This document shows positions 1-64,000 of a stretch of DNA of 64,000 bases, piece by piece. The notes under the pieces were generated by a model. The model was given only the letters and a program-made list of their open reading frames with translations. It made no database searches and had not been told where the DNA came from. The position numbers and the translations under genes were made by a program. The DNA is from Acidimicrobiia bacterium UBA4744 (lineage in GTDB: Bacteria; Actinomycetota; Acidimicrobiia; Spongiisociales; UBA4744), in assembly GCA_002403855.1 (NCBI GenBank), contig DHIO01000050.1, positions 16,598-80,597 of the forward strand. Direction: 5' to 3'. Within the stretch, counting starts at the first letter, position 1, and every line of letters begins with the position of its first letter.

Positions 1-1
1 T

Positions 2-142
2 GCCGTGGTGATTGCCGCTATTGGAGAGGAGGAACTGACCCGGGTGCCGCTCGAAGCTTCGCCCGCCCGGAGCTTGCCCGAACTGGGCGAAGCTTTCGCC
101 TGGGCCAGCGAGTACTGGGATTGGCTGTTCGGCAATGAGTGA
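2..142 (+). CDS. 3' end of an upstream gene (partial), possibly tRNA(Ile)-lysidine synthetase
   Basis: Open frame entering from the window edge, ends ...EYWDWLFGNE* at 140-142. Coding-like GC3 bias. The TilS assignment rests only on tilS-hpt synteny common in actinobacteria. Confidence 0.35.
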   Translation, partial: AVVIAAIGEEELTRVPLEASPARSLPELGEAFAWASEYWDWLFGNE

Positions 143-172
143 CCGGGGAGCGGGCGGCGAGGTGGTGAGCTG

Positions 173-766
173 GTGACCGCCAAAGATGTGCCCTTCACCG
201 AAGTGATCCCGGTTGAAGCGTTGGCGTCGCGGGCGCGGGAGCTGGGCGACCAACTGGCGGAGGAATACCGGGGTCGCGAACCCGTCTTCGTCGGAATCCT
301 GCACGGCTCGCTGCCGTTTCTCAGCGATCTCATCCGGCAAGTCAGGATCCCTCTGGACGTTGACTTCCTGGCGCTCAGCCGGTTTGGCGAGGGTGGCAAG
401 GTTCGCATTGCCATGGACACGGAGACCTCTCTCGAAGGGAGACACGTCGTAGTCGTCGAGGACATCGTCGACACCGGTCTCACCCTTTCGTACCTTCGCC
501 GTTTGCTGGAAACCAGAGACGTTGCCAGCCTGGCGACGGTGACGTTGTTGGACAAAGCGCCGCGCCGGATTGTCGACGTGCCGCTTGAGTATCGGGGTTT
601 CGAGGTGGGAGACGAGTTCTTGCTCGGCTACGGGTTGGACTGGGAAGGCAAGTACCGAAACCTCCGTTCGATCTGGGCGGTCCTCGATTTGGCGGCTTTG
701 CAGGCCAGCCCGGGCGCACTGGCCGAGAAGGTCTTCGGGGCCCGCGGTGATAGTCTGATCGCATGA
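173..766 (+). CDS. hpt: hypoxanthine-guanine phosphoribosyltransferase
   Basis: 197 aa; PRPP-binding PRTase motif VVVVEDIVDTGLTL; length and layout typical of Hpt. Confidence 0.88.
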   Translation: MTAKDVPFTEVIPVEALASRARELGDQLAEEYRGREPVFVGILHGSLPFLSDLIRQVRIPLDVDFLALSRFGEGGKVRIAMDTETSLEGRHVVVVEDIVDTGLTLSYLRRLLETRDVASLATVTLLDKAPRRIVDVPLEYRGFEVGDEFLLGYGLDWEGKYRNLRSIWAVLDLAALQASPGALAEKVFGARGDSLIA

Positions 767-1284
767 GTGACCCTGAGCCCGCGGAGACGGATGGGATTCC
801 GATGGAGCTGATCGGCGTGCGGATCGAACTGCCGACCAACCAGCCGATCGTGCTCCTGCGAGAGGCGGGCGGGTCCCGGTATCTGCCCATCTGGATTGGG
901 GCCGTCGAGGCCACGGCGATCGCCTACGCACTGGAAGGGGTGACACCCCAGCGGCCTATGACCCACGATCTTCTCAAGACGGTGTCCGAGTCGTTGGGGG
1001 CGACCGTTGCCCGGGTGATCGTCACCGAATTGCGGGACAGCGTGTACTACGCGGATCTCATCCTGCTGCGCGACGACGAGGAGGTCACTGTGTCATCACG
1101 TCCCTCCGATGCCATCGCCTTGGCAGCCCGGATGGGAGCACCCCTGTTTGCGACGCCGCAGGTGTTGGATGATGCCGGAATCGAGATCCGTGACGAGGAC
1201 GAAGAAGCCGAGATCGAGAAGTTTCGGGAGTTCCTGGATCACATTTCTCCTGAAGACTTCGAGGCTGGAGAGTCTGCCAGCTGA
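763..1284 (+). CDS. bifunctional nuclease family protein (DUF151, Rv1829-like)
   Basis: 173 aa; motif LLREAGGSRYLPIWIG...ATAIAYAL typical of the BFN/DUF151 family. ATGA overlap with upstream hpt. Confidence 0.75.
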   Translation: MSDPEPAETDGIPMELIGVRIELPTNQPIVLLREAGGSRYLPIWIGAVEATAIAYALEGVTPQRPMTHDLLKTVSESLGATVARVIVTELRDSVYYADLILLRDDEEVTVSSRPSDAIALAARMGAPLFATPQVLDDAGIEIRDEDEEAEIEKFREFLDHISPEDFEAGESAS

Positions 1285-2285
1285 TGAAAGGCAGCACCAG
1301 GGTACGGGGCGCGGCCGCCATCCTGGCAGGCGTCATCGTGGTGGGAACCATCGGGTTCATGTTCATCGAGGAAGCGGGGCTGCTCGATGCCTTCTACATG
1401 ACCATGATCACGATCTCCACAGTCGGTTATTCGGAAGTCTTCCCGCTCTCCCAGGCCGGAGAAATGTTCACGGTCGGGCTGATCGTCGTCGGGGTCGGTA
1501 CGCTCTTCTACACTGCGGGTGCAGCCCTGGAGGCGGCATTCGAGAACCTGATTGGCCGGCGGGGACAGGCCAGAATGACGCGATCGATCGAACAATTGAA
1601 CGATCACTACATCATCTGCGGATTCGGCCGGGTGGGTAGCGCGACCTGGGAGTTGATCGAGGACCGGGGAGCGAGCGTGTTGGTCTTGGAGGGGAAGCCC
1701 GCTGCAGCCCAAGCTGCTCGGGACGCCGGGGCCCTCGTGCTGGAGGATGACGCAACACACAATGAAGCCTTGGTTGCGGCCGGTATCGATCGGGCCAGAG
1801 CGCTGATCGCTTGTGTGACGGCCGATTCGGACAACCTGGTCATTGTGCTCTCCGCCAAAGCGTTGCGACCTGATCTTCTCGTCGTCGCCCGGGCCGCCGA
1901 GAGTGAATCGGAGCGGAAGCTGTATCTGGCCGGAGCTGATCGGGTAGTCGCTCCCCAGCGGGTCGGCGCTCACCGGCTGGCTTCCATGGCGTTCCAACCG
2001 GAGCTAGCCGACTTCGTAGATCTCGTTCTGCAAGGCAACCACGTTGAGTTCCGCGTGCAGCAAATGCAGATTCACGAGGATTGCACCATGATCGGAATGT
2101 CGCTCCGGGAGGCCGGGATTCGCCAGCGATCCGGAGCCATGATCCTCGCCGTGCAGGATGAATCACGACGCCTCTACCTCAACCCGGACCCTGACTTGAT
2201 CATTACCGCCGGCCAGGTCATGGTGGGTATCGGCACCAACGATCAGATCGAGAAGCTCAACACTCTGATGACCGGGGCGGTCTAG
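1284..2285 (+). CDS. potassium channel protein with RCK/TrkA-N domain
   Basis: Two N-terminal TM segments, pore helix with selectivity-filter-like TISTVGYSE, then Rossmann GFGRVG (TrkA-N) and a C-terminal RCK domain. ATGA overlap with the upstream gene. Confidence 0.8.
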   Translation: MKGSTRVRGAAAILAGVIVVGTIGFMFIEEAGLLDAFYMTMITISTVGYSEVFPLSQAGEMFTVGLIVVGVGTLFYTAGAALEAAFENLIGRRGQARMTRSIEQLNDHYIICGFGRVGSATWELIEDRGASVLVLEGKPAAAQAARDAGALVLEDDATHNEALVAAGIDRARALIACVTADSDNLVIVLSAKALRPDLLVVARAAESESERKLYLAGADRVVAPQRVGAHRLASMAFQPELADFVDLVLQGNHVEFRVQQMQIHEDCTMIGMSLREAGIRQRSGAMILAVQDESRRLYLNPDPDLIITAGQVMVGIGTNDQIEKLNTLMTGAV

Positions 2286-2317
2286 ACCCGGCCCTGAAGA
2301 GTTATCCACAGATACTG

Positions 2318-2363
2318 TTGACAACTCCGTGTCGTTTTCGGTAAGTTGTGGCTCCGTAATTAC
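2318..2363 (+). promoter_or_regulatory. putative MerR promoter/operator: TTGACA -35-like hexamer, ACAACT-N17-AGTTGT inverted repeat, and 10-bp palindrome CGTAATTACG
   Basis: Seen directly: ttgACAACTccgtgtcgttttcggtaAGTTGTggctcCGTAATTACGag, 40-80 nt upstream of the GTG start. RBS aaagaggag precedes the start. Confidence 0.4.
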
Positions 2364-2400
2364 GAGCGTGTAAGCTAGGACGGCCAAAGAGGAGCGCGAC

Positions 2401-2883
2401 GTGACGGACATCGGTTACAGAGCCCCGCAGGTATGCAGCCTGGTCGGGATAACCTACCGCCAGCTCGACTACTGGGCACGGACGGGACTGCTCAAGCCTT
2501 CGATTCAGAGCGCCAAGGGCTCCGGATCGCAGCGCCGATACTCGTTCACGGATGTTGTGCAACTGAAGGTCATCAAGCGACTGCTCGACGCGGGCATGAG
2601 CCTGAACAAGATTCGTCAAGCAATGGACATCCTGGTTGGACAGTTGCAGAGCGACCAGCCGCTCGTCGATGTCACGCTCCTTTCCGACGGACAGACCATC
2701 TACGCCGCCCACAGCGCCGACGAAGTCGTCGACGTGTTCAGACGTGGGCAGGGAGTATTCGGGATTGCCGTAGGTCCCGTGCAAGCAGAGCTCGAAGGTC
2801 AGATCCACCAGTTGTTCCCTGAGCTGGAAGAGACCGGTTCGGCGGCCACGGTCGCGGCGACCGGGGAGGTTAGAACGACCTGA
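2401..2883 (+). CDS. MerR family transcriptional regulator (Rv1828/Rv1830-like)
   Basis: GTG start with strong RBS. N-terminal MerR HTH (YRAPQVCSLVGITYRQLDYWARTGLL...RRYSFTDVVQLKVIKRLLDAGMSL). Only 160 aa; see the finding on a possible frame-split with the next ORF. Confidence 0.8.
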   Translation: MTDIGYRAPQVCSLVGITYRQLDYWARTGLLKPSIQSAKGSGSQRRYSFTDVVQLKVIKRLLDAGMSLNKIRQAMDILVGQLQSDQPLVDVTLLSDGQTIYAAHSADEVVDVFRRGQGVFGIAVGPVQAELEGQIHQLFPELEETGSAATVAATGEVRTT

Positions 2884-3038
2884 CCATCCACGAGACATTT
2901 GGGGCAGGACCGGCCGACACCGCCAACTTCGCCCACAACAGCGAGCGCCAGTTCGCTCGGCTTCTGGACTTCTACGGGATCGAGTGGCAGTACGAGCCGC
3001 GGGCGTTCCCCATCGCCTGGTCCGACGAAGGGAAACCG

Positions 3039-3335
3039 GTGAGGTTCTTCACACCGGACTTCTACCTTCCCGAAGAGAACCTCTTCATCGAGATCACCAC
3101 GATGAACCAGAAGCTCGTCACCAAGAAGAACCGAAAAGTACGGAGACTGAAGGACTTGTACCCGGACGTCAACTGCAAGGTCTTCTACCAGCGTGACTAT
3201 CTGCACCTGCTGGTCAAATACGGACTCGAAGAACCGGATCACATGGACGAGGTGCCGGCCCCGACCAGAATGCCCGGGCCGCCACAGGTCACGAGGCTCA
3301 CGAACGATGCTCCGAGCGACCAGGTGGCGGGATAA
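3039..3335 (+). CDS. small conserved hypothetical protein (start uncertain; coding signal extends upstream to ~2874 without a canonical start)
   Basis: Track ORF starts at GTG 3039. The in-frame 55 codons upstream (LTIHETFGAGPADTANFAHNSERQFARLLDFYGIEWQYEPRAFPIAWSDEGKP) have strong GC3 coding bias but no ATG/GTG/TTG. Confidence 0.45.
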   Translation: MRFFTPDFYLPEENLFIEITTMNQKLVTKKNRKVRRLKDLYPDVNCKVFYQRDYLHLLVKYGLEEPDHMDEVPAPTRMPGPPQVTRLTNDAPSDQVAG

Positions 3336-3452
3336 TCCCCCCAAGCAGGCTGAACGGCCCTAGCCGCCGTGCCATTCTTTCCCACAGGTGTGCCTCTTCG
3401 GCGCGTCTAGGCTGCGAAGGGAAGAAACCTTCCGGCAGGAGGAGCGGTCGAC

Positions 3453-4505
3453 ATGCCCCAGTCTCCCCTCCACGAGGAACACGTCCGGCTGGGGGCCCGG
3501 TTTGTTGATTTCGCCGGTTGGGATATGCCTGTTCAGTACGAAGGCGTCCTGGCGGAACACGAAGCCGTGCGGTCTGCTGCGGGTGTCTTTGACGTCTCAC
3601 ATCTGGGCCGGTTTCGCCTGGAGGGGCCGGAAAGCACTCGATTACTGCAGACGCTGCTGTGCAACGATGTTGGAGCGGTCGAGCCGGGCCGCGCTCAGTA
3701 CACGATGGCCCTCAACCAATCAGGGGGAATCGAGGACGACATCATCGTGTGGAGATGGGAAGAGGATCGTTACTGGGTAGTACCCAACGGAGCAAACGAG
3801 GACAAGGTCCGGGCATTGTTCGTCTCTCGTGCCGACACCCGATCGACAATCGAGGATCTTCGAGAGTCAACGGTGCTCTTCGCCGTGCAGGGTCCCGCTG
3901 CACCGGCGGCCATCGAGACGGTGTTGGGACGGCGGCCCGTGCGGTTCTGCCTGTTTGAGACCACGTTTGCGCAGCATCCGGTGTGGGTGGCCGGTACCGG
4001 TTACACGGGCGAACCCGGCGGAGAGATTGCGGCGCCGATCGACGCGGCGGTTGAGCTGTTCGGGGCTTTCCTGGCAGCCGGCCTTACCCCGGCCGGTCTC
4101 GGTTCGCGGGACACGTTGCGACTGGAGATGGGATATCCGCTCTGGGGACAGGATCTGGATCCCCAAACGACTCCGCTCGAAGCCGGGCTGGCATGGGTAG
4201 TCGACTGGGATCACGAGTTCGTCGGCAAAGAAGCTTTGCAGCGTCAGAGAGACGGAGGTATCCCCAAGGAGCAAATCGGGTTCATCATGGAGGGTCCTCA
4301 GATCGCCAGGAACGGCTATCCGCTTCGGTCCGGCGAAACCACGGGGGTCGTGACCAGTGGTAACTACAGCCCCACCCTCAAGCGGGGAATCGGACTGGGT
4401 TACCTCCCCCCACCTCTCGCGGCCGACCTGCGAGTGGAAGTCCAGGTTCGGGATTCATGGTTGCCGGTTGTACGTCATGACCCGCCCTTCATCGAGAGGA
4501 CGTGA
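3453..4505 (+). CDS. gcvT: glycine cleavage system aminomethyltransferase T protein
   Basis: 350 aa; GcvT motifs (DVSHLGRFRLEGPES, folate-binding C-terminal domain). Confidence 0.88.
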   Translation: MPQSPLHEEHVRLGARFVDFAGWDMPVQYEGVLAEHEAVRSAAGVFDVSHLGRFRLEGPESTRLLQTLLCNDVGAVEPGRAQYTMALNQSGGIEDDIIVWRWEEDRYWVVPNGANEDKVRALFVSRADTRSTIEDLRESTVLFAVQGPAAPAAIETVLGRRPVRFCLFETTFAQHPVWVAGTGYTGEPGGEIAAPIDAAVELFGAFLAAGLTPAGLGSRDTLRLEMGYPLWGQDLDPQTTPLEAGLAWVVDWDHEFVGKEALQRQRDGGIPKEQIGFIMEGPQIARNGYPLRSGETTGVVTSGNYSPTLKRGIGLGYLPPPLAADLRVEVQVRDSWLPVVRHDPPFIERT

Positions 4506-5842
4506 TTGTGGATTTCACACCACACACAGATGACGATGTGGCAATCATGCTGGAAAGGCTGGGTTTGACCGACCCGGCGGACCTGTTTGCACATCTTCCT
4601 GCTGGTGTGCGACTAGACCACGACCCTGGCCTGCCCGAACCGGCTTCTGAGCTCGAGATCGTGCAGATGGTCGATTCCCTCGGCAAGCGGAACCGGTCGG
4701 GACTCGTTTGTTTCGCCGGCGGCGGTTACTACGACCACTACCTACCTCCGCTGGTTTCTGCTCTCACGATGCGACCGGAGTTCGTCACCGCTTATACCCC
4801 TTACCAGCCGGAGGTGTCGCAAGGTGTGTTGCAGGCGTTGTACGAGTTTCAGTCGATGGTGTGCGAGATGACCGGGATGGACGTAGCCAACGCCTCGCTC
4901 TACGACGGGGCAACCGCCGCGGTGGAAGCCGTGAACCTGGCCGTAGCGGCTACCGGTCGAGCGGCCGTCTGGGTGTCCAGGGGCGTTCATCCGCGCACCC
5001 GGGAGACCATTGCCACATTCGCCGCGGCTCGGGAGATCGAGATCGTTGAGCATGCCCTGGTCGACGGAAGGACGGTGTGGAACGAAGGAGTCGATGCGCC
5101 GCCGGCCGCGGTGGTTGTAGCCCAACCCAACTACCTCGGCGTCGTCGAAGACTACGACCGGGCAGCGAACGTAGCCCACACCGCTGAAGCCCTGGCCGTG
5201 GCCTCGGTCGATCCCATGACACTGGGGGTGCTCCGCAGTCCCGGGAAGGCAGGGTTTGACGTCACGGTTGCCGAAGGCCAACCGCTTGGTAATCCGCTGT
5301 CCTTCGGTGGTCCGGTAGTCGGCCTCTTTGGCACCACGGCCGCGCACGTGCGGCGCATACCGGGCCGATTGGTCGGTAGGACTGTCGACCGCGACAACCA
5401 GACCGCGTACGTGCTGACCCTCCGGGCCCGGGAACAAGACATCCGGCGGGCCAAGGCATCTTCGAACATCTGCACCAACCAGTCGCTGAATGCGCTGGCA
5501 TCGGCTATTCACCTCGCCTGGCTCGGTCCTCAGGGCCTGCGGGAGGTAGGGGAGCAATCTGCTCAAAAGGCCCACTATCTGGCGGACCGGCTGACGGAGC
5601 TGCCCGGCGTCAACCTCGCCACCGGCGAACCTTTTGTCCGAGAGTTCGCCGTGCAGCTGCCCACCGACCCTCTGGAGGTCATCGATGCCATGGCCGAGCA
5701 CGGCTACCTGGCCGGGATCTCCTTGAGCGAAGACTATCCGGAGATGCCCCGAACCATGGGAATCGCCGTCACCGAGAAGCGATCGAGAGCCGAGCTGGAT
5801 GGCTACACCGCAGCTCTGGGGGAGGTGTTGGCGCATGGCTGA
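4502..5842 (+). CDS. gcvPA: glycine dehydrogenase (decarboxylating) subunit 1
   Basis: 446 aa; GcvPA N-terminal half of the P-protein (YTPYQPEVSQGVLQALYEFQ). 4-nt overlap with gcvT. Confidence 0.88.
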   Translation: MIVDFTPHTDDDVAIMLERLGLTDPADLFAHLPAGVRLDHDPGLPEPASELEIVQMVDSLGKRNRSGLVCFAGGGYYDHYLPPLVSALTMRPEFVTAYTPYQPEVSQGVLQALYEFQSMVCEMTGMDVANASLYDGATAAVEAVNLAVAATGRAAVWVSRGVHPRTRETIATFAAAREIEIVEHALVDGRTVWNEGVDAPPAAVVVAQPNYLGVVEDYDRAANVAHTAEALAVASVDPMTLGVLRSPGKAGFDVTVAEGQPLGNPLSFGGPVVGLFGTTAAHVRRIPGRLVGRTVDRDNQTAYVLTLRAREQDIRRAKASSNICTNQSLNALASAIHLAWLGPQGLREVGEQSAQKAHYLADRLTELPGVNLATGEPFVREFAVQLPTDPLEVIDAMAEHGYLAGISLSEDYPEMPRTMGIAVTEKRSRAELDGYTAALGEVLAHG

Positions 5843-7328
5843 GCCGGCCGGCTGCGCATCATCGGCACCACTCGTCGGCGGAGACACCGAACCCACCCTT
5901 TCTGAGTTTTCCAGCGCGGGTCGACGGGCATCTTCCTTTCCGGTCCTCGACGTCCCCCACCGCCGGCTCGATCTCCCCGAGTCGGCGGGGCAAGCCCCCC
6001 GTCTCCCGGAAGTCTCCGAACACGACCTGGTCATGCATTTCACCCGTCTGGCTCATCGGAACTTCGCGGTCGATCTAGGGGCATATCCGCTCGGCTCGTG
6101 CACCATGAAATACAACCCGAAGGTGTGTGACTGGGCAGGAGCTCACCCCGAGTTCGCCGGGCTACACCCGGCAACACCGGTTCGACTGGTGCAGGGGGCG
6201 CTAGAGGTTCTTCTGGAGACCGAGCGGATTCTGTGCGACCTCACCGGCATGGTGCGCGCCACCTTCCAACCTCCGGCCGGTGCTTCCGGCGAGCTGACGG
6301 GTCTGATGATCATGCGGGCCCACCACCGCGTCCACGGCGATCCCCGGAGCAAGATCCTCATTCCGGACTCGGCACACGGCACGAATCCTGCTTCGGTGAC
6401 TCTCTCCGGCTACGAGGCGGTCGAAGTGCCTTCGAACGATCGCGGTATGGTCGACCTGGCAGCGCTGCACGAAGCCTTGGACGACCAGGTAGCCGGCCTC
6501 ATGCTCACCAACCCGAACACTCTGGGTCTGTTCGAAGAAGAGATCCTCGAGATTGCCGACGCCGTTCACGAGGTCGGCGGCCTGCTGTACTACGACGGAG
6601 CGAACCTCAACGCCATCATGGGTATCGCCCGTCCGGGAGATATGGGGTTCGACATCGTGCATTCGAACCTCCACAAGACATTCGCGACACCGCACGGCGG
6701 TGGGGGACCGGGTTCGGGGCCGGTGGCCGTGGGCGCCGACCTGGTGCGTTACCTGCCCGGCCCTCTCCCCGTTCGAGAAGAGGACGGGCACATCGGATGG
6801 GAAACGCCGGCGGCCAGTATTGGACGGGTCCACGGCCAGCACGGCAACTTCGTAGTGGTACTGCGTGCCTTGGTCTATATGCGGGCACTCGGCGGCGAAG
6901 GGCTTCGACGAGTAGCCGAACGGGCAGTGCTCAACGCGCGGTATCTGGAGCACCTGCTCGGCGATCGGTACGACCTGCCTTACCCGAGCACTTGCATGCA
7001 CGAGTTCGTGACTTCCGCCAAATCGATCAAGAAGGATACGGGGGTTCGGGCGATGGACATCGTCAAGGCACTCATGGATCGTGGCTACCACGCTCCCACG
7101 GTGTACTTCCCGCTCATCGTCGACGAAGCATTGATGGTCGAGCCAACCGAAACCCATTCCCGTGAGACCATCGAGGCACTGGCGGCTGCGCTCTCGGAGA
7201 TCGCCGAACTGGCGTATGAAGATGCTGACGCAGTGAAGACCGCTCCCCTGAGAACACCAGTCCACCGGCCCGACGACGCCCGGGCCGCGCGCAACCTGCA
7301 GGTGACGTGGGCTGCGGGAGAGGAGTGA
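5835..7328 (+). CDS. gcvPB: glycine dehydrogenase (decarboxylating) subunit 2
   Basis: PLP region HSNLHKTFATPHGGGGPG typical of GcvPB. ATG at 5835 overlaps the gcvPA stop by 8 nt; the upstream 5799 start would overlap more. Confidence 0.88.
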   Translation: MAEPAGCASSAPLVGGDTEPTLSEFSSAGRRASSFPVLDVPHRRLDLPESAGQAPRLPEVSEHDLVMHFTRLAHRNFAVDLGAYPLGSCTMKYNPKVCDWAGAHPEFAGLHPATPVRLVQGALEVLLETERILCDLTGMVRATFQPPAGASGELTGLMIMRAHHRVHGDPRSKILIPDSAHGTNPASVTLSGYEAVEVPSNDRGMVDLAALHEALDDQVAGLMLTNPNTLGLFEEEILEIADAVHEVGGLLYYDGANLNAIMGIARPGDMGFDIVHSNLHKTFATPHGGGGPGSGPVAVGADLVRYLPGPLPVREEDGHIGWETPAASIGRVHGQHGNFVVVLRALVYMRALGGEGLRRVAERAVLNARYLEHLLGDRYDLPYPSTCMHEFVTSAKSIKKDTGVRAMDIVKALMDRGYHAPTVYFPLIVDEALMVEPTETHSRETIEALAAALSEIAELAYEDADAVKTAPLRTPVHRPDDARAARNLQVTWAAGEE

Positions 7329-7330
7329 GC

Positions 7331-8152
7331 ATGGTGCAAACGACCGATGAAGTGGGGACCTCGGCGTCCGGGGAACGTCAGTTGCGAAGGCACTGGTTCG
7401 GCGAAGAACCTCCCTGGGCCACCGTCCTGATCGTGCACGGTGCAGCGGAGCACAGTGGACGGTTCGACCATGTCGCTACCCAGATGGTCGAGGCGGGCCT
7501 CGATGTGCACAGCTTCGACTGGGTGGGTCACGGCTGGTCGGGCGGGCACCGCTGGCATGTCGAGTCCTACGAGACCTACCACGACGACCTGGCCGAGCGC
7601 CTTGTCTCCACGCGCGCTCCGGATATCCCGCTGGTGCTGTACGGGCAATCCATGGGCGGGCTCATCTCGCTCGGATACTGCCTGTCAAGGGACGATCTGC
7701 CCGACCTGCTGGTGGTGACCTCGCCCTGGTTGGAGACGGAGGCTCCTGCCCTGCTCAAGACGGTGGTGCCGCTACTGGCGAAAGTAGTTCCGGGCCTGCG
7801 TCTGGACGGTGGCCTCAAGGGTGAACAACTGGCCCGAAACCCGGCGGTGGGCGAGGCGTACTTCGGCGACGAGCTGGTGGAGACCAAGATCACCGCAGCC
7901 TGGGGCGCGGCCAGCCTCCGGGAACAGGCCCGGGTTCGGGACGGATTGCGCTCCCTGCGGGTACCGGTCTTCGTGGTGCATGGTGGGGCGGACACCATCG
8001 CGCGTCCCCAGGTCAGCGCACCCCTGGGTGAGTTGCCGGACGCCGAACGCCGCCTCTATCCAACCCTGCGGCACGAAACCCACAACGAGCCGGAAGGCTC
8101 CGAGGTGGTGGCGGCCATCATCGAGTGGCTACGAAAGCGGGTCAGGGGATAG
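7331..8152 (+). CDS. alpha/beta hydrolase (lysophospholipase / monoacylglycerol lipase-like)
   Basis: HG oxyanion motif (LIVHGAAEH), nucleophile elbow GQSMGG, C-terminal His. ATG 3 nt after the gcvPB stop. Confidence 0.75.
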   Translation: MVQTTDEVGTSASGERQLRRHWFGEEPPWATVLIVHGAAEHSGRFDHVATQMVEAGLDVHSFDWVGHGWSGGHRWHVESYETYHDDLAERLVSTRAPDIPLVLYGQSMGGLISLGYCLSRDDLPDLLVVTSPWLETEAPALLKTVVPLLAKVVPGLRLDGGLKGEQLARNPAVGEAYFGDELVETKITAAWGAASLREQARVRDGLRSLRVPVFVVHGGADTIARPQVSAPLGELPDAERRLYPTLRHETHNEPEGSEVVAAIIEWLRKRVRG

Positions 8153-9196
8153 CCCCATCCTCTCGTATCCGGGGCGGATCACCTCGGTCAAGAGACGCTC
8201 TTTGGTCGGTAGCGAGCAGAAAGCCGCCATCATGGATCGCTCTGCGACCTGCTGCAGATCCCGGGTGGTGAACTCATGATGCTCCGCTACCAGTGCCAGC
8301 TCGTCCGACAGTGACGTTCTGCTCATCAACCGGTTGTCGGTGCTGAGGGTGATCGCAAAACCGGCTCGATGGAGTGCTCCCACCGGGTGGTCGGCGGGGG
8401 AGGGATACTCGCCGGTATGGAGATTCGATGTCACGCACACTTCGAGAGGAATCTGATGGTCGCGCACATACGAGGCGAGTCTTCCCAGAGAGATTATGTC
8501 ACCGTCCTCCACCAGGCAGTCATCGACGATCCGGATCCCGTGACCGATGCGGTGGGCGCCGCAGCGCTGCAACGCTCGCCAGATACTGTCCGGACCATCG
8601 GCCTCGCCGGCGTGGATGGTCAGCGCCATCGACGCCTCGCGGATGTACCGGCAGGCGGGCAGATGATCATCGGCGGGGAAACCGCGTTCCGGCCCCGACA
8701 GGTCGAACCCCACTACTCCTTGCGCCTCCATCTCCACTACCAGGCGGGCCACCTCGAGGGAGTCGGTTTGGTTGCGCAGCGCATCCAGGATGAGGCCGGT
8801 CTCCAAGCCCGTTTCACGTTCGCCGCGGCGGAGACCGGCCAGTGCTGCTTCGATCACTCGCCGGGGTGAAAGGTCCCTCGTAGTGCACAAGGTGGGTGCA
8901 AACCGAATCTCGGCATAGACCACCCCATCGGCGGCCAGATCGACAACCGACTCGTAGGCCACTCTCTCGACGGCCTCGGCCGTCTGCATCACACCCACCG
9001 TGTGCCGGAAGGCCTCGAGGTAACCCTCCAGCGATCCGGATTCTCCCTGGTAGAACCAGTCCGCCAGTTCGTCGGGATGTTCGGTGGGCAGGCCACGGTA
9101 TTCCTGTTCGGCGGCCAACTCCAGGATCGTCTCAGTCCGGAGGCCTCCATCGAGGTGTTCATGAAGCAAGACCTTGGGAAGCCGGACGACATCCAT
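8129..9196 (-). CDS. add: adenosine deaminase
   Basis: 355 aa; N-terminal metal site PKVLLHEHLDGG, HAGE motif, SLSTDD-like C-terminal region. 24-nt convergent overlap with the hydrolase gene. Confidence 0.85.
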   Translation of the reverse strand: MDVVRLPKVLLHEHLDGGLRTETILELAAEQEYRGLPTEHPDELADWFYQGESGSLEGYLEAFRHTVGVMQTAEAVERVAYESVVDLAADGVVYAEIRFAPTLCTTRDLSPRRVIEAALAGLRRGERETGLETGLILDALRNQTDSLEVARLVVEMEAQGVVGFDLSGPERGFPADDHLPACRYIREASMALTIHAGEADGPDSIWRALQRCGAHRIGHGIRIVDDCLVEDGDIISLGRLASYVRDHQIPLEVCVTSNLHTGEYPSPADHPVGALHRAGFAITLSTDNRLMSRTSLSDELALVAEHHEFTTRDLQQVAERSMMAAFCSLPTKERLLTEVIRPGYERMGLSPDPLS

Positions 9197-9205
9197 CGGG
9201 CCAGG

Positions 9206-9728
9206 CTAGACCACATACCTGCCGGCGGAATGGCGATCCTCGGCGGCTCTGTGCAGGATGGCGTCGAGCCACCAGCGCCGCTCGATCATTCGTTCCCCGA
9301 ACAGAGTGACCTGCATGGTCTCTCCCGGCACGAACCCCTTCGATTCGTAGAAGCTCTCCGCTGCTCGACTCCCAAGGATCACGTCGGCGATGATCGGCAG
9401 CGGGGGGGCCAGGGAACGAACCCATTCGAGCAACAAGCCGGCTGCTCCTCGCCGCCGGAAGACTGGATCAGTACAGATGGCACTGAGCACGATCTGGTCG
9501 TCTTCGATGAAGGCGTCGGCGAAAGCCATGACGGTTCCTTCTTCAACCACGAGGTAGATGGGGTGGTCTTCCCATCTCTGACGGAGGGCGGCAGGCGAGT
9601 ACGCAGCCTCCAGCCATGCAGACACCGTCTCGGGTTTGAGGAGCCCTTGGAAAGCGGCCCTCCAGGAGCCTTCAGCGATAGCGGCGACGCTGGTGAGATC
9701 AGACGGTTGCGCCCTTCGAATGATCACC
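9206..9728 (-). CDS. GNAT family N-acetyltransferase
   Basis: Acetyl-CoA motif region (VFRRRGAAGLLLEWV). GTG start at 9728 chosen (VIIRRAQPSDL is a typical GNAT N-terminus); the track's upstream start 9781 would leave only 17 nt to divergent yajQ. Confidence 0.6.
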
Positions 9729-9798
9729 CATCCCAACCTAGTCGACTGCCGTTCGACACGATCAGCCGATGACGAATACATGCACTAACGTCGTCGTC

Positions 9799-10284
9799 AT
9801 GCCGAGTTTCGATGTTGTATCAGAAGTGAACATCCAGGAAGTCCGCAATGCCGTCGACCAGGCGGCTCGGGAGACCCGCACCCGTTACGACTTCAAAGGG
9901 ACCGAAACGGGAGTGCGACTGACCGACGAAGGCATCGTGCTCGAGTCGTCGTCGGAAGGGCGTCTCGAGGCCGCTGTGGTAGTCCTCAAAGAGAAGCTGG
10001 TTCGACGGAAGGTATCGCTCAAATCATTGTCCGGTGGGGTGCCCAGAGAGGTCGGCGGATCCCGCTTTCGAGCCGCCTTCGCCCTCCACCAGGGCATCGA
10101 CCAGGAATCCGCTCGGGAGTTGGCCAAATTGGTCCGGGATCTGAAGCTGAAGGTGCAGGCTCAGGTGCACGGCGACCGGGTACGCGTCACGGGCAAGAAG
10201 CGCGACGACCTCCAGCAGGTGATTGCCATGTTGAAAGAACTGGACTACAGGCTCCCGCTGCAATACGTCAACTACCGAGATTGA
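9799..10284 (+). CDS. yajQ: YajQ family cyclic-di-GMP-binding protein (UPF0234)
   Basis: MPSFDVVSEVNIQEVRNAVDQA is the canonical YajQ N-terminus; ~161 aa. Confidence 0.85.
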   Translation: MPSFDVVSEVNIQEVRNAVDQAARETRTRYDFKGTETGVRLTDEGIVLESSSEGRLEAAVVVLKEKLVRRKVSLKSLSGGVPREVGGSRFRAAFALHQGIDQESARELAKLVRDLKLKVQAQVHGDRVRVTGKKRDDLQQVIAMLKELDYRLPLQYVNYRD

Positions 10285-10354
10285 GGAACCCCGAGAGGGT
10301 TTCGCCCTCCCAAAGCGACCCGCCCCGCCGGGGTGCCTGTGGCAAGATGGAGCC

Positions 10355-10906
10355 ATGAGCGAAGGGATGGCCGGCAAGCTGCTGGTTGCGGTTCCTCACA
10401 TGCTCGACCCGAACTTCTTCCGCAGCGTCGTGCTGCTCTGCGAACACAACGAAGAGGGAGCCCTCGGTCTGATCATCAACCAGCCGACGGACGCCGAGGT
10501 GTTCGACTACCTGCCGGGTTGGATCCATCTGGTCTCCGATCCCGGAGTGGTGTTCGTTGGTGGCCCCGTCCAGCGTGATGTCGCCGTCGGCCTGGCTCGA
10601 ACCTCAGCGGACGAGCCGGCAGGAGCCTTCACAGCCATCACCGGAGAACTCGGGCTTCTGGATCTCGGCTCCGATCCGGCGGCGGCAACGGGCATCGAAG
10701 CCGTTCGAGTCTTCAGCGGTTACGCCGGTTGGGAGGCCGGGCAGCTCGAGGCAGAGCTCGAAGAGGGCGGCTGGTTCGTGGTTCCGTCCCAGCCGGCCGA
10801 CGGTTTCGCTGCGCAACCCGAAGACCTGTGGCGGAACGTTCTGGCACGGCAGGGCGGGAAACTCGCCGTCTACGCCACCTTCCCGCTCGACCCGAGCCTG
10901 AACTGA
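10355..10906 (+). CDS. YqgE/AlgH family protein (UPF0301)
   Basis: AGKLLVAVPHMLDPNFFRSVVLLCEHNEEGALGLIIN is the family signature. Confidence 0.8.
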   Translation: MSEGMAGKLLVAVPHMLDPNFFRSVVLLCEHNEEGALGLIINQPTDAEVFDYLPGWIHLVSDPGVVFVGGPVQRDVAVGLARTSADEPAGAFTAITGELGLLDLGSDPAAATGIEAVRVFSGYAGWEAGQLEAELEEGGWFVVPSQPADGFAAQPEDLWRNVLARQGGKLAVYATFPLDPSLN

Positions 10907-10947
10907 CGGTCCCGGGCCCTTTTGGGGACCTCGGGTATCCTGCTCAA

Positions 10948-11649
10948 GTGCCCACTACTGTGCCCCGCCTCCGCAGGTCGCTCAAGAGACAAGCCCCCAA
11001 CCTGGCCGTGGAACGACGCCTCTGGGATCTGGGCCATGAGGTGGTGGTGGGAGTCGACGAAGTCGGCAGAGGGGCGTGGGCGGGCCCGATCAGTGTTGGG
11101 GCTGCGGTTGTGCCCAGGGAGTCGAGGGTTTACAAGATCCGGGATTCGAAGGTGCTCACCGAAAACGAACGCGAGGCCTTATTCGATCGGATAGCAGGCT
11201 GGTGCGTTGCCTGGTCCGTCGGGCATGCCAGTCACCTGGAATGCGACGAGATCGGAATGTCGGCGGCACAGCGACTGGCGGCTCGACGGGCTCTGGAGGG
11301 TCTCGAAGTGAGGCCCGATCGCGTACTGGTCGACGGCAATTGGGATTTCGTCGGTGGGGGCAACACCACCAAGATCGTCAAGGGCGACGCAACCACCGTT
11401 TCCATCTCGGTGGCTTCGGTCCTCGCCAAAGTAACCCGGGATCGATTGATGCGCGCCGAGGCCGAGCACTACCCGGCGTTCAACTTCGAGGGCAACAAGG
11501 GATATCCGTGCCCCGTTCACAAGGCGGCGCTGCAGGCGTGGGGTCCAACTACGTTGCACCGCCGGACGTGGGCGTTCATGGATGGGCTGATGTGGCCGGG
11601 TGTCCGCCGTTTCCGTCGCCCCGACCCCCAGGGTCGGTTGTTCGACTGA
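10948..11649 (+). CDS. rnhB: ribonuclease HII
   Basis: GVDEVGRGAWAGPISVGAAVV (catalytic DEVG motif), DSKVLTENERE. GTG 10948 chosen because the track's 10729 start would overlap yqgE by 178 nt. Confidence 0.85.
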   Translation: MPTTVPRLRRSLKRQAPNLAVERRLWDLGHEVVVGVDEVGRGAWAGPISVGAAVVPRESRVYKIRDSKVLTENEREALFDRIAGWCVAWSVGHASHLECDEIGMSAAQRLAARRALEGLEVRPDRVLVDGNWDFVGGGNTTKIVKGDATTVSISVASVLAKVTRDRLMRAEAEHYPAFNFEGNKGYPCPVHKAALQAWGPTTLHRRTWAFMDGLMWPGVRRFRRPDPQGRLFD

Positions 11650-11692
11650 TATCCGCCGGATCTCCCCGTCCGGCCGGTACGCTCGGCTCGAT

Positions 11693-12703
11693 ATGGAGGC
11701 TTGGCGTTCCTTTCTCGGGTTTCTGGCCGCGCTGGCGCTGTTGGCCGGGGTGCCCGGGGCGGGCGTACTCGCTCAGACCGAGGTCGATCGGGCGGCCGAC
11801 GACGTCACCCGCGCCGAGGCGGAGAAAGCGGAAGCCGAGCACCTGGTTGACGCCTGGGCTGCCACCCGGCGTACCGTACAGGCTCAGGTGATGGCGGCGC
11901 TGTTCTCCCTCGAGCAAACGAACAGCCAACTCGAGCAGACTTCCTTCCAACTGCTCGACCTTCGGGATGAGATCTTCGATACGGAAGCTCGCATCCGTCA
12001 CCTTCGCATCGTCACCGAAACCCGTGCCGTCGAGGCGTATATGGAGGGTACGGCCGCCGGTCTGATCTCAATCTGGCCGGCGTCGACCTTCGAGCAGCGC
12101 GCCCTACTGGAGGAGACCGTCGCGTCGACCAAGCGGGCGGACGCGCAAGAGCTGGCCAAACTGGCCACGGAGAAGGACCGCCTGGCGGGGCTGCAAGAAG
12201 GCTACGAGAAAGCCCAGGACCAACTCAGATCGCTCCGGGCGGAGGCCGAGATCCAGAGCCGGGCCCTACAGGGTCTCTTCGATGAGGTGGATGCCGGCTA
12301 CGCGACGTCCTATCGGGGACTGGAGGCCGCGGACGCGGCCTACCGCCGCGAAGTGTCGGAGTGGGAGGAAGCCAGACGCCGCAGGGCGGCCCGGGCCGGT
12401 GTCGAACCCTGGCGCACCCTAGTTCAGCAGTACTTCCCGGAGAATCTCGTCGACCAGGCGCTCAGCGTCATGCGTTGCGAGAGCGGTGGCGACCCGGATG
12501 CCGTGCACCCCGAATCCGGGGCGACGGGTCTTTTCCAATTCCTGGCCGGCACTTGGGCGTTCTCGAGCGTCAACGCCGGATTCCCGGGCGCGAGCCGGTT
12601 GGACGCCGAAGCCAACATAGCCTCCGCGGCCTGGTTGGCGGACCACTCGTCCGCGAGCGGGCATCCCCAAGGCGCGTGGGGCCATTGGGTGTGTCGGCCG
12701 TAG
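11693..12703 (+). CDS. secreted coiled-coil protein with C-terminal SLT lytic transglycosylase domain
   Basis: Signal peptide after MEAWRSFLGFLAALALLAG; long coiled-coil region; C-terminal CESGGDP...GLFQF...AW SLT/Rpf-like fold. Confidence 0.65.
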   Translation: MEAWRSFLGFLAALALLAGVPGAGVLAQTEVDRAADDVTRAEAEKAEAEHLVDAWAATRRTVQAQVMAALFSLEQTNSQLEQTSFQLLDLRDEIFDTEARIRHLRIVTETRAVEAYMEGTAAGLISIWPASTFEQRALLEETVASTKRADAQELAKLATEKDRLAGLQEGYEKAQDQLRSLRAEAEIQSRALQGLFDEVDAGYATSYRGLEAADAAYRREVSEWEEARRRRAARAGVEPWRTLVQQYFPENLVDQALSVMRCESGGDPDAVHPESGATGLFQFLAGTWAFSSVNAGFPGASRLDAEANIASAAWLADHSSASGHPQGAWGHWVCRP

Positions 12704-12713
12704 ATAGCGGAGA

Positions 12714-13826
12714 TCAGTCTTGTCCGGCGTGAACGTCTCGCTTGGCCTTACGGAGGTTCTTCCAGCGCGTGGCGAGGTCACCGTCCTCCGGAGGCTCAGC
12801 ATCAACGTCTCCGTCCTCGCGGGGTTCGGGGTCTTCCTCAACGCCGTCGGGCTGCTGCGGCTCGGCTGCCTCCGCCTCATGCAGGCGATGCAACTCTTCG
12901 AGCAACGGCGCCCCATCCTCGTCGATATCGCCGCCTTCGACGGGCAACCAGGTCGGCACCCCTGAGTCCGGTGCCTCTTCCGCAGAGGCAATCGGCTCCG
13001 GCTCATCAAACCTCTCCAGGCGGATCTCTTCTGCTGTGGTTTCGAGACCCTCACTGGGCGCGAGCTGCGAACCAAGCGACTCCGTCGTCAACACCTCTGT
13101 CTCGACCACCTCAGAGAGAAGCCCGGTGGCCGCCATAGACGTCTCGGGTACTTCGGTGCGGACGAACTCGACAAGTCCACGTTGAGCGAGCTCTGCCACC
13201 TTCTTGGCGGCGGCGAACTCGAAGATCTTCAGCTTCTGAGAGATATCGGTGATCGTGGAGGCGGCGCCGGTGGCTGACAGCAAGGCCCAGTCGCGGCGGG
13301 CCAGCACGACATCGTCCGTTGGTTCGAGCCGCGGTGCCATCCGGAATGCGTCTGTGGTTGAGGGGACGATCTCGAAGATCCGCGCCCAGGCCTCCGCCCG
13401 AGCTGAAGCCTGCTCGATCATGTCCTCCGTGTCGAACGAGTGGGGAATTTCGCGTCGGGGCAGTACGTCCACATCGAAGCGGAACTGGCCTTGGTCGACT
13501 CGCAGCAACCTGCTCAAGACCTCTACAACCATTTGCTCCAGAAATCGATTGAACGCCTCGGGATTGCTGTCCAGCAGATCGTTGAGGTTGACGATTCTGC
13601 GGTCATCCGCCGAGCCGAAAGAGTCGGCGCGGTACTCCATCTGGAGTAGGTTCTCGATCGGGTCGTCCTCGTTGCGGGTAGTGGCAAATGCCACACGGCC
13701 GTCGATGACGAAGATGCGTCCGGACGGTGAGGCATCGTGGATGCCGAGCAGGCCGGACTTCCCCGAAGATGCGATGAGCCGGAGGACATCCGGCAATGGG
13801 ACCGTGTCCAGGCTTCCGTTCAGCAT
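12714..13826 (-). CDS. DUF4388 (PATAN) domain protein with acidic C-terminal tail
   Basis: N-terminal NGSLDTVPLPDVLRLIASSGKSGLLGI matches DUF4388. C-terminal ~90 aa is Glu/Asp/Pro-rich low complexity. Start ATG 13826 with a weak RBS. Confidence 0.6.
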   Translation of the reverse strand: MLNGSLDTVPLPDVLRLIASSGKSGLLGIHDASPSGRIFVIDGRVAFATTRNEDDPIENLLQMEYRADSFGSADDRRIVNLNDLLDSNPEAFNRFLEQMVVEVLSRLLRVDQGQFRFDVDVLPRREIPHSFDTEDMIEQASARAEAWARIFEIVPSTTDAFRMAPRLEPTDDVVLARRDWALLSATGAASTITDISQKLKIFEFAAAKKVAELAQRGLVEFVRTEVPETSMAATGLLSEVVETEVLTTESLGSQLAPSEGLETTAEEIRLERFDEPEPIASAEEAPDSGVPTWLPVEGGDIDEDGAPLLEELHRLHEAEAAEPQQPDGVEEDPEPREDGDVDAEPPEDGDLATRWKNLRKAKRDVHAGQD

Positions 13827-14015
13827 CGTCAATGCGAAGCTTTCTCTCGACCAAAGAAGTCTCTGGACATCTATCGGCGTGCAGGCGTTCAACCTGAAGC
13901 AGCTCAATCGTGCTTATTTGAACCGTTTCCGACGGGATCTTTCGACCCGTTCGATCACATCTGAGCGGTTCTACGCGGCGTATCCTGACGCCTTGGGCAA
14001 TCAGGAGTGCAGAGC

Positions 14016-14753
14016 ATGAGTGCAGCTCGGCGAACGGCCGTCGTCACCGGAGCAAGTTCGGGAATCGGGGAGGCCACCACCCGACGTCTCGCCACTGATG
14101 GATTCAGCGTGGTTGGCGGGGCACGACGTCTCGACCGGCTCGAGAAGATTGCGGAAGAGACCGGGGCTCGCGTCATGGGACTCGACGTCACCGATCCGGA
14201 ATCGGTACTCGAATTCACGGCCGCCATCGATTCATGCGATGTGCTGGTCAACAACGCCGGGGGTGCTTTCGGGGTCGAATCGGTCTCGGAGGCGAGTGAC
14301 GATCGTTGGCAGAGGATGTACGAGGTCAACGTCCTCGGGACTGTGCGAATGACCCGGGCGCTGCTTCCCAAGCTGCTCGCAAGCGGAAACGGGCATGTCG
14401 TCGTGATCGGCTCGGTCGCTTCGACCGACACCTATGTTGGAGGTGGAGGGTACAACGCCGCCAAATTCGCCGTCCGGGCGTTCCGAGAGGTTCTGCGCAA
14501 GGAAATGCTGGGCAGGCCTCTGCGAGTCACGCAGATCGATCCCGGTTTGGTACACACGGAGTTCAGCCTCGTGAGACTGGATGGCGACGCTCCGGCGGCT
14601 GCTCGTGTCTACGACGGATTGACGCCGCTGACCGCCGCCGATATCGCAGATTGCGTCGCGTGGGCGGTGACCCGGCCCCCGCACGTCAACATCGATGAGA
14701 TCAAGGTTCTGGCGAGAGACCAGTCGACGGCCACCACAGTCTTCCGACGCTAA
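14016..14753 (+). CDS. SDR family oxidoreductase
   Basis: TGASSGIG Rossmann motif, NNAG, catalytic YNAAK. Confidence 0.85.
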   Translation: MSAARRTAVVTGASSGIGEATTRRLATDGFSVVGGARRLDRLEKIAEETGARVMGLDVTDPESVLEFTAAIDSCDVLVNNAGGAFGVESVSEASDDRWQRMYEVNVLGTVRMTRALLPKLLASGNGHVVVIGSVASTDTYVGGGGYNAAKFAVRAFREVLRKEMLGRPLRVTQIDPGLVHTEFSLVRLDGDAPAAARVYDGLTPLTAADIADCVAWAVTRPPHVNIDEIKVLARDQSTATTVFRR

Positions 14754-15430
14754 GCCGCCCGGGCAGCAGCGGGGGAGAACAACCGTCGGAACCAGAACAC
14801 GGAATAGATGATGGCCGCGCCGGTCATTGCTATCGAGGCGGCCGTCTTCGAGACGACGAACACGGAAACCGGCAATTCGAACAACATCCAGATGGTGACA
14901 CCGGCATTGGCCAGCATCACCGTCGCCCAAAGAAGCGAGATTCTCATGAAGAATCTACGCACAAACGGGTTGGTGAAGAAGTCGGGTGTAACAGGTAGGA
15001 AGTCCCTGGCAAGGCGCTGTACCAATGGCTGACCGGTGCTCATCGACACTAGAAAGGCAAAACCGAGGAGTGCGGTTCCCAGGCTGGGCTGCAAGAAGTA
15101 GAAGAAGACACTCCCGGTAGCCATGGCCAGAGCCGTGCGAACCGTGAGAGCCAGGGCGCTCAGGAGAACGAGACCTGGAATCGGCTCTCTTCGAACGACG
15201 CGGCGGAGGATGGCGAGGTAGGACCAGCTCAGTGCCGCGATGAGTGCACCCCACATGCCGACCGCCCAGAGTGCCCCGTAGAAGATGGCGAGTGGCATGA
15301 CCGTACCTTCCACAATCGCCGGGAGACCTTGCTTCGCCAGGGAACGTAGCCGGGGGGCTTCGAAGGTGTGGATGGGCATCTCCATATCGATATCGGAAAA
15401 ACAGGCAGGAAAACTTGAATCGGTATTCAC
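14750..15430 (-). CDS. hypothetical membrane protein (5-6 TM)
   Basis: Hydrophobic segments throughout; last gene of a minus-strand operon with the two genes below. Start may be at internal MEMPIHTF. Confidence 0.45.
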   Translation of the reverse strand: MNTDSSFPACFSDIDMEMPIHTFEAPRLRSLAKQGLPAIVEGTVMPLAIFYGALWAVGMWGALIAALSWSYLAILRRVVRREPIPGLVLLSALALTVRTALAMATGSVFFYFLQPSLGTALLGFAFLVSMSTGQPLVQRLARDFLPVTPDFFTNPFVRRFFMRISLLWATVMLANAGVTIWMLFELPVSVFVVSKTAASIAMTGAAIIYSVFWFRRLFSPAAARAA

Positions 15431-15568
15431 CGCGGAGCGGGAGTACCGGTCGTCGACCCGAGCACCTTAGTCGGGTTTCGCCAACATGCAAGGGAACGAA
15501 TATATTTCTGCATCCCGCCCCCTTGGGGTGGCGACTCCGGAGGCTCTGGTTGGTGGCTCCGCAGACCT

Positions 15569-16987
15569 CTAACCCCCCAGGACGTAGCAGGGGCCCCGGA
15601 AGTCGTAATTGGCGGCCAGATCTGAGGCAAAAAAGTCGGCGATCATCGCCATGGCGGAGATGCCGCCGTTGCCCAGGCTGGCGCCCAGGCCGCCCTGAGC
15701 GTCGAAGAGCTCCTTGTCCGGCTTGTAGATCGCGGTGGCCCGGGTCACCGTGGTGTTGGCGTCTCCGCTGAAGATATTGGAGGGTGAGAGGCCTTGGTAA
15801 CTGAGCGATCCGATTCCTTGGGCGGCCGTCACCACGCCGGCGGGGGTCAGGTCACCCAGCTCGGCGGCGTATTCGAGCACCCGCTTGGTGACCGAGAACT
15901 CGAGATACCCTTCGACCATTCCGGCCGCCGGGTATCGATCGGGGTATTCCTCCTTGAGCACCTCCAGCACCGGGCCCATGCCCTGTACGTCGGCTCCCAG
16001 CGGCGCCATCAAGGCGGACATGTACATGTTGTCGGCGATGTAGTCCCCGAGAGCCGTTCCCAGCAACCGGTCGCTGAAGGTTGGCATTGCGACGGCCCAC
16101 CGGCCCGTATAGCCAAGCTGCAGGGCGGTTCCGACAACGGTGGTCATGGTGAGGGGATCAGTCGCCAACCAGGTGAAGTCGGCTCCGCTTTGGGCGATGC
16201 CGGAGGAAACCGGAAGCAGGTCGGCACCGGGGATGATCGTCCCGGCTCCGTTGTAGACGACTTCCAGATCCAGTTGTTCGGCTGCATACGCGGCGCCCGC
16301 ATAGGAGTCGAGACCGTAATCACCGGGGACGGTGGCGATGGCCACAGTCGGCCTTTCTCCGGTTCGTTCCTCGAAGTCCGTGCTCAGCCAACTGATCGCA
16401 TTCATCGACTCCATGCAGTAGTTCGAACCGGTTTCGAGAAGATTGGCTCCCAAAACGGGGTCGGACCAGCCGGAATACCAGGTGACGGGTACCGCCAGGT
16501 GGTCGTTGGCGACCAGGTCCGGGAGGATGCCCAAGGTGTGCGGCGAACCGGTCGAGTGGGCGATCATGACCACTTCGTCGGCCAATACCCCGTACTTCTC
16601 TGCATGCAGCGCAGGGCTGTACCCGGTGTCCTCGATGATCAGTTCGACCTGCCGTCCGGCGATGCCGCCGTCTTCATTGACCTTCGACCAGAAAGCCACC
16701 TGAGCGTCGAGCACGTCGATCACCGTGCCCGAGAAGTAGCCGGTCAGGTCTGCCAGGAGGCCCAGATAGATGGTGTCGTCGGTGACGGTTACACCGTCCG
16801 TCTTCACGGGACTCGGGGCAACGGTGGTGTTGACGACGAGGCCGGCGGTGGTGGAAGTCGTCGACGAGGGCGGTGCAGTGAGGGGGGGCGCGCTGCCGTC
16901 ATCGTCGGTCGCGCACGCCACCGTCACCAGGGCGAGTGCCACAGCGATGACGGAAACAGAGCGGAACGGACGGCGTTGACGGCTCAT
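15569..16987 (-). CDS. type-1 periplasmic binding protein lipoprotein (Leu/Ile/Val-binding protein family)
   Basis: Signal peptide plus lipobox (ALALVTVAC), Ser/Thr linker, then PBP1/LivJ-like fold. ATGA-coupled to the upstream OmpA-BON gene. No cognate permease or ATPase genes nearby. Confidence 0.7.
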   Translation of the reverse strand: MSRQRRPFRSVSVIAVALALVTVACATDDDGSAPPLTAPPSSTTSTTAGLVVNTTVAPSPVKTDGVTVTDDTIYLGLLADLTGYFSGTVIDVLDAQVAFWSKVNEDGGIAGRQVELIIEDTGYSPALHAEKYGVLADEVVMIAHSTGSPHTLGILPDLVANDHLAVPVTWYSGWSDPVLGANLLETGSNYCMESMNAISWLSTDFEERTGERPTVAIATVPGDYGLDSYAGAAYAAEQLDLEVVYNGAGTIIPGADLLPVSSGIAQSGADFTWLATDPLTMTTVVGTALQLGYTGRWAVAMPTFSDRLLGTALGDYIADNMYMSALMAPLGADVQGMGPVLEVLKEEYPDRYPAAGMVEGYLEFSVTKRVLEYAAELGDLTPAGVVTAAQGIGSLSYQGLSPSNIFSGDANTTVTRATAIYKPDKELFDAQGGLGASLGNGGISAMAMIADFFASDLAANYDFRGPCYVLGG

Positions 16988-18375
16988 GGCCCCACCTCGA
17001 ATTCGATTCGACGGTTCTGGTCGTCGGTCGCTTCCTGGTCGGGGAAGAGCTCACCGTAGGAAACGGCTACCAGGCGGTAGGAAGGTACACCGCGGGTAAG
17101 GAGGTAGGAGAGCACCGCTCCGGACCTCTGCCGGGCGAGGGCCTGGTTGGTTTCGTTGCTGCCCGCGGTGTCCGTGTGTCCGGCGATGATCACCTGCAGA
17201 CCCGGCTGCGACTGGATGATGAGAGCTGCCCGGTCGAGTACCGGGCGGCTCTCTGCGGTGAGATCGGCCGATCCGACGGCGAACTCAACCGGGGTTGCTG
17301 CCAGCAGCGCTTGCAGTTCGCTCCGAAGGATTGCCCCGTCCCCGCGAAGCGAAAGGCGGCTGGAGACTTGATCGATTCCGTCGACCGAAAGCACAGCCGC
17401 TTCGGCCGTTTCGACAAATGCAAAGAAACCGGAACCGAGGGCCTCGAGCGGTACGGTACCGTCGAGGATCGCTCGCCGGCCGTTCACGGTAGTCGTAACG
17501 GTTTGGATGCCCGAGTCGGCCAGGGCGGTGGCTGCCGCCGCTTCGAGCTGTTGGGCCGGCAGGGCGGGCCCGATCGGGAGGGTTGCATCGATGGCCACCC
17601 GGTTGTCGAGCTTGTCGATGCCTTCCACTCCCAGGGCGATTGCAGCCGCCCGGGAGCGGGCTTCCTCACTTGGTACGGCGCCTTCGAGGACGGCCAGGCG
17701 GTCCTGGACCTCAGAAGAGATGTAGGCGAACTCATCGGCCGACAAGGCGGCGATGAGCGCCTCTTGCACCCCGGCCGAGGGCGCCGCCGTACCGATCTCC
17801 AGGCGGTTGTCGAGTTGCGCGACACCCTGCATGCTGAGGATCGTCGAGGCGGCAGCACTCAGCGATTCCTCATCGGTCACTATGCCCGTGACCGTTGCGG
17901 TACTGCCGTCGACCGCAATGGTGAGATCGGCAAAACCTTCCTCCGCGAGGGCCGCCAGGATCCTTTCCTCCAGGGTCAGGACCTTTGGGACGGTTTCGAC
18001 GGCCACCGGGTCGTCTGGCAAGAGAAGGAATTCGAACAGCCCCAGCTGCCATAGAGCCACGCCACCGACCGCAAGAAGCGCAATGACCAGGGCCAGCGAA
18101 ACGACTCTGAGCCACCCGCCCCTCCTACGCTTGGGAAGCGAACGGTGGCTGAGTGAGCTGGAGGAGCGGAGGGCGTCGATATCGCCGGGCGGACTCGAGG
18201 TCAGCCAGCGGTTGGGAGCGTCCGAGCCCACCGGCGACGGCCTGCTTTCCGGCCGTGAGGAACGCTTTGCGGGCGACGGCGGAGCACCCTGTTGATGGTG
18301 GGCCTCTTCGGCAGGGTGGTCGGACGGGGCTCGTCCGGGGATCGGCGAGGGCGTCTGATCGGAGGGGCTCGTCAT
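16984..18375 (-). CDS. OmpA/MotB C-terminal domain protein with BON-like repeats
   Basis: C-terminal OmpA peptidoglycan-binding motif (TDTAGSNETNQALARQRSGAVLSYL...RIEFEV). N-terminal Pro/Ser-rich region, one TM. Start ATG 18375 with GAGGAA RBS. Confidence 0.7.
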   Translation of the reverse strand: MTSPSDQTPSPIPGRAPSDHPAEEAHHQQGAPPSPAKRSSRPESRPSPVGSDAPNRWLTSSPPGDIDALRSSSSLSHRSLPKRRRGGWLRVVSLALVIALLAVGGVALWQLGLFEFLLLPDDPVAVETVPKVLTLEERILAALAEEGFADLTIAVDGSTATVTGIVTDEESLSAAASTILSMQGVAQLDNRLEIGTAAPSAGVQEALIAALSADEFAYISSEVQDRLAVLEGAVPSEEARSRAAAIALGVEGIDKLDNRVAIDATLPIGPALPAQQLEAAAATALADSGIQTVTTTVNGRRAILDGTVPLEALGSGFFAFVETAEAAVLSVDGIDQVSSRLSLRGDGAILRSELQALLAATPVEFAVGSADLTAESRPVLDRAALIIQSQPGLQVIIAGHTDTAGSNETNQALARQRSGAVLSYLLTRGVPSYRLVAVSYGELFPDQEATDDQNRRIEFEVGP

Positions 18376-18551
18376 GCCCGGTTCCTCATACGCTGTTACT
18401 CCTGCCGGCGGCCACACTTGCGCGCCGCCCCGGGCAATGCATCCTCCCAGAGTTTGTTTCGGTCAGACGGCGACTTCCTTGAGTCCGCCGAGGTAGCGAT
18501 CCCTTTGATGCTCGATTTCGAGGCACCCGAACGTTGACCGGGCGGGTGGAT

Positions 18552-19418
18552 TCAAAGTTCACTCCAGGGGGCCCCGCTGAGGTACTTCCATCCATCGTCG
18601 GGGAGAAGAACGACGGCCGTCCCGCCTTCGCCGGACAGCGTTTCGACGGCAGCGTGCAGGATTGCTCCCGAGGATGTTCCGACGAAGAGGCCCTCTTCCT
18701 TCATGGCGTCGGCAACAGCCAATTCGGCGACGCCTTTGTGGACTTCGTGGCGGTCGGTAACCAGGGACAGATCGGCGATCGGAGGCTGGAACGGATCGTC
18801 CTGGGAACGCATGCCGCCGATTGGATCATCGACGAACGGTTCGACCGAATGCACTCGTAGATCCTTCCAGGTCATCTTGAGACCCCGACTGTTTCCGGTG
18901 ATGGTTCCGCCGGTGCCGTACGCTGCCAGCAGGTGCGTCGGAGGTTCGTCCAGCGGCCAATCTCGCAGGATCTCACGGGAGGTACCCAGGAAGTGGGCGT
19001 AGACATTCCAACGATTGCCGTACTGGTAGAGCATGTGACCTTGACCCGACTCCACCAGGCTCCTGGCGTGGGCGATCGCATCGTTGGGACCACCCTCGAC
19101 CACGATGAGCTCGGCTCCGTAGGCGCGCAGAAGTCTCCTGCGTTCTTCGGTTGCGGTGCTTGGCAAGCAGATCGCCATAGGGTGTCGGTGGATGAGTGCT
19201 AGTCGGGCCAGGCCGATCCCGGTATTGCCGGAGGTCGCCTCGATCAGGGGTTGGCCGGGTTTGAGCTTCCCGTCCTCAACCGCGTTTCGGAACATGTACC
19301 ACGCCGCTCGATCCTTGATCGAGCCGGTCGGGTTGAACCACTCGAGTTTGGCGAACAACCTCGTTCCGGCCGGAGCCAGGTTGCGCAGCTCAACAAGAGG
19401 TGTATTGCCGGGTTTCAT
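18552..19418 (-). CDS. cysK: cysteine synthase (PLP-dependent, CysK/CysM family)
   Basis: MKPGNTPLVEL..., PLP lysine motif GSIKDRAA, SGNTG. The track's 459-aa N-terminal extension is low-complexity and rejected. Confidence 0.85.
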   Translation of the reverse strand: MKPGNTPLVELRNLAPAGTRLFAKLEWFNPTGSIKDRAAWYMFRNAVEDGKLKPGQPLIEATSGNTGIGLARLALIHRHPMAICLPSTATEERRRLLRAYGAELIVVEGGPNDAIAHARSLVESGQGHMLYQYGNRWNVYAHFLGTSREILRDWPLDEPPTHLLAAYGTGGTITGNSRGLKMTWKDLRVHSVEPFVDDPIGGMRSQDDPFQPPIADLSLVTDRHEVHKGVAELAVADAMKEEGLFVGTSSGAILHAAVETLSGEGGTAVVLLPDDGWKYLSGAPWSEL

Positions 19419-19596
19419 TTCCGACGCAACGGTAGTTGGCCGGGGGATTTGCTCACCCTGGCCGGGTAGCCTGACGGTACGGAGCAGGGATGGATCGGTG
19501 GGACGGGGTGACGACTTTGAACATGTAGGCCGGGAACTGCGAGAGCGGGTCGGTGGGGAGTTCCGCCTGGCGGCGGAGGAGGACGAATACTGGGCA

Positions 19597-20031
19597 ATGA
19601 AACAAGCCCGGCGCGCCGGCACCCTCTCGGAAGTTGCGTACGACGCCATGAGCCGAGGCGATCGAGTTGAGATCTGGGCGGGCGATTCTGTGTTCAGAGG
19701 GTTCATCGAACACACGCGCAGCGATCTTGTGGTGCTGGCGGCGCCCGGCCGCGTCGATGTCAACCTCGAGGGCCCGCTAACGATGCGAGTGGTCGAACCG
19801 GCGACTGCATCGGGAACGGCCGTTGCTCGCGAAGGACCGGCTTCCTTCGCCGCCCGCGTTTCGGAACTCGAACAGATTGGAACAGTCTGCGAATTCATCC
19901 TTCCTTTCGGCCGAGCCCCGGTCGTGGGCACTGTGGCTATTCGCGCTCGCGATCACGTGGTTGTCGAAGCCTTGGACGGACCCGGCTGGATTGTTCCGCT
20001 CCGATGGCTGATTGCCCTCGTCAACCGGTAG
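19597..20031 (+). CDS. hypothetical protein
   Basis: 145 aa from ATG 19597 (alternative GTG 19498). Coding-like bias, no recognisable motif. Sits just upstream of the Tad locus. Confidence 0.4.
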   Translation: MKQARRAGTLSEVAYDAMSRGDRVEIWAGDSVFRGFIEHTRSDLVVLAAPGRVDVNLEGPLTMRVVEPATASGTAVAREGPASFAARVSELEQIGTVCEFILPFGRAPVVGTVAIRARDHVVVEALDGPGWIVPLRWLIALVNR

Positions 20032-20194
20032 TCGGCCGGTCCTAGCGCCGCCCTTGCCATGTCCGGGGCTCTCAATCCATCATCGACCGCGTTCCGTAGC
20101 TCCCCAAGGTCCGTCGATGCCGCAGTGGTTCTGAGCAAAACGTGTTTTAAGATAGGAAAAGTTAGGCTAGAGTGCCTAAAGGGAATGGGGGGCG

Positions 20195-20959
20195 ATGGCT
20201 GGGACCGTCCAATCGACTACACAACGTGGTCAACACTCGGTCGACGGGCCGCCGACACCGAGACGGAGCTTCATGAGCAGGCTCAGTTTCGGCCACGCGG
20301 TCATGATCGTGGCCGGGCTTGCGGCATTCTTGCTCGTTTTCTCCCTTCTGAGGAATAGGGAGGAGACCTTTCAGATCGCAACTGCCGCAGGTGACCTCCG
20401 AGCGGGAACCACGGTCACCGCTGCCTCGTTCGCCTACGCCGAGTTGGGCGTGGCGGATCGCAACCTCCTCGAAGCTTTACTCGATCCGGAGCAGGTTGCG
20501 CGCGCAATCGAGGAAGGATGGGTCGTGACACGGAGAGTGCAGGAGGGCGATCCCGTCAGGATGAGCGACTTCCGCACGCAGGCCGACACCTCCGAGGTGA
20601 GGGCGATGAGTATCCCGATCGAGCGCGGACACGCAGTCGCCGGGGCGCTGCAGGCAGGCGACCTGATCGACGTCATCGTCGTACGCAAAGGCGTGGCCGA
20701 ATATGTCGTAACTGGGGCCGAGGTCCTCGATGTGGATGAAGGCGAAAGCCAGTTCGGCGGCGGTTTCAGCGTGACGCTTGCGGTCGATGGGCCCGCCAGT
20801 CTTCGCGTGGCATCCGCCTTGCGGGATGGCGGCATCGAGCTGGTGCGCGCAACAGGTGCGACCGGCGCAGATCCTTTGGACTTCTTCGATCCCCTTCAGG
20901 GCTCGTCCCCGGAGTCACCCCGTGGGGAACCGCCAACACTCGAGTCGAGGCCGGGCTGA
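20195..20959 (+). CDS. cpaB: Flp pilus assembly protein CpaB/RcpC-like (SAF domain)
   Basis: Single N-terminal TM (MSRLSFGHAVMIVAGLAAFLLVF) then SAF/CpaB-type domain. Alternative start ATG 20273 gives the canonical short cytoplasmic N-terminus. AT-rich promoter-like region 20130-20190. Confidence 0.7.
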   Translation: MAGTVQSTTQRGQHSVDGPPTPRRSFMSRLSFGHAVMIVAGLAAFLLVFSLLRNREETFQIATAAGDLRAGTTVTAASFAYAELGVADRNLLEALLDPEQVARAIEEGWVVTRRVQEGDPVRMSDFRTQADTSEVRAMSIPIERGHAVAGALQAGDLIDVIVVRKGVAEYVVTGAEVLDVDEGESQFGGGFSVTLAVDGPASLRVASALRDGGIELVRATGATGADPLDFFDPLQGSSPESPRGEPPTLESRPG

Positions 20960-20961
20960 CC

Positions 20962-22209
20962 ATGCCAGAACGGGAGCCGGTGATCGTGATGGCGCATTCG
21001 CCCCGGTCGTGGGCTCGGACGCTCAAGCAACATGTCATCGATCACGGTGGGGGCCGGATCATGGCATCGATCATGGCCGCCGAGGACGCCTCGCTCGACG
21101 GCTACGACGTCTTCGTTGCCGACGACACGACCTCATTCCTTACCCCGGGTTTCGTGGCAGATTTGCAGCGACGCGGGATCTCAGTGGTCGGCGTCTACAA
21201 CCCGGCCGAAGCGGAGGCGAGCGGCAAGCAAAGACTGCTGGCTCTCCAAGTCGATGATGTCATTGAGGCCGATGCTTCTCCCAACGAGTTCTTGCGTGTG
21301 CTGGCCCGCGCTTCAGTTGGATCACTCACCTATGACGATCCCGGGTTTTCCGCCCTGATGGCGGATCTGGCACGTCCAGCGCTCGAGTACGAGGACCCGT
21401 TCGACGGGTCTCCTCTCGGATCAGAGCGTGGTCGGTTGGTTGTGGTTGCCGGCGCATCTGGCGGGGTAGGAACGACCGAAGTCGCCATTGGGCTCGCCAC
21501 GCTACTGGCGAGAAGTGGCAACGGTCCCGTTCTGGTCGACGCCGACGACGTAGGCCCCTCGGTCGTCCAGCGGCTGGGCTTGCCCGTGCATCCGAACCTC
21601 CGCTCAGCCATCGATGTGGTACACAACCGCAACGGAGATCTCCGAGACTCTCTGATTCCGGTCACCGTCGGAGGTTTTGAAGTTTTGGGTGGGCTGGCGA
21701 ATCGGAGAGATTGGTATGAGCTGCGGCCGGCAGACGTCGCCGAGGCCGTTCTCGAGTTGGCCCGCATACGGGACCATATCGTCGTCAACGTCTCATCCCG
21801 TTTGGAGGATCTGCCGGCTATCGGCGGTCCGGCTCGGTACGGCGTGACCCGCTCCGTGTTGGCACTCGCGGATGTGGTCCTCCTGGTCGCGCGCCCAACC
21901 CCCGTCGGCGTCGCTCGGGTGCTCGACTGGATTGCCGAGGCAACCCCGTTGATTGAGGCCACCCCTCTCATCGTTGCGTTCAATGGCTTCGAAGGTGGCG
22001 CCTTCAAAGCAGCCGAAATCGAGGCAGAGCTTTGCCACGTCTACCAGCCTCGTGCAATTCGTTTCATTTCCCGCGACAAGAGCCTGGCCCACGCCACATG
22101 GCAAGGGATGCTGCCCAATCGTGGTCCGTTCTTGAAGTCGCTGGCAGATTTGTCGGCTGCTGTAGTTCCGTCGACCCGAGCACGCCGCAGGATCCGGAGA
22201 ACGCAGTGA
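20962..22209 (+). CDS. tadZ: TadZ/CpaE-like ParA/MinD-family ATPase with N-terminal pseudo-receiver domain
   Basis: Deviant Walker A VVVAGASGGVGTTEVAIGLA; N-terminal receiver-like domain. Confidence 0.8.
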   Translation: MPEREPVIVMAHSPRSWARTLKQHVIDHGGGRIMASIMAAEDASLDGYDVFVADDTTSFLTPGFVADLQRRGISVVGVYNPAEAEASGKQRLLALQVDDVIEADASPNEFLRVLARASVGSLTYDDPGFSALMADLARPALEYEDPFDGSPLGSERGRLVVVAGASGGVGTTEVAIGLATLLARSGNGPVLVDADDVGPSVVQRLGLPVHPNLRSAIDVVHNRNGDLRDSLIPVTVGGFEVLGGLANRRDWYELRPADVAEAVLELARIRDHIVVNVSSRLEDLPAIGGPARYGVTRSVLALADVVLLVARPTPVGVARVLDWIAEATPLIEATPLIVAFNGFEGGAFKAAEIEAELCHVYQPRAIRFISRDKSLAHATWQGMLPNRGPFLKSLADLSAAVVPSTRARRRIRRTQ

Positions 22210-23504
22210 CGACCGAAGCCGTCACCAGTGCCTACGAGAGCATTCGAAACCAGGCCCTGATAGGGCTCGACAGGGAGAAACTGGACCCGGGCAAGGATCC
22301 GGAAGCGGTTCAGCGGCTGGTAAGCGTCATCGTGGACGACTACCAATCTCAAGCCCACTCCGGAAACGCTCCTGCCCTTCGTGATACCGGGGACATGATT
22401 CGGCGGGTTCTGCGGTCTATCTCCGGATTTGGCGCATTGAGCCAGCTACTGGACAACCCAACCGTCGAGGAGATCTTCATCGAAGGGCCGCACGTCACCT
22501 ACATCGACGGTTCGGGTCGATTGCAGGTCTTGACTACGCCCACCACCGCCGACGAGAACCGGCAAACAATCAACCGTTTGCTCGCGGATACGGATCGGCA
22601 TATCGATACCGCAAACCCAATCGTGCAAGCTCGAGTGCTGAACGATTCGGCACGGCTCACCGCGGTCATACCCCCCGTCGCTGATGACGTGTCGGCCACC
22701 ATCCGCAGATACACCATGCGCAAAGAGACCCTCGGACATCTGGTTGAACTCAGGTCGGTATCCCCGGCAGCAGCCGGGTTCCTGTGGGCAGTCGCCCAAA
22801 CCAATGCCTCTGTTCTGGTATCCGGACAACCGGGCGCGGGCAAGACATCCCTGCTGGCCGCGTTGATGGCTGCAGCTCCTCCGACCCACTGTGTTCGTTG
22901 CATCGAAGAGGTCCGCGAATTGCATGTACCGTTGAGCCCTCACAGCTCGTACTACGAGGCTCGCGCCCCGGGTCTCGACGGCAGCGGAGAAGTGTCGGTC
23001 CGCGCCATGGTCAAGACGGTCCTGGCGATGCGGGCCGACCGGATCGTCGTCGGAGAAGTTCGGGGCGCCGAAGCCTTCGAACTCACGCGGGCTTCGAACG
23101 CTGGTTGTGGCTTCTCGTGTACGGTGCACGCAAACTCAGCACGAGAGGCTCTCAGCGCTATCGTCAACACAGCCCTGATGGCCGGCGAGAACGTCACCGA
23201 ACCGGTGGTCCGCAGGGTATTCGCCAGCACTATCGACTTCGTGATCCATCTTGATCGCGATCCGATAACCAGAGGACGGGAAGGCATCCGGCGGCAGATC
23301 CTCGAGATTCTGGCGGTTACTCCGTCGTTGACCGGGGATGATTTCACGACGGAACAAATCTTCAGCAGAGAAGCACTTGGTGCTCCGTTGCGATGGAGCG
23401 GCCATTTACCACCTGCGGCAACGGTCGACCTCATCGACCGCGCCCTGGCCGGCACCGGACACACCACCTACTCGATCTGCGAAGGACAGACAACCCCGCT
23501 ATGA
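22206..23504 (+). CDS. tadA: CpaF/TadA type II/IV secretion ATPase
   Basis: Walker A GQPGAGKTS, Asp/His boxes, RIVVGEVRGAEA. GTG start overlaps the tadZ stop (GTGA). Confidence 0.88.
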   Translation: MTTEAVTSAYESIRNQALIGLDREKLDPGKDPEAVQRLVSVIVDDYQSQAHSGNAPALRDTGDMIRRVLRSISGFGALSQLLDNPTVEEIFIEGPHVTYIDGSGRLQVLTTPTTADENRQTINRLLADTDRHIDTANPIVQARVLNDSARLTAVIPPVADDVSATIRRYTMRKETLGHLVELRSVSPAAAGFLWAVAQTNASVLVSGQPGAGKTSLLAALMAAAPPTHCVRCIEEVRELHVPLSPHSSYYEARAPGLDGSGEVSVRAMVKTVLAMRADRIVVGEVRGAEAFELTRASNAGCGFSCTVHANSAREALSAIVNTALMAGENVTEPVVRRVFASTIDFVIHLDRDPITRGREGIRRQILEILAVTPSLTGDDFTTEQIFSREALGAPLRWSGHLPPAATVDLIDRALAGTGHTTYSICEGQTTPL

Positions 23505-24409
23505 GGCTGCTGGCGGCTTTCATGGCCGGAATCTCGGTCTATCTGGCAGTCGGCTACATCACGGGCTTCGCTCCGAACCTTCGGTGGCGGATTGGACAAG
23601 AGGGCTCTGGTCTGAGCGGCCGGCAGGTGTGGCTGATGCAGGCCGGCGCTCGACTCTCGCCGGGCCAGTTCTTGGCGTGGTCCCTTCTTGTCGGGCTCTT
23701 GGCGTTCGTGATCGGCATGGCATTGACCGGAGTCCCCTGGGTCTCCCTTCCCCCGTCGGTGGCGTTGGCGTTTCTTCCTCGCTGGTACTTCAGTCGAAGG
23801 AGGATTCGGAGATTGAGCGAGGTTCACGAGGCCTGGCCGGATGGCCTTCGGCACATCGTGTCCTCTCTGCGATCGGGGATGAGCCTCACCGCCGCCCTCG
23901 ATGAACTAGCGCGGACCGGACCGGCACCGCTACGGCTTGCGTTCGGCCGCTACCCAGCGTTATCGAGAACCCTGGGAGTCGATGCCACCCTCGCTCTCAT
24001 TCGAGAAGAGCTGGCCGACCCCACTTCCGACCGGGTGATTGAGATCCTGATGGTGGCATATGAACGTGGCGGATCCATCGTTCCCAACGTGTTGACAGAT
24101 CTGTCTGATGCCACAACGAGTGATCTCCGGACCGTTGAAGAAATCCGCACGAATGCACTGGAGCAGCGAATCAATGGTCGCATTGTGTTCGTGGTTCCTT
24201 GGCTGGTGCTGTTGCTGCTCACTTCGCAGCCCGGTCCATTTCGGGACTTCTACTCGTCGGCAGCAGGGGTTGTCGTGGTAGTAGTGGGCGGCTTGATGAG
24301 CCTGGTCGGAGCTTGGCTGTTGGCGAAGTTGAGTCGTGACACCGTCGAACCTCGCGTCCTTGGCTCATCGGCGTCTGGACTACCGCCAAGTTCAGGATCG
24401 TCGTCGTGA
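23501..24409 (+). CDS. tadB: TadB-like type II secretion system F-family membrane protein
   Basis: GspF-like domain, N- and C-terminal TM segments. ATGA overlap with tadA. Confidence 0.75.
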   Translation: MRLLAAFMAGISVYLAVGYITGFAPNLRWRIGQEGSGLSGRQVWLMQAGARLSPGQFLAWSLLVGLLAFVIGMALTGVPWVSLPPSVALAFLPRWYFSRRRIRRLSEVHEAWPDGLRHIVSSLRSGMSLTAALDELARTGPAPLRLAFGRYPALSRTLGVDATLALIREELADPTSDRVIEILMVAYERGGSIVPNVLTDLSDATTSDLRTVEEIRTNALEQRINGRIVFVVPWLVLLLLTSQPGPFRDFYSSAAGVVVVVVGGLMSLVGAWLLAKLSRDTVEPRVLGSSASGLPPSSGSSS

Positions 24410-25374
24410 GCGAATCGGGGTGGGTGCTCCTGACGGCCGCACTGACAGCAATTGCAGCATCGGCAGCAGTCCACACGGTCGTGCGTCCCACAGTCCGGCT
24501 GAGCGGAAGGTTGCGCCCCTATTCGGCCGTCAGTCGCAGCATGTTGGGCAGCAGCACCCTACTCCTACGGTGGGAAACCAGCACAGGATTCGCAAAACGC
24601 ATGGGGCTCGGTCGGCTGCTGGGACCGCCGCTGACCGCCCTGGCCGGCCGGGTCGGGTCCTTCATCGAAGCAACCAGTGAGGAACGGCTGGTGATCAAGA
24701 TCCGGCAATCGGGTTTGTTCACCAACACGAATGGGGCGGCGCGGCTCCAGGAGTACCGCATACGCCAATTCACCACGGCAGTTGCCGGAGCCGCGGCAGC
24801 CTCGGCTTTGGGCCTGTTCCTCGCCCGACCGACACTGCTGGTCCTCATTCTGGCGGTGACCGGCTTCGTCGGTGGAGCGGCCTACTGGCGGAGCCGGATC
24901 GACCGAGCGATTGAGGCTCGCCGTACTCGAATGGAAATCGAGTTGTACACCGTCAACCAACAATTGGCCTTGCGGGTTCGGATCGGGGGTGGAGTGATCG
25001 CTGCAGTTCGGCAGTTGGTCGGCCGGAGTCGCGGAGCCGTGGTCGAGGAGCTTCGAGAAGCCATGCGACTGATCCAGGGGGGTATGCCTGCATCGAAGTC
25101 ATTTGACCGGCTGGCAGACCTGACCCCTGAACCGCAGGCCGCCAGGTTGTATCAGCTGCTCGCCACATCGGAAGAACGCGGATCCGACCTCGCAGAAGCT
25201 TTGCTCTCTATGAGTGAAGACATTCGTGAGGATCGCCGGGAGGCAATGCGGAGACTCGCCACGAAACGGAGAGCAGCCATGCTCATCCCGATCGTGGGGC
25301 TGATGGCTCCCATCATCATCCTTTTTGTCGGGGCGCCACTTCCCTGGATCGTGTTTGGGGGGTTGGGGAGTTGA
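24406..25374 (+). CDS. tadC: TadC-like type II secretion system F-family membrane protein
   Basis: Second GspF-like platform protein. GTGA overlap with tadB. Confidence 0.75.
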   Translation: MSESGWVLLTAALTAIAASAAVHTVVRPTVRLSGRLRPYSAVSRSMLGSSTLLLRWETSTGFAKRMGLGRLLGPPLTALAGRVGSFIEATSEERLVIKIRQSGLFTNTNGAARLQEYRIRQFTTAVAGAAAASALGLFLARPTLLVLILAVTGFVGGAAYWRSRIDRAIEARRTRMEIELYTVNQQLALRVRIGGGVIAAVRQLVGRSRGAVVEELREAMRLIQGGMPASKSFDRLADLTPEPQAARLYQLLATSEERGSDLAEALLSMSEDIREDRREAMRRLATKRRAAMLIPIVGLMAPIIILFVGAPLPWIVFGGLGS

Positions 25375-25422
25375 GATCCATGAAGGTGCTGGAAATTCGA
25401 AAAGCAGGAGAAAGGGATCGGG

Positions 25423-25635
25423 ATGAACGATGCAATGAAGAAGATCTACCTGTCGACACACGACGCATGGGCGTCGGTTCGAGACGATGACCGAGGATTC
25501 CAAACGGCCGAAGCGATCGCCATTGCAGCGGTGGGCATCATCGTGCTGGCAGCAATCCTGGCGGTTCTGCAGGTACTGGGGGTCGATGTCATCAACTGGC
25601 TTCGAAGCCAATTCGGGATTCCGTCGAGCGGCTGA
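25423..25635 (+). CDS. flp: Flp/Fap family type IVb pilin
   Basis: 70 aa; Flp-type prepilin motif RGFQTAEAIAIAAVGIIVLAAILAV (Gly cleavage site, Glu at +5, hydrophobic helix). RBS GGAGAAAGGGA. Confidence 0.75.
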   Translation: MNDAMKKIYLSTHDAWASVRDDDRGFQTAEAIAIAAVGIIVLAAILAVLQVLGVDVINWLRSQFGIPSSG

Positions 25636-25641
25636 CGGACT

Positions 25642-26049
25642 GTGAACTTCTCGCGACCTGAGGAGGAGAGTGGGTTCACTTCCCTCCAGTTTGCGGTCAT
25701 GGCCTTCTTCACCATGCTCGTCTTTGCCGCCGTCGTGAATCTGGTAGCCGTGCAATTTCAACGAGGGGCGATACGGGTAGCCATAGACGAGGGAGCTCGT
25801 TACGGGGCTGCCGTTGCTCACTCAGAGAGAGACTGTGAGCAACTGGCGGAGTCCATTCTCTACGGTGAGGGGTCGGGCCTGTTGCGGGGAAGCTTGGGCG
25901 AAGGCATCGACATCACCTGTGAGGTCTTCGGGACGGAGATGGTAGCGAGAGCGGTCGGTGCCTCATCCTGGTGGATCGGAGGTATGCCCGACGTCGATTT
26001 CGTGCTGGAGGGTAGGGCCGTGCTGGAAACGGTGACGCAGATGCCATGA
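25642..26049 (+). CDS. tadE: TadE-like pseudopilin
   Basis: N-terminal ESGFTSLQFAVMAFFTMLVFAAVVNL TadE/G-type motif; GTG start. Confidence 0.7.
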   Translation: MNFSRPEEESGFTSLQFAVMAFFTMLVFAAVVNLVAVQFQRGAIRVAIDEGARYGAAVAHSERDCEQLAESILYGEGSGLLRGSLGEGIDITCEVFGTEMVARAVGASSWWIGGMPDVDFVLEGRAVLETVTQMP

Positions 26050-26486
26050 GCGCGAAGGAACGAACCCCTCAAGCGGGCTTTGCGGCAGCTGAATGGGCTG
26101 TGGGACTTGCCCTGATCGTGCTGCCATTGGTGATGATCGTCGGTTCGGTAGCGCCATGGCATGCCCGGCAGACAATGGCACGGGAAATCAGCCAGGAAGC
26201 GGCTCGTAGCCTCGCACTGGCCGCCGATTGGGAGGCGGGTTTGGCCTCCTCGAATCGTTTGGCAGCAACGATTGCAGCGAACTACGGGCTCGACGAAGGC
26301 GATTGGGGTTTTGTGATCATCGGAACCGACCCCGCCGGAATGGGCCTGGTCCGGGGCGTCGATGTGGTGGTCGAAGTGCGAGTGCGTATCCCGGCCCTGA
26401 CCATTCCCGGCATCGGATCCCTGGCGGAGGTCTGGTGGCATACCCGGCACGTCGAGCACGTAGATGACTTCCGGAGCTTCCCATGA
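26046..26486 (+). CDS. TadE/TadF-like pseudopilin
   Basis: N-terminal QAGFAAAEWAVGLALIVLPLVMIVG; ATGA overlap with the upstream gene. Confidence 0.65.
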   Translation: MSAKERTPQAGFAAAEWAVGLALIVLPLVMIVGSVAPWHARQTMAREISQEAARSLALAADWEAGLASSNRLAATIAANYGLDEGDWGFVIIGTDPAGMGLVRGVDVVVEVRVRIPALTIPGIGSLAEVWWHTRHVEHVDDFRSFP

Positions 26487-26932
26487 GAATCCTCCAGGGA
26501 GAAGACGGCTTCACCAGTGTCAACTTCATGTTGATGATGCTGGTGTTGATCATTGCCGTGGGGGCGATCTCTGTCGACCTCTGGAATCTGGTAGCCGAGC
26601 ACCGCGAGGTTGCCGGAGTAGTAGATGGAGCAGCAATCTCAGCCGCAAACGCGGTCGATAGGGAAGCGTTGCGACAGAATCCACCGCAGGTGCGGCTTCG
26701 ACCCGATCTTGCGATAGCCCGTGCCTGCAGCTACTTACAGACGCATGTTGGTGTCGGTGCTTGCCCGGGTCCCGACGTCCGGGTCCTGGTTGAAGGCGAC
26801 ATGGTGTCGGTCACGATGCGGCGTGACGTAGGACTGACGCTGCTGCGGGTCTTCTCTGGATTGAACGCGGCCTTGGACACATCACCGATTGGGGTGATGG
26901 CGACATCAACCGCCGGAGCCACGAGAAGGTGA
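26483..26932 (+). CDS. TadG-like pseudopilin / pilus assembly protein
   Basis: N-terminal GEDGFTSVNFMLMMLVLIIAVGAISV; ATGA overlap with the upstream gene. Confidence 0.65.
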   Translation: MRILQGEDGFTSVNFMLMMLVLIIAVGAISVDLWNLVAEHREVAGVVDGAAISAANAVDREALRQNPPQVRLRPDLAIARACSYLQTHVGVGACPGPDVRVLVEGDMVSVTMRRDVGLTLLRVFSGLNAALDTSPIGVMATSTAGATRR

Positions 26933-26941
26933 AGGCACGCC

Positions 26942-27550
<609 letters not shown>

Positions 27551-27553
27551 TCC

Positions 27554-28768
27554 TCACGAATGTTCTACAAGAACAACTGCCGTTAACGAATCGACCAACC
27601 TCTTGCCAACTTCTCGTCTCAGACTGGGTGGTCGAGGTCGGTAAGGGCGGCCGTCTGGCCTGATGAAGATCAGGTCTCCGTTGGGGCTTCCTTCGATCTT
27701 CCATCCCGCTTCGTGGACGAGCCGGTGGTGGTAGCCGCAGAGGGTTACGAGATTGTCGAGGTCGGTGGGTCCTCCGTTCGACCAGTGGACAAGATGGTGG
27801 GCGTGGGCGAATCGTGTGCGTTCACAGCCCGGGAACCGGCAGCCCTGGTCGCGCCGGCGGATCTGGCGGTTCAGCCAGGCAGGGATGGTACGACTGGTGC
27901 GCCCGATACCGACCGGGAGGCCATTGGATCCTTCCAGCACGGCCTGCAGGCGGGCATCACAGCTCAACCGGCGTGCGGACTCGGCGGTGAGGGTGGAACC
28001 ACCTTCTATTCCTCCGGTCCCGCGACCGTTGGTGAGGGTTTCGACGTCAACGTGCACGACCACGTTGGCCCGGTCCGGGTCCGGGTCAGATGCCAGAGAA
28101 CCCGAGGCGATCTCTATCAAGGCGTCGGCGAGACGCACATCGGGATCCTCGTAGATCTGGCGATCGGCGTTTTGGGGGACCCGACGTTCGGCCCGTTCGA
28201 GTGCCTTCTCGACGACGGCGCCATCGGCGCCGGGAATCCGCCCGCGGAGGTGGAACCACTGACGGTCTCGATCCCACCACTTCGTCAAGGATCGTCGGCT
28301 GCGGGTCCTTTCGTCCTCCTCCGGAGCCCGATTGCGCCGGGCCAGGGTATGAACTTGGGAAGCCGAGAGGCCTTGAGCCTCTTCGGCGAGGATCTCCTCG
28401 GTGTCCGGGCCGGCGAACCGGGTCAACGAACGAACCTTGTCCCACGACAAACGCCCTTCGCCAAAGGCCTTCGCAATGGTGGGAAGCTCCTCGAGCCCCG
28501 CACCGACGGACACCAACTGGGAGGCGGTCCCGTACGCGACCCCCAGTTGGGCGACTAGCCAGGCGCTCATCGAGGTAGCTCCGTCTTCCTTCCAGGATTC
28601 GGTGCGGTCGTGCGCGGCGATCACCTCCACCAGCGTACGGCGAATGGCGCACTCGGCGGCGAACAACTGCGCGATGGCGTCCGACCGTTCGACGGCCGGT
28701 CTGCTCTCATACGGATTGCCATCCACGACTTCCCCTTCCATCGGGTGGGGAAGTGATGGTTCAACCAT
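27554..28768 (-). CDS. DUF222 + HNH endonuclease domain protein (13E12-repeat family-like)
   Basis: C-terminal HNH motif (DQGCRFPGCERTRFAHAHHLVHWSNGGPTDLDNLVTLCGYHH); N-terminal DUF222-like region. Start ATG 28768 (MVEPSL). Convergent with the last Tad gene across a 3-nt gap. Confidence 0.7.
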   Translation of the reverse strand: MVEPSLPHPMEGEVVDGNPYESRPAVERSDAIAQLFAAECAIRRTLVEVIAAHDRTESWKEDGATSMSAWLVAQLGVAYGTASQLVSVGAGLEELPTIAKAFGEGRLSWDKVRSLTRFAGPDTEEILAEEAQGLSASQVHTLARRNRAPEEDERTRSRRSLTKWWDRDRQWFHLRGRIPGADGAVVEKALERAERRVPQNADRQIYEDPDVRLADALIEIASGSLASDPDPDRANVVVHVDVETLTNGRGTGGIEGGSTLTAESARRLSCDARLQAVLEGSNGLPVGIGRTSRTIPAWLNRQIRRRDQGCRFPGCERTRFAHAHHLVHWSNGGPTDLDNLVTLCGYHHRLVHEAGWKIEGSPNGDLIFIRPDGRPYRPRPPSLRREVGKRLVDSLTAVVLVEHS

Positions 28769-28995
28769 ACGACCCGGGTGTGACAGAGAATGCCCTGCCT
28801 CATCGCTCGGACCCAACACGACCGGCGCGCAGGTTCGGACGCGGAGTTGATCCACCCCCAGGCGCCACCGGTCGAGAGCTCGCCGAGCGCATGGGAGTGG
28901 CTGCACGACGCACAGGCAGCGGTTCCACGAAAGACCTCCCACCCGGGGACCATTTGGGGATCTCTTCATCGAGACGCGCGATTGCGGCGGAGGCT

Positions 28996-31230
28996 CTACG
29001 CCGCCGAACGGTCCGGTATCGGTTTGAGCTCCTCCACCGCCAACTCGTCCGTTTCGCCTTCGATCTGGATCTTGGGCAACCAACCCAGCCAGCGGGGGAG
29101 GTACCAGTTGCGGTCACCCAGCAGAGCCATCGAAGCGGGCACCAGCACCGACCTCACGATGGTGGCATCCAGGATCACCGCGATACCCAATCCAAAGCCG
29201 AGCTGTTGGAACATGACCAAGTCGCCCGCGGCGAACCCACCGAAGACCGCCACCATGATGAGCGCGGCGCCGGTGATGATCGCCCCCGTCGAGCCCAAGC
29301 CGAACGCCACCGACTCCCGATTGTCGCCGGTGATGTCGTAGCGCTCCTTGATCCTGGTCAGCAGGAAGATGTGGTAGTCCATCGACAACCCAAACAAGAC
29401 TGCAAACAGGAACAGCGGCACCCAGGCCTCGATCATGTCTGAGGTTCTGAACCCAAGCAGGTCGGCCCCTACGCCCTCTTGGAATACCAAGACCAGCAGA
29501 CCGTAAGAAGCTCCGACGGAGAGGAGATTCAAGAGTATCGCCTTGAGCGGAACCACGATCGACCGGAAGACCACCATCAGCAGCAGAAAGCTGAGCCCGA
29601 GCACGAACGCAAAGATCACCGGCGTACGCTCGCTGAGGACATCGACGTAATCGCTGCCGGAGGCGGCGGCGCCGGTCACCAGGACGTCGGCCTCCACGCC
29701 CTCAAAGGCGGTCGGGATCACGGTTCCCCGCAGTTCCTCCAATTCCTTGCGGGCCGCATCTGAGGCCGGGTCGAGCTTGGTGACGGCTTCGATAACGGCC
29801 AGCCGCCCATCCTCACTCATGGTTACCTTGGTTTCTCCATAGGTTGGGCCGGCGGCCAGGTAGTCCACGACTTCGCCGATGCCTTGTTGAACCGGCCGGA
29901 CACCAACATCGATAGCCGACACGACGATCGGAGTGGTGATGGCGCCCGTATCGAACTCCTCGGTGAGCACCTCGAAAGCGTGTAAGGAATCACTCTCTTC
30001 AGGGAGTGATCCAACGAAGTTGCTGCCGGTGGAGATGTTCAGGTACGGGGCGGCCAGGGCCAGCAGCAATCCACCCGCTACGACGACGCTCAGTAAGGGT
30101 CGTGCGGTAACGACCCGGGTGACACCGTGCCAGAGCCGGCCGCCACCTTCCCGATAGTGGGACCCGGAGGTGAAGGGCACCCGCAGCCGGTTGACCCGAT
30201 CACCCAGCAGACCGAGAATGGCCGGGAGCAGGGTCACCGCTGCCAGCAGGGCGACGAGGACCGCCAGAATGGCTCCCACTCCCATGCTGCGCATCACGGT
30301 CTCGGGCATGTACAGCAAGCCGGTGAGTGCGATCACCACCGTCAAACCGGAAAAGAAGACCGCCCGCGTGGCTGAGTCGCCGGCCCGGGCGACGGCTTCA
30401 CCGACGGGATGGCCCTTGGCGCGCTCTTCACGGAATCGCTGAACGACAAACAACGTGTAGTCGATTCCGACCGCTAGACCGATCATCGTGATCATGTTGA
30501 GGACGAAGAAGGAAAGGTCGAACGCTTCGCCGATGAGAGCGGTTACCCCCGCAGCGACGACGATGGACACGATGGCCAACAACAGGGGTATTCCCGCCGC
30601 CACCAGGGCACCGAACACGAGAACCAGGATGACCAGGGCGATGGAGAGCCCATAGGTCTCGCCCTTGATGAGGGTTTCCTCGGAGATCGTCTCGAACTCG
30701 ACGTTGACGCTTCCCTCACCGAAGGTCGTCACCCGAAAGCCCTCGATGGCGTCGACTTCTTCGACGAGGGCGATGACGGGTTCCGACTCGACCATGGCGT
30801 CGAGTGGGTCACCGGCCAGGGCCACCGTGATCAGCGCGGTGTGGCCGTCTTGTGAAGTCATTCCGGGGATCCCATCCAGGTAGGACGCCACCGAACCGAC
30901 CGTCTCAGTAGCCCGGAGGTCGCCGACCAGGTCCTCGACGGCGGCGGCGAACACCGGATCATCGACGGTCAGCATGTCGGACTCGATCACGACGAATTCG
31001 CGGGCGGAAGCCGCGTCGAAATGAGCAGCGATGAGATCGTCGGCTTGGGACGACTCGGTGGCAACGGCGAGATCTCCTTGATCCGTGAGTACTGCACCGA
31101 TCCGGGCAGCGAAGAACCCTGCGACAACGACGATCAGCAACCACACGATGATGTACCGCCACGGGTGGGCCGCGGCCGACCCGGCCCACCGGCCGGTGAA
31201 ACTACGTCTGGTCGTGCTGGACATGTGCAT
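28996..31230 (-). CDS. MMPL family RND-type transporter
   Basis: Two 6-TM bundles with two large extracytoplasmic domains, MMPL-like motifs (GIDYTLFVVQRFREE, GLSMDYHIFLLTRIKE). Start ATG 31230 with GAGAAAGG RBS. Confidence 0.8.
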   Translation of the reverse strand: MHMSSTTRRSFTGRWAGSAAAHPWRYIIVWLLIVVVAGFFAARIGAVLTDQGDLAVATESSQADDLIAAHFDAASAREFVVIESDMLTVDDPVFAAAVEDLVGDLRATETVGSVASYLDGIPGMTSQDGHTALITVALAGDPLDAMVESEPVIALVEEVDAIEGFRVTTFGEGSVNVEFETISEETLIKGETYGLSIALVILVLVFGALVAAGIPLLLAIVSIVVAAGVTALIGEAFDLSFFVLNMITMIGLAVGIDYTLFVVQRFREERAKGHPVGEAVARAGDSATRAVFFSGLTVVIALTGLLYMPETVMRSMGVGAILAVLVALLAAVTLLPAILGLLGDRVNRLRVPFTSGSHYREGGGRLWHGVTRVVTARPLLSVVVAGGLLLALAAPYLNISTGSNFVGSLPEESDSLHAFEVLTEEFDTGAITTPIVVSAIDVGVRPVQQGIGEVVDYLAAGPTYGETKVTMSEDGRLAVIEAVTKLDPASDAARKELEELRGTVIPTAFEGVEADVLVTGAAASGSDYVDVLSERTPVIFAFVLGLSFLLLMVVFRSIVVPLKAILLNLLSVGASYGLLVLVFQEGVGADLLGFRTSDMIEAWVPLFLFAVLFGLSMDYHIFLLTRIKERYDITGDNRESVAFGLGSTGAIITGAALIMVAVFGGFAAGDLVMFQQLGFGLGIAVILDATIVRSVLVPASMALLGDRNWYLPRWLGWLPKIQIEGETDELAVEELKPIPDRSAA

Positions 31231-31245
31231 ACCTTTCTCGACAGT

Positions 31246-31343
31246 GCCCACAACGTACGGCCGGGGGAGGGCGGTAGACAGCCGGCCCGCCTCCCCCTCC
31301 TTGTTGTGGGCCACCGCAGGGCGAATTGGGGGGTTAACCCCCC
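31246..31343. repeat. structured intergenic element: ~66-nt imperfect hairpin (GCCCACAAC..GGGGGAGG / CCTCCCCC..GTTGTGGGC) followed by perfect palindrome GGGGGGTTAACCCCCC (31328-31343)
   Basis: Seen directly in the 223-nt divergent region between the MMPL and esterase genes. Confidence 0.6.
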
Positions 31344-31453
31344 GGGAACGGAGAGCTGGGGAACGGCTCAGTGAAAGGCGCCGTGCCGGGGTTTCCCGGA
31401 CCGGATCCGGTGGCCTCCCGGCCATTTGAGGGATCGACCTCCGTACGGCAAGA

Positions 31454-32497
31454 GTGTTCGCCGTCTCGCCTCGACCTCGATTCCCATCTACCGTGGAGGT
31501 CGTGGCAACAGTGATCTACCTGGGCAGCCTTCTGCTGGCGGTGCTGGGAGCGGTGGTGCGGCAGGTGTGGCACCGTCTGTTGAAAGGGCCCCTGGTCGCC
31601 TCCTGGGCTTGGTATGTCGAACTACGAATGGTGGCTCTGCGCGCCTTCATCGTGGCAACTTCCCGGGGCGGTGACCGGTCGCGCCGGCGCGCCCTCGAAG
31701 CCGACCTCGATCCGCCCCTGCCGAGGTCCCTTCGCCAGGTCATGAAGAAAGAGGCGGCAACAGTTGGGGGCATCCCGGGGGAGTGGGTCCGGCGCGGTCA
31801 TGCCCGGCAGGAAGACCCCACGATTCTCTACCTCCACGGTGGGGCCTACCTGGCCGGCAGCCCTGCCACCCACCGGAGGTTCATTTCCCGGCTCACCTGG
31901 ATCACGAGAGCCACCACATTCGCCCCCGACTACCGACTAGCGCCCGACCACCAGTTCCCGGCGGCGGTTGATGATGCCGAGGCCGCCTACGTGGGATTGC
32001 TCGAGATGGGTGTGGAACCGGGCCGGTTGGTCGTTGCCGGCGACTCGGCCGGAGGCGGACTCGCCTGTGCGTTGCTCCAGCGACTTCGCGACGACGGTCA
32101 TCCGCAGCCGGCCGGTGCTGTGCTCTTCTCTCCGTACACCGACCTCGAACACACTGCTCCGTCCATTCGGAAGAATGCCGCGACGGACTATCTGCCGGTC
32201 GGGCCAGTAACGGCCAACACGTTCTACCTGGGCGATGCCGACCCCAAGCACCCGGAAGCATCACCAATGTACGGCGACTACACCGACGTTGCCCCCATGT
32301 TGGTCTTTGCAGGGGGGAGAGAAATGATCCTCGACGATTCCGTGCGCCTCGTCGAGAAAGCATCTGCAGACGGCGCGGATGTCACGCTCCGTATCGAGGA
32401 CGACATGTTCCACGTCTGGCCGGCATTGCTGCCCAACCATGAAGCCACTCGCCGCACACTGACGGCGGTTGCCGATTTTGTCCGCACCAGGGTCTGA
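31454..32497 (+). CDS. alpha/beta hydrolase, HSL-type esterase/lipase
   Basis: HGGAY oxyanion motif, GDSAGG nucleophile elbow; N-terminal hydrophobic segment. Confidence 0.8.
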   Translation: MFAVSPRPRFPSTVEVVATVIYLGSLLLAVLGAVVRQVWHRLLKGPLVASWAWYVELRMVALRAFIVATSRGGDRSRRRALEADLDPPLPRSLRQVMKKEAATVGGIPGEWVRRGHARQEDPTILYLHGGAYLAGSPATHRRFISRLTWITRATTFAPDYRLAPDHQFPAAVDDAEAAYVGLLEMGVEPGRLVVAGDSAGGGLACALLQRLRDDGHPQPAGAVLFSPYTDLEHTAPSIRKNAATDYLPVGPVTANTFYLGDADPKHPEASPMYGDYTDVAPMLVFAGGREMILDDSVRLVEKASADGADVTLRIEDDMFHVWPALLPNHEATRRTLTAVADFVRTRV

Positions 32498-32599
32498 ACA
32501 AGGAGAACCGAATTCGGACTGGTGCCGTACTACAGCATGGGGATAGCAGCGAATCCCCCATAGGATTCTCTATTCGGTAACCGAGGACCACAGCGGGAG

Positions 32600-33397
32600 A
32601 TGACATTGAAAGACGCGAGACTGGGCGAGTGGGGCGCGATCAGCGGCCCGGTACTGATCGCGGCGGCTGTGGTGGTGTTGGCTGCCGGTGCCGGATTGTG
32701 GTTCTTCCTCTCCGGGGACGAACCCGAAGAGGTGAATCTGGAATCTGCTGCAGCAGTGGTTTCCACCACTACGACAGCCGCAACACCGTCCGAGGACCTG
32801 CCGCCGGCCTCGAGCGAAACGGAAGGGCCGCCACCAGACGCCGGGATCGATGGAACCTGGAAGGTCGACACGTCGATCGGTTCCTTCTCCTTCGAGGACG
32901 CTACGAGTTCATTCGCCGGGTTCCGGGTAGCCGAGGAACTCGCCTCGATCGGTGCCACCGAAGCTGTGGGCCGGACTCCGGTGGTCGGTGGAACAATAGA
33001 GATCGAAGGGACCACTCTGGTGAGTGCGTTCATCGAAGCGGACTTCACCGCTATCGTCAGCAACGACAGCCGCCGCGACAGTCGTATTCAGGCAGCGCTG
33101 GACACCGACGAGTTCCCGACGGCCACGTTCGCGCTCACCGAACCGGTGGACTTCGAGACGGTCCCCGCCTCGGGTGAATCGATCTCAGTCACCGCCTTCG
33201 GTGACCTGACCGTTCACGGTGTCACGAATCCAGTCGAAATGCCTCTCGAGGCTCAACTCGTCGACGATGTCATCGTGGTGGTAGGGAGCAGCGAGATCGT
33301 GTTCGCCGATTACGACGTCGAGCCCCCCTCGGCAGTGATCGTGCTGTCGGTCGAGGATCGCGGGCAAATCGAACTGCAGCTCTTCTTCACCCGCTGA
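32600..33397 (+). CDS. YceI family protein
   Basis: N-terminal TM, Thr-rich linker, then YceI-like domain (WKVDTSIGSFSFE...HGVTNPVEMPLEAQL). Confidence 0.75.
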   Translation: MTLKDARLGEWGAISGPVLIAAAVVVLAAGAGLWFFLSGDEPEEVNLESAAAVVSTTTTAATPSEDLPPASSETEGPPPDAGIDGTWKVDTSIGSFSFEDATSSFAGFRVAEELASIGATEAVGRTPVVGGTIEIEGTTLVSAFIEADFTAIVSNDSRRDSRIQAALDTDEFPTATFALTEPVDFETVPASGESISVTAFGDLTVHGVTNPVEMPLEAQLVDDVIVVVGSSEIVFADYDVEPPSAVIVLSVEDRGQIELQLFFTR

Positions 33398-33529
33398 CGA
33401 AAAGCCCCTGCAAGAGGAGGCCTTTTCGCTGGGTACTGAGGAGGGACACTCATGCCAACGCGCCGCCGACCTAGGCGCGTCCGCAATTGTCGGAAACCCG
33501 TCTGAGAAGCGCGCGCTACCGGCTCCTGG

Positions 33530-34543
33530 TTGAATGCTCCGATGCGCGATTGGTCGACGATGCCCAAAGTGGAGTTGCACGTGCATCTTGAGGGAGCCAT
33601 TCCGCTACCGACCCTGTGGGAGCTGATCGAACGACACGGCGGAGACGACACCATCAAAACGCCGGCCGAGCTGGTGGAGTGGTTCACCTACCGGGATTTC
33701 GCTCACTTCATGGAGACCTGGGTCTGGATGAATGGCTTTCTTCGCAGCTATGAGGACTTCACCTTTGCCGCCGAAGCCGTGGCCCGCCACCTTGCCGCCC
33801 AGAACATCGTCTACGCCGAACCGTTCTTCTCCCCGAGCGACTTCGGCCACCAAGGTCTGCATCCCCAGGAATTGGCCCTCGCCATCCGGGCCGGACTCGA
33901 TCGCGTTCCGGAGGTCGAAACCCCGTTGATCGTTGATCTGGTTCGCGATCGAGGACCCGACGGAACAGCCCGAACCCTGGCTGCCATCAGCGAAGTGGCG
34001 GCCGAGGCGCGGGTGATCGGCATCGGAATCGGCGGCTTCGAAGCAGAGAACCCGCCGGAACTCTTCACCGACGTCTACCGCACCGCCCGTGCTGGGGGCT
34101 TTCGACTGACGGCCCACGCCGGCGAAACCGCCGGTCCGGAGAGCGTCTGGGGGGCCATCAACGCTCTGGAGGTAGAGCGGATCGGCCACGGGGTCAGGGC
34201 GGCCGAGGATCCAGCTTTGATCGAGTATCTGGTCGAACACCGCGTACCGCTCGAGGTGTGTCCTACCTCCAACATCCGCACCGGCGTGGTCTCGGACTGG
34301 GAAGACCACCCGGCCCGCCGGTTGATCGAAGCCGGCGTCGCCGTCACCGTGAATACCGACGATCCGGCACTCTTCCATTGCTCCCTGGCCGGCGAGTACC
34401 AGGTGCTGGAGCGGCGATTCGGGTTGACGGAAGAGACGATCAAGAGGATCTCCTTGTCGGCCGTGCACGGGTGCTGGGCACCGGTCGCGACCAAGACAAC
34501 CCTGGAAGACCGCATCAACGCTTGGTGGGACGGGACGGGCTGA
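33530..34543 (+). CDS. adenosine deaminase family protein (second paralog)
   Basis: PKVELHVHLEGA, HAGETAG, TVNTDDP signatures of the ADA/AMP-deaminase fold. Confidence 0.8.
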   Translation: MNAPMRDWSTMPKVELHVHLEGAIPLPTLWELIERHGGDDTIKTPAELVEWFTYRDFAHFMETWVWMNGFLRSYEDFTFAAEAVARHLAAQNIVYAEPFFSPSDFGHQGLHPQELALAIRAGLDRVPEVETPLIVDLVRDRGPDGTARTLAAISEVAAEARVIGIGIGGFEAENPPELFTDVYRTARAGGFRLTAHAGETAGPESVWGAINALEVERIGHGVRAAEDPALIEYLVEHRVPLEVCPTSNIRTGVVSDWEDHPARRLIEAGVAVTVNTDDPALFHCSLAGEYQVLERRFGLTEETIKRISLSAVHGCWAPVATKTTLEDRINAWWDGTG

Positions 34544-34563
34544 CCAGGCGTACAATCGCGCCG

Positions 34564-35373
34564 ATGCCCTACATCACCCTCTCAACCGATTTCGGGACCC
34601 GGCAAGGGAGCCAAGCCGTTCTGCACGGGGTCATCTACCAGATCGCCCCGGAAGCCGTGATCACCGACCTCACCCATGAGATCGCCGCCCAGGACATCCG
34701 GGAGGCGAACTTCGTGGTAGACAGCAATGCCTTCTTCTTCCCGCCGGGGACGATACACGTGATCGTCGTAGACCCGGGCGTCGGGACCGACCGCAGAGCC
34801 ATTGCCGCCCGAATCGGGGAGCACTACTTCGTGGCGCCCGACAACGGAGTGCTCAGTGCCTGCTTGGCCCGGGCGGCCCGGGAAGGCTGGCCGACGGAAT
34901 TCGTCGATCTCGACAAGCCTCAATACTGGCTGCCCAACTTGACCAACACCTTCCACGGCCGCGATCTCTTTGCTCCGGTTGGTGCTCATCTGGCATCCGG
35001 AGTACCGCTCTCGGCGATGGGAACGCCCTGCGACGATCCGCTGACTATTCCCCTGTGGGGGGCAGTGCGGCGCGAGGACGGCCGTGTCGAAGGCGAAGTG
35101 ATCTATATCGACGACTTCGGCAACGCGATCTGCTCCATCCTTCCCGACGAGATAGCCCATCTTCCCCTCCCGGACGGGGTGGAGGTGGAGTTGTGCGGTG
35201 CGGCCATCGAAGGCATGGTGAAGACCTTCGGCGATTCCGAATACGGAACCGACACCCTCATCGCCCTCTGGGACTCGAGCGGCTACCTGCTGGTGTCGGA
35301 GAACAACGGCACCGGAGGGAAGGTGATCAAACCCCGGCCGGGCGATCCGGTCGTGGTGCGCCGATTGAATTAG
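34564..35373 (+). CDS. SAM hydroxide adenosyltransferase (DUF62; fluorinase/chlorinase-like SAM hydrolase)
   Basis: MPYITLSTDFGT... DUF62 N-terminal signature, VVDPGVGT, GNAICSI C-terminal beta-barrel motifs. 20 nt downstream of the ADA paralog. Confidence 0.75.
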   Translation: MPYITLSTDFGTRQGSQAVLHGVIYQIAPEAVITDLTHEIAAQDIREANFVVDSNAFFFPPGTIHVIVVDPGVGTDRRAIAARIGEHYFVAPDNGVLSACLARAAREGWPTEFVDLDKPQYWLPNLTNTFHGRDLFAPVGAHLASGVPLSAMGTPCDDPLTIPLWGAVRREDGRVEGEVIYIDDFGNAICSILPDEIAHLPLPDGVEVELCGAAIEGMVKTFGDSEYGTDTLIALWDSSGYLLVSENNGTGGKVIKPRPGDPVVVRRLN

Positions 35374-36119
35374 AGGCGCCCGGCTTCGATGATCCTTTGC
35401 AGGAACTGCTGGGTGCGGGCCTCTCCGGGGTTCCGGAAGATCTGATCGGGTGGGCCCTGTTCGAGAATCACGCCGTCATCGAGGAAGCAAACCCGGTCTG
35501 CTACGTCTCTGGCGAAGCCCATCTCGTGGGTAGCGATGACCATCGTCATGCCGACCTCCTTGAGATCGCGAATGACGTTGAGCACCTCGGCGATCAACTC
35601 GGGGTCCAGGGCTGAGGTCACCTCATCGAGGAGGACCAGCTCGGGATCGATAGCCAGCGAGCGGATGATTGCCACCCGCTGTTGCTGGCCACCCGACAAG
35701 CGGTCCGGGTATTCCGTCACCTTGTCGCCCAGGCCGAAACGGTCGAGCAACTCCCGGGCCCGATCCTCGGCGGCCGCCCGGTTGAGCCCGTGCACCTTGC
35801 GAGGACTCAGGGTGATGTTGTCCAGAACACTCATATGGGGGAACAGGTTGAATGCCTGGAACACGATCCCCATTCGTTGCCGGACCTCGTTGGGATTCAT
35901 CCCGGGAGCGGTGATGTCCTTGCCGTCGAGGAAGATCTGCCCGTCGTCGATCGGAAACAGCAGGTTGACGCATTTGAGCAGTGTTGATTTGCCGGATCCG
36001 GAAGCGCCGATCAGGCAGACCACATCATGGTGTCCGACCTTCAGATCGACGTCGTGGAGCACCACTTTGGCCTCAAAGGCCTTCTGCACATTGCGCAGTT
36101 CGAGTTTCGGAACGCTCAT
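35370..36119 (-). CDS. amino-acid ABC transporter ATP-binding protein (GlnQ-like)
   Basis: Walker A GASGSGKST, signature LSGGQQQR, Walker B LLLDE. ATGA overlap with the permease. Confidence 0.88.
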   Translation of the reverse strand: MSVPKLELRNVQKAFEAKVVLHDVDLKVGHHDVVCLIGASGSGKSTLLKCVNLLFPIDDGQIFLDGKDITAPGMNPNEVRQRMGIVFQAFNLFPHMSVLDNITLSPRKVHGLNRAAAEDRARELLDRFGLGDKVTEYPDRLSGGQQQRVAIIRSLAIDPELVLLDEVTSALDPELIAEVLNVIRDLKEVGMTMVIATHEMGFARDVADRVCFLDDGVILEQGPPDQIFRNPGEARTQQFLQRIIEAGRL

Positions 36120-36988
36120 CCGCCCACCGCCTGCTTGCGGCGGCGATCGCGATCCGTGTACCAATCGGTGAAGCGGGCCACCGGGACACTGACCAGTAGA
36201 AAGAGGATGGTGGCGACGATGTAGCCCGTGTAGTTGAACGTACGAGCGTTGTAGATCTGAGCTTCGCGCACTCCTTCCCTTACTCCCAGCACGAAGACCA
36301 GAGCCACGTCCTTCTGCAGGCTCACGAAGCCGTTGAGCAAGGCCGGAATGACATTGCGGATGGCTTGGGGGACGAGCACATATCGAAGGGTCTGGATCTG
36401 GGTCAAACCGAGCGATCGGGCCGACATACGCTGGCTTTCTCGGACCGACTCGATCCCGGCCCGGTACACCTCGGCGGTGTACGCGGAGTAGCTGATGATG
36501 AGAGCGGTGAGTCCCCAGAACAGCTCACTGTTGGGCACGCCGGGCAATTGCAGTGCCGGAACTCCGAACCCCAGGAGCAGAATGAGCAGGATGATCGGCA
36601 CGCCGCGAATCAGATCGATGTACGTGACCGCCAGCAACCGGAGTGGGAAAAACGCCGGACCGCGCAGTGCCCGGATCATGGCGACGATCAGGGCTATGAC
36701 GAGGATGAGGACCTCAGCCACCAGGAACATGCGGATGTCGAGCCAGAACCCCGACACCACCGCCGGCCACGCCGACTGGAAGTGGCCCCAGTTGAAGAAC
36801 TGTCTCTGAACGGCCGGCCACGCCTCCGAGGAGAGGACGAGCCAGAGGATGAATCCGATGAAGACGACCGTAGAGCCAAAGGCAATGAGAGCTCCGCGCG
36901 ACCCTTCCTCGCGGGCGACGGAACGGCGCCGGGGCCCGAACAGGCCCGGACCCCGGCCGAAATCCTCGATGGGTGACCGCTCCGTCAC
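36116..36988 (-). CDS. amino-acid ABC transporter permease
   Basis: EAA-loop region, polar amino-acid permease (HisM/GlnP) topology. Confidence 0.8.
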   Translation of the reverse strand: MTERSPIEDFGRGPGLFGPRRRSVAREEGSRGALIAFGSTVVFIGFILWLVLSSEAWPAVQRQFFNWGHFQSAWPAVVSGFWLDIRMFLVAEVLILVIALIVAMIRALRGPAFFPLRLLAVTYIDLIRGVPIILLILLLGFGVPALQLPGVPNSELFWGLTALIISYSAYTAEVYRAGIESVRESQRMSARSLGLTQIQTLRYVLVPQAIRNVIPALLNGFVSLQKDVALVFVLGVREGVREAQIYNARTFNYTGYIVATILFLLVSVPVARFTDWYTDRDRRRKQAVGG

Positions 36989-37009
36989 ATCGAAGCCCTA
37001 CCCGATCCT

Positions 37010-37978
37010 CTAACCACTGATGACGTTGAGTCCGCCTCCCAGCTCGAGCCAATCGGCGATCAGGCCGTCGATCGTTCCGTCGGCCCACAGCGAGTTGATG
37101 GCCTCGTTCACGCACTCGACGAGAGGGTTGCCTTCTGCAAACAACAGGCCGTATTCGTCGGGTTCCGCCGCGGCCGCCTCGAACTTCCCGGCGATCACGG
37201 AACCCTCTACCTGCGCTGCGGTTACGAAGTAGGCGGTGGGCAGATCGACCACCAGGCCCTCGATCTGACCGGCGTTCATTGCAGAAACGACGTCGAAGTT
37301 CTCGTCGTACACGTTCGGCGGAGTGTCGGGTTGAATCACCATCTCCACGAAGTCGACGCTGGTGGTGCCGATGGCTGCACCCAGTTTGGCCGCCTTGAGA
37401 TCCTCCACGGTGGAGGCCTCTGTGTACGGCGACCCCTCCAGCACGACGAGCGCCTGGGTGGTCACGTAGTACGGGACACTGAAGTCGACGACCTCGTCAC
37501 GGGTGGCCGTGATCGAGTACTGCTGCATATTGAAATCCCAGTCTTTGGGACCAGGGCCGATCGCCTCGTCGAACCCCGTGCGCGCCCACTCCACCTGGTC
37601 GTCGGAGAAGCCCAGATAGCGGGCGATCTCGTAGGCCAGGGCGCCTTCGAATCCGGTCTGGGACGTCGGGTCGTCGAAGAAATCCCCCTCGAGCGTCCCC
37701 ACCCACGGCGGGAAGGCCGTCTCGCCGGTGGCGATCGTGAGCGTTCCCGGGGTCACCAGGTTGAGGTTCTCGACGGTGCAAGCGGCAAGCTCGGTGGTCG
37801 ATGTGGCAGCTTCCGTGGTGGTCGTCGTCTCGGCTGCCGTCGTTGTGGTGGCTTCGGTAGTGGTTGTCTCGGCTGCCGTTGTTGTGGTTTCCGCGTCGTC
37901 GGCGCAGGCCGCGGCCAGCATCGCCAAGGCGGTCACGATCGCGAGCAGCTTGCCCAGTTGGCTCCGGCGTATGCTCAT
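37010..37978 (-). CDS. amino-acid ABC transporter substrate-binding lipoprotein
   Basis: Lipobox LAAAC, Thr-rich linker encoded by ~24-nt direct repeats, PBP type-3 fold. Confidence 0.8.
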   Translation of the reverse strand: MSIRRSQLGKLLAIVTALAMLAAACADDAETTTTAAETTTTEATTTTAAETTTTTEAATSTTELAACTVENLNLVTPGTLTIATGETAFPPWVGTLEGDFFDDPTSQTGFEGALAYEIARYLGFSDDQVEWARTGFDEAIGPGPKDWDFNMQQYSITATRDEVVDFSVPYYVTTQALVVLEGSPYTEASTVEDLKAAKLGAAIGTTSVDFVEMVIQPDTPPNVYDENFDVVSAMNAGQIEGLVVDLPTAYFVTAAQVEGSVIAGKFEAAAAEPDEYGLLFAEGNPLVECVNEAINSLWADGTIDGLIADWLELGGGLNVISG

Positions 37979-38185
37979 TTGCCCTCCAAGTGGCTCGACG
38001 GTCGCGAGCTTAGCCCGGTGCGCCAACGGAGGTCTAAGGAATGAAAGCCAGGGCCTTCTCGAGTTCGATCGAATCGACATCTCGGACAGAGTTGTGTCCT
38101 GGTCGCCTCTTCCTCAGCATCCCAGGAGATCTTCAGAACAGCATGAGACATACATGAAGACTCGGTGAGATCGTCCCCGGAAGCG

Positions 38186-38971
38186 TCAGACCGGTGGGGA
38201 CGCGTCGGCCAGGACGACTTCACCGACATGCTCCTCGAGGACGGTCTGAGCCTCGTGCGGCAGCGCCGTATCCGTGATCACCGCATCGGCCTCTTCGAGG
38301 CGGGCAATGGAGCTGATTCCCACCATGCCCCACTTGGAGTGATCGGCGACCACCACCAGTTGGTTTCCGGCAGCAATCAGGGCCCGGTCGGTCTCGGCCT
38401 CCAGGAGATTGGGAGTGGTGAACCCGGACTTGGCATCCATGCCGTGCACGCCCATGAAGACCAAATCCAGATGGGTGGCCTGCAGGGCCGATACTGCGAA
38501 CGGACCCACCAGGGCATCGGACGGGGTGAGCATCCCCCCGGTGAGCACAACGGTACGGTTCCCGCCGGGCGCCCGGTGGAGGAGCTCGGCAACCCGAACC
38601 GAGTTGGTGACGACGGTAAGGCCGGGTACGTCAATGAGGTTGTGAGCGACGGCGAAGGTGGTCGTTCCTGCGCTCATGCCGATGGCGCTCCCCGGGCGTA
38701 CCATTGCCGCGGCAAGCGCCGCGATCGCTTCCTTCTCCGCCTGCAGCCGAGTCGACTTGTCGGCAAAGCTCGGCTCATGCGAGGTGCCGTTGCGAACGGC
38801 TGTGGCACCGCCGTGCACCCTCTCCAGCAGACCCCGTTCCTCCAGGACTTCGAGATCTCGCCGGATCGTCATGTCCGACACGTTGAGTTCACCCACGAGA
38901 TCTGACACTCGGACCCCGCCCGTACGACGAATCATCGACAGTATGTAGGCCTGGCGTTGCAACTGCAGCAC
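38186..38971 (-). CDS. DeoR/GlpR family transcriptional regulator
   Basis: N-terminal HTH (RQAYILSMIRRTGGVRVSDLVGELNVSDMTIRRDL) then DeoR sugar-phosphate-binding domain. GTG start at 38971; the track's upstream extension was rejected. Confidence 0.8.
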   Translation of the reverse strand: MLQLQRQAYILSMIRRTGGVRVSDLVGELNVSDMTIRRDLEVLEERGLLERVHGGATAVRNGTSHEPSFADKSTRLQAEKEAIAALAAAMVRPGSAIGMSAGTTTFAVAHNLIDVPGLTVVTNSVRVAELLHRAPGGNRTVVLTGGMLTPSDALVGPFAVSALQATHLDLVFMGVHGMDAKSGFTTPNLLEAETDRALIAAGNQLVVVADHSKWGMVGISSIARLEEADAVITDTALPHEAQTVLEEHVGEVVLADASPPV

Positions 38972-39295
38972 TTTGTCTGTCTCTCTCTGTCCGGCGACCC
39001 CGATGTGGTGGATGGTCCCATGCACCGGATGGCCCGCCGCTTGGTGCCTTTCGCCCCTAGTTTCGGGTACCGGCGCCTCGCACAATGTCTCAGATGAGTC
39101 CAGCCTGACCGTCTGCCGTGCAGAAGTCAACATTTCCCAACAGAGACGGCAGAAAGGAACATCGCCGACAATGCATATTCCGCCTGTTAGAAGGGAGGTT
39201 TTGATTTTGAGGCGGCATCCGGCTGGAATAGACTCGCCCCTGTTGGTTTGTGTTCGGAAAGTCCGACCGCCCCAGATCAAAGGAGGAAGGGACAC

Positions 39296-40648
39296 ATGAC
39301 TCCGGAGAAACCCAGATCCCCGCTACTCAAGGGACTTCCGCACGTCACCAGACGCCAGGTGTTGAAGGGAGCCGGCGCTGCGGCCGGTCTGGCGGCCTTC
39401 CCCACGCTGCTGGCTGCCTGCGGCGATGATGAAGGTGCGACCACTACCGCAGCTGGTGGTGGCGGCGCGCCGAGCGGCACCCTGACCATCGGCTCCAACG
39501 CGTCTGACGAGCTGACCAAGAATGCCTACGGCGAAGCCTTCACCAAGTTCTCCGAAAAGACCGGGGTTGAACTCGCCATCAACACCGTCGACCACAACAC
39601 GTTCCAGCAACAGATCAACACGTATCTGCAGGGCCAACCCGACGATGCCTTCACATGGTTCGCCGGGTTTCGGATGAGGTTTTTTGCCGAGAAGGGTTTG
39701 GCGACGCCGTTCTCCGACGTCTGGAACGACAGTCTGAACGCCAATTACTCGGAAGCCTTCAAGCTGGCCTCGACCGGAAACGACGGAGAGCAGTACTTCG
39801 TACCGTTCATCTTCTATCCGTGGGCGATCTTCTACCGCAAGAGCGTCTTCGCCGACAAGGGGTATAGCCCCCCCACGACGCTGGACGAGTTGAAGGAACT
39901 GGCCGCGGCGATGGAAGCCGACGGGATGGTTCCGTTCGCGTTCGGGAACGACGGCGGCTGGCCGGCCATGGGCACCTTCGACTACCTGAACCTGCGCACG
40001 AACGGTTACCAGTTCCATGTGGACCTGATGGCCGGGCTCAAGTCCTGGGAGAGCGATGAGGTCAAGCAGGTCTTCGCCACCTATGCCGAGTTGCTGCCTT
40101 ACCACCAACCCGGGGCACTGGGCCGGACCTGGCAGGACGCAACGATCAGTATGGCCAACGGTACCGCCGGCATGCACTTGCTGGGCATGTTCCTCGGCGA
40201 CGCTCTCATCGACCTTCCGGAGGAACGGGAAGACCTCGACTTCTTCGCCTTCCCGGAGATCAACCCGGATTACGGCCGGGAGTCGGTAGAAGCCCCGATC
40301 GACGGCTTCATGATCTCCAAGGAGCCCAAGAACATCGACGCCGCAAAGGCGCTGATGGCCTTCATGGGTACGGGTGAAGCTCAGGACTACTACACGGCCG
40401 TCAATCCGAACTGGCTGGCGACGGCCAACGACGCCACCACGTCCGGGTACACGCCGCTGCAGAACAAGGCGCTGGAGCTGATCGGCTCGGCCGCCAACAT
40501 CGCCCAATTCCTCGACCGCGACACCGACCCGGGGTTTGCGTCGGAGGTAGTGGGTGTGGCATTGACCGAGTTCATCAACGACCCGTCCAACGTCGATAGC
40601 ATCCTCGCTTCGGTCGAGGAGCAGAAGGCCGGGTACTTCGACGTCTAG
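39296..40648 (+). CDS. sugar ABC transporter substrate-binding lipoprotein (solute-binding family 1)
   Basis: RBS AAAGGAGGAAGG, Tat-like RRQVLKG, lipobox LLAAC, family-1 extracellular solute-binding protein. Confidence 0.85.
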   Translation: MTPEKPRSPLLKGLPHVTRRQVLKGAGAAAGLAAFPTLLAACGDDEGATTTAAGGGGAPSGTLTIGSNASDELTKNAYGEAFTKFSEKTGVELAINTVDHNTFQQQINTYLQGQPDDAFTWFAGFRMRFFAEKGLATPFSDVWNDSLNANYSEAFKLASTGNDGEQYFVPFIFYPWAIFYRKSVFADKGYSPPTTLDELKELAAAMEADGMVPFAFGNDGGWPAMGTFDYLNLRTNGYQFHVDLMAGLKSWESDEVKQVFATYAELLPYHQPGALGRTWQDATISMANGTAGMHLLGMFLGDALIDLPEEREDLDFFAFPEINPDYGRESVEAPIDGFMISKEPKNIDAAKALMAFMGTGEAQDYYTAVNPNWLATANDATTSGYTPLQNKALELIGSAANIAQFLDRDTDPGFASEVVGVALTEFINDPSNVDSILASVEEQKAGYFDV

Positions 40649-40660
40649 AGTTCGGGCAGC

Positions 40661-41617
40661 ATGAGCACAGAGGTTGAAATAGCCACAACGGAAGAGGTGA
40701 GGAGGCCGAAGGCGCGGAAGCGCTTCAGCCTCCTCACCCGCCGTGACGTGGGGATGCTGGTGCTGCTGCTCGGCCTGCCGGCGTTCATTCACATTGTCTT
40801 TGTGTGGGTCCCGGCGATCCTCTCGGTGATTCTGTCGTTTGCCAGATGGGACGGAATCGGAGGGATCGAGACGATCAACTGGATCGGCACTCAGAATTAC
40901 GTAGATATCGCCACCATCTACCCGCCGTTCTGGCCGGCCGTCACGCACAACCTGATCTGGCTCGGCGTCTTCATCTTGATCGCCACCCCGTTCGGGATGT
41001 TCCTCGCCGTGCAACTCGATAAGGAACTGAAGGGCTCACGGTTCTACCAGAACGCCCTCTACGTGCCGGTGGTGCTGTCGCTGGCGCTGGTCGGGTTCAT
41101 CTGGCAGCTGATCTACGCCCCCGAGCAGGGTCTGATCAACAACATTCTGGGACGAACCGATCCCGACAATCTGATCGATTGGTTGGGCAATCCGAGCATC
41201 AACCTGTGGATGGTGCTCATCGCCGCCAGCTGGCGGCACGTCGGCTACATCATGATCCTCTACCTGGCCGGTTTGAAGAGCGTCGACCCGGCCCTCAAGG
41301 AGGCCGCGGCGATAGACGGGGCAACCAGCCGCCAGACCTTCTTCCACGTAGTGTTTCCGGTGTTGAAGCCCATCAACATCGTGATCCTGGTGATCACCAT
41401 CATCGAATCGTTGCGGGCCTTCGACATCGTCTACGTGATCAACAAAGGGCGCAATGGTCTGGAACTGCTGTCGGTGGCGGTCACCAACAACATCATCGGT
41501 GAGGCCAGCCGCATCGGATTCGGCTCGGCGCTGGCCGTGGTGCTACTGGTGATCTCTCTCGGAGTGATCATTCCGTATCTGTACCGGACCTTCCGAGCCG
41601 AGGAGAAACCCGCATGA
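40661..41617 (+). CDS. sugar ABC transporter permease (MalF/UgpA-like)
   Basis: 6 TM, EAA motif region (LKEAAAIDGATSRQTFFHVVFP). Confidence 0.85.
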   Translation: MSTEVEIATTEEVRRPKARKRFSLLTRRDVGMLVLLLGLPAFIHIVFVWVPAILSVILSFARWDGIGGIETINWIGTQNYVDIATIYPPFWPAVTHNLIWLGVFILIATPFGMFLAVQLDKELKGSRFYQNALYVPVVLSLALVGFIWQLIYAPEQGLINNILGRTDPDNLIDWLGNPSINLWMVLIAASWRHVGYIMILYLAGLKSVDPALKEAAAIDGATSRQTFFHVVFPVLKPINIVILVITIIESLRAFDIVYVINKGRNGLELLSVAVTNNIIGEASRIGFGSALAVVLLVISLGVIIPYLYRTFRAEEKPA

Positions 41618-42528
41618 CGGCGGTCGGCGAGACCCGCGACGTGGCTGCCAACAAGGCAGGCACCGGACAAGTCCGGTCCAAGTGGCGAACCCGTGGGTTG
41701 CAGCTGTTTCTGCTGGTGACGGCCCTGGTGTGGCTCACGCCTCTGATCTGGGCCTTCTACACGTCGTTGCGTCCGTATGCTTCAACGGCCGTTGAGGGAT
41801 ACGTCTCCATCGGCGGCGAGTACAACTTCGACAACTACCTCAGCGCCTGGGAAGACGGCGAGATGTGGAAGTTCTTCGTCAACACGCTGATCATCACGGT
41901 GCCGGCGGTGATCCTGACGTTGTGGCTGGCCTCGATGGCCGCCTTCGCCCTGTCCCGGTTCAGCTTCCGCTTCAACCTGATTCTGCTGATGCTGTTCACC
42001 GCCGGCAACCTGCTGCCCCAGCAGGTCATCATCACGCCGCTCTACCGGATGTTTCTGTCGATTCCGCTACCGGACTGGCTGGCCGGCAGCGGAGTCATGT
42101 TCGACAGCGCCTTCGGGATCGTCACCATTCACGTGGCTTTCCAGATGGGATTCTGCACGTTCGTCCTCAGCAACTACATGAAGGCGCTTCCACCCGACCT
42201 CAACGAGGCCGCCTTCGTGGACGGCGCCTCGGTCTGGCGCCAGTACTGGTCGGTGATTCTTCCACTGTCTCGACCCCCTCTGGCGGCGCTGGCCACGCTG
42301 CAGTTCACCTGGATCTACAACGACTTCTTCTGGGCGCTGGTGCTGATGACCACGGGAGCCAAACGCCCGATCACTTCAGCCCTGCAGAACCTCAGCGGGA
42401 CGTTCTTCACCGACAACAACCTGATCGCGGCCGGATCACTGCTGGCGGCCGTCCCCACGCTCATCGTGTTCATCATCCTCCAGCGGCAATTCGTTGCCGG
42501 ATTGACCCTGGGGTCGACGAAGGGGTAA
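41614..42528 (+). CDS. sugar ABC transporter permease (MalG/UgpE-like)
   Basis: 6 TM, EAA motif (LNEAAFVDGASVWRQYWSVILP). ATGA overlap with the upstream permease. Confidence 0.85.
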   Translation: MTAVGETRDVAANKAGTGQVRSKWRTRGLQLFLLVTALVWLTPLIWAFYTSLRPYASTAVEGYVSIGGEYNFDNYLSAWEDGEMWKFFVNTLIITVPAVILTLWLASMAAFALSRFSFRFNLILLMLFTAGNLLPQQVIITPLYRMFLSIPLPDWLAGSGVMFDSAFGIVTIHVAFQMGFCTFVLSNYMKALPPDLNEAAFVDGASVWRQYWSVILPLSRPPLAALATLQFTWIYNDFFWALVLMTTGAKRPITSALQNLSGTFFTDNNLIAAGSLLAAVPTLIVFIILQRQFVAGLTLGSTKG

Positions 42529-42531
42529 GAG

Positions 42532-42596
42532 GGTTTCAGGTTTCAGGTTTCAGGTTTCAGGTCTCAGGTTCGGGTTTCAGGTTCCGGGTTCCAGGC
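42532..42596. repeat. degenerate heptanucleotide tandem repeat (GGTTTCA)x~9
   Basis: ggtttca ggtttca ggtttca ggtttca ggtctca ggttcg- gtttcag gttccgg gttccag. Fills the 49-nt gap between the convergent permease and GH97 genes and overlaps the last 4 codons of GH97. Confidence 0.85.
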
Positions 42597-44613
42597 GCGC
42601 GAGGAAGCCGCCGGCCGGTTGCATCACCAACCGGAACCGATCGGATGGCCGGACCGATCCGGTCTTGGAACGCCAAGCGCCATCGTCTGCATCGGTGACG
42701 ACCAGGCTCGGAGCGGCTGAGGTCAAGAAACCCAGCGGGAGTTCCAGATGCCTGGCCTCCTGGGTGCCGTTGATTCCGGCCAGATACCACGTGGACCCCG
42801 TCCGGCGGGCCAGAACGACGAACTCGCCGGGGAAGCCGTCGACAAACAGGGTTTCGTCCCAGGCAGCCGGTATGTCCCGAAGCAGTTCACGCACAAAAGG
42901 AGGGCTGGACTGATAGGACGCGACGCCGTCGGCGTAGTGAAGCAAACCGGACTCAAAGAGCACCGCCAGCGCCAGTTCATGGCCGTTGGTGGTTTGGTGG
43001 GGGAAAAGGAAGTCACCGAACGTGACCGGGGTGTAGTCCATCGGGCCGACCACGTTGCGAGTGAAAGGCAGAATCGTGTTGTTCCAGACGGCGGTTTCTG
43101 GGAAGTGTTCGTCGAAACCGTACTGTTCGGCCCCTCGCACTGCTTCCATAGTCATGAGGTTCGGCCAGGTCCGGCGCCAGCCTCGCGGAACCGTACAGCC
43201 GTGCAGATTGACCATGAGCCGGTGCTCGGCGGCGTCGGCGAGGATCTCCCAGTAGAGCTTGATCCCCGTTTGCTTGTCGCTGTGGAAGAAGTCCACCTTG
43301 ATGCCGGCGACCCCCCAGTCGGCCAGTTTGGCGAACTCGGTCCGCCGGGCTTCGGGGTCGTACATGCGGTCGCGGGGCTGTTCCATCACCTCGTTGTGGG
43401 GCCCGCCGGAGTTGTACCAGAGCCATACCCCGACCCCCTTCTCCCGGGCCCTTTGGATGAACTGCTCGATCTCCGCATCTGAGTGCACGTCCCAATGGGC
43501 GTCGAGGAGCGTGTACTCCCATCCCAGTTCTGCTGCCAAGTCGACAAAGGGCTCGACCAGGCTGAGATCTTGGGGACTGGATCGATCGGACCACCAACTC
43601 CACGACACCCTCCCCGGCTTGATCCACGATGTGTCAACGATCGCGCTGTCGCGGCTGAGGTGGGTGATCAGGCCGGTTTCGACGATGGTCGCCGGAGAGT
43701 CGCCAACGATGATGACCCGCCACGGAGTCTGCCACGGCAGGGTGCTCTGCGGTTCGACTTCGCCAATCCCCAAACCCTCGCCGGGATGGGGCGGCACCAG
43801 GCCGTACTCACGGCCGATGGGCGCGGCGCTCAGGTGAGCACCGAAGTAATCGGGGGACAGGTCTGCTTCGGCTAGGAGGACCCACACTTCACCCGTCTTG
43901 AACAAGGCCGGCATGTTCCACGACGCCATCCCGGTGGCAGTGCCGATCGCCACACCGTTCTGATAGGCAGCCTCATACGCGGGCGTCGCCCAGCCGGGCA
44001 GATCGTGCTCTTGGATCCAAGCTTGCCCCTCATCTGCGAAGTTGAAGGAGGTGAGTTCGTCGTTGATGGTGTGGAAGGTGTCGTCTCGATTCGGGAACCG
44101 GTATCGGAATGCGATGCCGTCGTCGTAGGCGCGCAGCACGATCTCGACCGGTTCTCCGTTGGGCGAGGTGCACTCGAGGACCAGTTGCCTACCTTGGGCG
44201 GTCATGGCCCGCCGTTTTCCGTAGATGAGGAGGTAGTGATCGTCGACGGTCACGGGGGCGGACGGGGGGGCGACGGTGAGCTGCGAGAAGTCGTGATCCG
44301 ACCGGCGCAGGCCAAGCCGCGAGGATTCCAAAACCGGCCGGCCATCGTAAACAACCCGGTAGTTGAGTCGGCCTGGAACGTCAAACGAGGTGGCATCCGT
44401 GGTGACCTCCACAGTCAGGCCACCGCTCCTGCTCGTCAGCTGCAGCGTTGCACTCAAAATGGCTTCCCTGTCGAAAGGCGGATCGTAGCGCTCGCGCTGC
44501 GACGCCCCGTCGGTAAATCGCCGGGGAGAGTAAGCTCGCTCACCCGGATTCTGCAGCGTGAGCGGGAGCCCGGATTCGGATGGTGAGAGAGGAACCAGGA
44601 TGACCGGACCCAT
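42577..44613 (-). CDS. glycoside hydrolase family 97 (alpha-glucosidase/alpha-galactosidase-like), cytoplasmic
   Basis: GH97 N-terminal beta-sandwich (LQLTSRSGGLTVEV...YRVVYDGRPVLESSRLGL), TIM-barrel region with GIKVDFF, C-terminal domain. Start uncertain: ATG 44613 overlaps the divergent ABC gene start (44600) by 14 nt. Confidence 0.7.
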   Translation of the reverse strand: MGPVILVPLSPSESGLPLTLQNPGERAYSPRRFTDGASQRERYDPPFDREAILSATLQLTSRSGGLTVEVTTDATSFDVPGRLNYRVVYDGRPVLESSRLGLRRSDHDFSQLTVAPPSAPVTVDDHYLLIYGKRRAMTAQGRQLVLECTSPNGEPVEIVLRAYDDGIAFRYRFPNRDDTFHTINDELTSFNFADEGQAWIQEHDLPGWATPAYEAAYQNGVAIGTATGMASWNMPALFKTGEVWVLLAEADLSPDYFGAHLSAAPIGREYGLVPPHPGEGLGIGEVEPQSTLPWQTPWRVIIVGDSPATIVETGLITHLSRDSAIVDTSWIKPGRVSWSWWSDRSSPQDLSLVEPFVDLAAELGWEYTLLDAHWDVHSDAEIEQFIQRAREKGVGVWLWYNSGGPHNEVMEQPRDRMYDPEARRTEFAKLADWGVAGIKVDFFHSDKQTGIKLYWEILADAAEHRLMVNLHGCTVPRGWRRTWPNLMTMEAVRGAEQYGFDEHFPETAVWNNTILPFTRNVVGPMDYTPVTFGDFLFPHQTTNGHELALAVLFESGLLHYADGVASYQSSPPFVRELLRDIPAAWDETLFVDGFPGEFVVLARRTGSTWYLAGINGTQEARHLELPLGFLTSAAPSLVVTDADDGAWRSKTGSVRPSDRFRLVMQPAGGFLARLEPGT

Positions 44614-45610
44614 TGTGCGCGTCGAGAACGTCGTCAAGACGTTCGGGGAGACCGTGCGCGCTCTCGACGGCGTCAGCCTCGAATTCGAACCAGGCATTGT
44701 CTATGGGTTGCTCGGGCCCAACGGGGCGGGAAAGACGACCTTGATTCGAGTTCTTACGACTCTGTTGAAGGCCGACTCCGGATATGCCGAAGTTGCCGGT
44801 GTCGACGTGCGTGCCGATCCGGTGGCCGCCCGTACCCATATCGGCCTGGCCGGCCAGTTCGCGGCTGTCGACGATTACCTGACCGGCCGGGAGAACGTAG
44901 AGATGGTCGGTCGCCTCTACAACCTTTCGGCGGAGGAAGCGAAGCGGCGAGCCGGAGAGTTGTTGGAGCGGATTCATCTCGACGATGCCGCCGACCGGAC
45001 CGTCCGAACATACTCCGGCGGAATGCGACGCCGCCTCGACCTGGCCGCCTCGCTGGTCGGCCGACCGCAGGTCCTCTTCCTCGACGAGCCGACCACCGGC
45101 ATAGATCCCCAGAGCCGTTTGGACCTCTGGGAACTCATCCGGGATCTGATTGCGACCGGCACGACCGTCCTGCTCACCACGCAGTATCTCGATGAAGCCG
45201 ATCAGCTGGCCAATCAGATCGGGGTGATCGACCGGGGCAAGCTCATCGCGCAGGGTACCGGGGACGGGTTGAAGGACAGGATGGGCGGATCGGTGATCGA
45301 ATTGCACGTCGCCGACGACGAGAGAGACCGGACTCTTGAAGCTCTTCGAGCCATCTCCCACGAAGCCAGTTTCGAGACGGCCCGCAAGAGCATACGGCTT
45401 CCCGCTCCGGACGGATCACTGACGCTGCTGGCCGTAGTTCGGCGCCTGGACGAGAGTGGAATCACAGCTCAAGACGTGGCATTGCACAAACCGACTCTCG
45501 ACGACGTGTTCTTGACCTTGACAGGGCGGGGCGCTGCCGAAGCGGAGGCCGAACGGGAGTCGACCAAACAACCGGGACGGCGGGGACGGCGGGAAAGGAG
45601 CGCAGTCTGA
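44600..45610 (+). CDS. ABC transporter ATP-binding protein (ABC-2/DrrA-like)
   Basis: Walker A GPNGAGKTT, signature YSGGMRRR, Walker B LFLDEPT; RBS GAGAGGAA. Confidence 0.88.
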   Translation: MTGPIVRVENVVKTFGETVRALDGVSLEFEPGIVYGLLGPNGAGKTTLIRVLTTLLKADSGYAEVAGVDVRADPVAARTHIGLAGQFAAVDDYLTGRENVEMVGRLYNLSAEEAKRRAGELLERIHLDDAADRTVRTYSGGMRRRLDLAASLVGRPQVLFLDEPTTGIDPQSRLDLWELIRDLIATGTTVLLTTQYLDEADQLANQIGVIDRGKLIAQGTGDGLKDRMGGSVIELHVADDERDRTLEALRAISHEASFETARKSIRLPAPDGSLTLLAVVRRLDESGITAQDVALHKPTLDDVFLTLTGRGAAEAEAERESTKQPGRRGRRERSAV

Positions 45611-46497
45611 TGGCGACCGCGACGGAAGCTGCTCGTCCTTCACGGATCAGCCCCGCTCACACCATCAAAGACATTGCAGTCATCACGAAGCGGAACCTGC
45701 TGCGGAACATCCGCCTGCCCCAGCTTCTGATCTTCGCAACGGTTCAGCCGGTGATGTTCCTCCTTCTCTTCAACTACGTGTTCGGAGGTGCGATCGGCGG
45801 AGCGATTCCCCCCATTGCCCAAGGCGAATACATCAACTGGTTGTTGCCGGGTCTGCTGATCCAGGTGGCGGCATTCGGGGCCGGACAAACCGCGCTCGGT
45901 CTCACAGAGGATCTTTCCAAGGGAGTGATCGATCGGTTCCGGTCGCTGCCCATGGCTCGGTCCGCCGTGCTGGCGGGACGGACGCTATCGGATGTCATTC
46001 GGAATGGGTTCGTAATCGGGCTGATGGTGGTGATGGGATTCCTGATGGGCTTCCGCTATCAGACCAATTTCCTTTCTTTCGTCGCCGGTCTGGCCGTGGC
46101 GATGGTGTTTTCGTATTCGCTCTCGTGGATCATGGCTACCATCGGACTGGCGGTGAAGAACCCCGAGGCGGCCCAATCCGCCGTCTTTCTCCCTGTGTTC
46201 CCACTCGTGTTCGCCAGTTCGGTGTTCGTTCCCACCCAGACGATGCCGGCTTGGCTGCAGACCTTTGCCGAGAACCAACCGATCACGGTTACCGTCAACG
46301 CCCTGCGGGGTCTGATGCTGGGGCGTGAGGCGCTCATCGACTACCAGCCGGGGATGACCGCCAATCAGATTACCCAGGCGGTTGCCGAAGCCCCAACGGT
46401 CGAGGGTCAGGTGCTGCAGTCGCTGGGCTGGGCGGTGGCCATCATGATTGTCTTCGTACCGCTGGCCATCAGGGTCTATCGCAAAACGGTGAGCTGA
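45610..46497 (+). CDS. ABC-2 type transporter permease
   Basis: 6 TM, ABC-2 family layout; 1-nt overlap with the ATPase stop. Confidence 0.8.
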   Translation: MATATEAARPSRISPAHTIKDIAVITKRNLLRNIRLPQLLIFATVQPVMFLLLFNYVFGGAIGGAIPPIAQGEYINWLLPGLLIQVAAFGAGQTALGLTEDLSKGVIDRFRSLPMARSAVLAGRTLSDVIRNGFVIGLMVVMGFLMGFRYQTNFLSFVAGLAVAMVFSYSLSWIMATIGLAVKNPEAAQSAVFLPVFPLVFASSVFVPTQTMPAWLQTFAENQPITVTVNALRGLMLGREALIDYQPGMTANQITQAVAEAPTVEGQVLQSLGWAVAIMIVFVPLAIRVYRKTVS

Positions 46498-46562
46498 CCA
46501 CAACTCAAGATTCCTCCAGAGGATCGCGCCCACAAAGGCGCCGGTCTGCAACCACCCGGGGC

Positions 46563-47504
46563 GTGTGCGGTTCGCTACTGTCCGGGGGACTGGAAAGGGA
46601 AGAGTTGGATTCAGGGCCTTGGTACGCCGGCATCGAAGCGGGCGGTTCGAAATGGAGGGTGGGGGTAGGCCGATCGCCGGCCGTGATTGCCGACGACACG
46701 ATCACCACGACCAACCCAGACTCGACGATATCCGCGTGTGTAGAGGCCATTCGCGGCATGGGCGTGCCCATCGACGGAGCCGGCATAGCCTCATTCGGAC
46801 CGCTCGACCTCAATCCGACGTCGCACACCTATGGATTCATCAAGACAACCCCCAAGCCGGGTTGGAGCAACACCGACGTGAAGGGCCGAATCGAACGGGA
46901 ACTGGGCATCCCGGCAGCGATCGAAATCGACGTGGGCGGAGCGGCGCTCGGTGAAGCTTGGTGGGGAGCCGGCCGCGGGCTCGACTCATTCGTCTACGTG
47001 ACCGTGGGGACCGGTATTGGAGCTGCACTGCTGCGTTCCGGACGAACCTCCCATGAGCACGGCCATCCCGAGATGGGTCATATCAGTGTCGAGCGGGAAA
47101 CAGAGGATGCCTTTGCGGGAGTCTGCCCCTTTCACCGGAGTTGTTTGGAGGGTATGGCGGCGGGTCCGGCCATACGGGCCCGCTGGGGAGTACCGTCAAC
47201 CGAGTTGAACGACCGCGCCGAGGTGTGGGACCTCGAAGCAAGGTACCTTGCCCAAGGTTTGGCGACGTATGCCTACACGCTGGTCCCGCAGCGGATCATC
47301 GTCGGCGGTGGCATCATGCAGCAGCCCGGATTGCTCGAGTTGGTGCGGAAGCGACTCGCCGAGCGAATCAACGGTTACGGTCCGGCGCCACCGGACGTGG
47401 AGTCATTCGTCGTTCCGCCCGAGCTGGGCCAGGACGCCGGCCTGATCGGCGCGATTGCCCTGGCTCTGGACCGCTTTGAGACAACAACCGTTCGTCCACC
47501 TTGA
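46563..47504 (+). CDS. ROK family sugar kinase (glucokinase/fructokinase-like)
   Basis: N-terminal ATP motif GIEAGGSKW, ROK signature, Zn site CxCGxxGCxE-like (GVCPFHRSC). Confidence 0.75.
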   Translation: MCGSLLSGGLEREELDSGPWYAGIEAGGSKWRVGVGRSPAVIADDTITTTNPDSTISACVEAIRGMGVPIDGAGIASFGPLDLNPTSHTYGFIKTTPKPGWSNTDVKGRIERELGIPAAIEIDVGGAALGEAWWGAGRGLDSFVYVTVGTGIGAALLRSGRTSHEHGHPEMGHISVERETEDAFAGVCPFHRSCLEGMAAGPAIRARWGVPSTELNDRAEVWDLEARYLAQGLATYAYTLVPQRIIVGGGIMQQPGLLELVRKRLAERINGYGPAPPDVESFVVPPELGQDAGLIGAIALALDRFETTTVRPP

Positions 47505-47526
47505 GGCACTCTGGAGAGCGATGCTC

Positions 47527-48360
47527 TCACCTGTTTTGAATACGCTCAATGGCGCCCGCCAGGCCGGGAGCAGGCACGGCATCCCTGAAACCGGCCAGGC
47601 GCTGGAAGATCTCGGCGGCTGCCTCGTGGAAGCCGCCGGGTAGCCCGGCTGCGATGAAGGTGGCTGCAATCTCTTCCATTTCCGGCGCGAAACGCCACGC
47701 CTTCAAGGCGCTGCGAGCCACCCCTTCGCTTCGCCCGACCAGTTCCGGGATCGAGGTGGTCCACTCGTTCACGAGCTCCTCGGCTACATCCTCCGCTTCG
47801 GCGAGGGTCCTGATCGCCAGCAGCAGTGCCGCGGTGCCCTTGGTCCATGCGGCGTAGCAGATCTTGACGGCGGACGCCGAACCGGGGCGGTGGTCGACCA
47901 GCCGGGTCTCGATCACGCTCCCTTCAAAGAGCGAAGCGATCGGGGCCGTGTTCGGTCCGGAGAGATAGAGGCGCGTCGTACCGGAACCGAGCGCCGGAGG
48001 TCCCACGATTCCACCATCTACAAACGTGACCCCGCACGACGTCAGGTTGTCATCAATTCGGCGTGCAGACTGTGGTGCTATCGCGTTGGCGTCGACGTAG
48101 ATCCCGTCGAAGGTCAATCTACCGACGGACGTCGCAACATCACCGGCCGCGGCGGGTGGACACACAGAGAACACGACTTCCGCGCTCTCCAGCGCGAGGG
48201 CCAGTGACGACGCTTCGGTGAGCCCCGCGTCGAGGGCACGACTGCGAGTAGCCGGGCTCCGTCCCTCGCTTACCCATTTGACTTCGTGGCCGACGTCGAC
48301 CAGGGCGCGCCCGATTGAGGCTCCCATAGCTCCGGGATGGAGGAGGACGATGGTCGGCAT
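47527..48360 (-). CDS. NAD(P)-binding oxidoreductase (6-phosphogluconate dehydrogenase NAD-binding-like / DUF1932)
   Basis: N-terminal Rossmann IVLLHPGAMGASIG. Confidence 0.6.
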   Translation of the reverse strand: MPTIVLLHPGAMGASIGRALVDVGHEVKWVSEGRSPATRSRALDAGLTEASSLALALESAEVVFSVCPPAAAGDVATSVGRLTFDGIYVDANAIAPQSARRIDDNLTSCGVTFVDGGIVGPPALGSGTTRLYLSGPNTAPIASLFEGSVIETRLVDHRPGSASAVKICYAAWTKGTAALLLAIRTLAEAEDVAEELVNEWTTSIPELVGRSEGVARSALKAWRFAPEMEEIAATFIAAGLPGGFHEAAAEIFQRLAGFRDAVPAPGLAGAIERIQNR

Positions 48361-48406
48361 CCCTGCAGTCTGGCACGGTGGGAGCTAGTACCCGAGTCAC
48401 TCTACG

Positions 48407-49324
48407 ATGTTCGCCGTGAAAGGATGGACTGCAGAACAAGTACCGGACCAATCCGGCAAGACGATCGTGATCACCGGTGCCAACTCGGGGATCGGCTTCG
48501 AGACGGCCCGAGTCCTGGCCGAGCGGGGAGCACGCTTGATCATGGCGGTGCGTCGTCTCGACGCAGGAGAAGAGGCCGCCGCGGCGATCCGGAGCGAAAA
48601 CCCGCCGGCGGAAGTCATAGTCGTGGAATGCGACCTGGCCAGCCTCACCTCAATCGAGCGATTCGCCGGCCGCATTGCCGACACGCTGGGGCCGGTCGAT
48701 GTGCTGATCAACAACGCCGGCATCATGGCGGTTCCCTACGGGACTACGGTCGACGGGCACGAGCGGCAGTTCGGAACGAATCACCTCGGTCATTTCGCTC
48801 TCACCGGCCGGCTGCTTCCGCAGGTACTCGAGTCCGAGAACGCCCGGATCGTCACCGTTTCCAGCGACGCACATCGCTATGGCCGGATCGACCCGGACAG
48901 TCTCAACGGAGACCGCTACCGACGATGGGGGGCCTACGGACGTTCGAAATTGGCCAACCTGCTCTTCGCATATGAACTGGATCGGAAGGCGCGGTCGGCG
49001 CACGCCTCCCTGATCAGCGTCGCGTGCCATCCGGGCTACGCTGCTACGAATCTCCAGGGAAGGGCGGCTCGCGAACAAGGGAAATCGGAGAGGATCTGGA
49101 GAGTCGGTCACCTTTTGGCCCAGAGTGCCGCAGACGGAGCCCTTCCGACGCTGCGGGCCGCCACCGACCCGGTCGCCGAAGGTGGGTCCTACTACGGTCC
49201 TGCTCGCTGGCAGCGGGGGCCGGCTGTGGTCGCGCGATCGAGCGGCCGAAGCCACAACACCGAAACGTCCAAGCGCCTGTGGGAAGTGTCCGAACAACTC
49301 ACCGGTGTTCGTTTCCGCTTCTGA
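48407..49324 (+). CDS. SDR family oxidoreductase
   Basis: TGANSGIG, NNAG, catalytic YGRSK. Confidence 0.85.
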   Translation: MFAVKGWTAEQVPDQSGKTIVITGANSGIGFETARVLAERGARLIMAVRRLDAGEEAAAAIRSENPPAEVIVVECDLASLTSIERFAGRIADTLGPVDVLINNAGIMAVPYGTTVDGHERQFGTNHLGHFALTGRLLPQVLESENARIVTVSSDAHRYGRIDPDSLNGDRYRRWGAYGRSKLANLLFAYELDRKARSAHASLISVACHPGYAATNLQGRAAREQGKSERIWRVGHLLAQSAADGALPTLRAATDPVAEGGSYYGPARWQRGPAVVARSSGRSHNTETSKRLWEVSEQLTGVRFRF

Positions 49325-49354
49325 GTTCCGTTGAGTCCTCTACCCTAGAGGGCT

Positions 49355-50035
49355 ATGCCTTTGGCTGATTGCGAGCGTCTGGTCGAGGGATTCCTGAAGC
49401 AACCGGTCAACGCGGTGAGCAGCCTGGCATTCGTCCTGGTGGGCGTGCTGGTACCGCTGGTCGTCCGGCACCGTGGGGGAAGGCATCCCATGCCCGGTGA
49501 CCTCTACGGGTTGGTGCTGGTTCTGGTCGGCGCCGGCAGTGTGGCTTTCCACGGCCCGGGTGGAGTGATCGCCGATTGGCTTCATGATGCCTCGATCACG
49601 GCACTGCTTCTCCTGATCCTGGCCTTCGAGTTGGGGCACCGGGCGGGTTGGAGCACCCGGCAGATAGCCGCCGCTTGGGCCGTGGTGGCGGGAGGCTTGA
49701 TGCTGGTGGAATGGGTCTGGCCGCGAGCGGGAGATTCGTTGAACAGCCCTTTGGCCTTCTTTGCCGTATCGAGCGCGGTTTGGCCTCAGCTACGACCCGG
49801 TCGGCGGCCGACCGGCCTCCCGAAGGAGGGGGTGCACCGGGCGCGGGTTCTCGGAGCCGCCATCGTGGCGTTGGGCGCACTGGTGATGCTGCTGAGCCGG
49901 ACCGGTGGGCCTCTCTGTGATCCCGCCACCGTGGTTCAGGGCCACAGCATCTGGCACGTACTGGCCGCCGTCGGTATCGGTCTGTACGCGGTTTCGGTCA
50001 CGGAAATCGACCGGCCGGTCAAGGTGTCTCTCTGA
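49355..50035 (+). CDS. hypothetical integral membrane protein
   Basis: 6-7 hydrophobic helices; no confident family call. Confidence 0.5.
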   Translation: MPLADCERLVEGFLKQPVNAVSSLAFVLVGVLVPLVVRHRGGRHPMPGDLYGLVLVLVGAGSVAFHGPGGVIADWLHDASITALLLLILAFELGHRAGWSTRQIAAAWAVVAGGLMLVEWVWPRAGDSLNSPLAFFAVSSAVWPQLRPGRRPTGLPKEGVHRARVLGAAIVALGALVMLLSRTGGPLCDPATVVQGHSIWHVLAAVGIGLYAVSVTEIDRPVKVSL

Positions 50036-51539
50036 TCCACTCGCGGCCGGTTGCCAGCGCCACACACCGGTAGGCACCGTCGTAGACACCGATGCTCTTG
50101 TTGGCGACGATGGCATCACAGTACATGTCGAGCAGATCCTCTTCATAAGTCAACAGATCGATCGCCTGCAAGGTTCGAGGAATCGTGCGGGTCTCGATCG
50201 TACCGTCGCCGAGTTCGGCAGCCCGGATGGCACCCCAGGCTTCGTGACCGCCGACCCGCTCGTTGAAGATCTTCGGAACCGGGTAGAAAGCCAGTTCGCT
50301 CGGCTTGGTGATCAGAACGTCGACCACCCGCATCAGGTAATTGGTCGAGTACACAGCGTGGAAGATATTGTCGTAGAGGAATACGTGGAGGCCGGACGCC
50401 GGCCTGGTTCTGATCTCATCCGCCAGGGCCCGGGTTTTCTCCCAGGTGTTGTGCAGTCGGACGCGGTCGACATGACCACCGAGCTGCTTGCGGAGCCAGG
50501 TCCAGTTGTCCGCGTGATCTCCGAGATTGACGAACAGGGCCACGTCGTCGCGCTGGATCATCGGTATCGCGTGTTCGATGATGGCCTTGAACAAATCGCG
50601 CTGCGCTCCCGCCCCGCCCATCGTCAGCAGGAACCGGCGGGGTTGATGGTCGTTCATACGATCCAGCCGTCTTGTGCAGTCCGCTTCGATGTTCTCCACC
50701 AACTCATGATCTACGTGGTGACCTACGTAGTACAGAGCGTCCCCGGGGACGGGTTTGAGAATCCGATCGTCCTCGTCAAAACCGTTCATGATGCGGAACC
50801 CGTAGTAGCCGGAAGGCGATTGCACGCCGTGCTTGGCTCCTTCGGTCAACTGGAACGCCATCGGCCAGTTGTCGAACACCATGTCCACGACGTTGGTCAT
50901 GCCGCCGGCCACGGCTCCCATGCAGTTCCACATATGGGCAGTGAGTATCGGGATGTCGTCCGGAAGCGCGTTGTGCATCGGCCCGAACAATTCACTCATC
51001 CGAAAGTCACGAGCGTTGGCCTTGAGGAATCGCCACGGCCACCCTGCCGCGTAGTTGTTGAGGAGCCACGCCACACCGGGCAGAGTTTTGTTGCCCGTTG
51101 TGACGGCTTCCCAAACATGCTCGTTGAAGAAACTGCTTCGCTGGGAGAGCCTGGAGAACCAGCTGTATCGAGTATTCCACCAGTTGATGACATCCGAGGT
51201 GATACCAGGTATGGAGAGAAGATCCAGCCAGAGGGGAGTAAATCCCATCGCCCGGGCCGCCGAGGCGCCGGCCATGGCGATCCGGTAGTGTCCGAAACCC
51301 ATCCGCACCGTGCCGAGCACTACGCCCGAGTCGGACTCGATCGGATCACCTTCCCCATCTCGGACGATGCTCTTGAGGCCGAAGATCGGACCCAGGTAGT
51401 CGTTGTCGACCAGGCTCAGGTCGTACGATTCGTCGGGATCATACGAGAACTTCCGCCGGAACATCTCTTGCCAGTCGGCAGCTTTGCGAGCGTCGGCCGG
51501 TTGGAGCGGATTGCCGTACAGCGAGAATTGATCGGGCAT
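50019..51539 (-). CDS. putative GT-B glycosyltransferase (MurG/MGDG-synthase-like C-terminal half, unrecognised N-terminal half)
   Basis: C-terminal RRFLLTMGGAGAQ...VDVLITKPSELAFYPVPKIF...ERVGGHEAWGA...ELGDG matches the GT28 donor-binding half. Start ATG 51539 with GAGGTGGTGAG RBS; the track's N-terminal extension is rejected. Confidence 0.5.
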   Translation of the reverse strand: MPDQFSLYGNPLQPADARKAADWQEMFRRKFSYDPDESYDLSLVDNDYLGPIFGLKSIVRDGEGDPIESDSGVVLGTVRMGFGHYRIAMAGASAARAMGFTPLWLDLLSIPGITSDVINWWNTRYSWFSRLSQRSSFFNEHVWEAVTTGNKTLPGVAWLLNNYAAGWPWRFLKANARDFRMSELFGPMHNALPDDIPILTAHMWNCMGAVAGGMTNVVDMVFDNWPMAFQLTEGAKHGVQSPSGYYGFRIMNGFDEDDRILKPVPGDALYYVGHHVDHELVENIEADCTRRLDRMNDHQPRRFLLTMGGAGAQRDLFKAIIEHAIPMIQRDDVALFVNLGDHADNWTWLRKQLGGHVDRVRLHNTWEKTRALADEIRTRPASGLHVFLYDNIFHAVYSTNYLMRVVDVLITKPSELAFYPVPKIFNERVGGHEAWGAIRAAELGDGTIETRTIPRTLQAIDLLTYEEDLLDMYCDAIVANKSIGVYDGAYRCVALATGREWIRETP

Positions 51540-51721
51540 CTCACCACCTCGGTAGCCAGAGGTTGTGAGTGTATCGGTCCTCGCCCCAGGGTGCTTCAGG
51601 ATGAAGGGCCGGCCGGGCTCAGACTCTACGACCACCACGAGGGCTGATACGGTAGAGGGTCGAATGTCCGGACGCGGCGGCAGCCGACCACGTCCCACAG
51701 GCACAGGAAGAAGAACGAACG

Positions 51722-52138
51722 ATGAACGAAGAATTCGAAGGCTTCGGGGATTTCGACCCGGCCGAGCACGAGGACGAAGCCCGGGAGCGGTGGGGAGACA
51801 GCAAGGCATACGCCGAATCGGCAGTCCGCGCCGGCCGCTACACCAAGGACGACTGGAAACAGATGACGGAGGAGGCCGAGAGCATCAACCAGCGGCTGGC
51901 AGAACTGATGGTGGGCGGGGCAGCTCCCGATGCGGTCGAGTGTATGGATGCCGCCGAAGCTCACCGGCAGCATATCGACCGGTGGTTCTATTCGTGCTCG
52001 CTCGAATCGCACGTCGGGTTGGGTGAGATGTACGTTGCCGATCCCCGCTTCACCAGATTCTGGGAGGGCTACCAACCCGGCCTGGCAGCTTTTGCGCGTG
52101 ACGCCTTTCGTGCCAACGCCGAGCGGCAGACGGGCTAG
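51722..52138 (+). CDS. TipAS antibiotic-recognition domain protein
   Basis: MNEEFEGFGDFDP...WGDSKAY...YVADPRFTRFWEG matches the stand-alone TipAS/Mta C-terminal domain. Confidence 0.75.
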   Translation: MNEEFEGFGDFDPAEHEDEARERWGDSKAYAESAVRAGRYTKDDWKQMTEEAESINQRLAELMVGGAAPDAVECMDAAEAHRQHIDRWFYSCSLESHVGLGEMYVADPRFTRFWEGYQPGLAAFARDAFRANAERQTG

Positions 52139-52141
52139 AGG

Positions 52142-52792
52142 CTATTCAAAACCGGCCATCAGATCGCTGAACGCGGCCAGGCCGCTTCCCAGGGCATCCG
52201 CCAGTGAGGCCAGCTCCGTTGCTGCGACGTCTACCGCGACAGGGATGGTGAGGCTGACCGGCACTTCGGCGGAAACAGGAATCACTTCGTTGATGGACAA
52301 AGGGATCTCGAGATCGACCGGAAGATCCAATTGGATGGGTACGGTGACTTCGAGGGGAATCTCGGTGTCGAAAGGACCGGCGATGGTGATGGTCGTGTCC
52401 ACGACCTGATCGATGGGGAAGGTGGTCTGGATCGGGACGGCCAAGGTGCGATCGAGAACGATTTCAGACTCGATGACGATGTCCTCGTCGATCGGAACTT
52501 CGAACTCGATGGTCGACGAACGGAACGAGTTGAGGCCCGCCACCGCCTCGTCGAGGCCGCGACTCACCTCCGGCGCCAGTTGGGCGAGCTGTTCCTGCAG
52601 TCCGGTGACCTGGGAAGCGAAAAGACCGGCACCGATCTCGACCCGAGCTAGGTCGTCGGCATTCTTCTCAATCCGGGACTCCATCGAGTCGACGCGGATC
52701 AGCAGCATGAGGTTGATGATCAAGGAAACGACCAGCAGGGCACCGAGGCCCACGGCGATGGCTGCGATATTCCGGGTGACGAAGTCCTTCAT
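52142..52792 (-). CDS. hypothetical membrane-anchored protein
   Basis: N-terminal TM, coiled-coil segment, then a repetitive V/P/I/E-rich region; no family call. Confidence 0.45.
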   Translation of the reverse strand: MKDFVTRNIAAIAVGLGALLVVSLIINLMLLIRVDSMESRIEKNADDLARVEIGAGLFASQVTGLQEQLAQLAPEVSRGLDEAVAGLNSFRSSTIEFEVPIDEDIVIESEIVLDRTLAVPIQTTFPIDQVVDTTITIAGPFDTEIPLEVTVPIQLDLPVDLEIPLSINEVIPVSAEVPVSLTIPVAVDVAATELASLADALGSGLAAFSDLMAGFE

Positions 52793-52946
52793 GATGCTCC
52801 TCGAGTATTCGACCGGTTGCGGGCCTCAGTGATTCTTCATGCCCTCGTTTGGGTCCCGTCGCAACGGTACTCGTAGCCGGGCCGGCGGAAGTGTCGACCG
52901 GCGAACTGGACCTCCGTCCCGGCCCATGTTCGTTGGAGCCCGAAAG

Positions 52947-54194
52947 TTACTCTGCCTGGACTTCGATTGGATCGGAGACGGCGTCTTCTCGGCGCGCCAG
53001 AGCCAAGAATGGGATTGCGAATACCTGAATGGCTGCAGAGACGGCGTAGGAGGCGGAGTATCCGGCTACGTCGGCCACCCGACCCAGCACAGGCTGGGCC
53101 GCCACTCCGCCCGTGGAGCCCATGAGGGCGTCGAAAGAGAGAACCGTGGCACGCTGTTCCGACGGGATCAACCCGTTCAGGTAGGCCTGGCGAATGGGGG
53201 CAGCGGCGGCGAAGGTCAGTGCCCAGGCCACCAGGAGGGCGATGGCCAACCAGAAGTTCGAGGTCCAGCCGATCAGTGCCAGCGTCGCCACGCTGACGGC
53301 TCCGGCCAGTATCAACGCGTGGGTACGGCGGGCAAAGAGCTTCCGAACCCGCGGAACGACCAAACCGCCCATGATCTGGGCCCCGGCAACAATGGCTGCA
53401 GCCAGTCCGGCGATGCCAAAAGCATCGGGATCGCCGTACAGCTCGAGCAGGTAGGGCTGCATGGCGTAGAAGGCATAGAAGCCGACGCCCATCGAGAATG
53501 GGGCGGCCAGCATCACCCAGCGAATCGGTGGCTTGCGCCATCCGGCATCTATCGAGGACCTGAGAACGGTCTTCACTTCATCGATGGGACCCTTCCCCTT
53601 GGTGGGAGTGAAACCGAGATCGCGCATCAGGAGGAAAGCGGCCAGCATGGTCAGGCCCAGCATGACGGCTCGTATGATGTACGGCACGCCCAGGTTCGTG
53701 GCCTGAGCGATGAAGCCTCCGGCGACCGACCCCGTCAGCATGGCGACCCCCGCCACCGACTGGCCCTTGGCGAAGACCGATTCGAGATCTCCCTCGAATT
53801 TCGTAGACGTGAGCGCATCCACCAGCCATGCCTCTACCGCACCGGAGAAGAAAGTGAAACCCAATCCGATGGAAACCGAGGCGACCGCCCACCCCCAGAA
53901 CGGTGCCTGCGTTTGCCACATGAAGAGGTAGAGGAGTGTGGATACCAGGAGCGTTGCCGCCCCTAGGAGGTAGGAGACGCGCCGGCCCCGCACGTCGGCG
54001 ATCACGCCGGTGGGCACTTCGAAGACCACCTGGCCCGCCGTGAAGAACGCGTTGGCTGCAAATGCCTCGGTGTTGGTCAGCCCGGCGTCCAGCAGGAACA
54101 GCGTGTTGATGCCCCAGATGAAAGACGCCGCAAGAGTGGAAAGAAGGGTGAGCAGGAGGTACGTGCGTTGTACCCGGCGTGCTCCCTCGGTCAT
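52947..54194 (-). CDS. MFS transporter
   Basis: 12 TM; MFS motif GVIADVRGRR between TM2 and TM3. Start ATG 54194. Confidence 0.8.
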   Translation of the reverse strand: MTEGARRVQRTYLLLTLLSTLAASFIWGINTLFLLDAGLTNTEAFAANAFFTAGQVVFEVPTGVIADVRGRRVSYLLGAATLLVSTLLYLFMWQTQAPFWGWAVASVSIGLGFTFFSGAVEAWLVDALTSTKFEGDLESVFAKGQSVAGVAMLTGSVAGGFIAQATNLGVPYIIRAVMLGLTMLAAFLLMRDLGFTPTKGKGPIDEVKTVLRSSIDAGWRKPPIRWVMLAAPFSMGVGFYAFYAMQPYLLELYGDPDAFGIAGLAAAIVAGAQIMGGLVVPRVRKLFARRTHALILAGAVSVATLALIGWTSNFWLAIALLVAWALTFAAAAPIRQAYLNGLIPSEQRATVLSFDALMGSTGGVAAQPVLGRVADVAGYSASYAVSAAIQVFAIPFLALARREDAVSDPIEVQAE

Positions 54195-54241
54195 GGGGAA
54201 CGACCCTACACCGCCGGAACCACTTGACCGACGCGACGCGC

Positions 54242-55423
54242 TTGACTGGGAGAGTGCACAAGATCTCGGTGGCAGAGCGGCGCCGGCGGTTGGGACGCCG
54301 GCATCACCTGTCACAACCAGCGGCAGGAATCGGCGAGGTTGCGGACGACCTCGTTGGTCTTCACTCGAGCGATCCGGTCACGGTCTACCTCTCGGCGCGC
54401 GCCCGGGTCGACGGTCTGACCGTGGGTCACGTCGACGAGGCCCTCTATGAGGACCGCTCGCTGGTGCGAATGCTCGGCATGCGCCGCACGATGTTTGTGG
54501 TTTCTCTCGAGCTGGCCTCCATCATGGATGTGGCCTGCACCCGAGGGTACGTGCCCGCCGAGCGACGCCGTCTCGTGGGCCTCCTCGAGGACCAACTGGT
54601 GGAAAGGGACGGAGAAGCTCGGCTCGAGGAGGTGATCGAGAGAACGATGGACGCTCTCAACCGTCTGGGAGAGGCCACCGCCAAGGAACTGACTGCCGAG
54701 GTGCCGGAGCTGAGCGACAGACTCGCCTTCGGAGAAGGCAAGACATGGCAAGGAACCATGGGCCTCTCGACCCGGGTGCTGTTCCTTCTGGCCACCGACC
54801 GGCGCATCATCCGGGGCCGCCCGGTGGGAACCTGGAAGTCCAGCCAGTACCGGTGGGCTCGTTTCGACCGTTGGGTGCCGGGAGGTCTGGAAGAGGTAGA
54901 GCCGAGCGAAGCGCGTAAGAGACTGGCTCGACGTTGGTTGCGGTCGTTCGGGCCGGGCACGCCGGCAGACCTCAAATGGTGGACCGGTTGGACGGTGAAA
55001 GAAACTCAAACGGCCTTGGAAGCGGTCGATGCGGTGGAAGTCGGGCTGCGGGACGGGAAGGGGTACCTCCTACCTGACGATCTGGGTTCCGACCGAGAGG
55101 TGGGGGAGTGGGTGGCATTCTTGCCCGGGCTCGATCCGACGGTGATGGGCTGGAAGGAGCGGGACTGGTACCTCGGCGGGTATCAGAGCGAGCTCTTCGA
55201 TGCCAACGGCAACGCCGGTCCGACCGTGTGGTGGAACGGCCGTATTGTGGGCGGTTGGGGACAGGGGCCGGACGGAGTCGTGCTGTATGAGTTGCTCGAG
55301 GAAGTGCCGGCAGGCATTTTGGAGCGGATCGAAGCCGAAGCAGAACGGCTCACCGAATGGCTGGCCGGGGAAGTGGTGAGGCCGCGCTTCCCAACCGCTC
55401 TGGAGAAACGCCTCCGGAGCTAG
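54242..55423 (+). CDS. winged-helix DNA-binding domain protein, AlkZ/YcaQ-like (putative crosslink-repair DNA glycosylase family)
   Basis: N-terminal ISVAERRRRLGRRHHL...SSDP and overall ~390-aa architecture typical of the YcaQ/AlkZ family. TTG/GTG start at 54242/54254. Confidence 0.55.
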   Translation: MTGRVHKISVAERRRRLGRRHHLSQPAAGIGEVADDLVGLHSSDPVTVYLSARARVDGLTVGHVDEALYEDRSLVRMLGMRRTMFVVSLELASIMDVACTRGYVPAERRRLVGLLEDQLVERDGEARLEEVIERTMDALNRLGEATAKELTAEVPELSDRLAFGEGKTWQGTMGLSTRVLFLLATDRRIIRGRPVGTWKSSQYRWARFDRWVPGGLEEVEPSEARKRLARRWLRSFGPGTPADLKWWTGWTVKETQTALEAVDAVEVGLRDGKGYLLPDDLGSDREVGEWVAFLPGLDPTVMGWKERDWYLGGYQSELFDANGNAGPTVWWNGRIVGGWGQGPDGVVLYELLEEVPAGILERIEAEAERLTEWLAGEVVRPRFPTALEKRLRS

Positions 55424-55866
55424 CGTCCTCGCTGCCACCACCGACGGCGAGGACGGTGCTCGTCGAGTGCCGCTGCGGCAAGGCTGGTTAGTTCCTCGGT
55501 CTCCATACTCCGAGCTTCCAGCTCAAGGAGCATCCCGTCACGCACCGCAGCGTCCTCGGGAGTAAGCCAACCCTCCTCGATCCTGCCGAGCAAAGCCCGA
55601 GTCAGCGCCAGGTCGTACCGGTCGAGGGCCACCCTCGCCTCTTCCAGACGTCTCCGGTTCGCCTCTTCACGCCGACGGCTCCAGCGTTGAGCGGCGTCGA
55701 GGTGGACTCGGGCGGCCGCCGCCAGATCGTTGGAGAGCAGGTCGAGGAGACGCGCCGTCTCCGGTTGAGCGTCGATTTCCAGCAGAGCCCGATAGTCGTC
55801 GCGCACCGCCAAGGTGCGAATCCGGCTCGTCAGCTGCTGCGCCCTCTCCAGGTCTTTCTTCTCCAT
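55420..55866 (-). CDS. hypothetical protein (Arg/Glu/Leu-rich, helical)
   Basis: 148 aa, coding-like bias; convergent 4-nt overlap with the AlkZ-like gene. Confidence 0.4.
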   Translation of the reverse strand: MEKKDLERAQQLTSRIRTLAVRDDYRALLEIDAQPETARLLDLLSNDLAAAARVHLDAAQRWSRRREEANRRRLEEARVALDRYDLALTRALLGRIEEGWLTPEDAAVRDGMLLELEARSMETEELTSLAAAALDEHRPRRRWWQRGR

Positions 55867-55944
55867 AGGGGGAGCAGGCTACCGGCAAGCGGCGGTAACG
55901 AGGCTTCCCTGGATCGAGCAACACTCCTCCATCGGAGGGCTATT

Positions 55945-57018
55945 TCAAGGGACGAGGATGACCGTCGTCCCGATGGGCGCCCAGTGGTACAGCGCCTCCG
56001 CCTTGTCATCCGGTTGCCGGACACAACCGCCGCTCCGAAATTCGCCCAATTCCTCTTCCGTCTGTAGCGGCCGACCGTCGGGTCCGAGAGGTATCGAATG
56101 GAATCCGTACGCCACACGAGGACCATGAGCGAAACGGACCATGTGGCGCATGGTGATCCCGCCCGACACGGCTCGCGCTTCTATCGACTTTGAGAAGACG
56201 TGGTAGATACCCGGAGCGGGAATCCCTTGACGTCCGGAGACGAGGTACGTGTCGACCAGTTGCTCGTGTTCGTCGATCAACCACACTCGCTGCTCGGCGT
56301 TGGCGTAGATGATACGTTTGCCTGCGCCCACCATTGGGGGTGGAGGCGCCGCTCGGGGAGCCGGGACGAGCGGGTTCAGGCCAAGGGCCCTGACCAGGAA
56401 CACCGCCATCTGACGGCGTGTCACCGTCGCTTCAGGGCAGTAGCGGTCGGCCCCGCATCCCAGAGTGATTCCGGCCCCCGCCAACCGGTTGATGTCGGCC
56501 TGGAACAGAGAGGCTTCGTCGTCGACGAACGGGTCCGTTTCAGGCTCTTCTGCCAACCCGAACCCCCGCACCAGAAAGCTGGCCATCTCGCCGCGAGTGA
56601 TCGGACGGTTCGGGCAGAAACGGTCCTGATCGGGAGGATTACACCCCTCTGTGATGCCCGCCGCCGCCAGAGCGTTGATGGCTCCCTCGTGTCCGGAGCC
56701 GTCGTCATCGACAAACGGATCGGCGGAGGATGAAGGGAGTTGAAGTGCCCGCACGAGGAACGCAGCCATTTCCCCGCGGGTCAGGTTGAGGTCCGGACAG
56801 AAGCGATCGTTGGCAGGAGGGTTGCAACCGGCTGTGATACCGGCGACGGCGATTGCCTCGACATATCCCTCTTCCGCGTAGCCATCGTCGTCCACGAACG
56901 TCCCCCCGGGAGGGGGTGGGACCGAGTCGTATTCGGCGGACACGCCCACAGGTCCGGTCACGAGGAGACTCAGCGCCGCCAGGCCGACCATCGCCAAGCG
57001 GAAGATGCCTCTTTGCAT
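55945..57018 (-). CDS. secreted L,D-transpeptidase (YkuD domain) with three SLH-like repeats
   Basis: Signal peptide (MQRGIFRLAMVGLAALSLLVTGPVGVSA). Three ~55-aa repeats FVDD..G..E..I..LA.AGIT.GC....FCP....TR.EMA.FLVR matching S-layer-homology motifs. Pro linker. C-terminal HSIPL...SGGCVRQ LDT catalytic motif. Strong RBS AAAGGAG. Confidence 0.7.
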   Translation of the reverse strand: MQRGIFRLAMVGLAALSLLVTGPVGVSAEYDSVPPPPGGTFVDDDGYAEEGYVEAIAVAGITAGCNPPANDRFCPDLNLTRGEMAAFLVRALQLPSSSADPFVDDDGSGHEGAINALAAAGITEGCNPPDQDRFCPNRPITRGEMASFLVRGFGLAEEPETDPFVDDEASLFQADINRLAGAGITLGCGADRYCPEATVTRRQMAVFLVRALGLNPLVPAPRAAPPPPMVGAGKRIIYANAEQRVWLIDEHEQLVDTYLVSGRQGIPAPGIYHVFSKSIEARAVSGGITMRHMVRFAHGPRVAYGFHSIPLGPDGRPLQTEEELGEFRSGGCVRQPDDKAEALYHWAPIGTTVILVP

Positions 57019-57226
57019 CACGCCGTTACTCCTTTCGTGAACACTCTGCGAGGTCGTTCGGTTCAACCTACTCAACGGTCGCTGGGCCGTGCCGGGATTC
57101 ATATCGGCACAAACGGAAGGAAACTACAGGGCGCAGTGCCGGGTGCCGCCGGGCACACTCATCGGGGACGGTCACCGCACAGAAGTCCGCCGGAATCGCC
57201 GGCACCGGAAGCCTCGGGTCGATGGG

Positions 57227-57685
57227 TCAAGCCCCGCGGGAAGTCGTCGCTTCCTCGACGGCGTCGGCGATGTGGTCGACGTAGCGAGCGATAGAGTGAT
57301 CAGAGAAGTGATCGATCTTCCCCTCTTTCAAGCCATGGAGAAAACCTCGCCAGCGGTCCTTCGTCCGCTGTCGCTTCGTCATCCTGCGAATCTTGCCGTA
57401 GGTGTTGATGTAGAACCGCACGCCGGTGTGGCGGTAGCCGAGCCAGGTAGGAGGCACCCGCGGCACGATGTCGTTGTTGTTCACCCAACGGGTCAGGTCC
57501 ACGTCGACGTTGTTGATATAGCGCTTGGTGCCTACCCGGGGCGCTCCAAAGGTGTAGAGAGTGGTCGTCAGGAGAACGGTAGGGGAGCGCGGGACGTGCC
57601 GTCCAGGGCCGGGACGCTGGCGCGCGGGTGGGAATCTCGCTCTACCTGGGATGCAGGGCCGTCGGTTTGTCCACGCTCTCGCCAA
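57227..57685 (-). pseudogene. 5'-truncated class-3 lipase remnant (C-terminal Asp/His part only)
   Basis: LYTFGAPRVGTKRY...NNNDIVPRVPP...DHFSDHSIARY matches the C-terminal third of Lipase_3 (catalytic Asp and His). The GHSLGG serine region is absent in all three upstream frames. Confidence 0.5.
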
Positions 57686-58089
57686 CCGACCGGCGCGTTC
57701 GTGAGAATCACAGCATCAGTCTGACGGTCGGGCCGTTCGCATCGGCGTACCGCGTTGCCGAAAGAGGAGGGGGACGAGAGAGCCGATGGCATCAGGACCA
57801 ATAGCTTTACATAACGAGGATTATGGGTCAATCTTCTTGCCGGGCCGTGAGAACGGCCCCGGACCACCAGGTTGAACACGACACTCGGAAACGGCGGCAA
57901 TCTCACATCGATCCCACCGCGCTGGCTCGGAATGGCCGGCGCAATCCGCCCACCCGCACACAAGAGGTGCTGCCCATGGTCGCAGGCGTTTCGGAGTTCC
58001 TCGAGGTCTCGAAGCTCCTCATTGGGCATATCGGCGGCTTGCGCCGGCTCTCCTGCCTCGAAGGCGGCGCATCCCGGTTCAGCGCCGAT

Positions 58090-58107
58090 ATACGTCACGT
58101 GACGTAT
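58090..58107. promoter_or_regulatory. perfect 18-bp palindrome ATACGTCACGTGACGTAT
   Basis: Seen directly, ~155 nt upstream of trxA in an otherwise non-coding 575-nt stretch. Confidence 0.6.
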
Positions 58108-58164
58108 CAACGGACACCTGGGTCCCTCGGGAGAGAGTCGGACGCCGCATCGGCGGTTCGAAAG

Positions 58165-58190
58165 GGAATGTCCAGCGAACAAGGGGGGTT
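58165..58190 (+). promoter_or_regulatory. ECF (SigH/SigR-type) promoter GGAAT-N18-GTT upstream of trxA
   Basis: GGAAT at 58165-58169 and GTT at 58188-58190 with an exactly 18-nt spacer, ~70 nt before the trxA ATG. The GGAAT-N18-GTT spacing is the signature of thiol-stress ECF promoters. Confidence 0.55.
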
Positions 58191-58260
58191 GAAGAAGGGG
58201 TTGGCAAACATACCCCTGGGGGTATACTCCTTCCACCGCACGAGAAAGTGAGCAACATCC

Positions 58261-58647
58261 ATGGCAACCGTGGAACTGACCAAAGAGAACTTCGAGCAAA
58301 CCATCCTCGACAACGAAACCGTATTTGTCGATTTCTGGGCCGAATGGTGCGGACCTTGCCGCTCTTTCGCCCCGACCTACGAATCCGCTTCTGATCAGCA
58401 CGAGGACATAGTGTTTGCCAAGGTCAACACGGAACTCGAGCAGGAATTGGCCGGCTACTTCCAGATCCGCTCGATTCCCACCCTGATGGTCTTTCGCGAC
58501 AACGTGATCCTCTTCTCACAGCCTGGTGCACTCCCGGGCCCGATGCTGGACGATCTGATCACCCAGGTGAAGGCCGTCGACATGGAAGACGTACACCGAC
58601 AGATTGCCGAACACACCGAGCACGAGCACGACGACGCCAACGCCTGA
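58261..58647 (+). CDS. trxA: thioredoxin
   Basis: WCGPC active site, 128 aa with acidic C-terminal tail. Confidence 0.9.
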   Translation: MATVELTKENFEQTILDNETVFVDFWAEWCGPCRSFAPTYESASDQHEDIVFAKVNTELEQELAGYFQIRSIPTLMVFRDNVILFSQPGALPGPMLDDLITQVKAVDMEDVHRQIAEHTEHEHDDANA

Positions 58648-58670
58648 AGGGCTCAGTCCCGGACCGGTGA

Positions 58671-59030
58671 TCACGTTCCCTTCGGTTCGACCCAGAATGA
58701 ACGCAAGGGTACGGCGCTCGCCCGCAGCCACTCGAACGCTTCCCGGTAATCGGGTTCCCTCCCCGAACGTCTGGCCTGTTCGAGGTCGTCCTCGACATCT
58801 TCCAGAGCCGCCTGCAGACCGTACAAGTGGCCCTGCAACTCCTCGAGGTCGCGGCGAGAGATGATCAACTCGTCCGGTCCCAGCCCGTGCGAGGCCGCCA
58901 GCTTCCGGGCGATATGTGCTTGCTGACGGCATCCCTGCTTACAGTAGATCCGCCGGCGGCCCGCACCTCCCTGTTGAGGCAGTTCGCGGCCACACCATCC
59001 GCAGCGAGGCCGGAGCAGAGGTTTCGTCAT
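58671..59030 (-). CDS. hypothetical zinc-ribbon protein
   Basis: CGWCG...YCKQGC four-Cys motif near the N-terminus, 119 aa. The start is ATG 59030; the track's 5' extension would overlap the ybaK gene on the other strand and is rejected. Confidence 0.5.
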   Translation of the reverse strand: MTKPLLRPRCGWCGRELPQQGGAGRRRIYCKQGCRQQAHIARKLAASHGLGPDELIISRRDLEELQGHLYGLQAALEDVEDDLEQARRSGREPDYREAFEWLRASAVPLRSFWVEPKGT

Positions 59031-59081
59031 GTGACGAAGGGTACCGGATGGTTGGAATCCGCCGGGTAATCTGCTTGCTGC

Positions 59082-59579
59082 ATGGACGTCGTCGCAGCCG
59101 AACAACGGGTACTCAACGTGCTGGACTCGATCGGAAAGCCGTACGAGGTGATTGCCTGTGATCCGTCGTATGCCGACACGGCCGAGTTCTGCGCCCGGTA
59201 CGGTTACCCACTCGAACATTCGGCCAACACCATCGTCGTGGCATCGAAACGCCCACCGGGGCACCACGCCGCTTGTATCGTCCTGGCGACGACCCGATTG
59301 GATGTGAACAAGAAAGTGAGAGACCATTTGGGTGTGCGAAAGCTCTCGTTTGCCTCCCCGGAAGCAACGCGGGAGGTCACCGGAATGATGATCGGCGGCG
59401 TGACTGCCCTTGCGCTTCCTCCCTCCCTTCCTCTGCTGGTCGATGATCGAGTTATGGACCTCGATTGGGTCATTCTCGGTGGTGGAGGACGGTCCTCGAA
59501 AATCAAGACCTCGCCGGAGGTGTTGCTCGAACTGCCGGCCGTGGAGGTCATCAAGGATCTGGCCCGAGCCGACCCCTGA
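59082..59579 (+). CDS. YbaK/EbsC family aminoacyl-tRNA deacylase (Cys-tRNA(Pro) editing domain)
   Basis: ~165 aa; YbaK/ProX fold motifs (NTIVVASKR..., GGVTALALP). Confidence 0.7.
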   Translation: MDVVAAEQRVLNVLDSIGKPYEVIACDPSYADTAEFCARYGYPLEHSANTIVVASKRPPGHHAACIVLATTRLDVNKKVRDHLGVRKLSFASPEATREVTGMMIGGVTALALPPSLPLLVDDRVMDLDWVILGGGGRSSKIKTSPEVLLELPAVEVIKDLARADP

Positions 59580-59598
59580 TCGACGGTGGGCGCTCGAC

Positions 59599-60366
59599 TC
59601 AACCCACGGGGCGGGTTGATTCCCCTACCCCACCGGTCTTGCGGCTGCGGCGCAGTAGGGCGGCATATCCGCCGAGGCCGATCAACGCGAAGGCAAACCA
59701 CTGAATCGCGTACGCCAGATGGGAACCCGCCGTGAGCTCCGGAGGGGCCACCGGCACCGGCAACGAACCGGGCTGGACGGGCATCTGATCGGCCAGTTCA
59801 ACTGAGACCGGTGCCAGCACATAGGATGATTGTTGCTGGATACGAGGAATGTCGATCCAGTAGACGCGCTCCAGGGAGCCTTCTGCCGGATCGCGGGGAC
59901 CGAGCGCCGGCGCCGACTGCGAGTCGCGGACGGTGCCCGTCAGCCCTACGCGCCCCGTCGGGGGAAGGGCCGGTGACACCGGCGGCGTATCCAATTCCAG
60001 CGGCACCCACCCTCGGTTGATCAACACCGCCGTGGAGCCATCGGCCTGTACCAAGGGTGTGACCACATGGAATCCGGCTTCGCCGTTGTTCGTGCGCGAG
60101 CGGACGAGGATTTCCTCACTCACGTCGAACGTGCCTTCTACGAACGTCTGGCGGTATTCGAGCTCGTCGGAGGGCTCCGTCAGGAGCCGGCTGAGATCGG
60201 ACGGCGGGGCGGCGAGCCGCTCCGCCACGATGCTGTTGAAAGAGCGGCGTTCTTCCAGCCGGTCCAACTGCCAGATCCCCAGCCGGATGAATACGGCCGC
60301 AACCAACAGGACCAACAGGTGGCCCGCTATCCACAAGGGAGTGAGGTATCTCTGCATCCGAAGCAC
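59599..60366 (-). CDS. SURF1 family cytochrome oxidase assembly protein
   Basis: N-terminal TM (LWIAGHLLVLLVAAVFIRLGIWQLDR), C-terminal TM, SURF1 layout, 255 aa. Confidence 0.75.
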   Translation of the reverse strand: MLRMQRYLTPLWIAGHLLVLLVAAVFIRLGIWQLDRLEERRSFNSIVAERLAAPPSDLSRLLTEPSDELEYRQTFVEGTFDVSEEILVRSRTNNGEAGFHVVTPLVQADGSTAVLINRGWVPLELDTPPVSPALPPTGRVGLTGTVRDSQSAPALGPRDPAEGSLERVYWIDIPRIQQQSSYVLAPVSVELADQMPVQPGSLPVPVAPPELTAGSHLAYAIQWFAFALIGLGGYAALLRRSRKTGGVGESTRPVG

Positions 60367-60385
60367 GCATTATGGCCTTCCTGAG

Positions 60386-60562
60386 TCAGGCCACGGCTTC
60401 CTTGTCCAGTCCGAGCAGGGCCCGGGCGAAGTCGAGCGGGTCGAGACTCTCCGGAGCCGACAGAGCAACCGGCCGCTGCCTCCAATCGGCCACGGATTCC
60501 GGACGGACCGCCTCGTTCTCGATGAGGAGATCGGCGAGATCGTCGGTCCAGAACCACGGCAT
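60386..60562 (-). CDS. small hypothetical protein (58 aa), not in the ORF track
   Basis: ATG preceded by GGAGGTAGCTC RBS; MPWFWTDDLADLLIENEAVRPESVADWRQRPVALSAPESLDPLDFARALLGLDKEAVA. GC3-biased; 19 nt upstream of SURF1 on the same strand. Confidence 0.45.
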   Translation of the reverse strand: MPWFWTDDLADLLIENEAVRPESVADWRQRPVALSAPESLDPLDFARALLGLDKEAVA

Positions 60563-60660
60563 GAGCTACCTCCGGAGGGAGTGGGCGGGAGAGGAACACT
60601 TCTACCGTACCCCCCCTGTCAAGAGCCTCCGACCAGGCGAAATGCGCCGGTGGTCGCGCG

Positions 60661-62259
60661 CTAGCCAGATCCTGCCAGGGAGGTGCCACCAGTCCGGCGC
60701 GGATCCGCCGCCGCGACGAGTTCTCCGTCCGAATCCCAGTAGGCGGCGCCGACGCCACCGAAGTACATATCGATCGTTTCGAAGCGACGATTCGGGTAAC
60801 CGAGCCGATCAATGGGGAGCGAACCTTCATAGGCCACGAGCCATCCGTTCTTCTCGTCGTACTCGACGTGGACCCGCGGCTCGGCTATGGCGTCCGTGAG
60901 GGGCATGCCCAACTCGGTGAAGTTGAGCACGGTAGACAGGATGGCCGTCGTGATCCGGTCGGCACCCGGTGAGCCGACCGCCAGAATCCTGCCATCTTCA
61001 TGGCGGGCAACCGTTGGTGCCATATTGGAGGCGAGTCGGGTACCCGGAGCAAGCACGTGCAAACCCCGCCGGTTCAACTCGACCTCGCCCAGGCAGTTGT
61101 TCATCCACATCCCGGTACCGGGGGGCATCACCCCCGAGCCGTAGCCGGAAGAGATGGTGATAGAACATGCCGCCCCGTTCGAATCAACCGTGGACGTGTG
61201 AACGGTTGAAGGGGACTTCGAGAACGACTCGAGGTCCCCCTTGTCGGCAGCGCTCAGCAAGCGAAGCGCGTCACGGGAGAGATCGTCGCTGAAGTCGAGA
61301 TGCTCTCGCCGGAAGCCGAGCACCGCCATCTGGGCCCGGATGAGCCGGTCGTAGTCGTCCGGGGTCCAACTCTTCTCGGGATGGCCGTTCATGATCAGGA
61401 GCAGGGCCGTCAGGGTGATACCACCTATCGCCGGCGGCGGGTTGGTGACGATGTGCCATCCTTCGATCACCGCTTCGAGCGGCCGGCGAACCAGCGGCCG
61501 GTACTCGGCTAGATCCTCGGCAGTGATCAACCCTTCGTTCTCCTCCATATCGGCGGCAATCAACCGGGCAATCTCGCCCTGGTACATTGCCGCGCGAGGG
61601 CCCTGTTCGGCAATCATCCGCAGCGTCTCCGCCCGATGAGCAACTCGGATGGTGCCACCGCGCGGAATGAGGGAGCCATCTTCGCTGTGTAGCGCCTCTC
61701 TACTCGGCTCATGCCAGCCGAACACAACCTCGTGGCTGTACCGAAGGTAATCGCTGGAAGCTTGCGAGAGTGGAAAGCCGTCCCGGGCCAACTCGTAGGC
61801 CGGTTCGACCAGCAGCGGCCAGGGGAGCCGACCATACCGGGCCGATGCCATACCGAGCGCCGCCAATGCTCCCGGCGTCCCGACCGAGCCGTGTCCAACC
61901 GTCGTGGTGACTCCTCCGCCGTACTCCATGGTCACGTCGAACACCCCTTTCCCGAAGCGCTCTCGGGGCAGCCCCCGCCCCGGCATCTCGACGTAGCCGT
62001 CGATGGTCACGGCATCCGAACCCGGCACCCAGATCGTGACAAACCCTCCACCACCCAGCGCGCAAACCCCCGGTTCGGTGATCACCGAAACCAGGGCAGC
62101 AGCCACTGCTCCATCCACGGCGTTACCGCCCTCGTCGGCGATCCGCGCTGCGGCATCGGCTGCGAGCTGCGAGCTGGAAGCGGTGGCTATTCTCGGCATG
62201 AGGGCGCCAGCGTAGCCGGAACCCCGTCCTCCTGGTCTTGGCTGCACCGGCTCGGTCAT
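60661..62259 (-). CDS. ggt: gamma-glutamyltransferase
   Basis: GGNAVDGAVAAALVSVITEP N-terminal motif, autoprocessing Thr region (TVHTSTVDSNG), C-terminal GGT small-subunit motifs. Start ATG 62259 overlaps the stop of the upstream SSB-like gene (ATGA). Confidence 0.85.
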   Translation of the reverse strand: MTEPVQPRPGGRGSGYAGALMPRIATASSSQLAADAAARIADEGGNAVDGAVAAALVSVITEPGVCALGGGGFVTIWVPGSDAVTIDGYVEMPGRGLPRERFGKGVFDVTMEYGGGVTTTVGHGSVGTPGALAALGMASARYGRLPWPLLVEPAYELARDGFPLSQASSDYLRYSHEVVFGWHEPSREALHSEDGSLIPRGGTIRVAHRAETLRMIAEQGPRAAMYQGEIARLIAADMEENEGLITAEDLAEYRPLVRRPLEAVIEGWHIVTNPPPAIGGITLTALLLIMNGHPEKSWTPDDYDRLIRAQMAVLGFRREHLDFSDDLSRDALRLLSAADKGDLESFSKSPSTVHTSTVDSNGAACSITISSGYGSGVMPPGTGMWMNNCLGEVELNRRGLHVLAPGTRLASNMAPTVARHEDGRILAVGSPGADRITTAILSTVLNFTELGMPLTDAIAEPRVHVEYDEKNGWLVAYEGSLPIDRLGYPNRRFETIDMYFGGVGAAYWDSDGELVAAADPRRTGGTSLAGSG

Positions 62260-62585
62260 TTCGAAGGGGTCACCTCGATCTGGAATTGCCGGAAGGTGAC
62301 CTGCTCCGCCACTACCTCCACGCGGCTCCGGCGCCCTTCCGGATTCGACCAGAACCTCCGCTGCACAGCACCGGCCACCCACACCCGGTCGCCGATGCGG
62401 GGTTCCGGCACCAGTAGGTCGTCGGATGGATCCCACAGCGTGACCGGCAACACATCCACCCGATGTCGTGGTTCGTCGGTCCGCACGGTGACCAGCAATC
62501 TGACCAACCGCGCTCCGGATTGGAACACCCGCAGTTCGGGTGGCGCGGCCAGTCGACCGGAAAGCACGACGAGATTGAGGTCCAT
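62256..62585 (-). CDS. short single-stranded-DNA-binding (SSB-like OB-fold) protein lacking the acidic tail
   Basis: MDLNLVVLSGRLAAPPELRVFQSGARLVRLLVTV...DVLPVTLWD...IGDRVWVAGAVQRRFWSNPEGRRSRVEVVAEQV aligns along its length with the SSB OB domain. 109 aa, no C-terminal Gly/acidic tail. Confidence 0.65.
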   Translation of the reverse strand: MDLNLVVLSGRLAAPPELRVFQSGARLVRLLVTVRTDEPRHRVDVLPVTLWDPSDDLLVPEPRIGDRVWVAGAVQRRFWSNPEGRRSRVEVVAEQVTFRQFQIEVTPSK

Positions 62586-62710
62586 AGCTCCTCCTCGAGG
62601 TAGCCGGGGAGAGGCGGGAGGCAGAGTGCAAAACGTATCCGAGGGGAGTGACACCATCTCGTCCCCCCGGCCGGTTGGTGGGCGCCGGCAGTCGCCGTAG
62701 TGTTACCCCA

Positions 62711-63634
62711 ATGGGTACGAGCCGAGCTATCGAATTGGCCGATGGCCTCTTTGCGATCGATGCCTGGATGGAGGAGGGTCCGGAGCGTCTTGCCTGCTAC
62801 CTGTTCGACACGCCGGAACGGGTTCTGGTCGAGGTCGGACCTTCGAACACCCTCCATCATCTGACCGATGCGCTTGACGAACTGGGAGTCGACGAGGTTG
62901 CCACCATCGTCGTCACCCATATCCACATCGACCACGCGGGCGGCGCGGGACAGCTCGCGCGTCGTTACCCGAAGGCGAGCATCGGCGTCCACAAGTCCGG
63001 CGCTCGTCACCTTGCCGCGCCCGACCGCCTCTGGTCTTCGGCGATTCAGGTCTTCGGAGAGGAATGGCTCACATCGAATTGGGGCCCTCTGGAACCCGTT
63101 CCGGAAGAGCGAATACTCGTGCTCGATGAAGGCGATCGCGTCGCGCTGGGACGAGGACGGTTCCTGGACGTCATGCACACCCCCGGCCATGCCAGGCATC
63201 ACATCGTGTTTCACGACGGAGAATCCGGCGGAATGTTCGTCGGCGACTCGGTTGGTCTCTGCTATCCGCACGGCCACTTCGTTCAGCCCGTGACACCGCC
63301 GCCGGACTTCGACGCAGGTCTTGTCGTCGAGCAGATGCACCGGATGCTAGAGCGGCAACCGACCTTCTTGGGGTTTGCGCACTTCGGTCCCGACTATCGG
63401 GTTGCCGAGACCCTGGCCAAGGCCGAGGAACGAATCTGGGATTGGGTCCGGGTGGTGGAAAAAACGGCCCACCTCGACGGCCAAACCGCAGCCGAAGAGC
63501 TCAAGCGGTGGAACCGCCGTAACTACCTCGATTCGGGGTTCAGCCAAGATGACATCCTCGAGTACGAAGCCAAGACGTTTTGGCCGATGCAGGTAGCCGG
63601 AATCAGGCGATGGCTGGCGACCCGGAAGAGTTGA
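62711..63634 (+). CDS. MBL-fold metallo-hydrolase
   Basis: HIHIDHAGG metal-binding motif, downstream His/Asp ligands. Confidence 0.8.
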   Translation: MGTSRAIELADGLFAIDAWMEEGPERLACYLFDTPERVLVEVGPSNTLHHLTDALDELGVDEVATIVVTHIHIDHAGGAGQLARRYPKASIGVHKSGARHLAAPDRLWSSAIQVFGEEWLTSNWGPLEPVPEERILVLDEGDRVALGRGRFLDVMHTPGHARHHIVFHDGESGGMFVGDSVGLCYPHGHFVQPVTPPPDFDAGLVVEQMHRMLERQPTFLGFAHFGPDYRVAETLAKAEERIWDWVRVVEKTAHLDGQTAAEELKRWNRRNYLDSGFSQDDILEYEAKTFWPMQVAGIRRWLATRKS

Positions 63635-64000
63635 TCGGCTGACCGGGGTCGATCTGCCGCACCGGGGGTGGCTCGGGCGGCCTCGGCAACAGATCCTCCC
63701 TGGTCATCCGCCTCCCGTAGACGAAGACCGGCATGCCCAGCTCCAGTTTGGTAGTCAAGTAGTCCATGTCGTGAAGTTCGACCCGCACGCAGCCATGGGA
63801 AGCCGGGTAGGGCGGAACGCTCTTGGATCCGTGGATCGCGTATCCGCCCCGGAAATAGAACGGCCGGTACAAACCACCCAGATAGGAAATCCGCCAGCCT
63901 TCGTAGCGCTTGTAGAACTCGTATCCGCCCTCGGGCGTACGCGCCCGGACGGCTGTTCCGCGGGCGCTCCGGTAGGTTTCCCCGTTGCCGGAGGAAACCG
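63603..64000 (-). CDS. L,D-transpeptidase (YkuD domain), 5'-partial at window edge
   Basis: HGS...SHGCVRV catalytic motif; ORF continues beyond position 64000. Convergent 32-nt overlap with the MBL gene. Confidence 0.65.
   Translation of the reverse strand, partial: VSSGNGETYRSARGTAVRARTPEGGYEFYKRYEGWRISYLGGLYRPFYFRGGYAIHGSKSVPPYPASHGCVRVELHDMDYLTTKLELGMPVFVYGRRMTREDLLPRPPEPPPVRQIDPGQPINSSGSPAIA

Follow-up and report, generated by a model that had tools for sequence, protein, structure and literature searches.

Conserved near-cognate start codons with a regulatory role are known from infC, whose AUU start is sensed by IF3, and from pcnB, which also begins with AUU. To our knowledge, conserved non-canonical bacterial start codons are rare and, where studied (infC), regulatory. 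A change of frame at a stop codon is known from prfB, encoding RF2, where a programmed +1 frameshift occurs with a Shine-Dalgarno (SD)-like element and the sequence CUU UGA C. In M. tuberculosis the Rv1827-Rv1832 cluster comprises garA, Rv1828, Rv1829, Rv1830 (McdR/ResR), Rv1831 and gcvB. Translational coupling by termination-reinitiation requires a gene overlap or a very short gap and is typical of ATGA and GTGA pairs such as trpB-trpA, -4 nt overlaps being the commonest configuration of coupled gene pairs (Huber et al., PMC10666635). In E. coli, initiator tRNA, IF2 and IF3 are also required for re-initiation, which is sensitive to IF3 (PMC2268962). The same bacterium initiates very poorly on CUG, which forms weak initiation complexes and is used inefficiently by both the wild-type and the M1 initiator tRNA (PMC11497404).

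Here we analyse the junction between a MerR-family regulator gene and a downstream gene, which we call X, in a 64-kb stretch of DNA (the window) from Acidimicrobiia bacterium UBA4744 (GCA_002403855.1 DHIO01000050.1:16598-80597). The MerR/X junction would join two phenomena already known, 4-nt translational coupling and initiation at a non-canonical codon. It resembles coupled pairs in its same-strand NTGA overlap, in the SD within the 3' end of the first gene and in its conservation across species, and the window operon itself has ATGA, TGATG, GTGA and ATGNNTGA junctions. Whereas the start in such pairs is canonical, that of MerR/X would be a CTG held by selection, and coupling is here proposed. 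With infC and pcnB, X would share a weak non-canonical start retained by purifying selection and not drifting to AUG. It differs from them in using CUG instead of AUU, in overlapping the upstream stop and in being a nuclease-like gene beside MerR, and a feedback loop is not known for X. The likeness to prfB is an SD-like element a few nucleotides upstream of an in-frame UGA at the frame change. Unlike prfB, however, MerR/X would need a -1 shift, has no conserved slippery codon (ten different last codons occur) and has a standalone downstream product. The gene order of the M. tuberculosis cluster is alike in related Acidimicrobiia loci, a likeness of position; the window differs in having hpt and a TrkA-type channel gene inserted and gcv split into T, PA and PB.

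Results

MerR and X are two genes

The features on which the analysis turns are as follows, numbered from the first nucleotide of the window.

2401-2883, + strand: MerR-family regulator gene, intact, with a GTG start at 2401 and a TGA stop at 2881-2883, 160 aa
2863-2869, + strand: SD-like element GGGGAGG, located within the 3' end of MerR, with 10 nt between it and the CTG
2871-2873, + strand: in-frame TAG closing the downstream frame and limiting the start to 2874-2927
2880-2883, + strand: CTGA junction, where the proposed CTG start (2880-2882) overlaps the MerR TGA (2881-2883) by 4 nt
2880-3335, + strand: gene X as re-annotated, from the proposed CTG to the TAA at 3333-3335, about 151 aa, predicted to be restriction-endonuclease-like (PD-(D/E)XK, T7 endonuclease I-like)
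2928-2945, + strand: FAHNSE motif, with which the conserved sequence of protein X opens; the annotated GTG follows 94 nt downstream
3039-3041, + strand: GTG from which the automatic annotation (98-aa model P0080) starts; it is an internal codon for Val (V56)
3054-3101, + strand: active-site-like region PDFYLPEENLFIEITT, with D62 and E73 conserved and the Lys of (D/E)xK replaced by an invariant Thr (T75)

The MerR gene product carries the N-terminal MerR-type winged helix-turn-helix of its family (PF13411 MerR_1, residues 6-76, E=1.4e-17, 64 bits against a cutoff of 21.6 in a Pfam scan). Homologues are called at 156-167 aa with the same stop position (L081, L082, L084, L087, L088, L092). The original prediction had placed the end of this ORF at 2883 after 160 aa, and had noted a second frame, open from 2874, with a GC3 bias and no ATG, GTG or TTG for 55 codons; both observations were confirmed. 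That frame runs for 153 codons to the TAA at 3333-3335, its first canonical start being GTG 3039 at codon 56, and GC by codon position is 0.62/0.45/0.85 in the 55 start-less codons against 0.59/0.37/0.82 in the remaining ORF. What did not survive was the proposal that MerR itself is frame-split, given the length and common stop of its homologues and the standalone family of 135-160 aa to which the downstream product belongs. MerR (2401-2883) is complete and separate from X. When the whole 64-kb window was scanned for coding-like ORFs of at least 120 codons with start-less prefixes of at least 25 codons, several were listed, and the downstream frame of MerR was the clearest case. The one other candidate checked, at 58701-59069, looks like an antisense shadow.

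The conserved core of the downstream product begins at residue 19 of the 2874 frame (FAHNSERQFARLLDFYGIEWEYEP..., FAHNSERQF...) in alignment A1, and the early positions conserved there in at least 90% of sequences (F19, A20, H21, S23, E24, Q26, F27, L30, L31, D32, F33, Y34, W38, Y40, E41 and F45) all precede GTG 3039. About 8000 homologues of the 153-aa conceptual product were scored. The best 120 listed are standalone, most being 135-160 aa at 81-95% query coverage, and no MerR domain was found among them. All but one of these 120 measure 98-176 aa, the exception (P0005, 235 aa) being a partial tandem duplication. These comparisons show X to be a separate conserved protein whose predicted N-terminus lies inside the start-less stretch. 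It had been considered that MerR proteins might end at about 160 aa beside a separately conserved protein of about 100 aa starting at or after 3033; the first half of this holds, whereas the downstream protein, at about 151 aa, takes in the 55 codons. The model P0080 (98 aa), which is 99% identical to window X and annotated from GTG 3039, is clearly truncated. Because the TAG at 2871 lies upstream and the conserved core begins at 2928, the start of X is confined to 2874-2927, and we are confident that X is a gene of its own and that it starts non-canonically somewhere in this interval. Between the in-frame TAG and the core, the window offers only two one-base neighbours of ATG, CTG 2880 and ATC 2886.

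Comparison of MerR with the Rv1828-type regulators of about 250 aa, suggested earlier for this gcv neighbourhood, proved misplaced. Neither window MerR nor the conceptual downstream frame matched Rv1828_C (PF28507) in a Pfam scan, and the NCBIfam FtsR model scored window MerR far below cutoff (E=0.068). Three related loci (L087, L088, L092) have the order FHA protein, MerR plus Rv1828_C, hpt, BFN-domain gene, MerR_1, X, gcvT, gcvP, and the Rv1828-type gene in them is a different gene, further upstream and before hpt. Given the lack of Rv1828_C and this gene order, window MerR, lying between the Rv1829-like BFN-domain gene and the gcv genes, occupies the Rv1830 (McdR/ResR) place, and X the Rv1831 place, of the actinobacterial garA-to-gcv cluster by position alone. 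The window hpt lies at 173-766, in the same gene string as X.

A scan of 2200-3500 found no promoter and a single weak terminator-like hairpin, located after X; MerR and X are therefore probably co-transcribed. No Rfam family was found in 1-8000, neither a glycine riboswitch before gcvT nor a known frameshift element.

A CTGA overlap is near-universal in the window's clade

Eighty loci were fetched from GTDB species-representative genomes, nearly all labelled Acidimicrobiia/Actinomycetota, with X at 60-82% amino acid identity to that of the window. Seventy-five were analysable (74 GTDB species genomes and the window), and up to 26 codons before the core, bounded by an in-frame stop, were scored in each. 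CTG was present before the core in 95% of the 75 loci, GTG and TTG in 5% each and ATG in 0%. An in-frame CTGA overlap with the upstream stop occurs in 70 of the 75 loci, which share ancestry, so that such counts are not independent events. Indels place the CTG anywhere from -12 to -22 codons relative to the core, and the overlap with the stop is still kept. Near-misses that keep the CTG read TGA-CCG-CTG (L058) and ATAG-AC-CTG (L054); two further loci (L063, L070) read CTCTAATC, with a TAA stop overlapping ATC by one base. In the classification of 70 loci, GTGA and ATGA were each found 0 times at the MerR/X junction and TTGA once (L055).

The last sense codon of MerR, which supplies the C of the overlap, is ACC in 29 of the 70 CTGA loci, AAC in 17, CAC and CCC in 7 each, ATC in 4 and GCC in 2, with GTC, AGC, CTC and TCC making up the rest. 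These are ten codons for nine amino acids, all ending in C, so the residue may vary while its codon always keeps the same third base. For a control sharing loci and phylogeny, we took nine 4-fold-degenerate positions at invariant X residues; at these the commonest base reaches only 42-76% and G ranges from 25 to 76%. As the control has the same ancestry, the non-independence of the loci is mitigated, and the comparison shows a signature of purifying selection on the C of the CTG.

At 2880-2883 a same-strand NTGA overlap is thus occupied by CTG in the position of a canonical start. Other coding-like ORF pairs in the same loci and the window gave 69 ATGA, 61 GTGA and 7 TTGA overlaps; in most of the other CTGA cases a canonical start lies only a few codons away (as in CTGATG), and the few without one look non-coding. 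Neighbouring junctions in the window operon are canonical (ATGA at 763-766, TGATG at 1282-1286, GTGA at 4502-4505 and ATGGCTGA at 5835-5842). As judged from these genomes, it is the window's clade that is marked by a near-universal CTGA.

The SD-like element was assessed from the duplex energy of the 18 nt upstream of the CTG with the anti-SD. The mean across 68 loci was -8.5 kcal/mol, whereas the 6611 CTGs found elsewhere in these loci average -3.8 kcal/mol (Mann-Whitney p=1.3e-32). At -12.0 kcal/mol the window duplex is not surpassed by any of the six canonical starts checked nearby, whose values run from -6.0 to -11.5 kcal/mol. Spacing between SD and CTG varies among loci from about 4 to 10 nt. 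Of the explanations offered at the outset, a rare start at CTG 2880 is the one upheld by the CTGA overlap, the lack of a conserved canonical start and the SD upstream. We consider it likely that X starts specifically at CTG 2880 and that its translation is coupled to that of MerR.

Starts in a sister clade and the calls of gene finders

A sister clade was sampled as 63 distinct metagenome loci, seeded with relatives labelled Acidimicrobiales by NCBI and carrying the motif LPHExVRFAHN. A plausible canonical ATG, GTG or TTG is found in 36 of the 63, typically an ATG 12-13 codons before the core and 13-25 nt past the MerR stop ("MSEATLPHE"). Of the others, 7 offer the CTGA overlap alone, 16 offer nothing but a CTG shortly after the stop, and 4 have neither of these and just ATC-type codons. 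Since some lineages have their own ATG or GTG start past the MerR stop, X is independently initiated. The sampling also shows that candidate near-cognate starts at or beside the MerR stop recur in the X family.

Automatic gene calls differ from one homologue to the next. The caller chose a GTG a few codons downstream in one case (P0001/L081), an upstream GTG overlapping MerR by 34 nt in another (P0057/L084) and a Val codon two residues before the core in a third (P0350). A whole family next to a conserved actinobacterial regulator is systematically mis-called, by truncation to 98-129 aa, by extension into MerR or as a pseudo-fusion, since CTG is not among the start codons that gene finders accept. 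The model that we propose as correct for the window is 2880-3335.

Alternative readings of the junction

The alternative that fares best is initiation at ATC 2886, or at both CTG and ATC, and not specifically at CTG. ATC 2886 is in frame two codons past the CTG, and two loci of the window's own clade (L063 and L070; CTCTAATCGAC) have no in-frame CTG near the stop and an ATC at or just past it, as do several sister-clade loci (e.g. L150, L158, L164, L168). However, ATC occurs in the scored interval of only 27% of loci, as against 95% for CTG, and its position is not fixed. The window SD is 16 nt away from ATC 2886, and no near-cognate codon other than CTG follows the in-frame stop in L058 and L062. 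We regard this alternative as unlikely.

A programmed -1 ribosomal frameshift near the MerR 3' end, or a slip at the stop, would yield a MerR-X fusion, as envisaged in the original prediction. The X frame is indeed -1 relative to MerR, the SD-like element upstream of the stop recalls the prfB site, and one ORF (P0124, 315 aa) combines MerR_1 (6-77) with the X domain (166-282). Against this, the two frames overlap by only 10 nt in the window (AACGACCTGA), a stretch that contains no slippery run. Of the 70 CTGA loci, 0 have an X_XXY_YYZ heptamer in register with MerR, and only 5 would permit P-site -1 re-pairing. The shift of the prfB type is +1, the wrong direction, and the junction RNA (2835-2925) does not fold significantly better than shuffled sequence (z=-1.46, with 22 of 200 shuffles folding as well). 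L058 rules frameshifting out for its own junction, since its MerR stop shares the frame of X, and X has independent ATG starts in sister-clade lineages. P0124, the sole MerR-X fusion, is a singleton from one contig among 150 representatives at 50% identity, and its linker looks out-of-frame; a fusion as a conserved functional form was not found in this set. Frameshifting at this junction is accordingly very improbable.

A sequencing or assembly indel, or a pseudogene, would have left MerR or X broken in the window assembly only, and a sequencing indel was also among the explanations first proposed. The window is metagenome-type sequence, in which single-base indels occur, and P0080, probably from the same genome, is annotated at only 98 aa. 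Both frames are nevertheless intact and conserved up to the junction, and the same frame relation with CTGA recurs in 70 of 75 loci. That some 70 species assembled independently, among them complete chromosomes such as OZ244213.1 and OZ244163.1, show it all but excludes an assembly indel, and breakage of either gene in the window is hardly credible.

Equally hard to credit is a start of X at GTG 3039, the first canonical start and the one picked by automatic annotation, with the upstream 55 codons untranslated or a relic: those codons (GC3 0.85) hold the family's most highly conserved residues, including E24, aligned with the catalytic E20 of T7 endonuclease I, they encode helix 22-34 and strand 45-49 of the fold, which the 98-aa model lacks, and column 56 in 24 full-length homologues is mostly Thr, Ser or Gln and Val in only 2.

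Protein X is distantly related to T7 endonuclease I by profile and predicted fold

The AlphaFold prediction made from A1 reaches a pLDDT of 80 on average and exceeds 90 in the core, and helix 22-34 and strand 45-49, both with pLDDT >90, fall within the start-less part. The predicted structure has a restriction-endonuclease-like alpha/beta fold. Searched against the PDB, the A1 profile matched phage T7 endonuclease I (3cae_A, E=7e-5; 2pfj_A, E=0.035; 1m0d more weakly), and one homologue (P0044) has a precomputed match to PF05367, the family of that enzyme. Window X itself gave no Pfam match at E<=0.1 and no NCBIfam match, and Foldseek against the PDB returned weak matches only (E about 1e-2). 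Residues E24, D62 and E73 of X align with E20 (catalytic), D55 and E65 of T7 endonuclease I. The D...(D/E)xK catalytic motif is incomplete in X: D62 and E73 are invariant, but X reads IEITT where T7 endonuclease I reads FVETKG. On profile and model, X is a distant relative of T7 endonuclease I with a PD-(D/E)XK fold, and because the catalytic Lys is an invariant Thr, its catalytic competence, and with it any nuclease activity, is uncertain. T7 endonuclease I (PF05367; PDB 3cae, 2pfj, 1m0d) is a phage protein, whereas X is chromosomal, in the context hpt-BFN-MerR-X-gcvT.

The X family comprises 2619 representatives at 50% clustering (E<=1e-3). Its domain is also found C-terminal to cytidylate-kinase-like domains (PF13189) and in GAF-X-HPRT proteins of Chloroflexota/Dehalococcoidia. 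Fusion of the X domain to HPRT in the latter accounts for JGI names of the type "hypoxanthine phosphoribosyltransferase". We found no literature report of the CTG start or of the X family, and papers on Rv1831 are silent on its start codon.

Discussion

Our results support a model in which CUG 2880 would be the start of X, overlapping the MerR stop as CUGA behind the strong SD-like element at 2863-2869. In this model fMet-tRNA would initiate at CUG 2880, and ribosomes terminating at the MerR UGA would re-initiate in place on the CUG by termination-reinitiation, with some ribosomes possibly recruited directly by the SD. With so poor an initiator as CUG, the output of X would be low, and it would follow the translation of MerR. 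The CTG has been retained despite an easy change to GTG or ATG, and therefore it can be argued that a weak start is selected, perhaps to limit or condition the expression of X. Such a limit might be of use if X, being nuclease-like, could do harm, or if it partners MerR in sub-stoichiometric amounts. We infer initiation by fMet-tRNA at the CUG, coupling to MerR and selection for a weak start from the sequence comparisons. Points counted against a start at CTG 2880 are the poor initiation at CUG in E. coli, the variable SD spacing, ATC 2886, the heterogeneity of the sister clade and the P0124 fusion.

A more speculative extension, which we hold to be doubtful, is that a class-wide CUG start, kept by selection and fused to the stop of an Rv1830/McdR-type gene, acts as a translational valve. 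X would then be made only by ribosomes that finish MerR, at the low rate of CUG, and its output would track MerR synthesis and possibly initiation fidelity, through the level of IF3, the formylation of initiator tRNA or one-carbon status. Given the proposed coupling, the conserved adjacency and the rare fusion, a MerR-X complex may form. X lies directly upstream of the glycine-cleavage genes, a position cited beside the link to one-carbon status in this extension.

An uncharacterised PD-(D/E)XK-like domain is now linked to the Rv1829/Rv1830-type cluster. The retention of CTG at a stop/start overlap in about 70 species-level replicates offers a natural test case for two questions, namely whether termination-reinitiation relaxes the choice of start codon and why a weak start would be selected.

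Junctions in the gene string and the start of X

The gene string in the window runs from hpt, a BFN-domain gene and a TrkA-type K+ channel gene through MerR and X to gcvT and gcvPA. Its junctions, together with that between gcvPA and gcvPB, are as follows.

Gene junctions in the window
763-766, hpt/BFN: ATGA, canonical
1282-1286, BFN/TrkA: TGATG, canonical
2880-2883, MerR/X: CTGA, MerR stop overlapping the proposed CTG start of X
4502-4505, gcvT/gcvPA: GTGA, canonical
5835-5842, gcvPA/gcvPB: ATGGCTGA, overlap of -8 nt

Compared with the other four, CTGA is the sole non-canonical junction. In some related loci it is replaced by TAATC, in which a TAA stop and ATC overlap by one base, and in others an ATC directly past the stop is the only candidate. 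Loci with TAATC or ATC only include L063 and L070 from the window's own clade, where the site lies ~44 nt before the conserved N-terminal core of protein X, and L150, L158, L164 and L168 from the sister clade. ATC may serve as an additional start codon in the X family.

Flanking sequence and the gcvPB start

Upstream of the MerR start, TTGACA is followed 18 nt on by TAAGTT (2320-2350), a pair that could represent a promoter for MerR and X; it is absent from the output of a consensus promoter scan. Downstream, X and gcvT are separated by 117 nt (3336-3452), unlike the related locus L084, where the two genes overlap by 4 nt. An Rfam scan at gathering thresholds returned no match in this gap, and no glycine riboswitch; the gap contains only a weak terminator-like hairpin (3354-3370). 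The first gcvPB start in the ORF list is ATG 5799, and GGGGAGG lies at 5820-5826 by the gcvPA/gcvPB junction; the model from ATG 5799 is probably 12 codons too long.

Architectures of the X domain

P0124, a database protein from one 40 kb ENA contig, is a single ORF of 315 aa in which a low-complexity linker connects MerR_1 (6-77) to the X domain (166-282). It represents either a true fusion present in a single lineage or a frameshift error of the assembly. In P0005 (235 aa), X is partly duplicated in tandem, its N-terminal 50 residues repeated ahead of a full copy, possibly as an assembly artefact. Among representative proteins, the X domain also occurs in GAF+HPRT fusions in Dehalococcoidia/Chloroflexota and at the C-terminal side of cytidylate-kinase-like PF13189 domains (P0259, P0232, P0133, P0158, P0170, P0192 and P0212 for the two types). 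These fusion partners are a hint that the X domain acts in nucleotide metabolism or on nucleic acids rather than as a phage-type resolvase.

Follow-up and report, generated by a model that had tools for sequence, protein, structure and literature searches.

Two genes lie head to tail on the forward strand of the window (the whole stretch of DNA analysed, 64,000 nucleotides) and face an importer encoded on the opposite strand. Gene A (33542..34543, +) encodes a PF00962 deaminase of 333 aa, identified by Pfam and NCBIfam matches and by its invariant residues, and gene B (34564..35373, +) encodes a predicted DUF62 S-adenosyl-L-methionine (SAM) hydrolase of the hydroxide adenosyltransferase type (269 aa) with the domains SAM_HAT_N and SAM_HAT_C; 20 nt separate the stop codon of gene A (TGA, 34541-34543) from the start codon of gene B (ATG, 34564). 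Convergent with gene B, with a 4-nt overlap between the stop codons, is the ATPase gene of a PAAT-family (polar-amino-acid) ABC importer (35370..36119, -; nearest NCBIfam models GlnQ, EhuA and TcyN, all below cut-off). Its ATG at 36119 overlaps the stop codon of the permease gene (36116..36988, -; profile match to BPD_transp_1, 3-TM HEQRo type), and the third importer gene (37010..37978, -) encodes an SBP_bac_3 substrate-binding lipoprotein with an LAAC lipobox and GGAGG before its ATG at 37978. A second member of the deaminase family in the window (8129-9196, -) is a canonical add with the motif HEHLDG and the Vibrio and Salmonella Add proteins as best PDB matches. The first-pass annotation had described a deaminase-family gene and a DUF62 gene 20 nt apart on one strand, a distinct housekeeping add, and an amino-acid ABC importer downstream on the opposite strand; coordinates and profile matches agree with all of this, the importer being a convergent PAAT system at 35370-37978. 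The open reading frame carrying gene A spans 33530-34543 (+) if read from TTG 33530. The gene almost certainly starts at ATG 33542 and not at this TTG, since that ATG is kept in nearly all related loci, since 333 aa is the length of most database homologues, and since TTG 33530 is the first half of the conserved upstream hexamer of TGGTTGAAT, an extended -10-like element (33527..33535, +) recognised by comparison of related loci, its coordinates checked.

Both domains of gene B score above their cut-offs (SAM_HAT_N, E 1.6e-51, 174 bits; SAM_HAT_C, E 7.7e-12, 46 bits). In the alignment with PH0463, residues D70, R77 and H131 fall on D68, R75 and H127, the Asp-Arg-His triad that defines water-activating DUF62 hydrolases (PMC4859513). 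The motifs PDNG (P92-D93-N94-G95) and IDDFGN are also present, and PH0463 and 2zbu have identical residues at the triad, at P92-D93-N94-G95 and at D183/F185/G186/N187. Two NCBIfam (R)-SAM hydrolase equivalogs, both narrow lineage-specific models, are missed (NF058624, 153 vs 350; NF053629, 134 vs 470). Judged by its active-site residues, gene B is a DUF62 SAM hydrolase of the hydroxide adenosyltransferase type, with the hydrolase triad and no halide pocket. All assayed DUF62 hydrolases are specific for (R,S)-SAM, the biologically inactive sulfonium epimer, and by analogy this epimer is the likely substrate of gene B, a preference that would make it a repair or salvage enzyme and not a SAM-degradation enzyme.

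Gene A matches the A_deaminase profile PF00962 end to end (E 8e-78, 262 bits vs a cut-off of 27, profile positions 1-330 of 330) and passes the broad TIGR01430 (271 bits vs 216.55); it falls below every specific NF0068xx Add equivalog cut-off (e.g. 256 vs 426). It carries the motifs HxHxE (HVHLEG), GG (GIGGFE), RIGHG and NTDDPALF (NTDDPALFHCS). Ten residues show no variation across 38 homologues (H13, H15, E17, G164, G165, H192, E195, H216, D273 and D274), and the zinc ligands and the equivalents of the catalytic Glu217, His238 and Asp296 (H13, H15, H192, D273, E195, H216 and D274) are all present and align with adenosine deaminase (ADA) and adenine deaminase (ADE) structures. By this residue set, gene A is a full-length, catalytically intact zinc-dependent 6-aminopurine deaminase of the adenosine/AMP deaminase family (cog1816). 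A defence-system reading was discarded: PADLOC returned a domain-level match of gene A to CARF_ADA alone and nothing for gene B.

Within this family, the sequence of gene A places it in a large uncharacterised cog1816 subfamily and not among typical adenosine deaminases. Solved adenine deaminases are 30-34% identical to it and Add about 31%, and its best-scoring solved relatives in both sequence and fold are the adenine deaminases 3ou8 and 3rys. In a neighbour-joining tree, gene A forms a separate clade that groups neither with Add nor with the assayed adenine deaminases. The best 150 50%-cluster representatives all outscore Pa0148 against gene A (187-359 vs 171 bits), and no assayed member of the subfamily was identified. 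The AlphaFold2 model (pLDDT 95.6) reaches Foldseek TM values of 0.87-0.91 to both ADE and ADA structures, a tie that makes the fold comparison uninformative on adenine versus adenosine specificity. Over residues 31-110, which we take to be the active-site lid, gene A aligns gap-free with ADE, compared with 3-16 gaps against the aligned ADAs (Add, mammalian ADA and the add of the window). The second Gly of GIGGFE aligns with the Gly of 'AGDE' in ADA, the equivalent of Gly184 and presumably the purine N3 contact, and is Gly in 119 of 121 subfamily representatives. At the position equivalent to Asp19 of mammalian ADA, two residues past the second His and presumably in contact with the ribose 5'-OH, gene A has a Glu that is invariant in its clade; Glu is found in 103 of the 121 representatives and Asp in none. 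Ligand binding in ADA depends critically on a set of residues that includes Asp19 (PMC6239307). The position following the Gly-Gly motif is highly variable among the same representatives. Because of the Glu for Asp19, the adenine-deaminase relatives and the separate uncharacterised subfamily, adenosine as the substrate of gene A is an assumption; of the adenosine-deaminase paralog in the first-pass annotation, the family and the complete set of catalytic His, Glu and Asp residues stand, and the specificity does not follow from them.

The adjacency of A and B is kept in 25 of 25 related Acidimicrobiia genomes, a count that covers close relatives only, as the scan queried exact 8-residue gene A peptides; gene A identity within this paired clade is 67-82%. 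Junctions range from -4 to +59 nt, six of the 25 being ATGA stop/start overlaps. The pairing was not found at 20 more distant gene A loci or at 80 diverse DUF62 loci, so it is no general rule for either family: it is confined to one Acidimicrobiia subclade. Among the related loci, the genes upstream of A differ and both flanks have changed, and A and B stay together, also in L021 and L022, where the importer is missing. No terminator-like site lies between them (scan of 32400-36400).

Upstream of gene A, the pattern TG[GT]TTGAAT recurs at this position in 25 of the 26 related loci, although the genes further upstream differ. In the window, TGGTTGAAT ends 6 nt before the ATG, a distance that by the spacing rule for leaderless genes (PMC3898074) suggests a leaderless mRNA and makes the element a candidate promoter. 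A second -10-like hexamer, TACAAT (34551..34556, +), lies 7 nt upstream of the start codon of gene B, which has no Shine-Dalgarno sequence, and TANNNT is kept at -12 or -13 from this ATG in all 26 loci and across four junction types, even where it lies out of frame inside A; its background is 0.0017 per position, and it is present at 6 of 1545 window ATGs. By the same spacing rule, TACAAT may be an internal promoter yielding a leaderless B mRNA. A sigma-70 consensus scan of 32400-36400 gave no promoter match, and the actinobacterial-style -10 motifs surfaced solely through the comparison of loci. Neither a SAM riboswitch nor another Rfam element was found in the whole window at gathering scores, and 33300-33650 held nothing at E up to 1. 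The earlier description of A and B as an apparent operon fits their common strand, their tight or overlapping junctions and the lack of a terminator; co-transcription is not necessarily obligate, since gene B is preceded at leaderless spacing by a -10-like element and not by a Shine-Dalgarno sequence.

The importer adjoins A and B in 22 of the 25 paired loci. Five gene A homologues without B (L132-L136, 62-64% identity), drawn solely from the protein database, all adjoin the same importer, whose ATPase, permease and binding protein are 71-84%, 74-86% and 55-66% identical to those of the window and whose orientation to A is convergent, co-directional or divergent. All four gene B homologues without A (L128-L131) likewise adjoin a PAAT-type ABC importer with an SBP_bac_3 binding protein, namely the same importer in L128 (co-directional) and L129 and a paralogous one in L130 and L131. 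Neither A nor B has a more persistent partner than the importer and, since both are tied even more tightly to it, the locus is better described as a three-part unit than as a two-gene SAM-degradation operon. Immediately after the Gly-Gly motif, each of the 25 B-linked A proteins carries Phe, Tyr or His, and the five B-less ones all carry Ser; in L136, the importer is 84-86% identical to that of the window and gene A only 63%, so the divergence of A has gone hand in hand with B being present or absent. The best PDB matches of the binding protein are remote (GlnPQ SBD and AncQR, E 1e-18 to 1e-21), and in its sequence Thr, Arg and Asp occupy the places at which amino-acid binders have S/T-I-T-x-x-R and an Asp; no curated transporter model passed its cut-off on the importer. 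Because the residues that hold an alpha-amino-acid group are kept and because no other neighbour of the two enzymes is as persistent, the importer may carry SAM, possibly also S-adenosylhomocysteine (SAH). The association has independent echoes: in nine Acidobacteriota loci, an APC amino-acid permease gene immediately precedes a deaminase gene of the same subfamily, and an ECF importer comes after the DUF62 gene in about 6-7 of 43 other loci. Distant gene A homologues have an acyl-CoA synthetase, a helicase, a permease, a racemase and an enolase-family gene as neighbours, and no purine or menaquinone (mqn) genes were found around them.

We propose, with a probability of roughly 0.35, that A, B and the convergent PAAT-type importer form a lineage-specific module for SAM-type adenosyl compounds in an uncultured Acidimicrobiia clade; the substrates of all three parts are ones that we infer. 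The hypothetical sequence of events would be that (i) water activated by gene B attacks C5' of SAM, probably with a preference for the (R,S) sulfonium epimer as in the assayed DUF62 hydrolases, yielding adenosine and L-methionine; (ii) gene A deaminates the released adenosine or adenosyl compound at position 6, which would remove a tight-binding product and pass the purine to inosine and hypoxanthine salvage; and, least certain of the three, (iii) the importer brings in an adenine-bearing amino acid (SAM, possibly SAH), so that the locus would serve as an uptake-and-salvage unit for methionine and purine. The proposal draws on the intact domains and catalytic residues of both enzymes, on the retention of A and B while upstream genes change and where L021 and L022 lack the importer, on the importer beside A alone or B alone in several orientations, and on the residue switch after the Gly-Gly motif, the APC and ECF echoes and the Thr, Arg and Asp of the binding protein. 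Against it stand the Glu at the Asp19 position and the adenine deaminases as best-scoring solved relatives, enzymes of the 3ou8/3rys type that reportedly do not accept adenosine; the -10-like element of gene B and its missing Shine-Dalgarno sequence, which would permit independent expression; the canonical add already in the genome; the lack of the pairing at the 80 DUF62 and 20 distant gene A loci; the B-less loci, in which A alone could not split SAM; and the absence of a SAM riboswitch or other Rfam element in the window and of a curated transporter model above cut-off. We know of no ABC-type SAM importer. In a speculative and doubtful extension, this would be the first ABC system with a binding protein to take up SAM-type adenosyl amino acids, and the two enzymes would be dedicated to processing them, gene B splitting imported, largely epimerised SAM into methionine and adenosine and the gene A subfamily acting on adenine-bearing amino acids or their products.

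The strongest competitor, although on balance unlikely, is the intracellular two-step route of the first-pass annotation, in which gene B hydrolyses SAM (as (R,S) repair) and gene A, as an ordinary adenosine deaminase, converts the product to inosine, the importer being a mere neighbour linked at most through the methionine or amino-acid economy. The conserved and partly overlapping A-B pair, the hydrolase triad, the Gly184-equivalent and RIGHG that gene A shares with ADA, its passing of TIGR01430 and the pairs without importer in L021 and L022 all fit this route. It leaves unexplained why a PAAT importer stays, through inversions and rearrangements, beside A in all five loci without B and beside B in all four without A, why Asp19 is replaced by Glu, and why the genome also holds a canonical add. 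Of the earlier claim, the pair, complete among the 25 related genomes and absent from the distant A and DUF62 loci, and the hydrolase-type active site of gene B hold; degradation of SAM gives way to likely (R,S)-SAM repair or salvage, with the importer as a persistent third partner.

It is rather improbable that gene A acts on a 5'-substituted adenosine (SAM, SAH, methylthioadenosine (MTA), 5'-deoxyadenosine or aminodeoxyfutalosine), upstream of or parallel to gene B, with Glu17 reflecting altered 5' recognition. This would account for the Glu that replaces Asp19 in 103 of 121 representatives, never Asp, for the variable residue after the Gly-Gly motif that switches with the presence of B, and for the partnership of A alone with the importer in B-less loci; cog1816 is also said to contain actinobacterial aminodeoxyfutalosine deaminases. 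However, no mqn or methionine-salvage genes lie near A at any locus examined. Little probability likewise attaches to gene A being an adenine deaminase like Pa0148 or AAur1117, linked to gene B only indirectly, through prior cleavage of adenosine by a nucleosidase or phosphorylase or through spontaneous breakdown of SAM. Its best PDB matches in sequence and fold (3ou8 and 3rys), the common HxHxE motif and the gap-free alignment over residues 31-110, where ADAs need indels, are in line with this idea, as is the spontaneous decay of SAM to adenine and S-ribosylmethionine. Yet the identity is only 30-34% and gene A sits in a separate clade; it lacks GLDS(S/A)E, RIDHG and NSDDPAYFGGY, motifs defined from two sequences only, and has Gly at both positions as in ADA, and the module contains no nucleosidase or phosphorylase.

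We consider it still harder to credit that the two genes have no functional link and that their adjacency is inherited synteny of a shallow clade, each gene being expressed from its own promoter. The restriction of the pairing to one clade (gene A identity 67-82%), its absence elsewhere and the -10-like element ahead of each gene are what such a history would leave. It does not explain why A and B stayed together while the flanks on both sides changed and their junction was remodelled from +59 to -4 nt, nor why the three-way association recurs in different orientations and the sequence of A tracks the presence of B. That gene B is a SAM-dependent halogenase, making 5'-halo-5'-deoxyadenosine for deamination by gene A, is barely credible and was rejected on the active-site residues: the fold family is common to both and NCBI calls some orthologues 'SAM-dependent chlorinase/fluorinase', but Asp70, Arg77 and His131 form the hydrolase triad and not a halide pocket (halide is coordinated by T80/S158 in the fluorinase FDAS and Y70/G131 in SalL, positions compared by description and not by column-by-column alignment), TIGR04507, the fluorinase model, reaches 57.8 where 400 is required, and over the active-site segment halogenase structures are much weaker matches than hydrolases.

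What DUF62 SAM hydrolases do in the cell is under active study, and present thinking has them clear the inactive (R,S)-SAM epimer. A conserved module of a DUF62 protein, a purine deaminase and an amino-acid-type importer would provide a concrete, testable context for this role, bearing on whether adenosine removal is coupled to SAM hydrolysis and on whether some bacteria import SAM-like compounds for methionine and purine. The gene A subfamily is annotated everywhere as 'adenosine deaminase' despite the Glu at the Asp19 position, which points to a probable systematic mis-annotation, and the DUF62-linked single-residue switch in A offers a handle for specificity studies. If the importer does carry SAM or SAH, the links to a PAAT ABC system in Acidimicrobiia and to an APC permease in Acidobacteriota would mark widespread environmental scavenging of these compounds.

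The closest known systems to gene B are the DUF62 SAM hydrolases PH0463, TTHA0338 (2cw5), MJ1651 (22uy), Thermotoga 2zbu, Salinispora StDUF62 and Sulfolobus SaciSAMH. Like them, gene B consists of two SAM_HAT domains with the Asp-Arg-His triad and the motifs PxNGL and IDxxFGN; it is 34-36% identical to the solved members, and would by analogy catalyse the same reaction, SAM and water to adenosine and methionine, probably with (R,S) selectivity. The context differs: a deaminase and a PAAT importer here, a triphosphate tunnel metalloenzyme and an NMN adenylyltransferase in Sulfolobus. Gene A resembles Pa0148 (3ou8) and AAur1117 (3rys) in HxHxE, in loop lengths over residues 31-110 and in all zinc and catalytic residues, and differs from these two sequences in having GIGGFE for GLDS(S/A)E, RIGHG for RIDHG and NTDDPALF for NSDDPAYFGGY. 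With canonical Add/ADA (Salmonella, Vibrio, mammalian and the add of the window), it has in common the fold (TM 0.89-0.90), the catalytic His, Glu and Asp, the Gly184-equivalent and RIGHG; the Glu for Asp19, the indels in 31-110 and an identity of about 31% set it apart. In the fluorinase and chlorinase pathways (FlA, SalL), as proposed here, a DUF62-fold enzyme yields a 5'-substituted or plain adenosine, and the product is passed to a neighbouring purine-nucleoside phosphorylase (FlB, SalT). At the present locus, in contrast, the nucleophile would be water and not halide, the partner is a deaminase and not a phosphorylase, and no natural-product genes lie nearby. Known SAM importers comprise yeast Sam3 (APC family) and the DMT-type carriers of Rickettsia and Chlamydia. 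If the importer reading is right, the locus would share with them the uptake of SAM as a nutrient but, unlike these carriers, would achieve it through a binding-protein-dependent PAAT ABC system with SAM as its putative ligand.

The observation underlying the first-pass annotation is correct, since both genes, the gap between them, the importer and the second deaminase were found as described. Profile matches place a full-length PF00962 deaminase (gene A; ORF 33530-34543, + strand; E 8e-78, also passing TIGR01430) 20 nt upstream of a gene with SAM_HAT_N and SAM_HAT_C domains, formerly DUF62 (gene B; 34564-35373, + strand). The span originally proposed, 33530-35373, locates both genes, but A almost certainly starts at ATG 33542 (333 aa) and not at TTG 33530. 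The amino-acid ABC importer on the opposite strand is of the PAAT type and convergent with B; it comprises an ATPase (35370-36119), whose stop codon overlaps that of B, a permease (36116-36988) and a lipoprotein binding protein (37010-37978), all on the - strand. The second deaminase, add (8129-9196, - strand), is indeed separate from A, being of the canonical HEHLDG type with best matches to Vibrio and Salmonella Add; it is flanked by glycine-cleavage and GNAT genes. In add, STDNRLM stands in place of the NTDDP of other family members, so that the Asp296 equivalent is Asn.

The window has a G+C content of 60-65%, and its proteins match metagenome-assembled Acidimicrobiia. It also carries a Tad/Flp pilus-like set (RcpC/CpaB, a ParA-like ATPase, a T2SSE ATPase and two T2SSF; 20195-25374, +) and, just past an MMPL transporter (28996-31425), a DUF222 and HNH endonuclease gene (27554-29083, -) of a family often tied to mobile DNA in actinobacteria; a homologue lies near the module in the homologous loci L001, L046 and L047 as well. 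The carbohydrate-use region at 38186-47504 is unrelated to the module and contains a DeoR/GlpR regulator, an SBP_bac_1 sugar ABC importer with two permeases, a GH97 glycosidase, an ABC-2 exporter pair and a ROK-family gene; parts of it are found again downstream in L004 and L046.

Residue comparison identifies gene B as a hydroxide-type enzyme. SAM hydroxide adenosyltransferases share the triad D68-R75-H127 (PH0463 numbering), whereas in halogenases the halide is bound by T80/S158 (fluorinase) or Y70/G131 (SalL) (PMC4859513). D70, R77 and H131 of B align with the triad, PDNG and IDDFGN are also present, and in the active-site segment DPGVG..R and TFHGRD are common to B and all solved hydrolases, including MJ1651, deposited as '(R)-S-adenosyl-L-methionine hydrolase'; over this segment halogenases score far below hydrolases. 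With the hydrolase triad present and a fluorinase equivalog score of 57.8 against a cut-off of 400, a halogenase role is effectively excluded. B also falls under both narrow NCBIfam (R)-SAM hydrolase equivalog cut-offs. Assayed DUF62 hydrolases use the inactive (R,S)-SAM epimer, which by analogy would be the default expectation for the substrate of B. A purely intracellular repair route, with which this epimer would be consistent but in which the importer has no part, is rather doubtful.

In gene A, no catalytic residue is missing, as the first-pass reading of a working deaminase demands: on alignment A has every zinc ligand as well as the catalytic Glu, His and Asp, and these residues are invariant. 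Its specificity is less easily read. Two residues past the HxH motif, A has Glu where mammalian ADA has Asp19, a residue listed as critical to the binding of ligand (PMC6239307); with Glu at this position, A might act on 5'-substituted adenosines and not on the adenosine that B would release, but we consider this improbable. The best PDB sequence matches, 3ou8 (Pa0148) and 3rys (deposited as 'adenine deaminase (AAur1117)'), would point to an adenine deaminase, and the title of the Pa0148 paper states that the enzyme 'catalyzes the deamination of adenine'. However, A lacks GLDS(S/A)E, RIDHG and NSDDPAYFGGY, the motifs common to these two sequences, and has Gly at both the GLDS(S/A)E and RIDHG positions, as in ADA, which leaves adenine deamination distinctly improbable. 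The AlphaFold2 model of A is confident (pLDDT 95.6), and its fold comparison with solved deaminases did not separate the adenine and adenosine options. A is 34% identical to Pa0148 and 31% to both Add and the window's add, and in a neighbour-joining tree it falls into a clade of its own with Chloroflexota and Acidobacteriota homologues. Among 1.84 billion cluster representatives searched, 1192 matched at E <= 1e-30, the best 150 of which all score above Pa0148 against A; among the 121 full-length representatives in these best 150, the Asp19 position is Glu in 103 and Asp in none, the Gly-Gly motif occurs in 119 and RIGHG in 112. This search and these counts set A within a large subfamily in which no assayed member was identified. 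As cog1816 comprises enzymes of several specificities, Add and cytokinin deaminase among them (PMC13296781), the label 'adenosine' is thus an assumption; a subfamily with a new specificity would make the finding more interesting.

The pairing of A and B is real but limited to one lineage. Of 45 loci returned by a genome scan with A, all 25 from Acidimicrobiia or Actinomycetota (A 67-82% identical) have B directly downstream on the same strand (76-86% identical to the window's B), whereas the remaining 20, which come from other phyla (A 32-55% identical), have no DUF62 gene within 8 kb, and no ADA-family gene occurs in 80 diverse metagenome DUF62 loci (34-54% identical, 503 kb in total); the co-occurrence that the first-pass annotation suggested testing holds among close relatives and not in these more distant loci. 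The importer is present in 22 of the 25, A-B remains without it in L021 and L022, and the upstream esterase and YceI genes are retained in the closest loci only. In L023 (8001-8973), a frameshift splits A (query residues 1-196 and 180-324 in different frames) with B downstream intact, which points to a pseudogene or a misassembly. Mere synteny, with which this narrow distribution could be squared, is distinctly improbable, as the flanking genes vary around a constant A-B pair and the junctions changed without parting the two genes; these junctions measure 18-20 nt in seven loci (window included), 9-10 nt in 11 and 59 nt in one and are ATGA overlaps in six.

These overlaps argue for coupled expression in six genomes, and co-transcription, which the proposed operon implies, is likely but probably not exclusive. 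A TANNNT hexamer stands at -12 or -13 from the B ATG in 26/26 loci (TACAAT in the window, 34551-34556, +), even where it is out of frame within A; its background is 0.0017 per position, and at this spacing it precedes only 6 of 1545 window ATGs. TG[GT]TTGAAT (33527-33535, +) ends 6 nt before the conserved A ATG in 25 of 26 loci. In Mycobacterium tuberculosis, where leaderless mRNAs are common, 73% of primary transcription start sites have a TANNNT centred 7-12 bp before them, with TGN as an extended -10 element (PMC3898074). Since the spacing matches this pattern, both genes look leaderless, and B, which has no Shine-Dalgarno sequence before it, may have an internal promoter besides read-through from A. 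A scan of 32400-36400 found no sigma-70 consensus promoter, and no Rfam element reached gathering scores in the window. At the window junction (34541-34563) and its counterparts in L001-L039, the hexamer is kept while the surrounding reading frame is altered. In one group of loci, A stops at the TAG of a conserved TAGCAT; in another, A passes this hexamer in a different frame and ends four codons later, at an ATGA overlap. A TAGCCT at -12 from the ATG of add suggests that add, too, is leaderless.

The importer is the hub of the A/B association, since each gene adjoins it without the other. DUF62 orthologues without A (62-71% identity, L128-L131) adjoin an SBP_bac_3/BPD_transp_1 (/ABC_tran) importer, which runs in the same direction in L128 and converges with the DUF62 gene in L129-L131; L128 and L129 carry an orthologue of the window's transporter, L130 and L131 a paralogue (binding protein 24% identical). 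In L130 (6001-10376), the PAAT importer sits between two DUF62 paralogues that are 63% and 47% identical to B; the first has IDEFGS in place of the conserved IDxxFGN, and the second heads the transporter operon. Conversely, five of five A homologues at 62-64% identity (L132-L136) lack B and lie beside an orthologue of the window's importer (71-84% identical in the ATPase, 74-86% in the permease and 55-66% in the binding protein). A and the importer converge in L132, diverge in L136 and run in the same direction in L133, in L134 and, probably, in L135 (A, binding protein, permease, ATPase, as far as the contig reaches). The residue after Gly-Gly is Ser in all five and Phe, Tyr or His in 25/25 B-linked proteins. 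Because the L136 importer is 84-86% identical to the window's and its A just 63%, A has diverged in step with whether B is present. The binding protein, remote kin of solved glutamine and arginine binders, retains a later Asp as well as Thr and Arg in the S/T-I-T-x-x-R motif; in this family, these residues bind an amino acid by its alpha-carboxylate and alpha-ammonium groups.

In other phyla, the link to transporters has echoes. In nine Acidobacteriota loci (L029, L030, L033, L035-L038, L043, L044; about 6300-9900 in most), a 'GIGGDE'-type deaminase of the same subfamily directly follows an APC amino-acid permease (AA_permease_2), and six of these loci have an Asp/Glu/hydantoin racemase-family gene after the deaminase, with all genes in the same orientation. 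In Dehalococcoidia (L024-L026, about 6700-7900), an enolase-superfamily (MR/MLE) gene directly precedes a 'GGSE'-type A-like gene, with no transporter or DUF62 gene beside it. A second way in which DUF62 is linked to an importer is seen in other phyla, where an ECF importer follows it in about 6-7 of 43 other DUF62 loci. In L052, L053, L055, L059, L060, L067 and L086, the next gene after DUF62, in the same orientation, encodes an ABC ATPase; via cluster representatives, L052, L055, L059 and L067 have a double ABC ATPase and a CbiQ/EcfT gene, with a PF07155 S-component in all but L059.

We propose, with a probability of about 0.35, that A, B and the importer belong to one three-part module for SAM-type adenosyl compounds, which is the best single account. 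B would hydrolyse SAM to adenosine and methionine, A would deaminate an adenine moiety, most simply that of the adenosine released by B, and the importer may bring in the adenine-bearing amino acid itself. The two-step SAM-degradation route of the first-pass annotation survives as the core of this account; it over-specified A and is incomplete because the importer has no part in it. An importer carrying SAM would add to the interest of the finding. Within the literature searched, no paper connects DUF62 with an adenosine deaminase or ABC importer; both enzyme families, and the chemistry proposed for B, are already known.

Follow-up and report, generated by a model that had tools for sequence, protein, structure and literature searches.

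A conserved tail-less SSB-family gene of Acidimicrobiia behind a predicted DNA-damage-type promoter

The window analysed here, a stretch of 64,000 nucleotides from Acidimicrobiia bacterium UBA4744, carries a genuine gene for an SSB-family paralog without the partner-recruiting tail, which is referred to below as SSBL. From comparison of its loci, SSBL appears to be an accessory stand-alone gene near the rRNA operon that is kept across the Acidimicrobiia, and the conserved promoter predicted in front of it is of the type that serves the actinobacterial response to DNA damage (PafBC). Translational coupling to the gamma-glutamyltransferase-family gene (ggt) that follows SSBL is improbable. We hold with moderate confidence that SSBL is a DNA-damage-inducible accessory SSB whose role is independent of ggt.

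The gene and its protein family

The gene and the features that flank the SSBL-ggt pair are:

62256..62585, minus strand: SSBL, a 109-aa tail-less SSB-family OB-fold protein (Pfam SSB, AF2 and Foldseek, homologs)
62711..63634, plus strand: divergent metallo-beta-lactamase-fold (MBL) hydrolase, 307 aa in public assemblies (Pfam Lactamase_B, gene calls)
59599..60562, minus strand: downstream backbone, made up of a conserved 58-aa ORF (60562..60386) and SURF1 (60366..59599) (Pfam SURF1 153 bits, synteny)

SSBL ends in a TGA at 62258-62256 on the minus strand and has a Shine-Dalgarno sequence, GAGGAGGAG, at 62596-62588, 3 nt before its ATG as read from the sequence. The product matches the Pfam SSB family (PF00436) over residues 4-98 with 51.1 bits (cut-off 26; E 1.6e-13). 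Its AF2 model (pLDDT 87.5) has an SSB-type OB fold which Foldseek matches to bacterial SSB OB domains at TM 0.75-0.87 and E about 1e-8, the top matches being B. subtilis SsbA/SsbB and Mtb SSB. The SSB-like OB fold that a sequence-only reading had assigned to this ORF is therefore borne out. Every NCBIfam SSB model scored under its cut-off, and the match was of the PRK06752 type. The sole match in a phage library was the generic phage SSB family phrog_44, and the PADLOC defence-system library gave no match. Homologs of ggt stop short of the SSBL frame, so the frame is not covered by ggt coding sequence. There is no ground for the fear that such a gene could easily be overlooked: annotations by NCBI and JGI already name homologs as 'single-stranded DNA-binding protein'.

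A total of 881 SSBL homologs were found, representing at least 237 species-level genomes, nearly all labelled Acidimicrobiia or Actinomycetota, and an alignment of 27 sequences contains 35 invariant residues. The lack of a Gly-rich linker and acidic tip, read earlier from the single sequence, extends to the family: the acidic ...PF C-terminal tip was found in none of 120 homologs, in which the stretch past the last OB strand is 8-24 aa long, 7% Gly and not conserved. Two stacking aromatics of E. coli SSB have invariant counterparts (F60 is W51 and W88 is W79), W54 is replaced by V45, and the W40 position lies inside the deleted part of loop L23, which is shortened in a protein that also has many invariant Arg. 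Since the counterparts of W40 and W54 are lost, ssDNA binding by SSBL is something that we infer. Natural tandem fusions of two OB domains occur in the family (P0122, P0161, P0264); these would fit self-association of SSBL as a putative homo-oligomer.

The position of SSBL near an rRNA operon is conserved. Its neighbours are an MBL or TPR gene upstream and ggt or SURF1 downstream, and it does not lie in the rpsF-priB-rpsR-rplI operon. Of the 37 loci in which ggt or another non-SURF1 gene follows SSBL, 25 have the MBL gene directly beside SSBL in divergent orientation. Genes for thioredoxin and MsrB, a thiol/redox theme, recur near the SSBL-ggt pair. At gathering thresholds Rfam gave no match in the window.

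The upstream motif and leader

The following features are relevant to expression of SSBL:

62632..62653, minus strand: predicted PafBC/RecA-NDp-type bipartite promoter motif, TGTCACTC-CCCTCGGA-TACGTT (whole: TGTCACTCCCCTCGGATACGTT) (motif counts, published consensus)
62586..62627, minus strand: predicted SSBL 5' UTR of about 40 nt, with a C-rich tract and the Shine-Dalgarno sequence (read from sequence)
28764..28785, minus strand: second motif copy in the window, TGTCACAC-CCGGGTCG-TATGGT, followed by a hairpin that occludes the Shine-Dalgarno sequence
27554..28726, minus strand: DUF222 + HNH endonuclease, GTG start at 28726, downstream of the second motif (Pfam DUF222 90 bits, HNH 31.7 bits)

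The motif of the SSBL loci is 22 nt long, TGTC(A/G)C-N10-(T/C)AnnnT. In the window its -26 element is at 62653-62648 and its -10 box at 62637-62632, and the predicted transcription start would lie near 62625-62627. In a relaxed form (nGTC-N12-nAnnnT, 20-55 nt before the SSBL start codon) the motif was found at 77 of 79 loci against 0.029 expected per region, and in its strict form at 53 of 79 against 0.011 expected, although these counts, like those of neighbouring genes, are non-independent because the loci are phylogenetically related and share ancestry. Among 70 unique motifs, position 1 is T in 61, position 5 is A or G in 57 and position 6 is C in 52, and none of these preferences was imposed by the search. 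No sigma-70-type -35/-10 pair was found in 60300-62800, and no SOS box was found upstream of SSBL at up to 3 mismatches.

The consensus published for PafBC/RecA-NDp is tGTCgg(N10)tA(N3)T, with an invariant GTC and without a -35 element (PMC8635444). Mycobacterial promoters of this kind are 22-nt bipartite sites with the GTC at -26 and TAnnnT at -10, and the SSBL motif agrees with them in geometry and in the GTC; however, the bases after the GTC are mostly AC, giving a -26 element of TGTCAC, as opposed to the GG of mycobacterial tGTCgg. This departure and the relatedness of the loci would also fit a site for another regulator or sigma factor, or a motif kept by descent only, with SSBL constitutive or otherwise regulated. 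So would the search for a WYL protein, which found none in the window or the SSBL loci (844 kb) with a synthetic WYL consensus, a query that picks up PafBC in the PDB. We nevertheless regard such explanations as unlikely, given that the intergenic flanks of the motif have diverged while the GTC, the spacing and the -10 A/T persist in clades whose neighbouring genes differ, and that the same architecture precedes unrelated nuclease genes. The Pup locus is present in the Acidimicrobiales (PMC3511204), and the literature searched yielded no report of PafBC from this order.

When 844 kb of Acidimicrobiia DNA was scanned with the motif, the only recurrent families downstream were SSBL (54) and LAGLIDADG nucleases (16), the latter located in neighbouring 23S rRNA genes. 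Intergenic copies in the window are that of SSBL and the one before the DUF222-HNH nuclease, where the hairpin after the motif folds at -16 kcal/mol (z -2.8). No copy of the motif precedes the gene for the AlkZ-like glycosylase of the window. Putative HNH endonucleases have been described as damage-induced (PMC8151990).

Per-sequence folds of the SSBL leader show, in most relatives, a hairpin in which a CTTCCCC-like tract pairs with the Shine-Dalgarno sequence. It is significant in some copies (z -2.8 to -4.3), but the copy of the window, at z 0.14, is not. When the 5' leaders were folded as a consensus from a MAFFT alignment, no structure emerged, because that alignment is not structure-aware.

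Related proteins and the neighbouring glutamyltransferase gene

The best profile match of SSBL is SsbB of B. subtilis (hhalign 95%, TM about 0.8), a competence-induced paralog (113 aa, PDB 3VDY) which, like SSBL, has only an OB domain, measures about 110 aa and lacks the acidic tip. Firmicute SsbB has a specialised promoter that responds to stress or to a particular condition, and its presumed role is to protect ssDNA and not to recruit partners. The two proteins come from different phyla and share about 30% identity; loop L23 is shorter in SSBL, which lacks equivalents of W40 and W54, and the predicted regulation is by PafBC-type DNA damage for SSBL as opposed to ComK for Firmicute SsbB. Within the Actinobacteria, Streptomyces coelicolor SsbB (SCO2683, PDB 4DAM) is likewise a second SSB without an acidic tail, and is non-essential and monocistronic with an atypical promoter (PMC3616714). 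It is however 156 aa long with a 50-aa C-terminal region, whereas SSBL has 8-24 residues past the OB fold, and it acts in spore chromosome segregation. The nearest PDB chain annotated as S. coelicolor SSB (3eiv) matched SSBL at an E value of only 0.77.

Another tail-less OB protein derived from SSB is E. coli PriB, of about 104 aa. Membership of SSBL in the PriB family was rejected: hhalign gives a probability of 4% to E. coli PriB, which is not a significant profile similarity and compares with 95% to SsbB; the top 50 structural matches do not include PriB; and the operons as well as the taxa differ, SSBL being outside the rpsF operon. SSBL could still be a PriB-like analog that assists PriA when replication restarts after damage, in a phylum where PriB, DnaT and PriC are absent; the shared architecture of roughly 105 aa would fit this, as would a damage-type promoter for a restart factor and tandem fusions suggestive of a dimer-based unit as in PriB. 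Against it stand the same profile, structural and operon results, and no linkage to PriA was seen, so that we think this role improbable.

The junction of SSBL with the gene downstream contains three features:

60661..62199, minus strand: ggt-family Ntn hydrolase, 512 aa from the conserved ATG at 62199 (PF01019 295.8 bits; start by comparison with relatives)
62257..62259, minus strand: non-conserved in-frame ATG that forms the ATGA overlap with the SSBL stop and adds 20 residues to ggt
62209..62214, minus strand: -10-like box TACGCT, 9 nt before the ggt ATG, within the conserved CCGGCTACGCTGGCGC block (junction alignment and wider set)

The Pfam match agrees with the earlier identification of the downstream gene as ggt. 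The protein belongs to the Pfam family, but the TIGR00066 equivalog model for canonical GGT scored 272.9 bits, under its cut-off of 357.85. The sequence-only reading further held that the product is periplasmic or secreted, which finds no support here: the Pfam domain begins at residue 20 of 512 and no hydrophobic signal-like segment was apparent by eye.

That reading also took the stop of SSBL to overlap the start of ggt, with translational coupling and co-expression of the two genes. The letters ATGA are indeed at 62259-62256, and public gene calls for the source genome start ggt from the 62259 ATG (532 aa), but this ATG is probably not the ggt start. In relatives ggt is conserved from the ATG at 62199 onwards, with no conservation at the protein level over the 20 codons before it. 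Of 13 relatives checked, six (L006, L031, L038, L073, L015 and L056) have no in-frame ggt start upstream of the conserved ATG. The overlap is peculiar to the source genome. The gap between the genes is 8-69 nt in nearly all relatives, with one of 404 nt and one overlap at an extrapolated start. A TAnnnT box 8-9 nt before the conserved ggt start is found at most loci in which ggt follows SSBL; this conserved box suggests that ggt has its own promoter and a leaderless or near-leaderless transcript. A search for terminators between SSBL and ggt gave none, so there may be read-through from the SSBL promoter into ggt.

At the 76 informative species-level loci the gene after SSBL is ggt in 26, directly SURF1 in 39 and another gene in 11, so the pairing with ggt is confined to a minority. 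The pair is kept in one locus (L001) despite both flanks differing, and this, together with the overlap in the source genome, the lack of a terminator and the thiol/redox theme nearby, is what can be said for a coupled and functionally linked pair. Set against the adjacency counts, the non-conserved overlap and the conserved box before the ggt start, we consider such a link very improbable. The data suggest instead that ggt is a lineage-specific neighbour of SSBL with its own near-leaderless promoter, and not a functional partner.

Proposed role of SSBL

No canonical tailed ssb was found in 844 kb of Acidimicrobiia DNA by tblastn with the Mtb, E. coli and B. subtilis SSBs; the sole match was an ICE-borne 138-aa SSB at one locus (L051), from which a homolog search recovered ICE-type 136-aa SSBs, none of them on SSBL contigs. 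Of two further SSBs, P0366 is an actinobacterial SSB in an rpsF-ssb-rplI context and P0365 is without informative context. The acidic tail of SSB is essential, which counts against SSBL as a replicative SSB. That small-genome Acidimicrobiia replicate with SSBL as their main or only SSB, its tail lost, would agree with its very high conservation (35 invariant positions), its conserved place near the rRNA operon and the lack of a canonical ssb in the examined sequence, which is a small part of each genome. It hardly seems credible, however, for a gene outside the rpsF operon with a damage-type and not a housekeeping promoter, as bacterial SSBs recruit their partners through the tail, which is described as highly conserved (PMC3616714).

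As a damage-inducible accessory protein, SSBL would act when DNA damage or replication stress causes ssDNA to accumulate. A PafBC-like WYL activator would then adapt the housekeeping RNA polymerase to the SSBL promoter and SSBL would be made in bulk, with the leader hairpin that occludes the Shine-Dalgarno sequence possibly adding translational control. The homo-oligomer would coat and protect ssDNA and leave the SSB interactome unrecruited, in a manner similar to that of the competence-induced SsbB of Firmicutes. There is precedent: a second ssb is present in about 90% of the Actinobacteria surveyed (PMC3616714), and induction of M. tuberculosis ssb by mitomycin C is independent of RecA and has been attributed to PafBC (PMC8151990). 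In M. tuberculosis it is the canonical ssb that is in the regulon, whereas here a tail-less paralog lies behind the motif.

A more speculative extension, which we regard as improbable, is that SSBL is a dedicated output of the PafBC circuit, which senses ssDNA, and acts back on it, or alternatively a PriB-like partner of PriA, and that the intron-encoded LAGLIDADG and the DUF222-HNH nucleases are damage-induced in the same regulon. Lacking a tail, SSBL would bind and withhold the ssDNA by which PafBC (and RecA) are activated. If this is true, sequestration by SSBL would be a negative feedback, and gaps would be shielded from the SSB interactome.

Under the damage-inducible reading an apparent oddity is removed, as the SSB in this region is not tied to a glutamyltransferase. 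It also gives the testable prediction that throughout one actinobacterial class a minimal tail-less SSB is retained under a LexA-independent type of damage-response promoter. Most experimental work on the PafBC-type damage response has so far come from mycobacteria. If confirmed, our findings would extend a circuit of this type to the deep-branching and mostly uncultured Acidimicrobiia and would add to the damage response a protein that coats ssDNA without recruiting partners. They would also suggest that selfish nucleases, both the homing endonucleases of rRNA introns and the HNH genes, have tapped the same promoter.

SSBL belongs to the SSB family and lacks the tail

The sequence-only reading described a tail-less, SSB-like OB-fold protein of 109 aa (SSBL), and this description was borne out.

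62585-62256 (-): SSBL ORF, 109 codons, ATG at 62585 and TGA at 62258-62256 (sequence reading)
3 nt upstream of the SSBL ATG (-): Shine-Dalgarno GAGGAGGAG (sequence reading)

The Pfam SSB model, the HMM check then proposed, matched residues 4-98 at 51.1 bits (cut-off 26). All NCBIfam SSB models scored under their own cut-offs, the top ones being short-SSB models. Searching the PDB by sequence matched SSBL to OB domains from Deinococcus/Thermus SSB and from SsbB and SsbA of B. subtilis. An AlphaFold model, with 27 homologs as input, was a five-stranded OB fold (pLDDT 87.5), for which Foldseek ranked bacterial SSBs highest (TM 0.75-0.87), among them B. subtilis SsbA/SsbB and M. tuberculosis SSB. 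PriB was not among the top 50 of these structural matches, and profile comparison gave 95% probability to B. subtilis SsbB against 4% to E. coli PriB. The Pfam, PDB, Foldseek and profile matches therefore place SSBL in the SSB family.

The gene is conserved, with 881 homologs at E <= 1e-3, 181 clusters matched at E <= 1e-10 in a library of one representative per 50%-identity cluster (mostly 100-130 aa), and relatives in at least 237 genomes among the GTDB species representatives scanned. The 120 matches listed of the 881 are 103-136 aa long (median 109) and 64-83% identical to SSBL, the one exception being an identical copy. Those that carry a name are annotated as 'single-stranded DNA-binding protein' and come from MAGs of Acidimicrobiia or Actinomycetota. 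Past the last beta strand there are just 8-24 residues, which are 7% Gly, weakly acidic and unconserved, and none of the 120 listed ends in PF; the tail has been lost.

Across 27 SSBL sequences 35 positions are invariant, including F21, W51, W69, W79 and many arginines. In an alignment to E. coli SSB, the counterparts of F60 and W88 are W51 and W79, W54 is replaced by V45, and W40 falls within a part of the L23 loop that is about 8 residues shorter in SSBL. In three homologous proteins (P0122, P0161 and P0264; 206-221 aa) two SSBL OB domains are naturally fused in tandem, recalling the two-OB SSBs of Deinococcus/Thermus, which argues that the SSBL unit self-associates.

SSBL is independent of ggt

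SSBL had also been read as translationally coupled, by an ATGA overlap, to a downstream gamma-glutamyltransferase gene (ggt), and this was not supported.

60661-62199 (-): ggt, from its conserved ATG; PF01019, 295 bits, under the TIGR00066 equivalog cut-off
62200-62214 (-): stretch holding a TAnnnT box, 8-9 nt 5' of the ggt start

Automatic gene callers place the ggt start at the overlap (532 aa). Close relatives share a nucleotide block, CCGGCTACGCTGGCGCnCTCATG, abutting the ATG equivalent to 62199, and are unrelated in sequence farther upstream; in six related SSBL-bearing loci (L006, L031, L038, L073, L015 and L056) the ggt frame offers no start codon from the preceding stop up to the ggt ATG. 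The overlap is thus peculiar to this genome, and on this comparison 62199 is the conserved start. The TAnnnT box is kept by ggt homologs in L006-L077, at 44-83% protein identity and including the more distant ggt-bearing loci, and ggt would have its own promoter and a leaderless or near-leaderless mRNA. Neither a terminator nor a sigma-70-type promoter was found in the SSBL-ggt gap, so some read-through into ggt is possible. No signal-peptide-like segment was seen by eye at the ggt N-terminus.

The gene pair was also sought in related genomes: genes neighbouring SSBL in the window served as tblastn queries on 80 species-level loci. SSBL was followed by ggt in 26 of the 76 informative loci, directly by SURF1 in 39 and by another gene in 11. 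The conserved backbone order is rRNA operon, TPR protein, (divergent metallo-beta-lactamase-fold hydrolase), SSBL, (ggt), 58-aa ORF, SURF1, further genes and thioredoxin. The 58-aa ORF (60386-60562, (-), beginning MPWFWTDDLADLL) had no Pfam or PHROG match and is conserved next to SURF1, on its upstream side, in many loci, some of them without ggt. Elsewhere the window carries an AlkZ-like DNA glycosylase (54179-55423, (+)), a bifunctional-nuclease-domain protein (763-1284, (+)) and a Tad/Flp pilus gene set (20195-25374, (+)).

Two MAGs have two SSBL loci each (L010 and L051; L052 and L079). One pair is chromosomal plus ICE-borne; the other, whose upstream regions are near-identical, could reflect a strain or binning duplicate. 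The ICE-like element (L051:3576-10259) encodes a tyrosine integrase, an excisionase-like HTH protein, SSBL, an ArdC-N/M78 protein, a 138-aa SSB terminating ...DDPERPFEE and a TrwC relaxase. Metagenomes commonly contain related ICE-type SSBs of 136 aa.

A conserved promoter motif upstream of SSBL

The 120 nt upstream of the SSBL start codon were laid out for all loci, and a bipartite element is conserved there amid otherwise diverged sequence.

62653-62632 (-): window copy of the motif, TGTCACTC-CCCTCGGA-TACGTT
28785-28764 (-): second intergenic strict match, TGTCACACCCGGGTCGTATGGT, the sole other one in the window, laid out as the SSBL promoter
27554-28785 (-): DUF222 + HNH endonuclease gene (GTG 28726) with this upstream motif

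The strict motif TGTC[AG]-N11-[TC]AnnnT was present in 53/79 loci (0.011 expected per region) and the relaxed motif nGTC-N12-nAnnnT, whose 3' end lies 20-55 nt from the ATG, in 77/79 (0.029 expected). As the loci are interrelated, these counts do not represent independent events, although the loci cover 61-82% protein identity to SSBL and clades whose neighbours differ. Only L036 and the ICE-borne copy in L051 lacked the relaxed motif. Bases outside the search pattern were biased too: among 70 unique motifs, 61 had T at position 1, 57 had A/G at position 5, 52 had C at position 6 and 67 had T/C at position 17. The geometry is that of the mycobacterial PafBC (RecA-NDp) promoter, a DNA-damage-type class with consensus tGTCgg(N10)tA(N3)T, in which PafB contacts a strictly conserved GTC at -26, and which has a SigA -10 box and no -35 (PMC8635444). 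No sigma-70 -35/-10 pair or actinobacterial SOS box was found upstream of SSBL.

Strict matches in the window number six, not above chance, and no damage-type motif was found upstream of its AlkZ-like gene. In M. tuberculosis, damage induces putative HNH endonucleases (PMC8151990). When 844 kb of Acidimicrobiia DNA was scanned for a strict motif followed by an ORF, the only recurrent families were SSBL (54) and LAGLIDADG endonucleases (16). The LAGLIDADG ORFs sit within 23S rRNA genes that are interrupted and closely precede the SSBL locus, and group I introns were matched by Rfam in some cases (L007:1400-1938, L024:1368-1896 and 2644-3179, L037:3321-3960 and L086:5460-5983 among them; three copies in L049). 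A TGTC-type motif was directly upstream in 20/27 LAGLIDADG regions, ending mostly 6-7 nt 5' of the start codon in the copies examined in detail, a leaderless layout. The motif-led SSBL, LAGLIDADG and HNH genes thus all act on DNA, and the pattern suggests that intron homing endonucleases may be expressed in a damage-responsive manner.

If transcription begins roughly 7 nt downstream of the -10 box, SSBL leaders are 23-47 nt long. Folded singly, most formed a hairpin with the Shine-Dalgarno within its 3' arm, and stem sequence varied by clade with complementarity kept.

Leader stem pair, example 1: GCACUUCCCC...GGGGAGAGUG
Leader stem pair, example 2: GCGGCAUCC...GGAAUGCCGU
Leader stem pair, example 3: GCUCCUCC...GGAGGAGC

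Against dinucleotide shuffles some copies were significant (L013 z -4.3; HNH leader z -2.8) and the window SSBL leader was not (z 0.14); a consensus fold from the MAFFT alignment gave no structure. The window's DUF222 + HNH leader has an SD-occluding hairpin (-16 kcal/mol) closely resembling SSBL leaders of other clades. The SD-occluding hairpin of SSBL is offered as a lead only.

Predicted role of SSBL

The best-supported reading, and a reasonably probable one, is that SSBL is an accessory tail-less SSB. As ssDNA accumulates, a PafBC-like activator would turn on its synthesis, and SSBL would then coat ssDNA and recruit no SSB partners, on the model of Firmicutes SsbB. We infer the regulator's identity and damage induction, and likewise ssDNA binding and oligomeric state. 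ssDNA is reported to activate PafBC (PMC11804915), and mitomycin C induction of the canonical M. tuberculosis ssb without RecA has been ascribed to PafBC (PMC8151990). No WYL protein was found in the 844 kb of Acidimicrobiia DNA examined for PafBC, nor, apart from the ICE-borne 138-aa SSB of L051, a canonical tailed SSB in these 844 kb from SSBL loci. A limited literature search on Acidimicrobiales found a reported Pup locus and no pafBC of SSBL-carrying genomes.

Actinobacteria commonly carry a second ssb gene, with about 90% of species surveyed having at least two, and Streptomyces coelicolor SsbB has no acidic tail (PMC3616714). As tail-less SSB paralogs and PafBC-type ssb control are both already known, SSBL is a further case of known types. 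Its interest lies in its class-wide conservation and minimal architecture, in the damage control predicted for a class that has been little studied, and in selfish nucleases having possibly captured the same promoter type.
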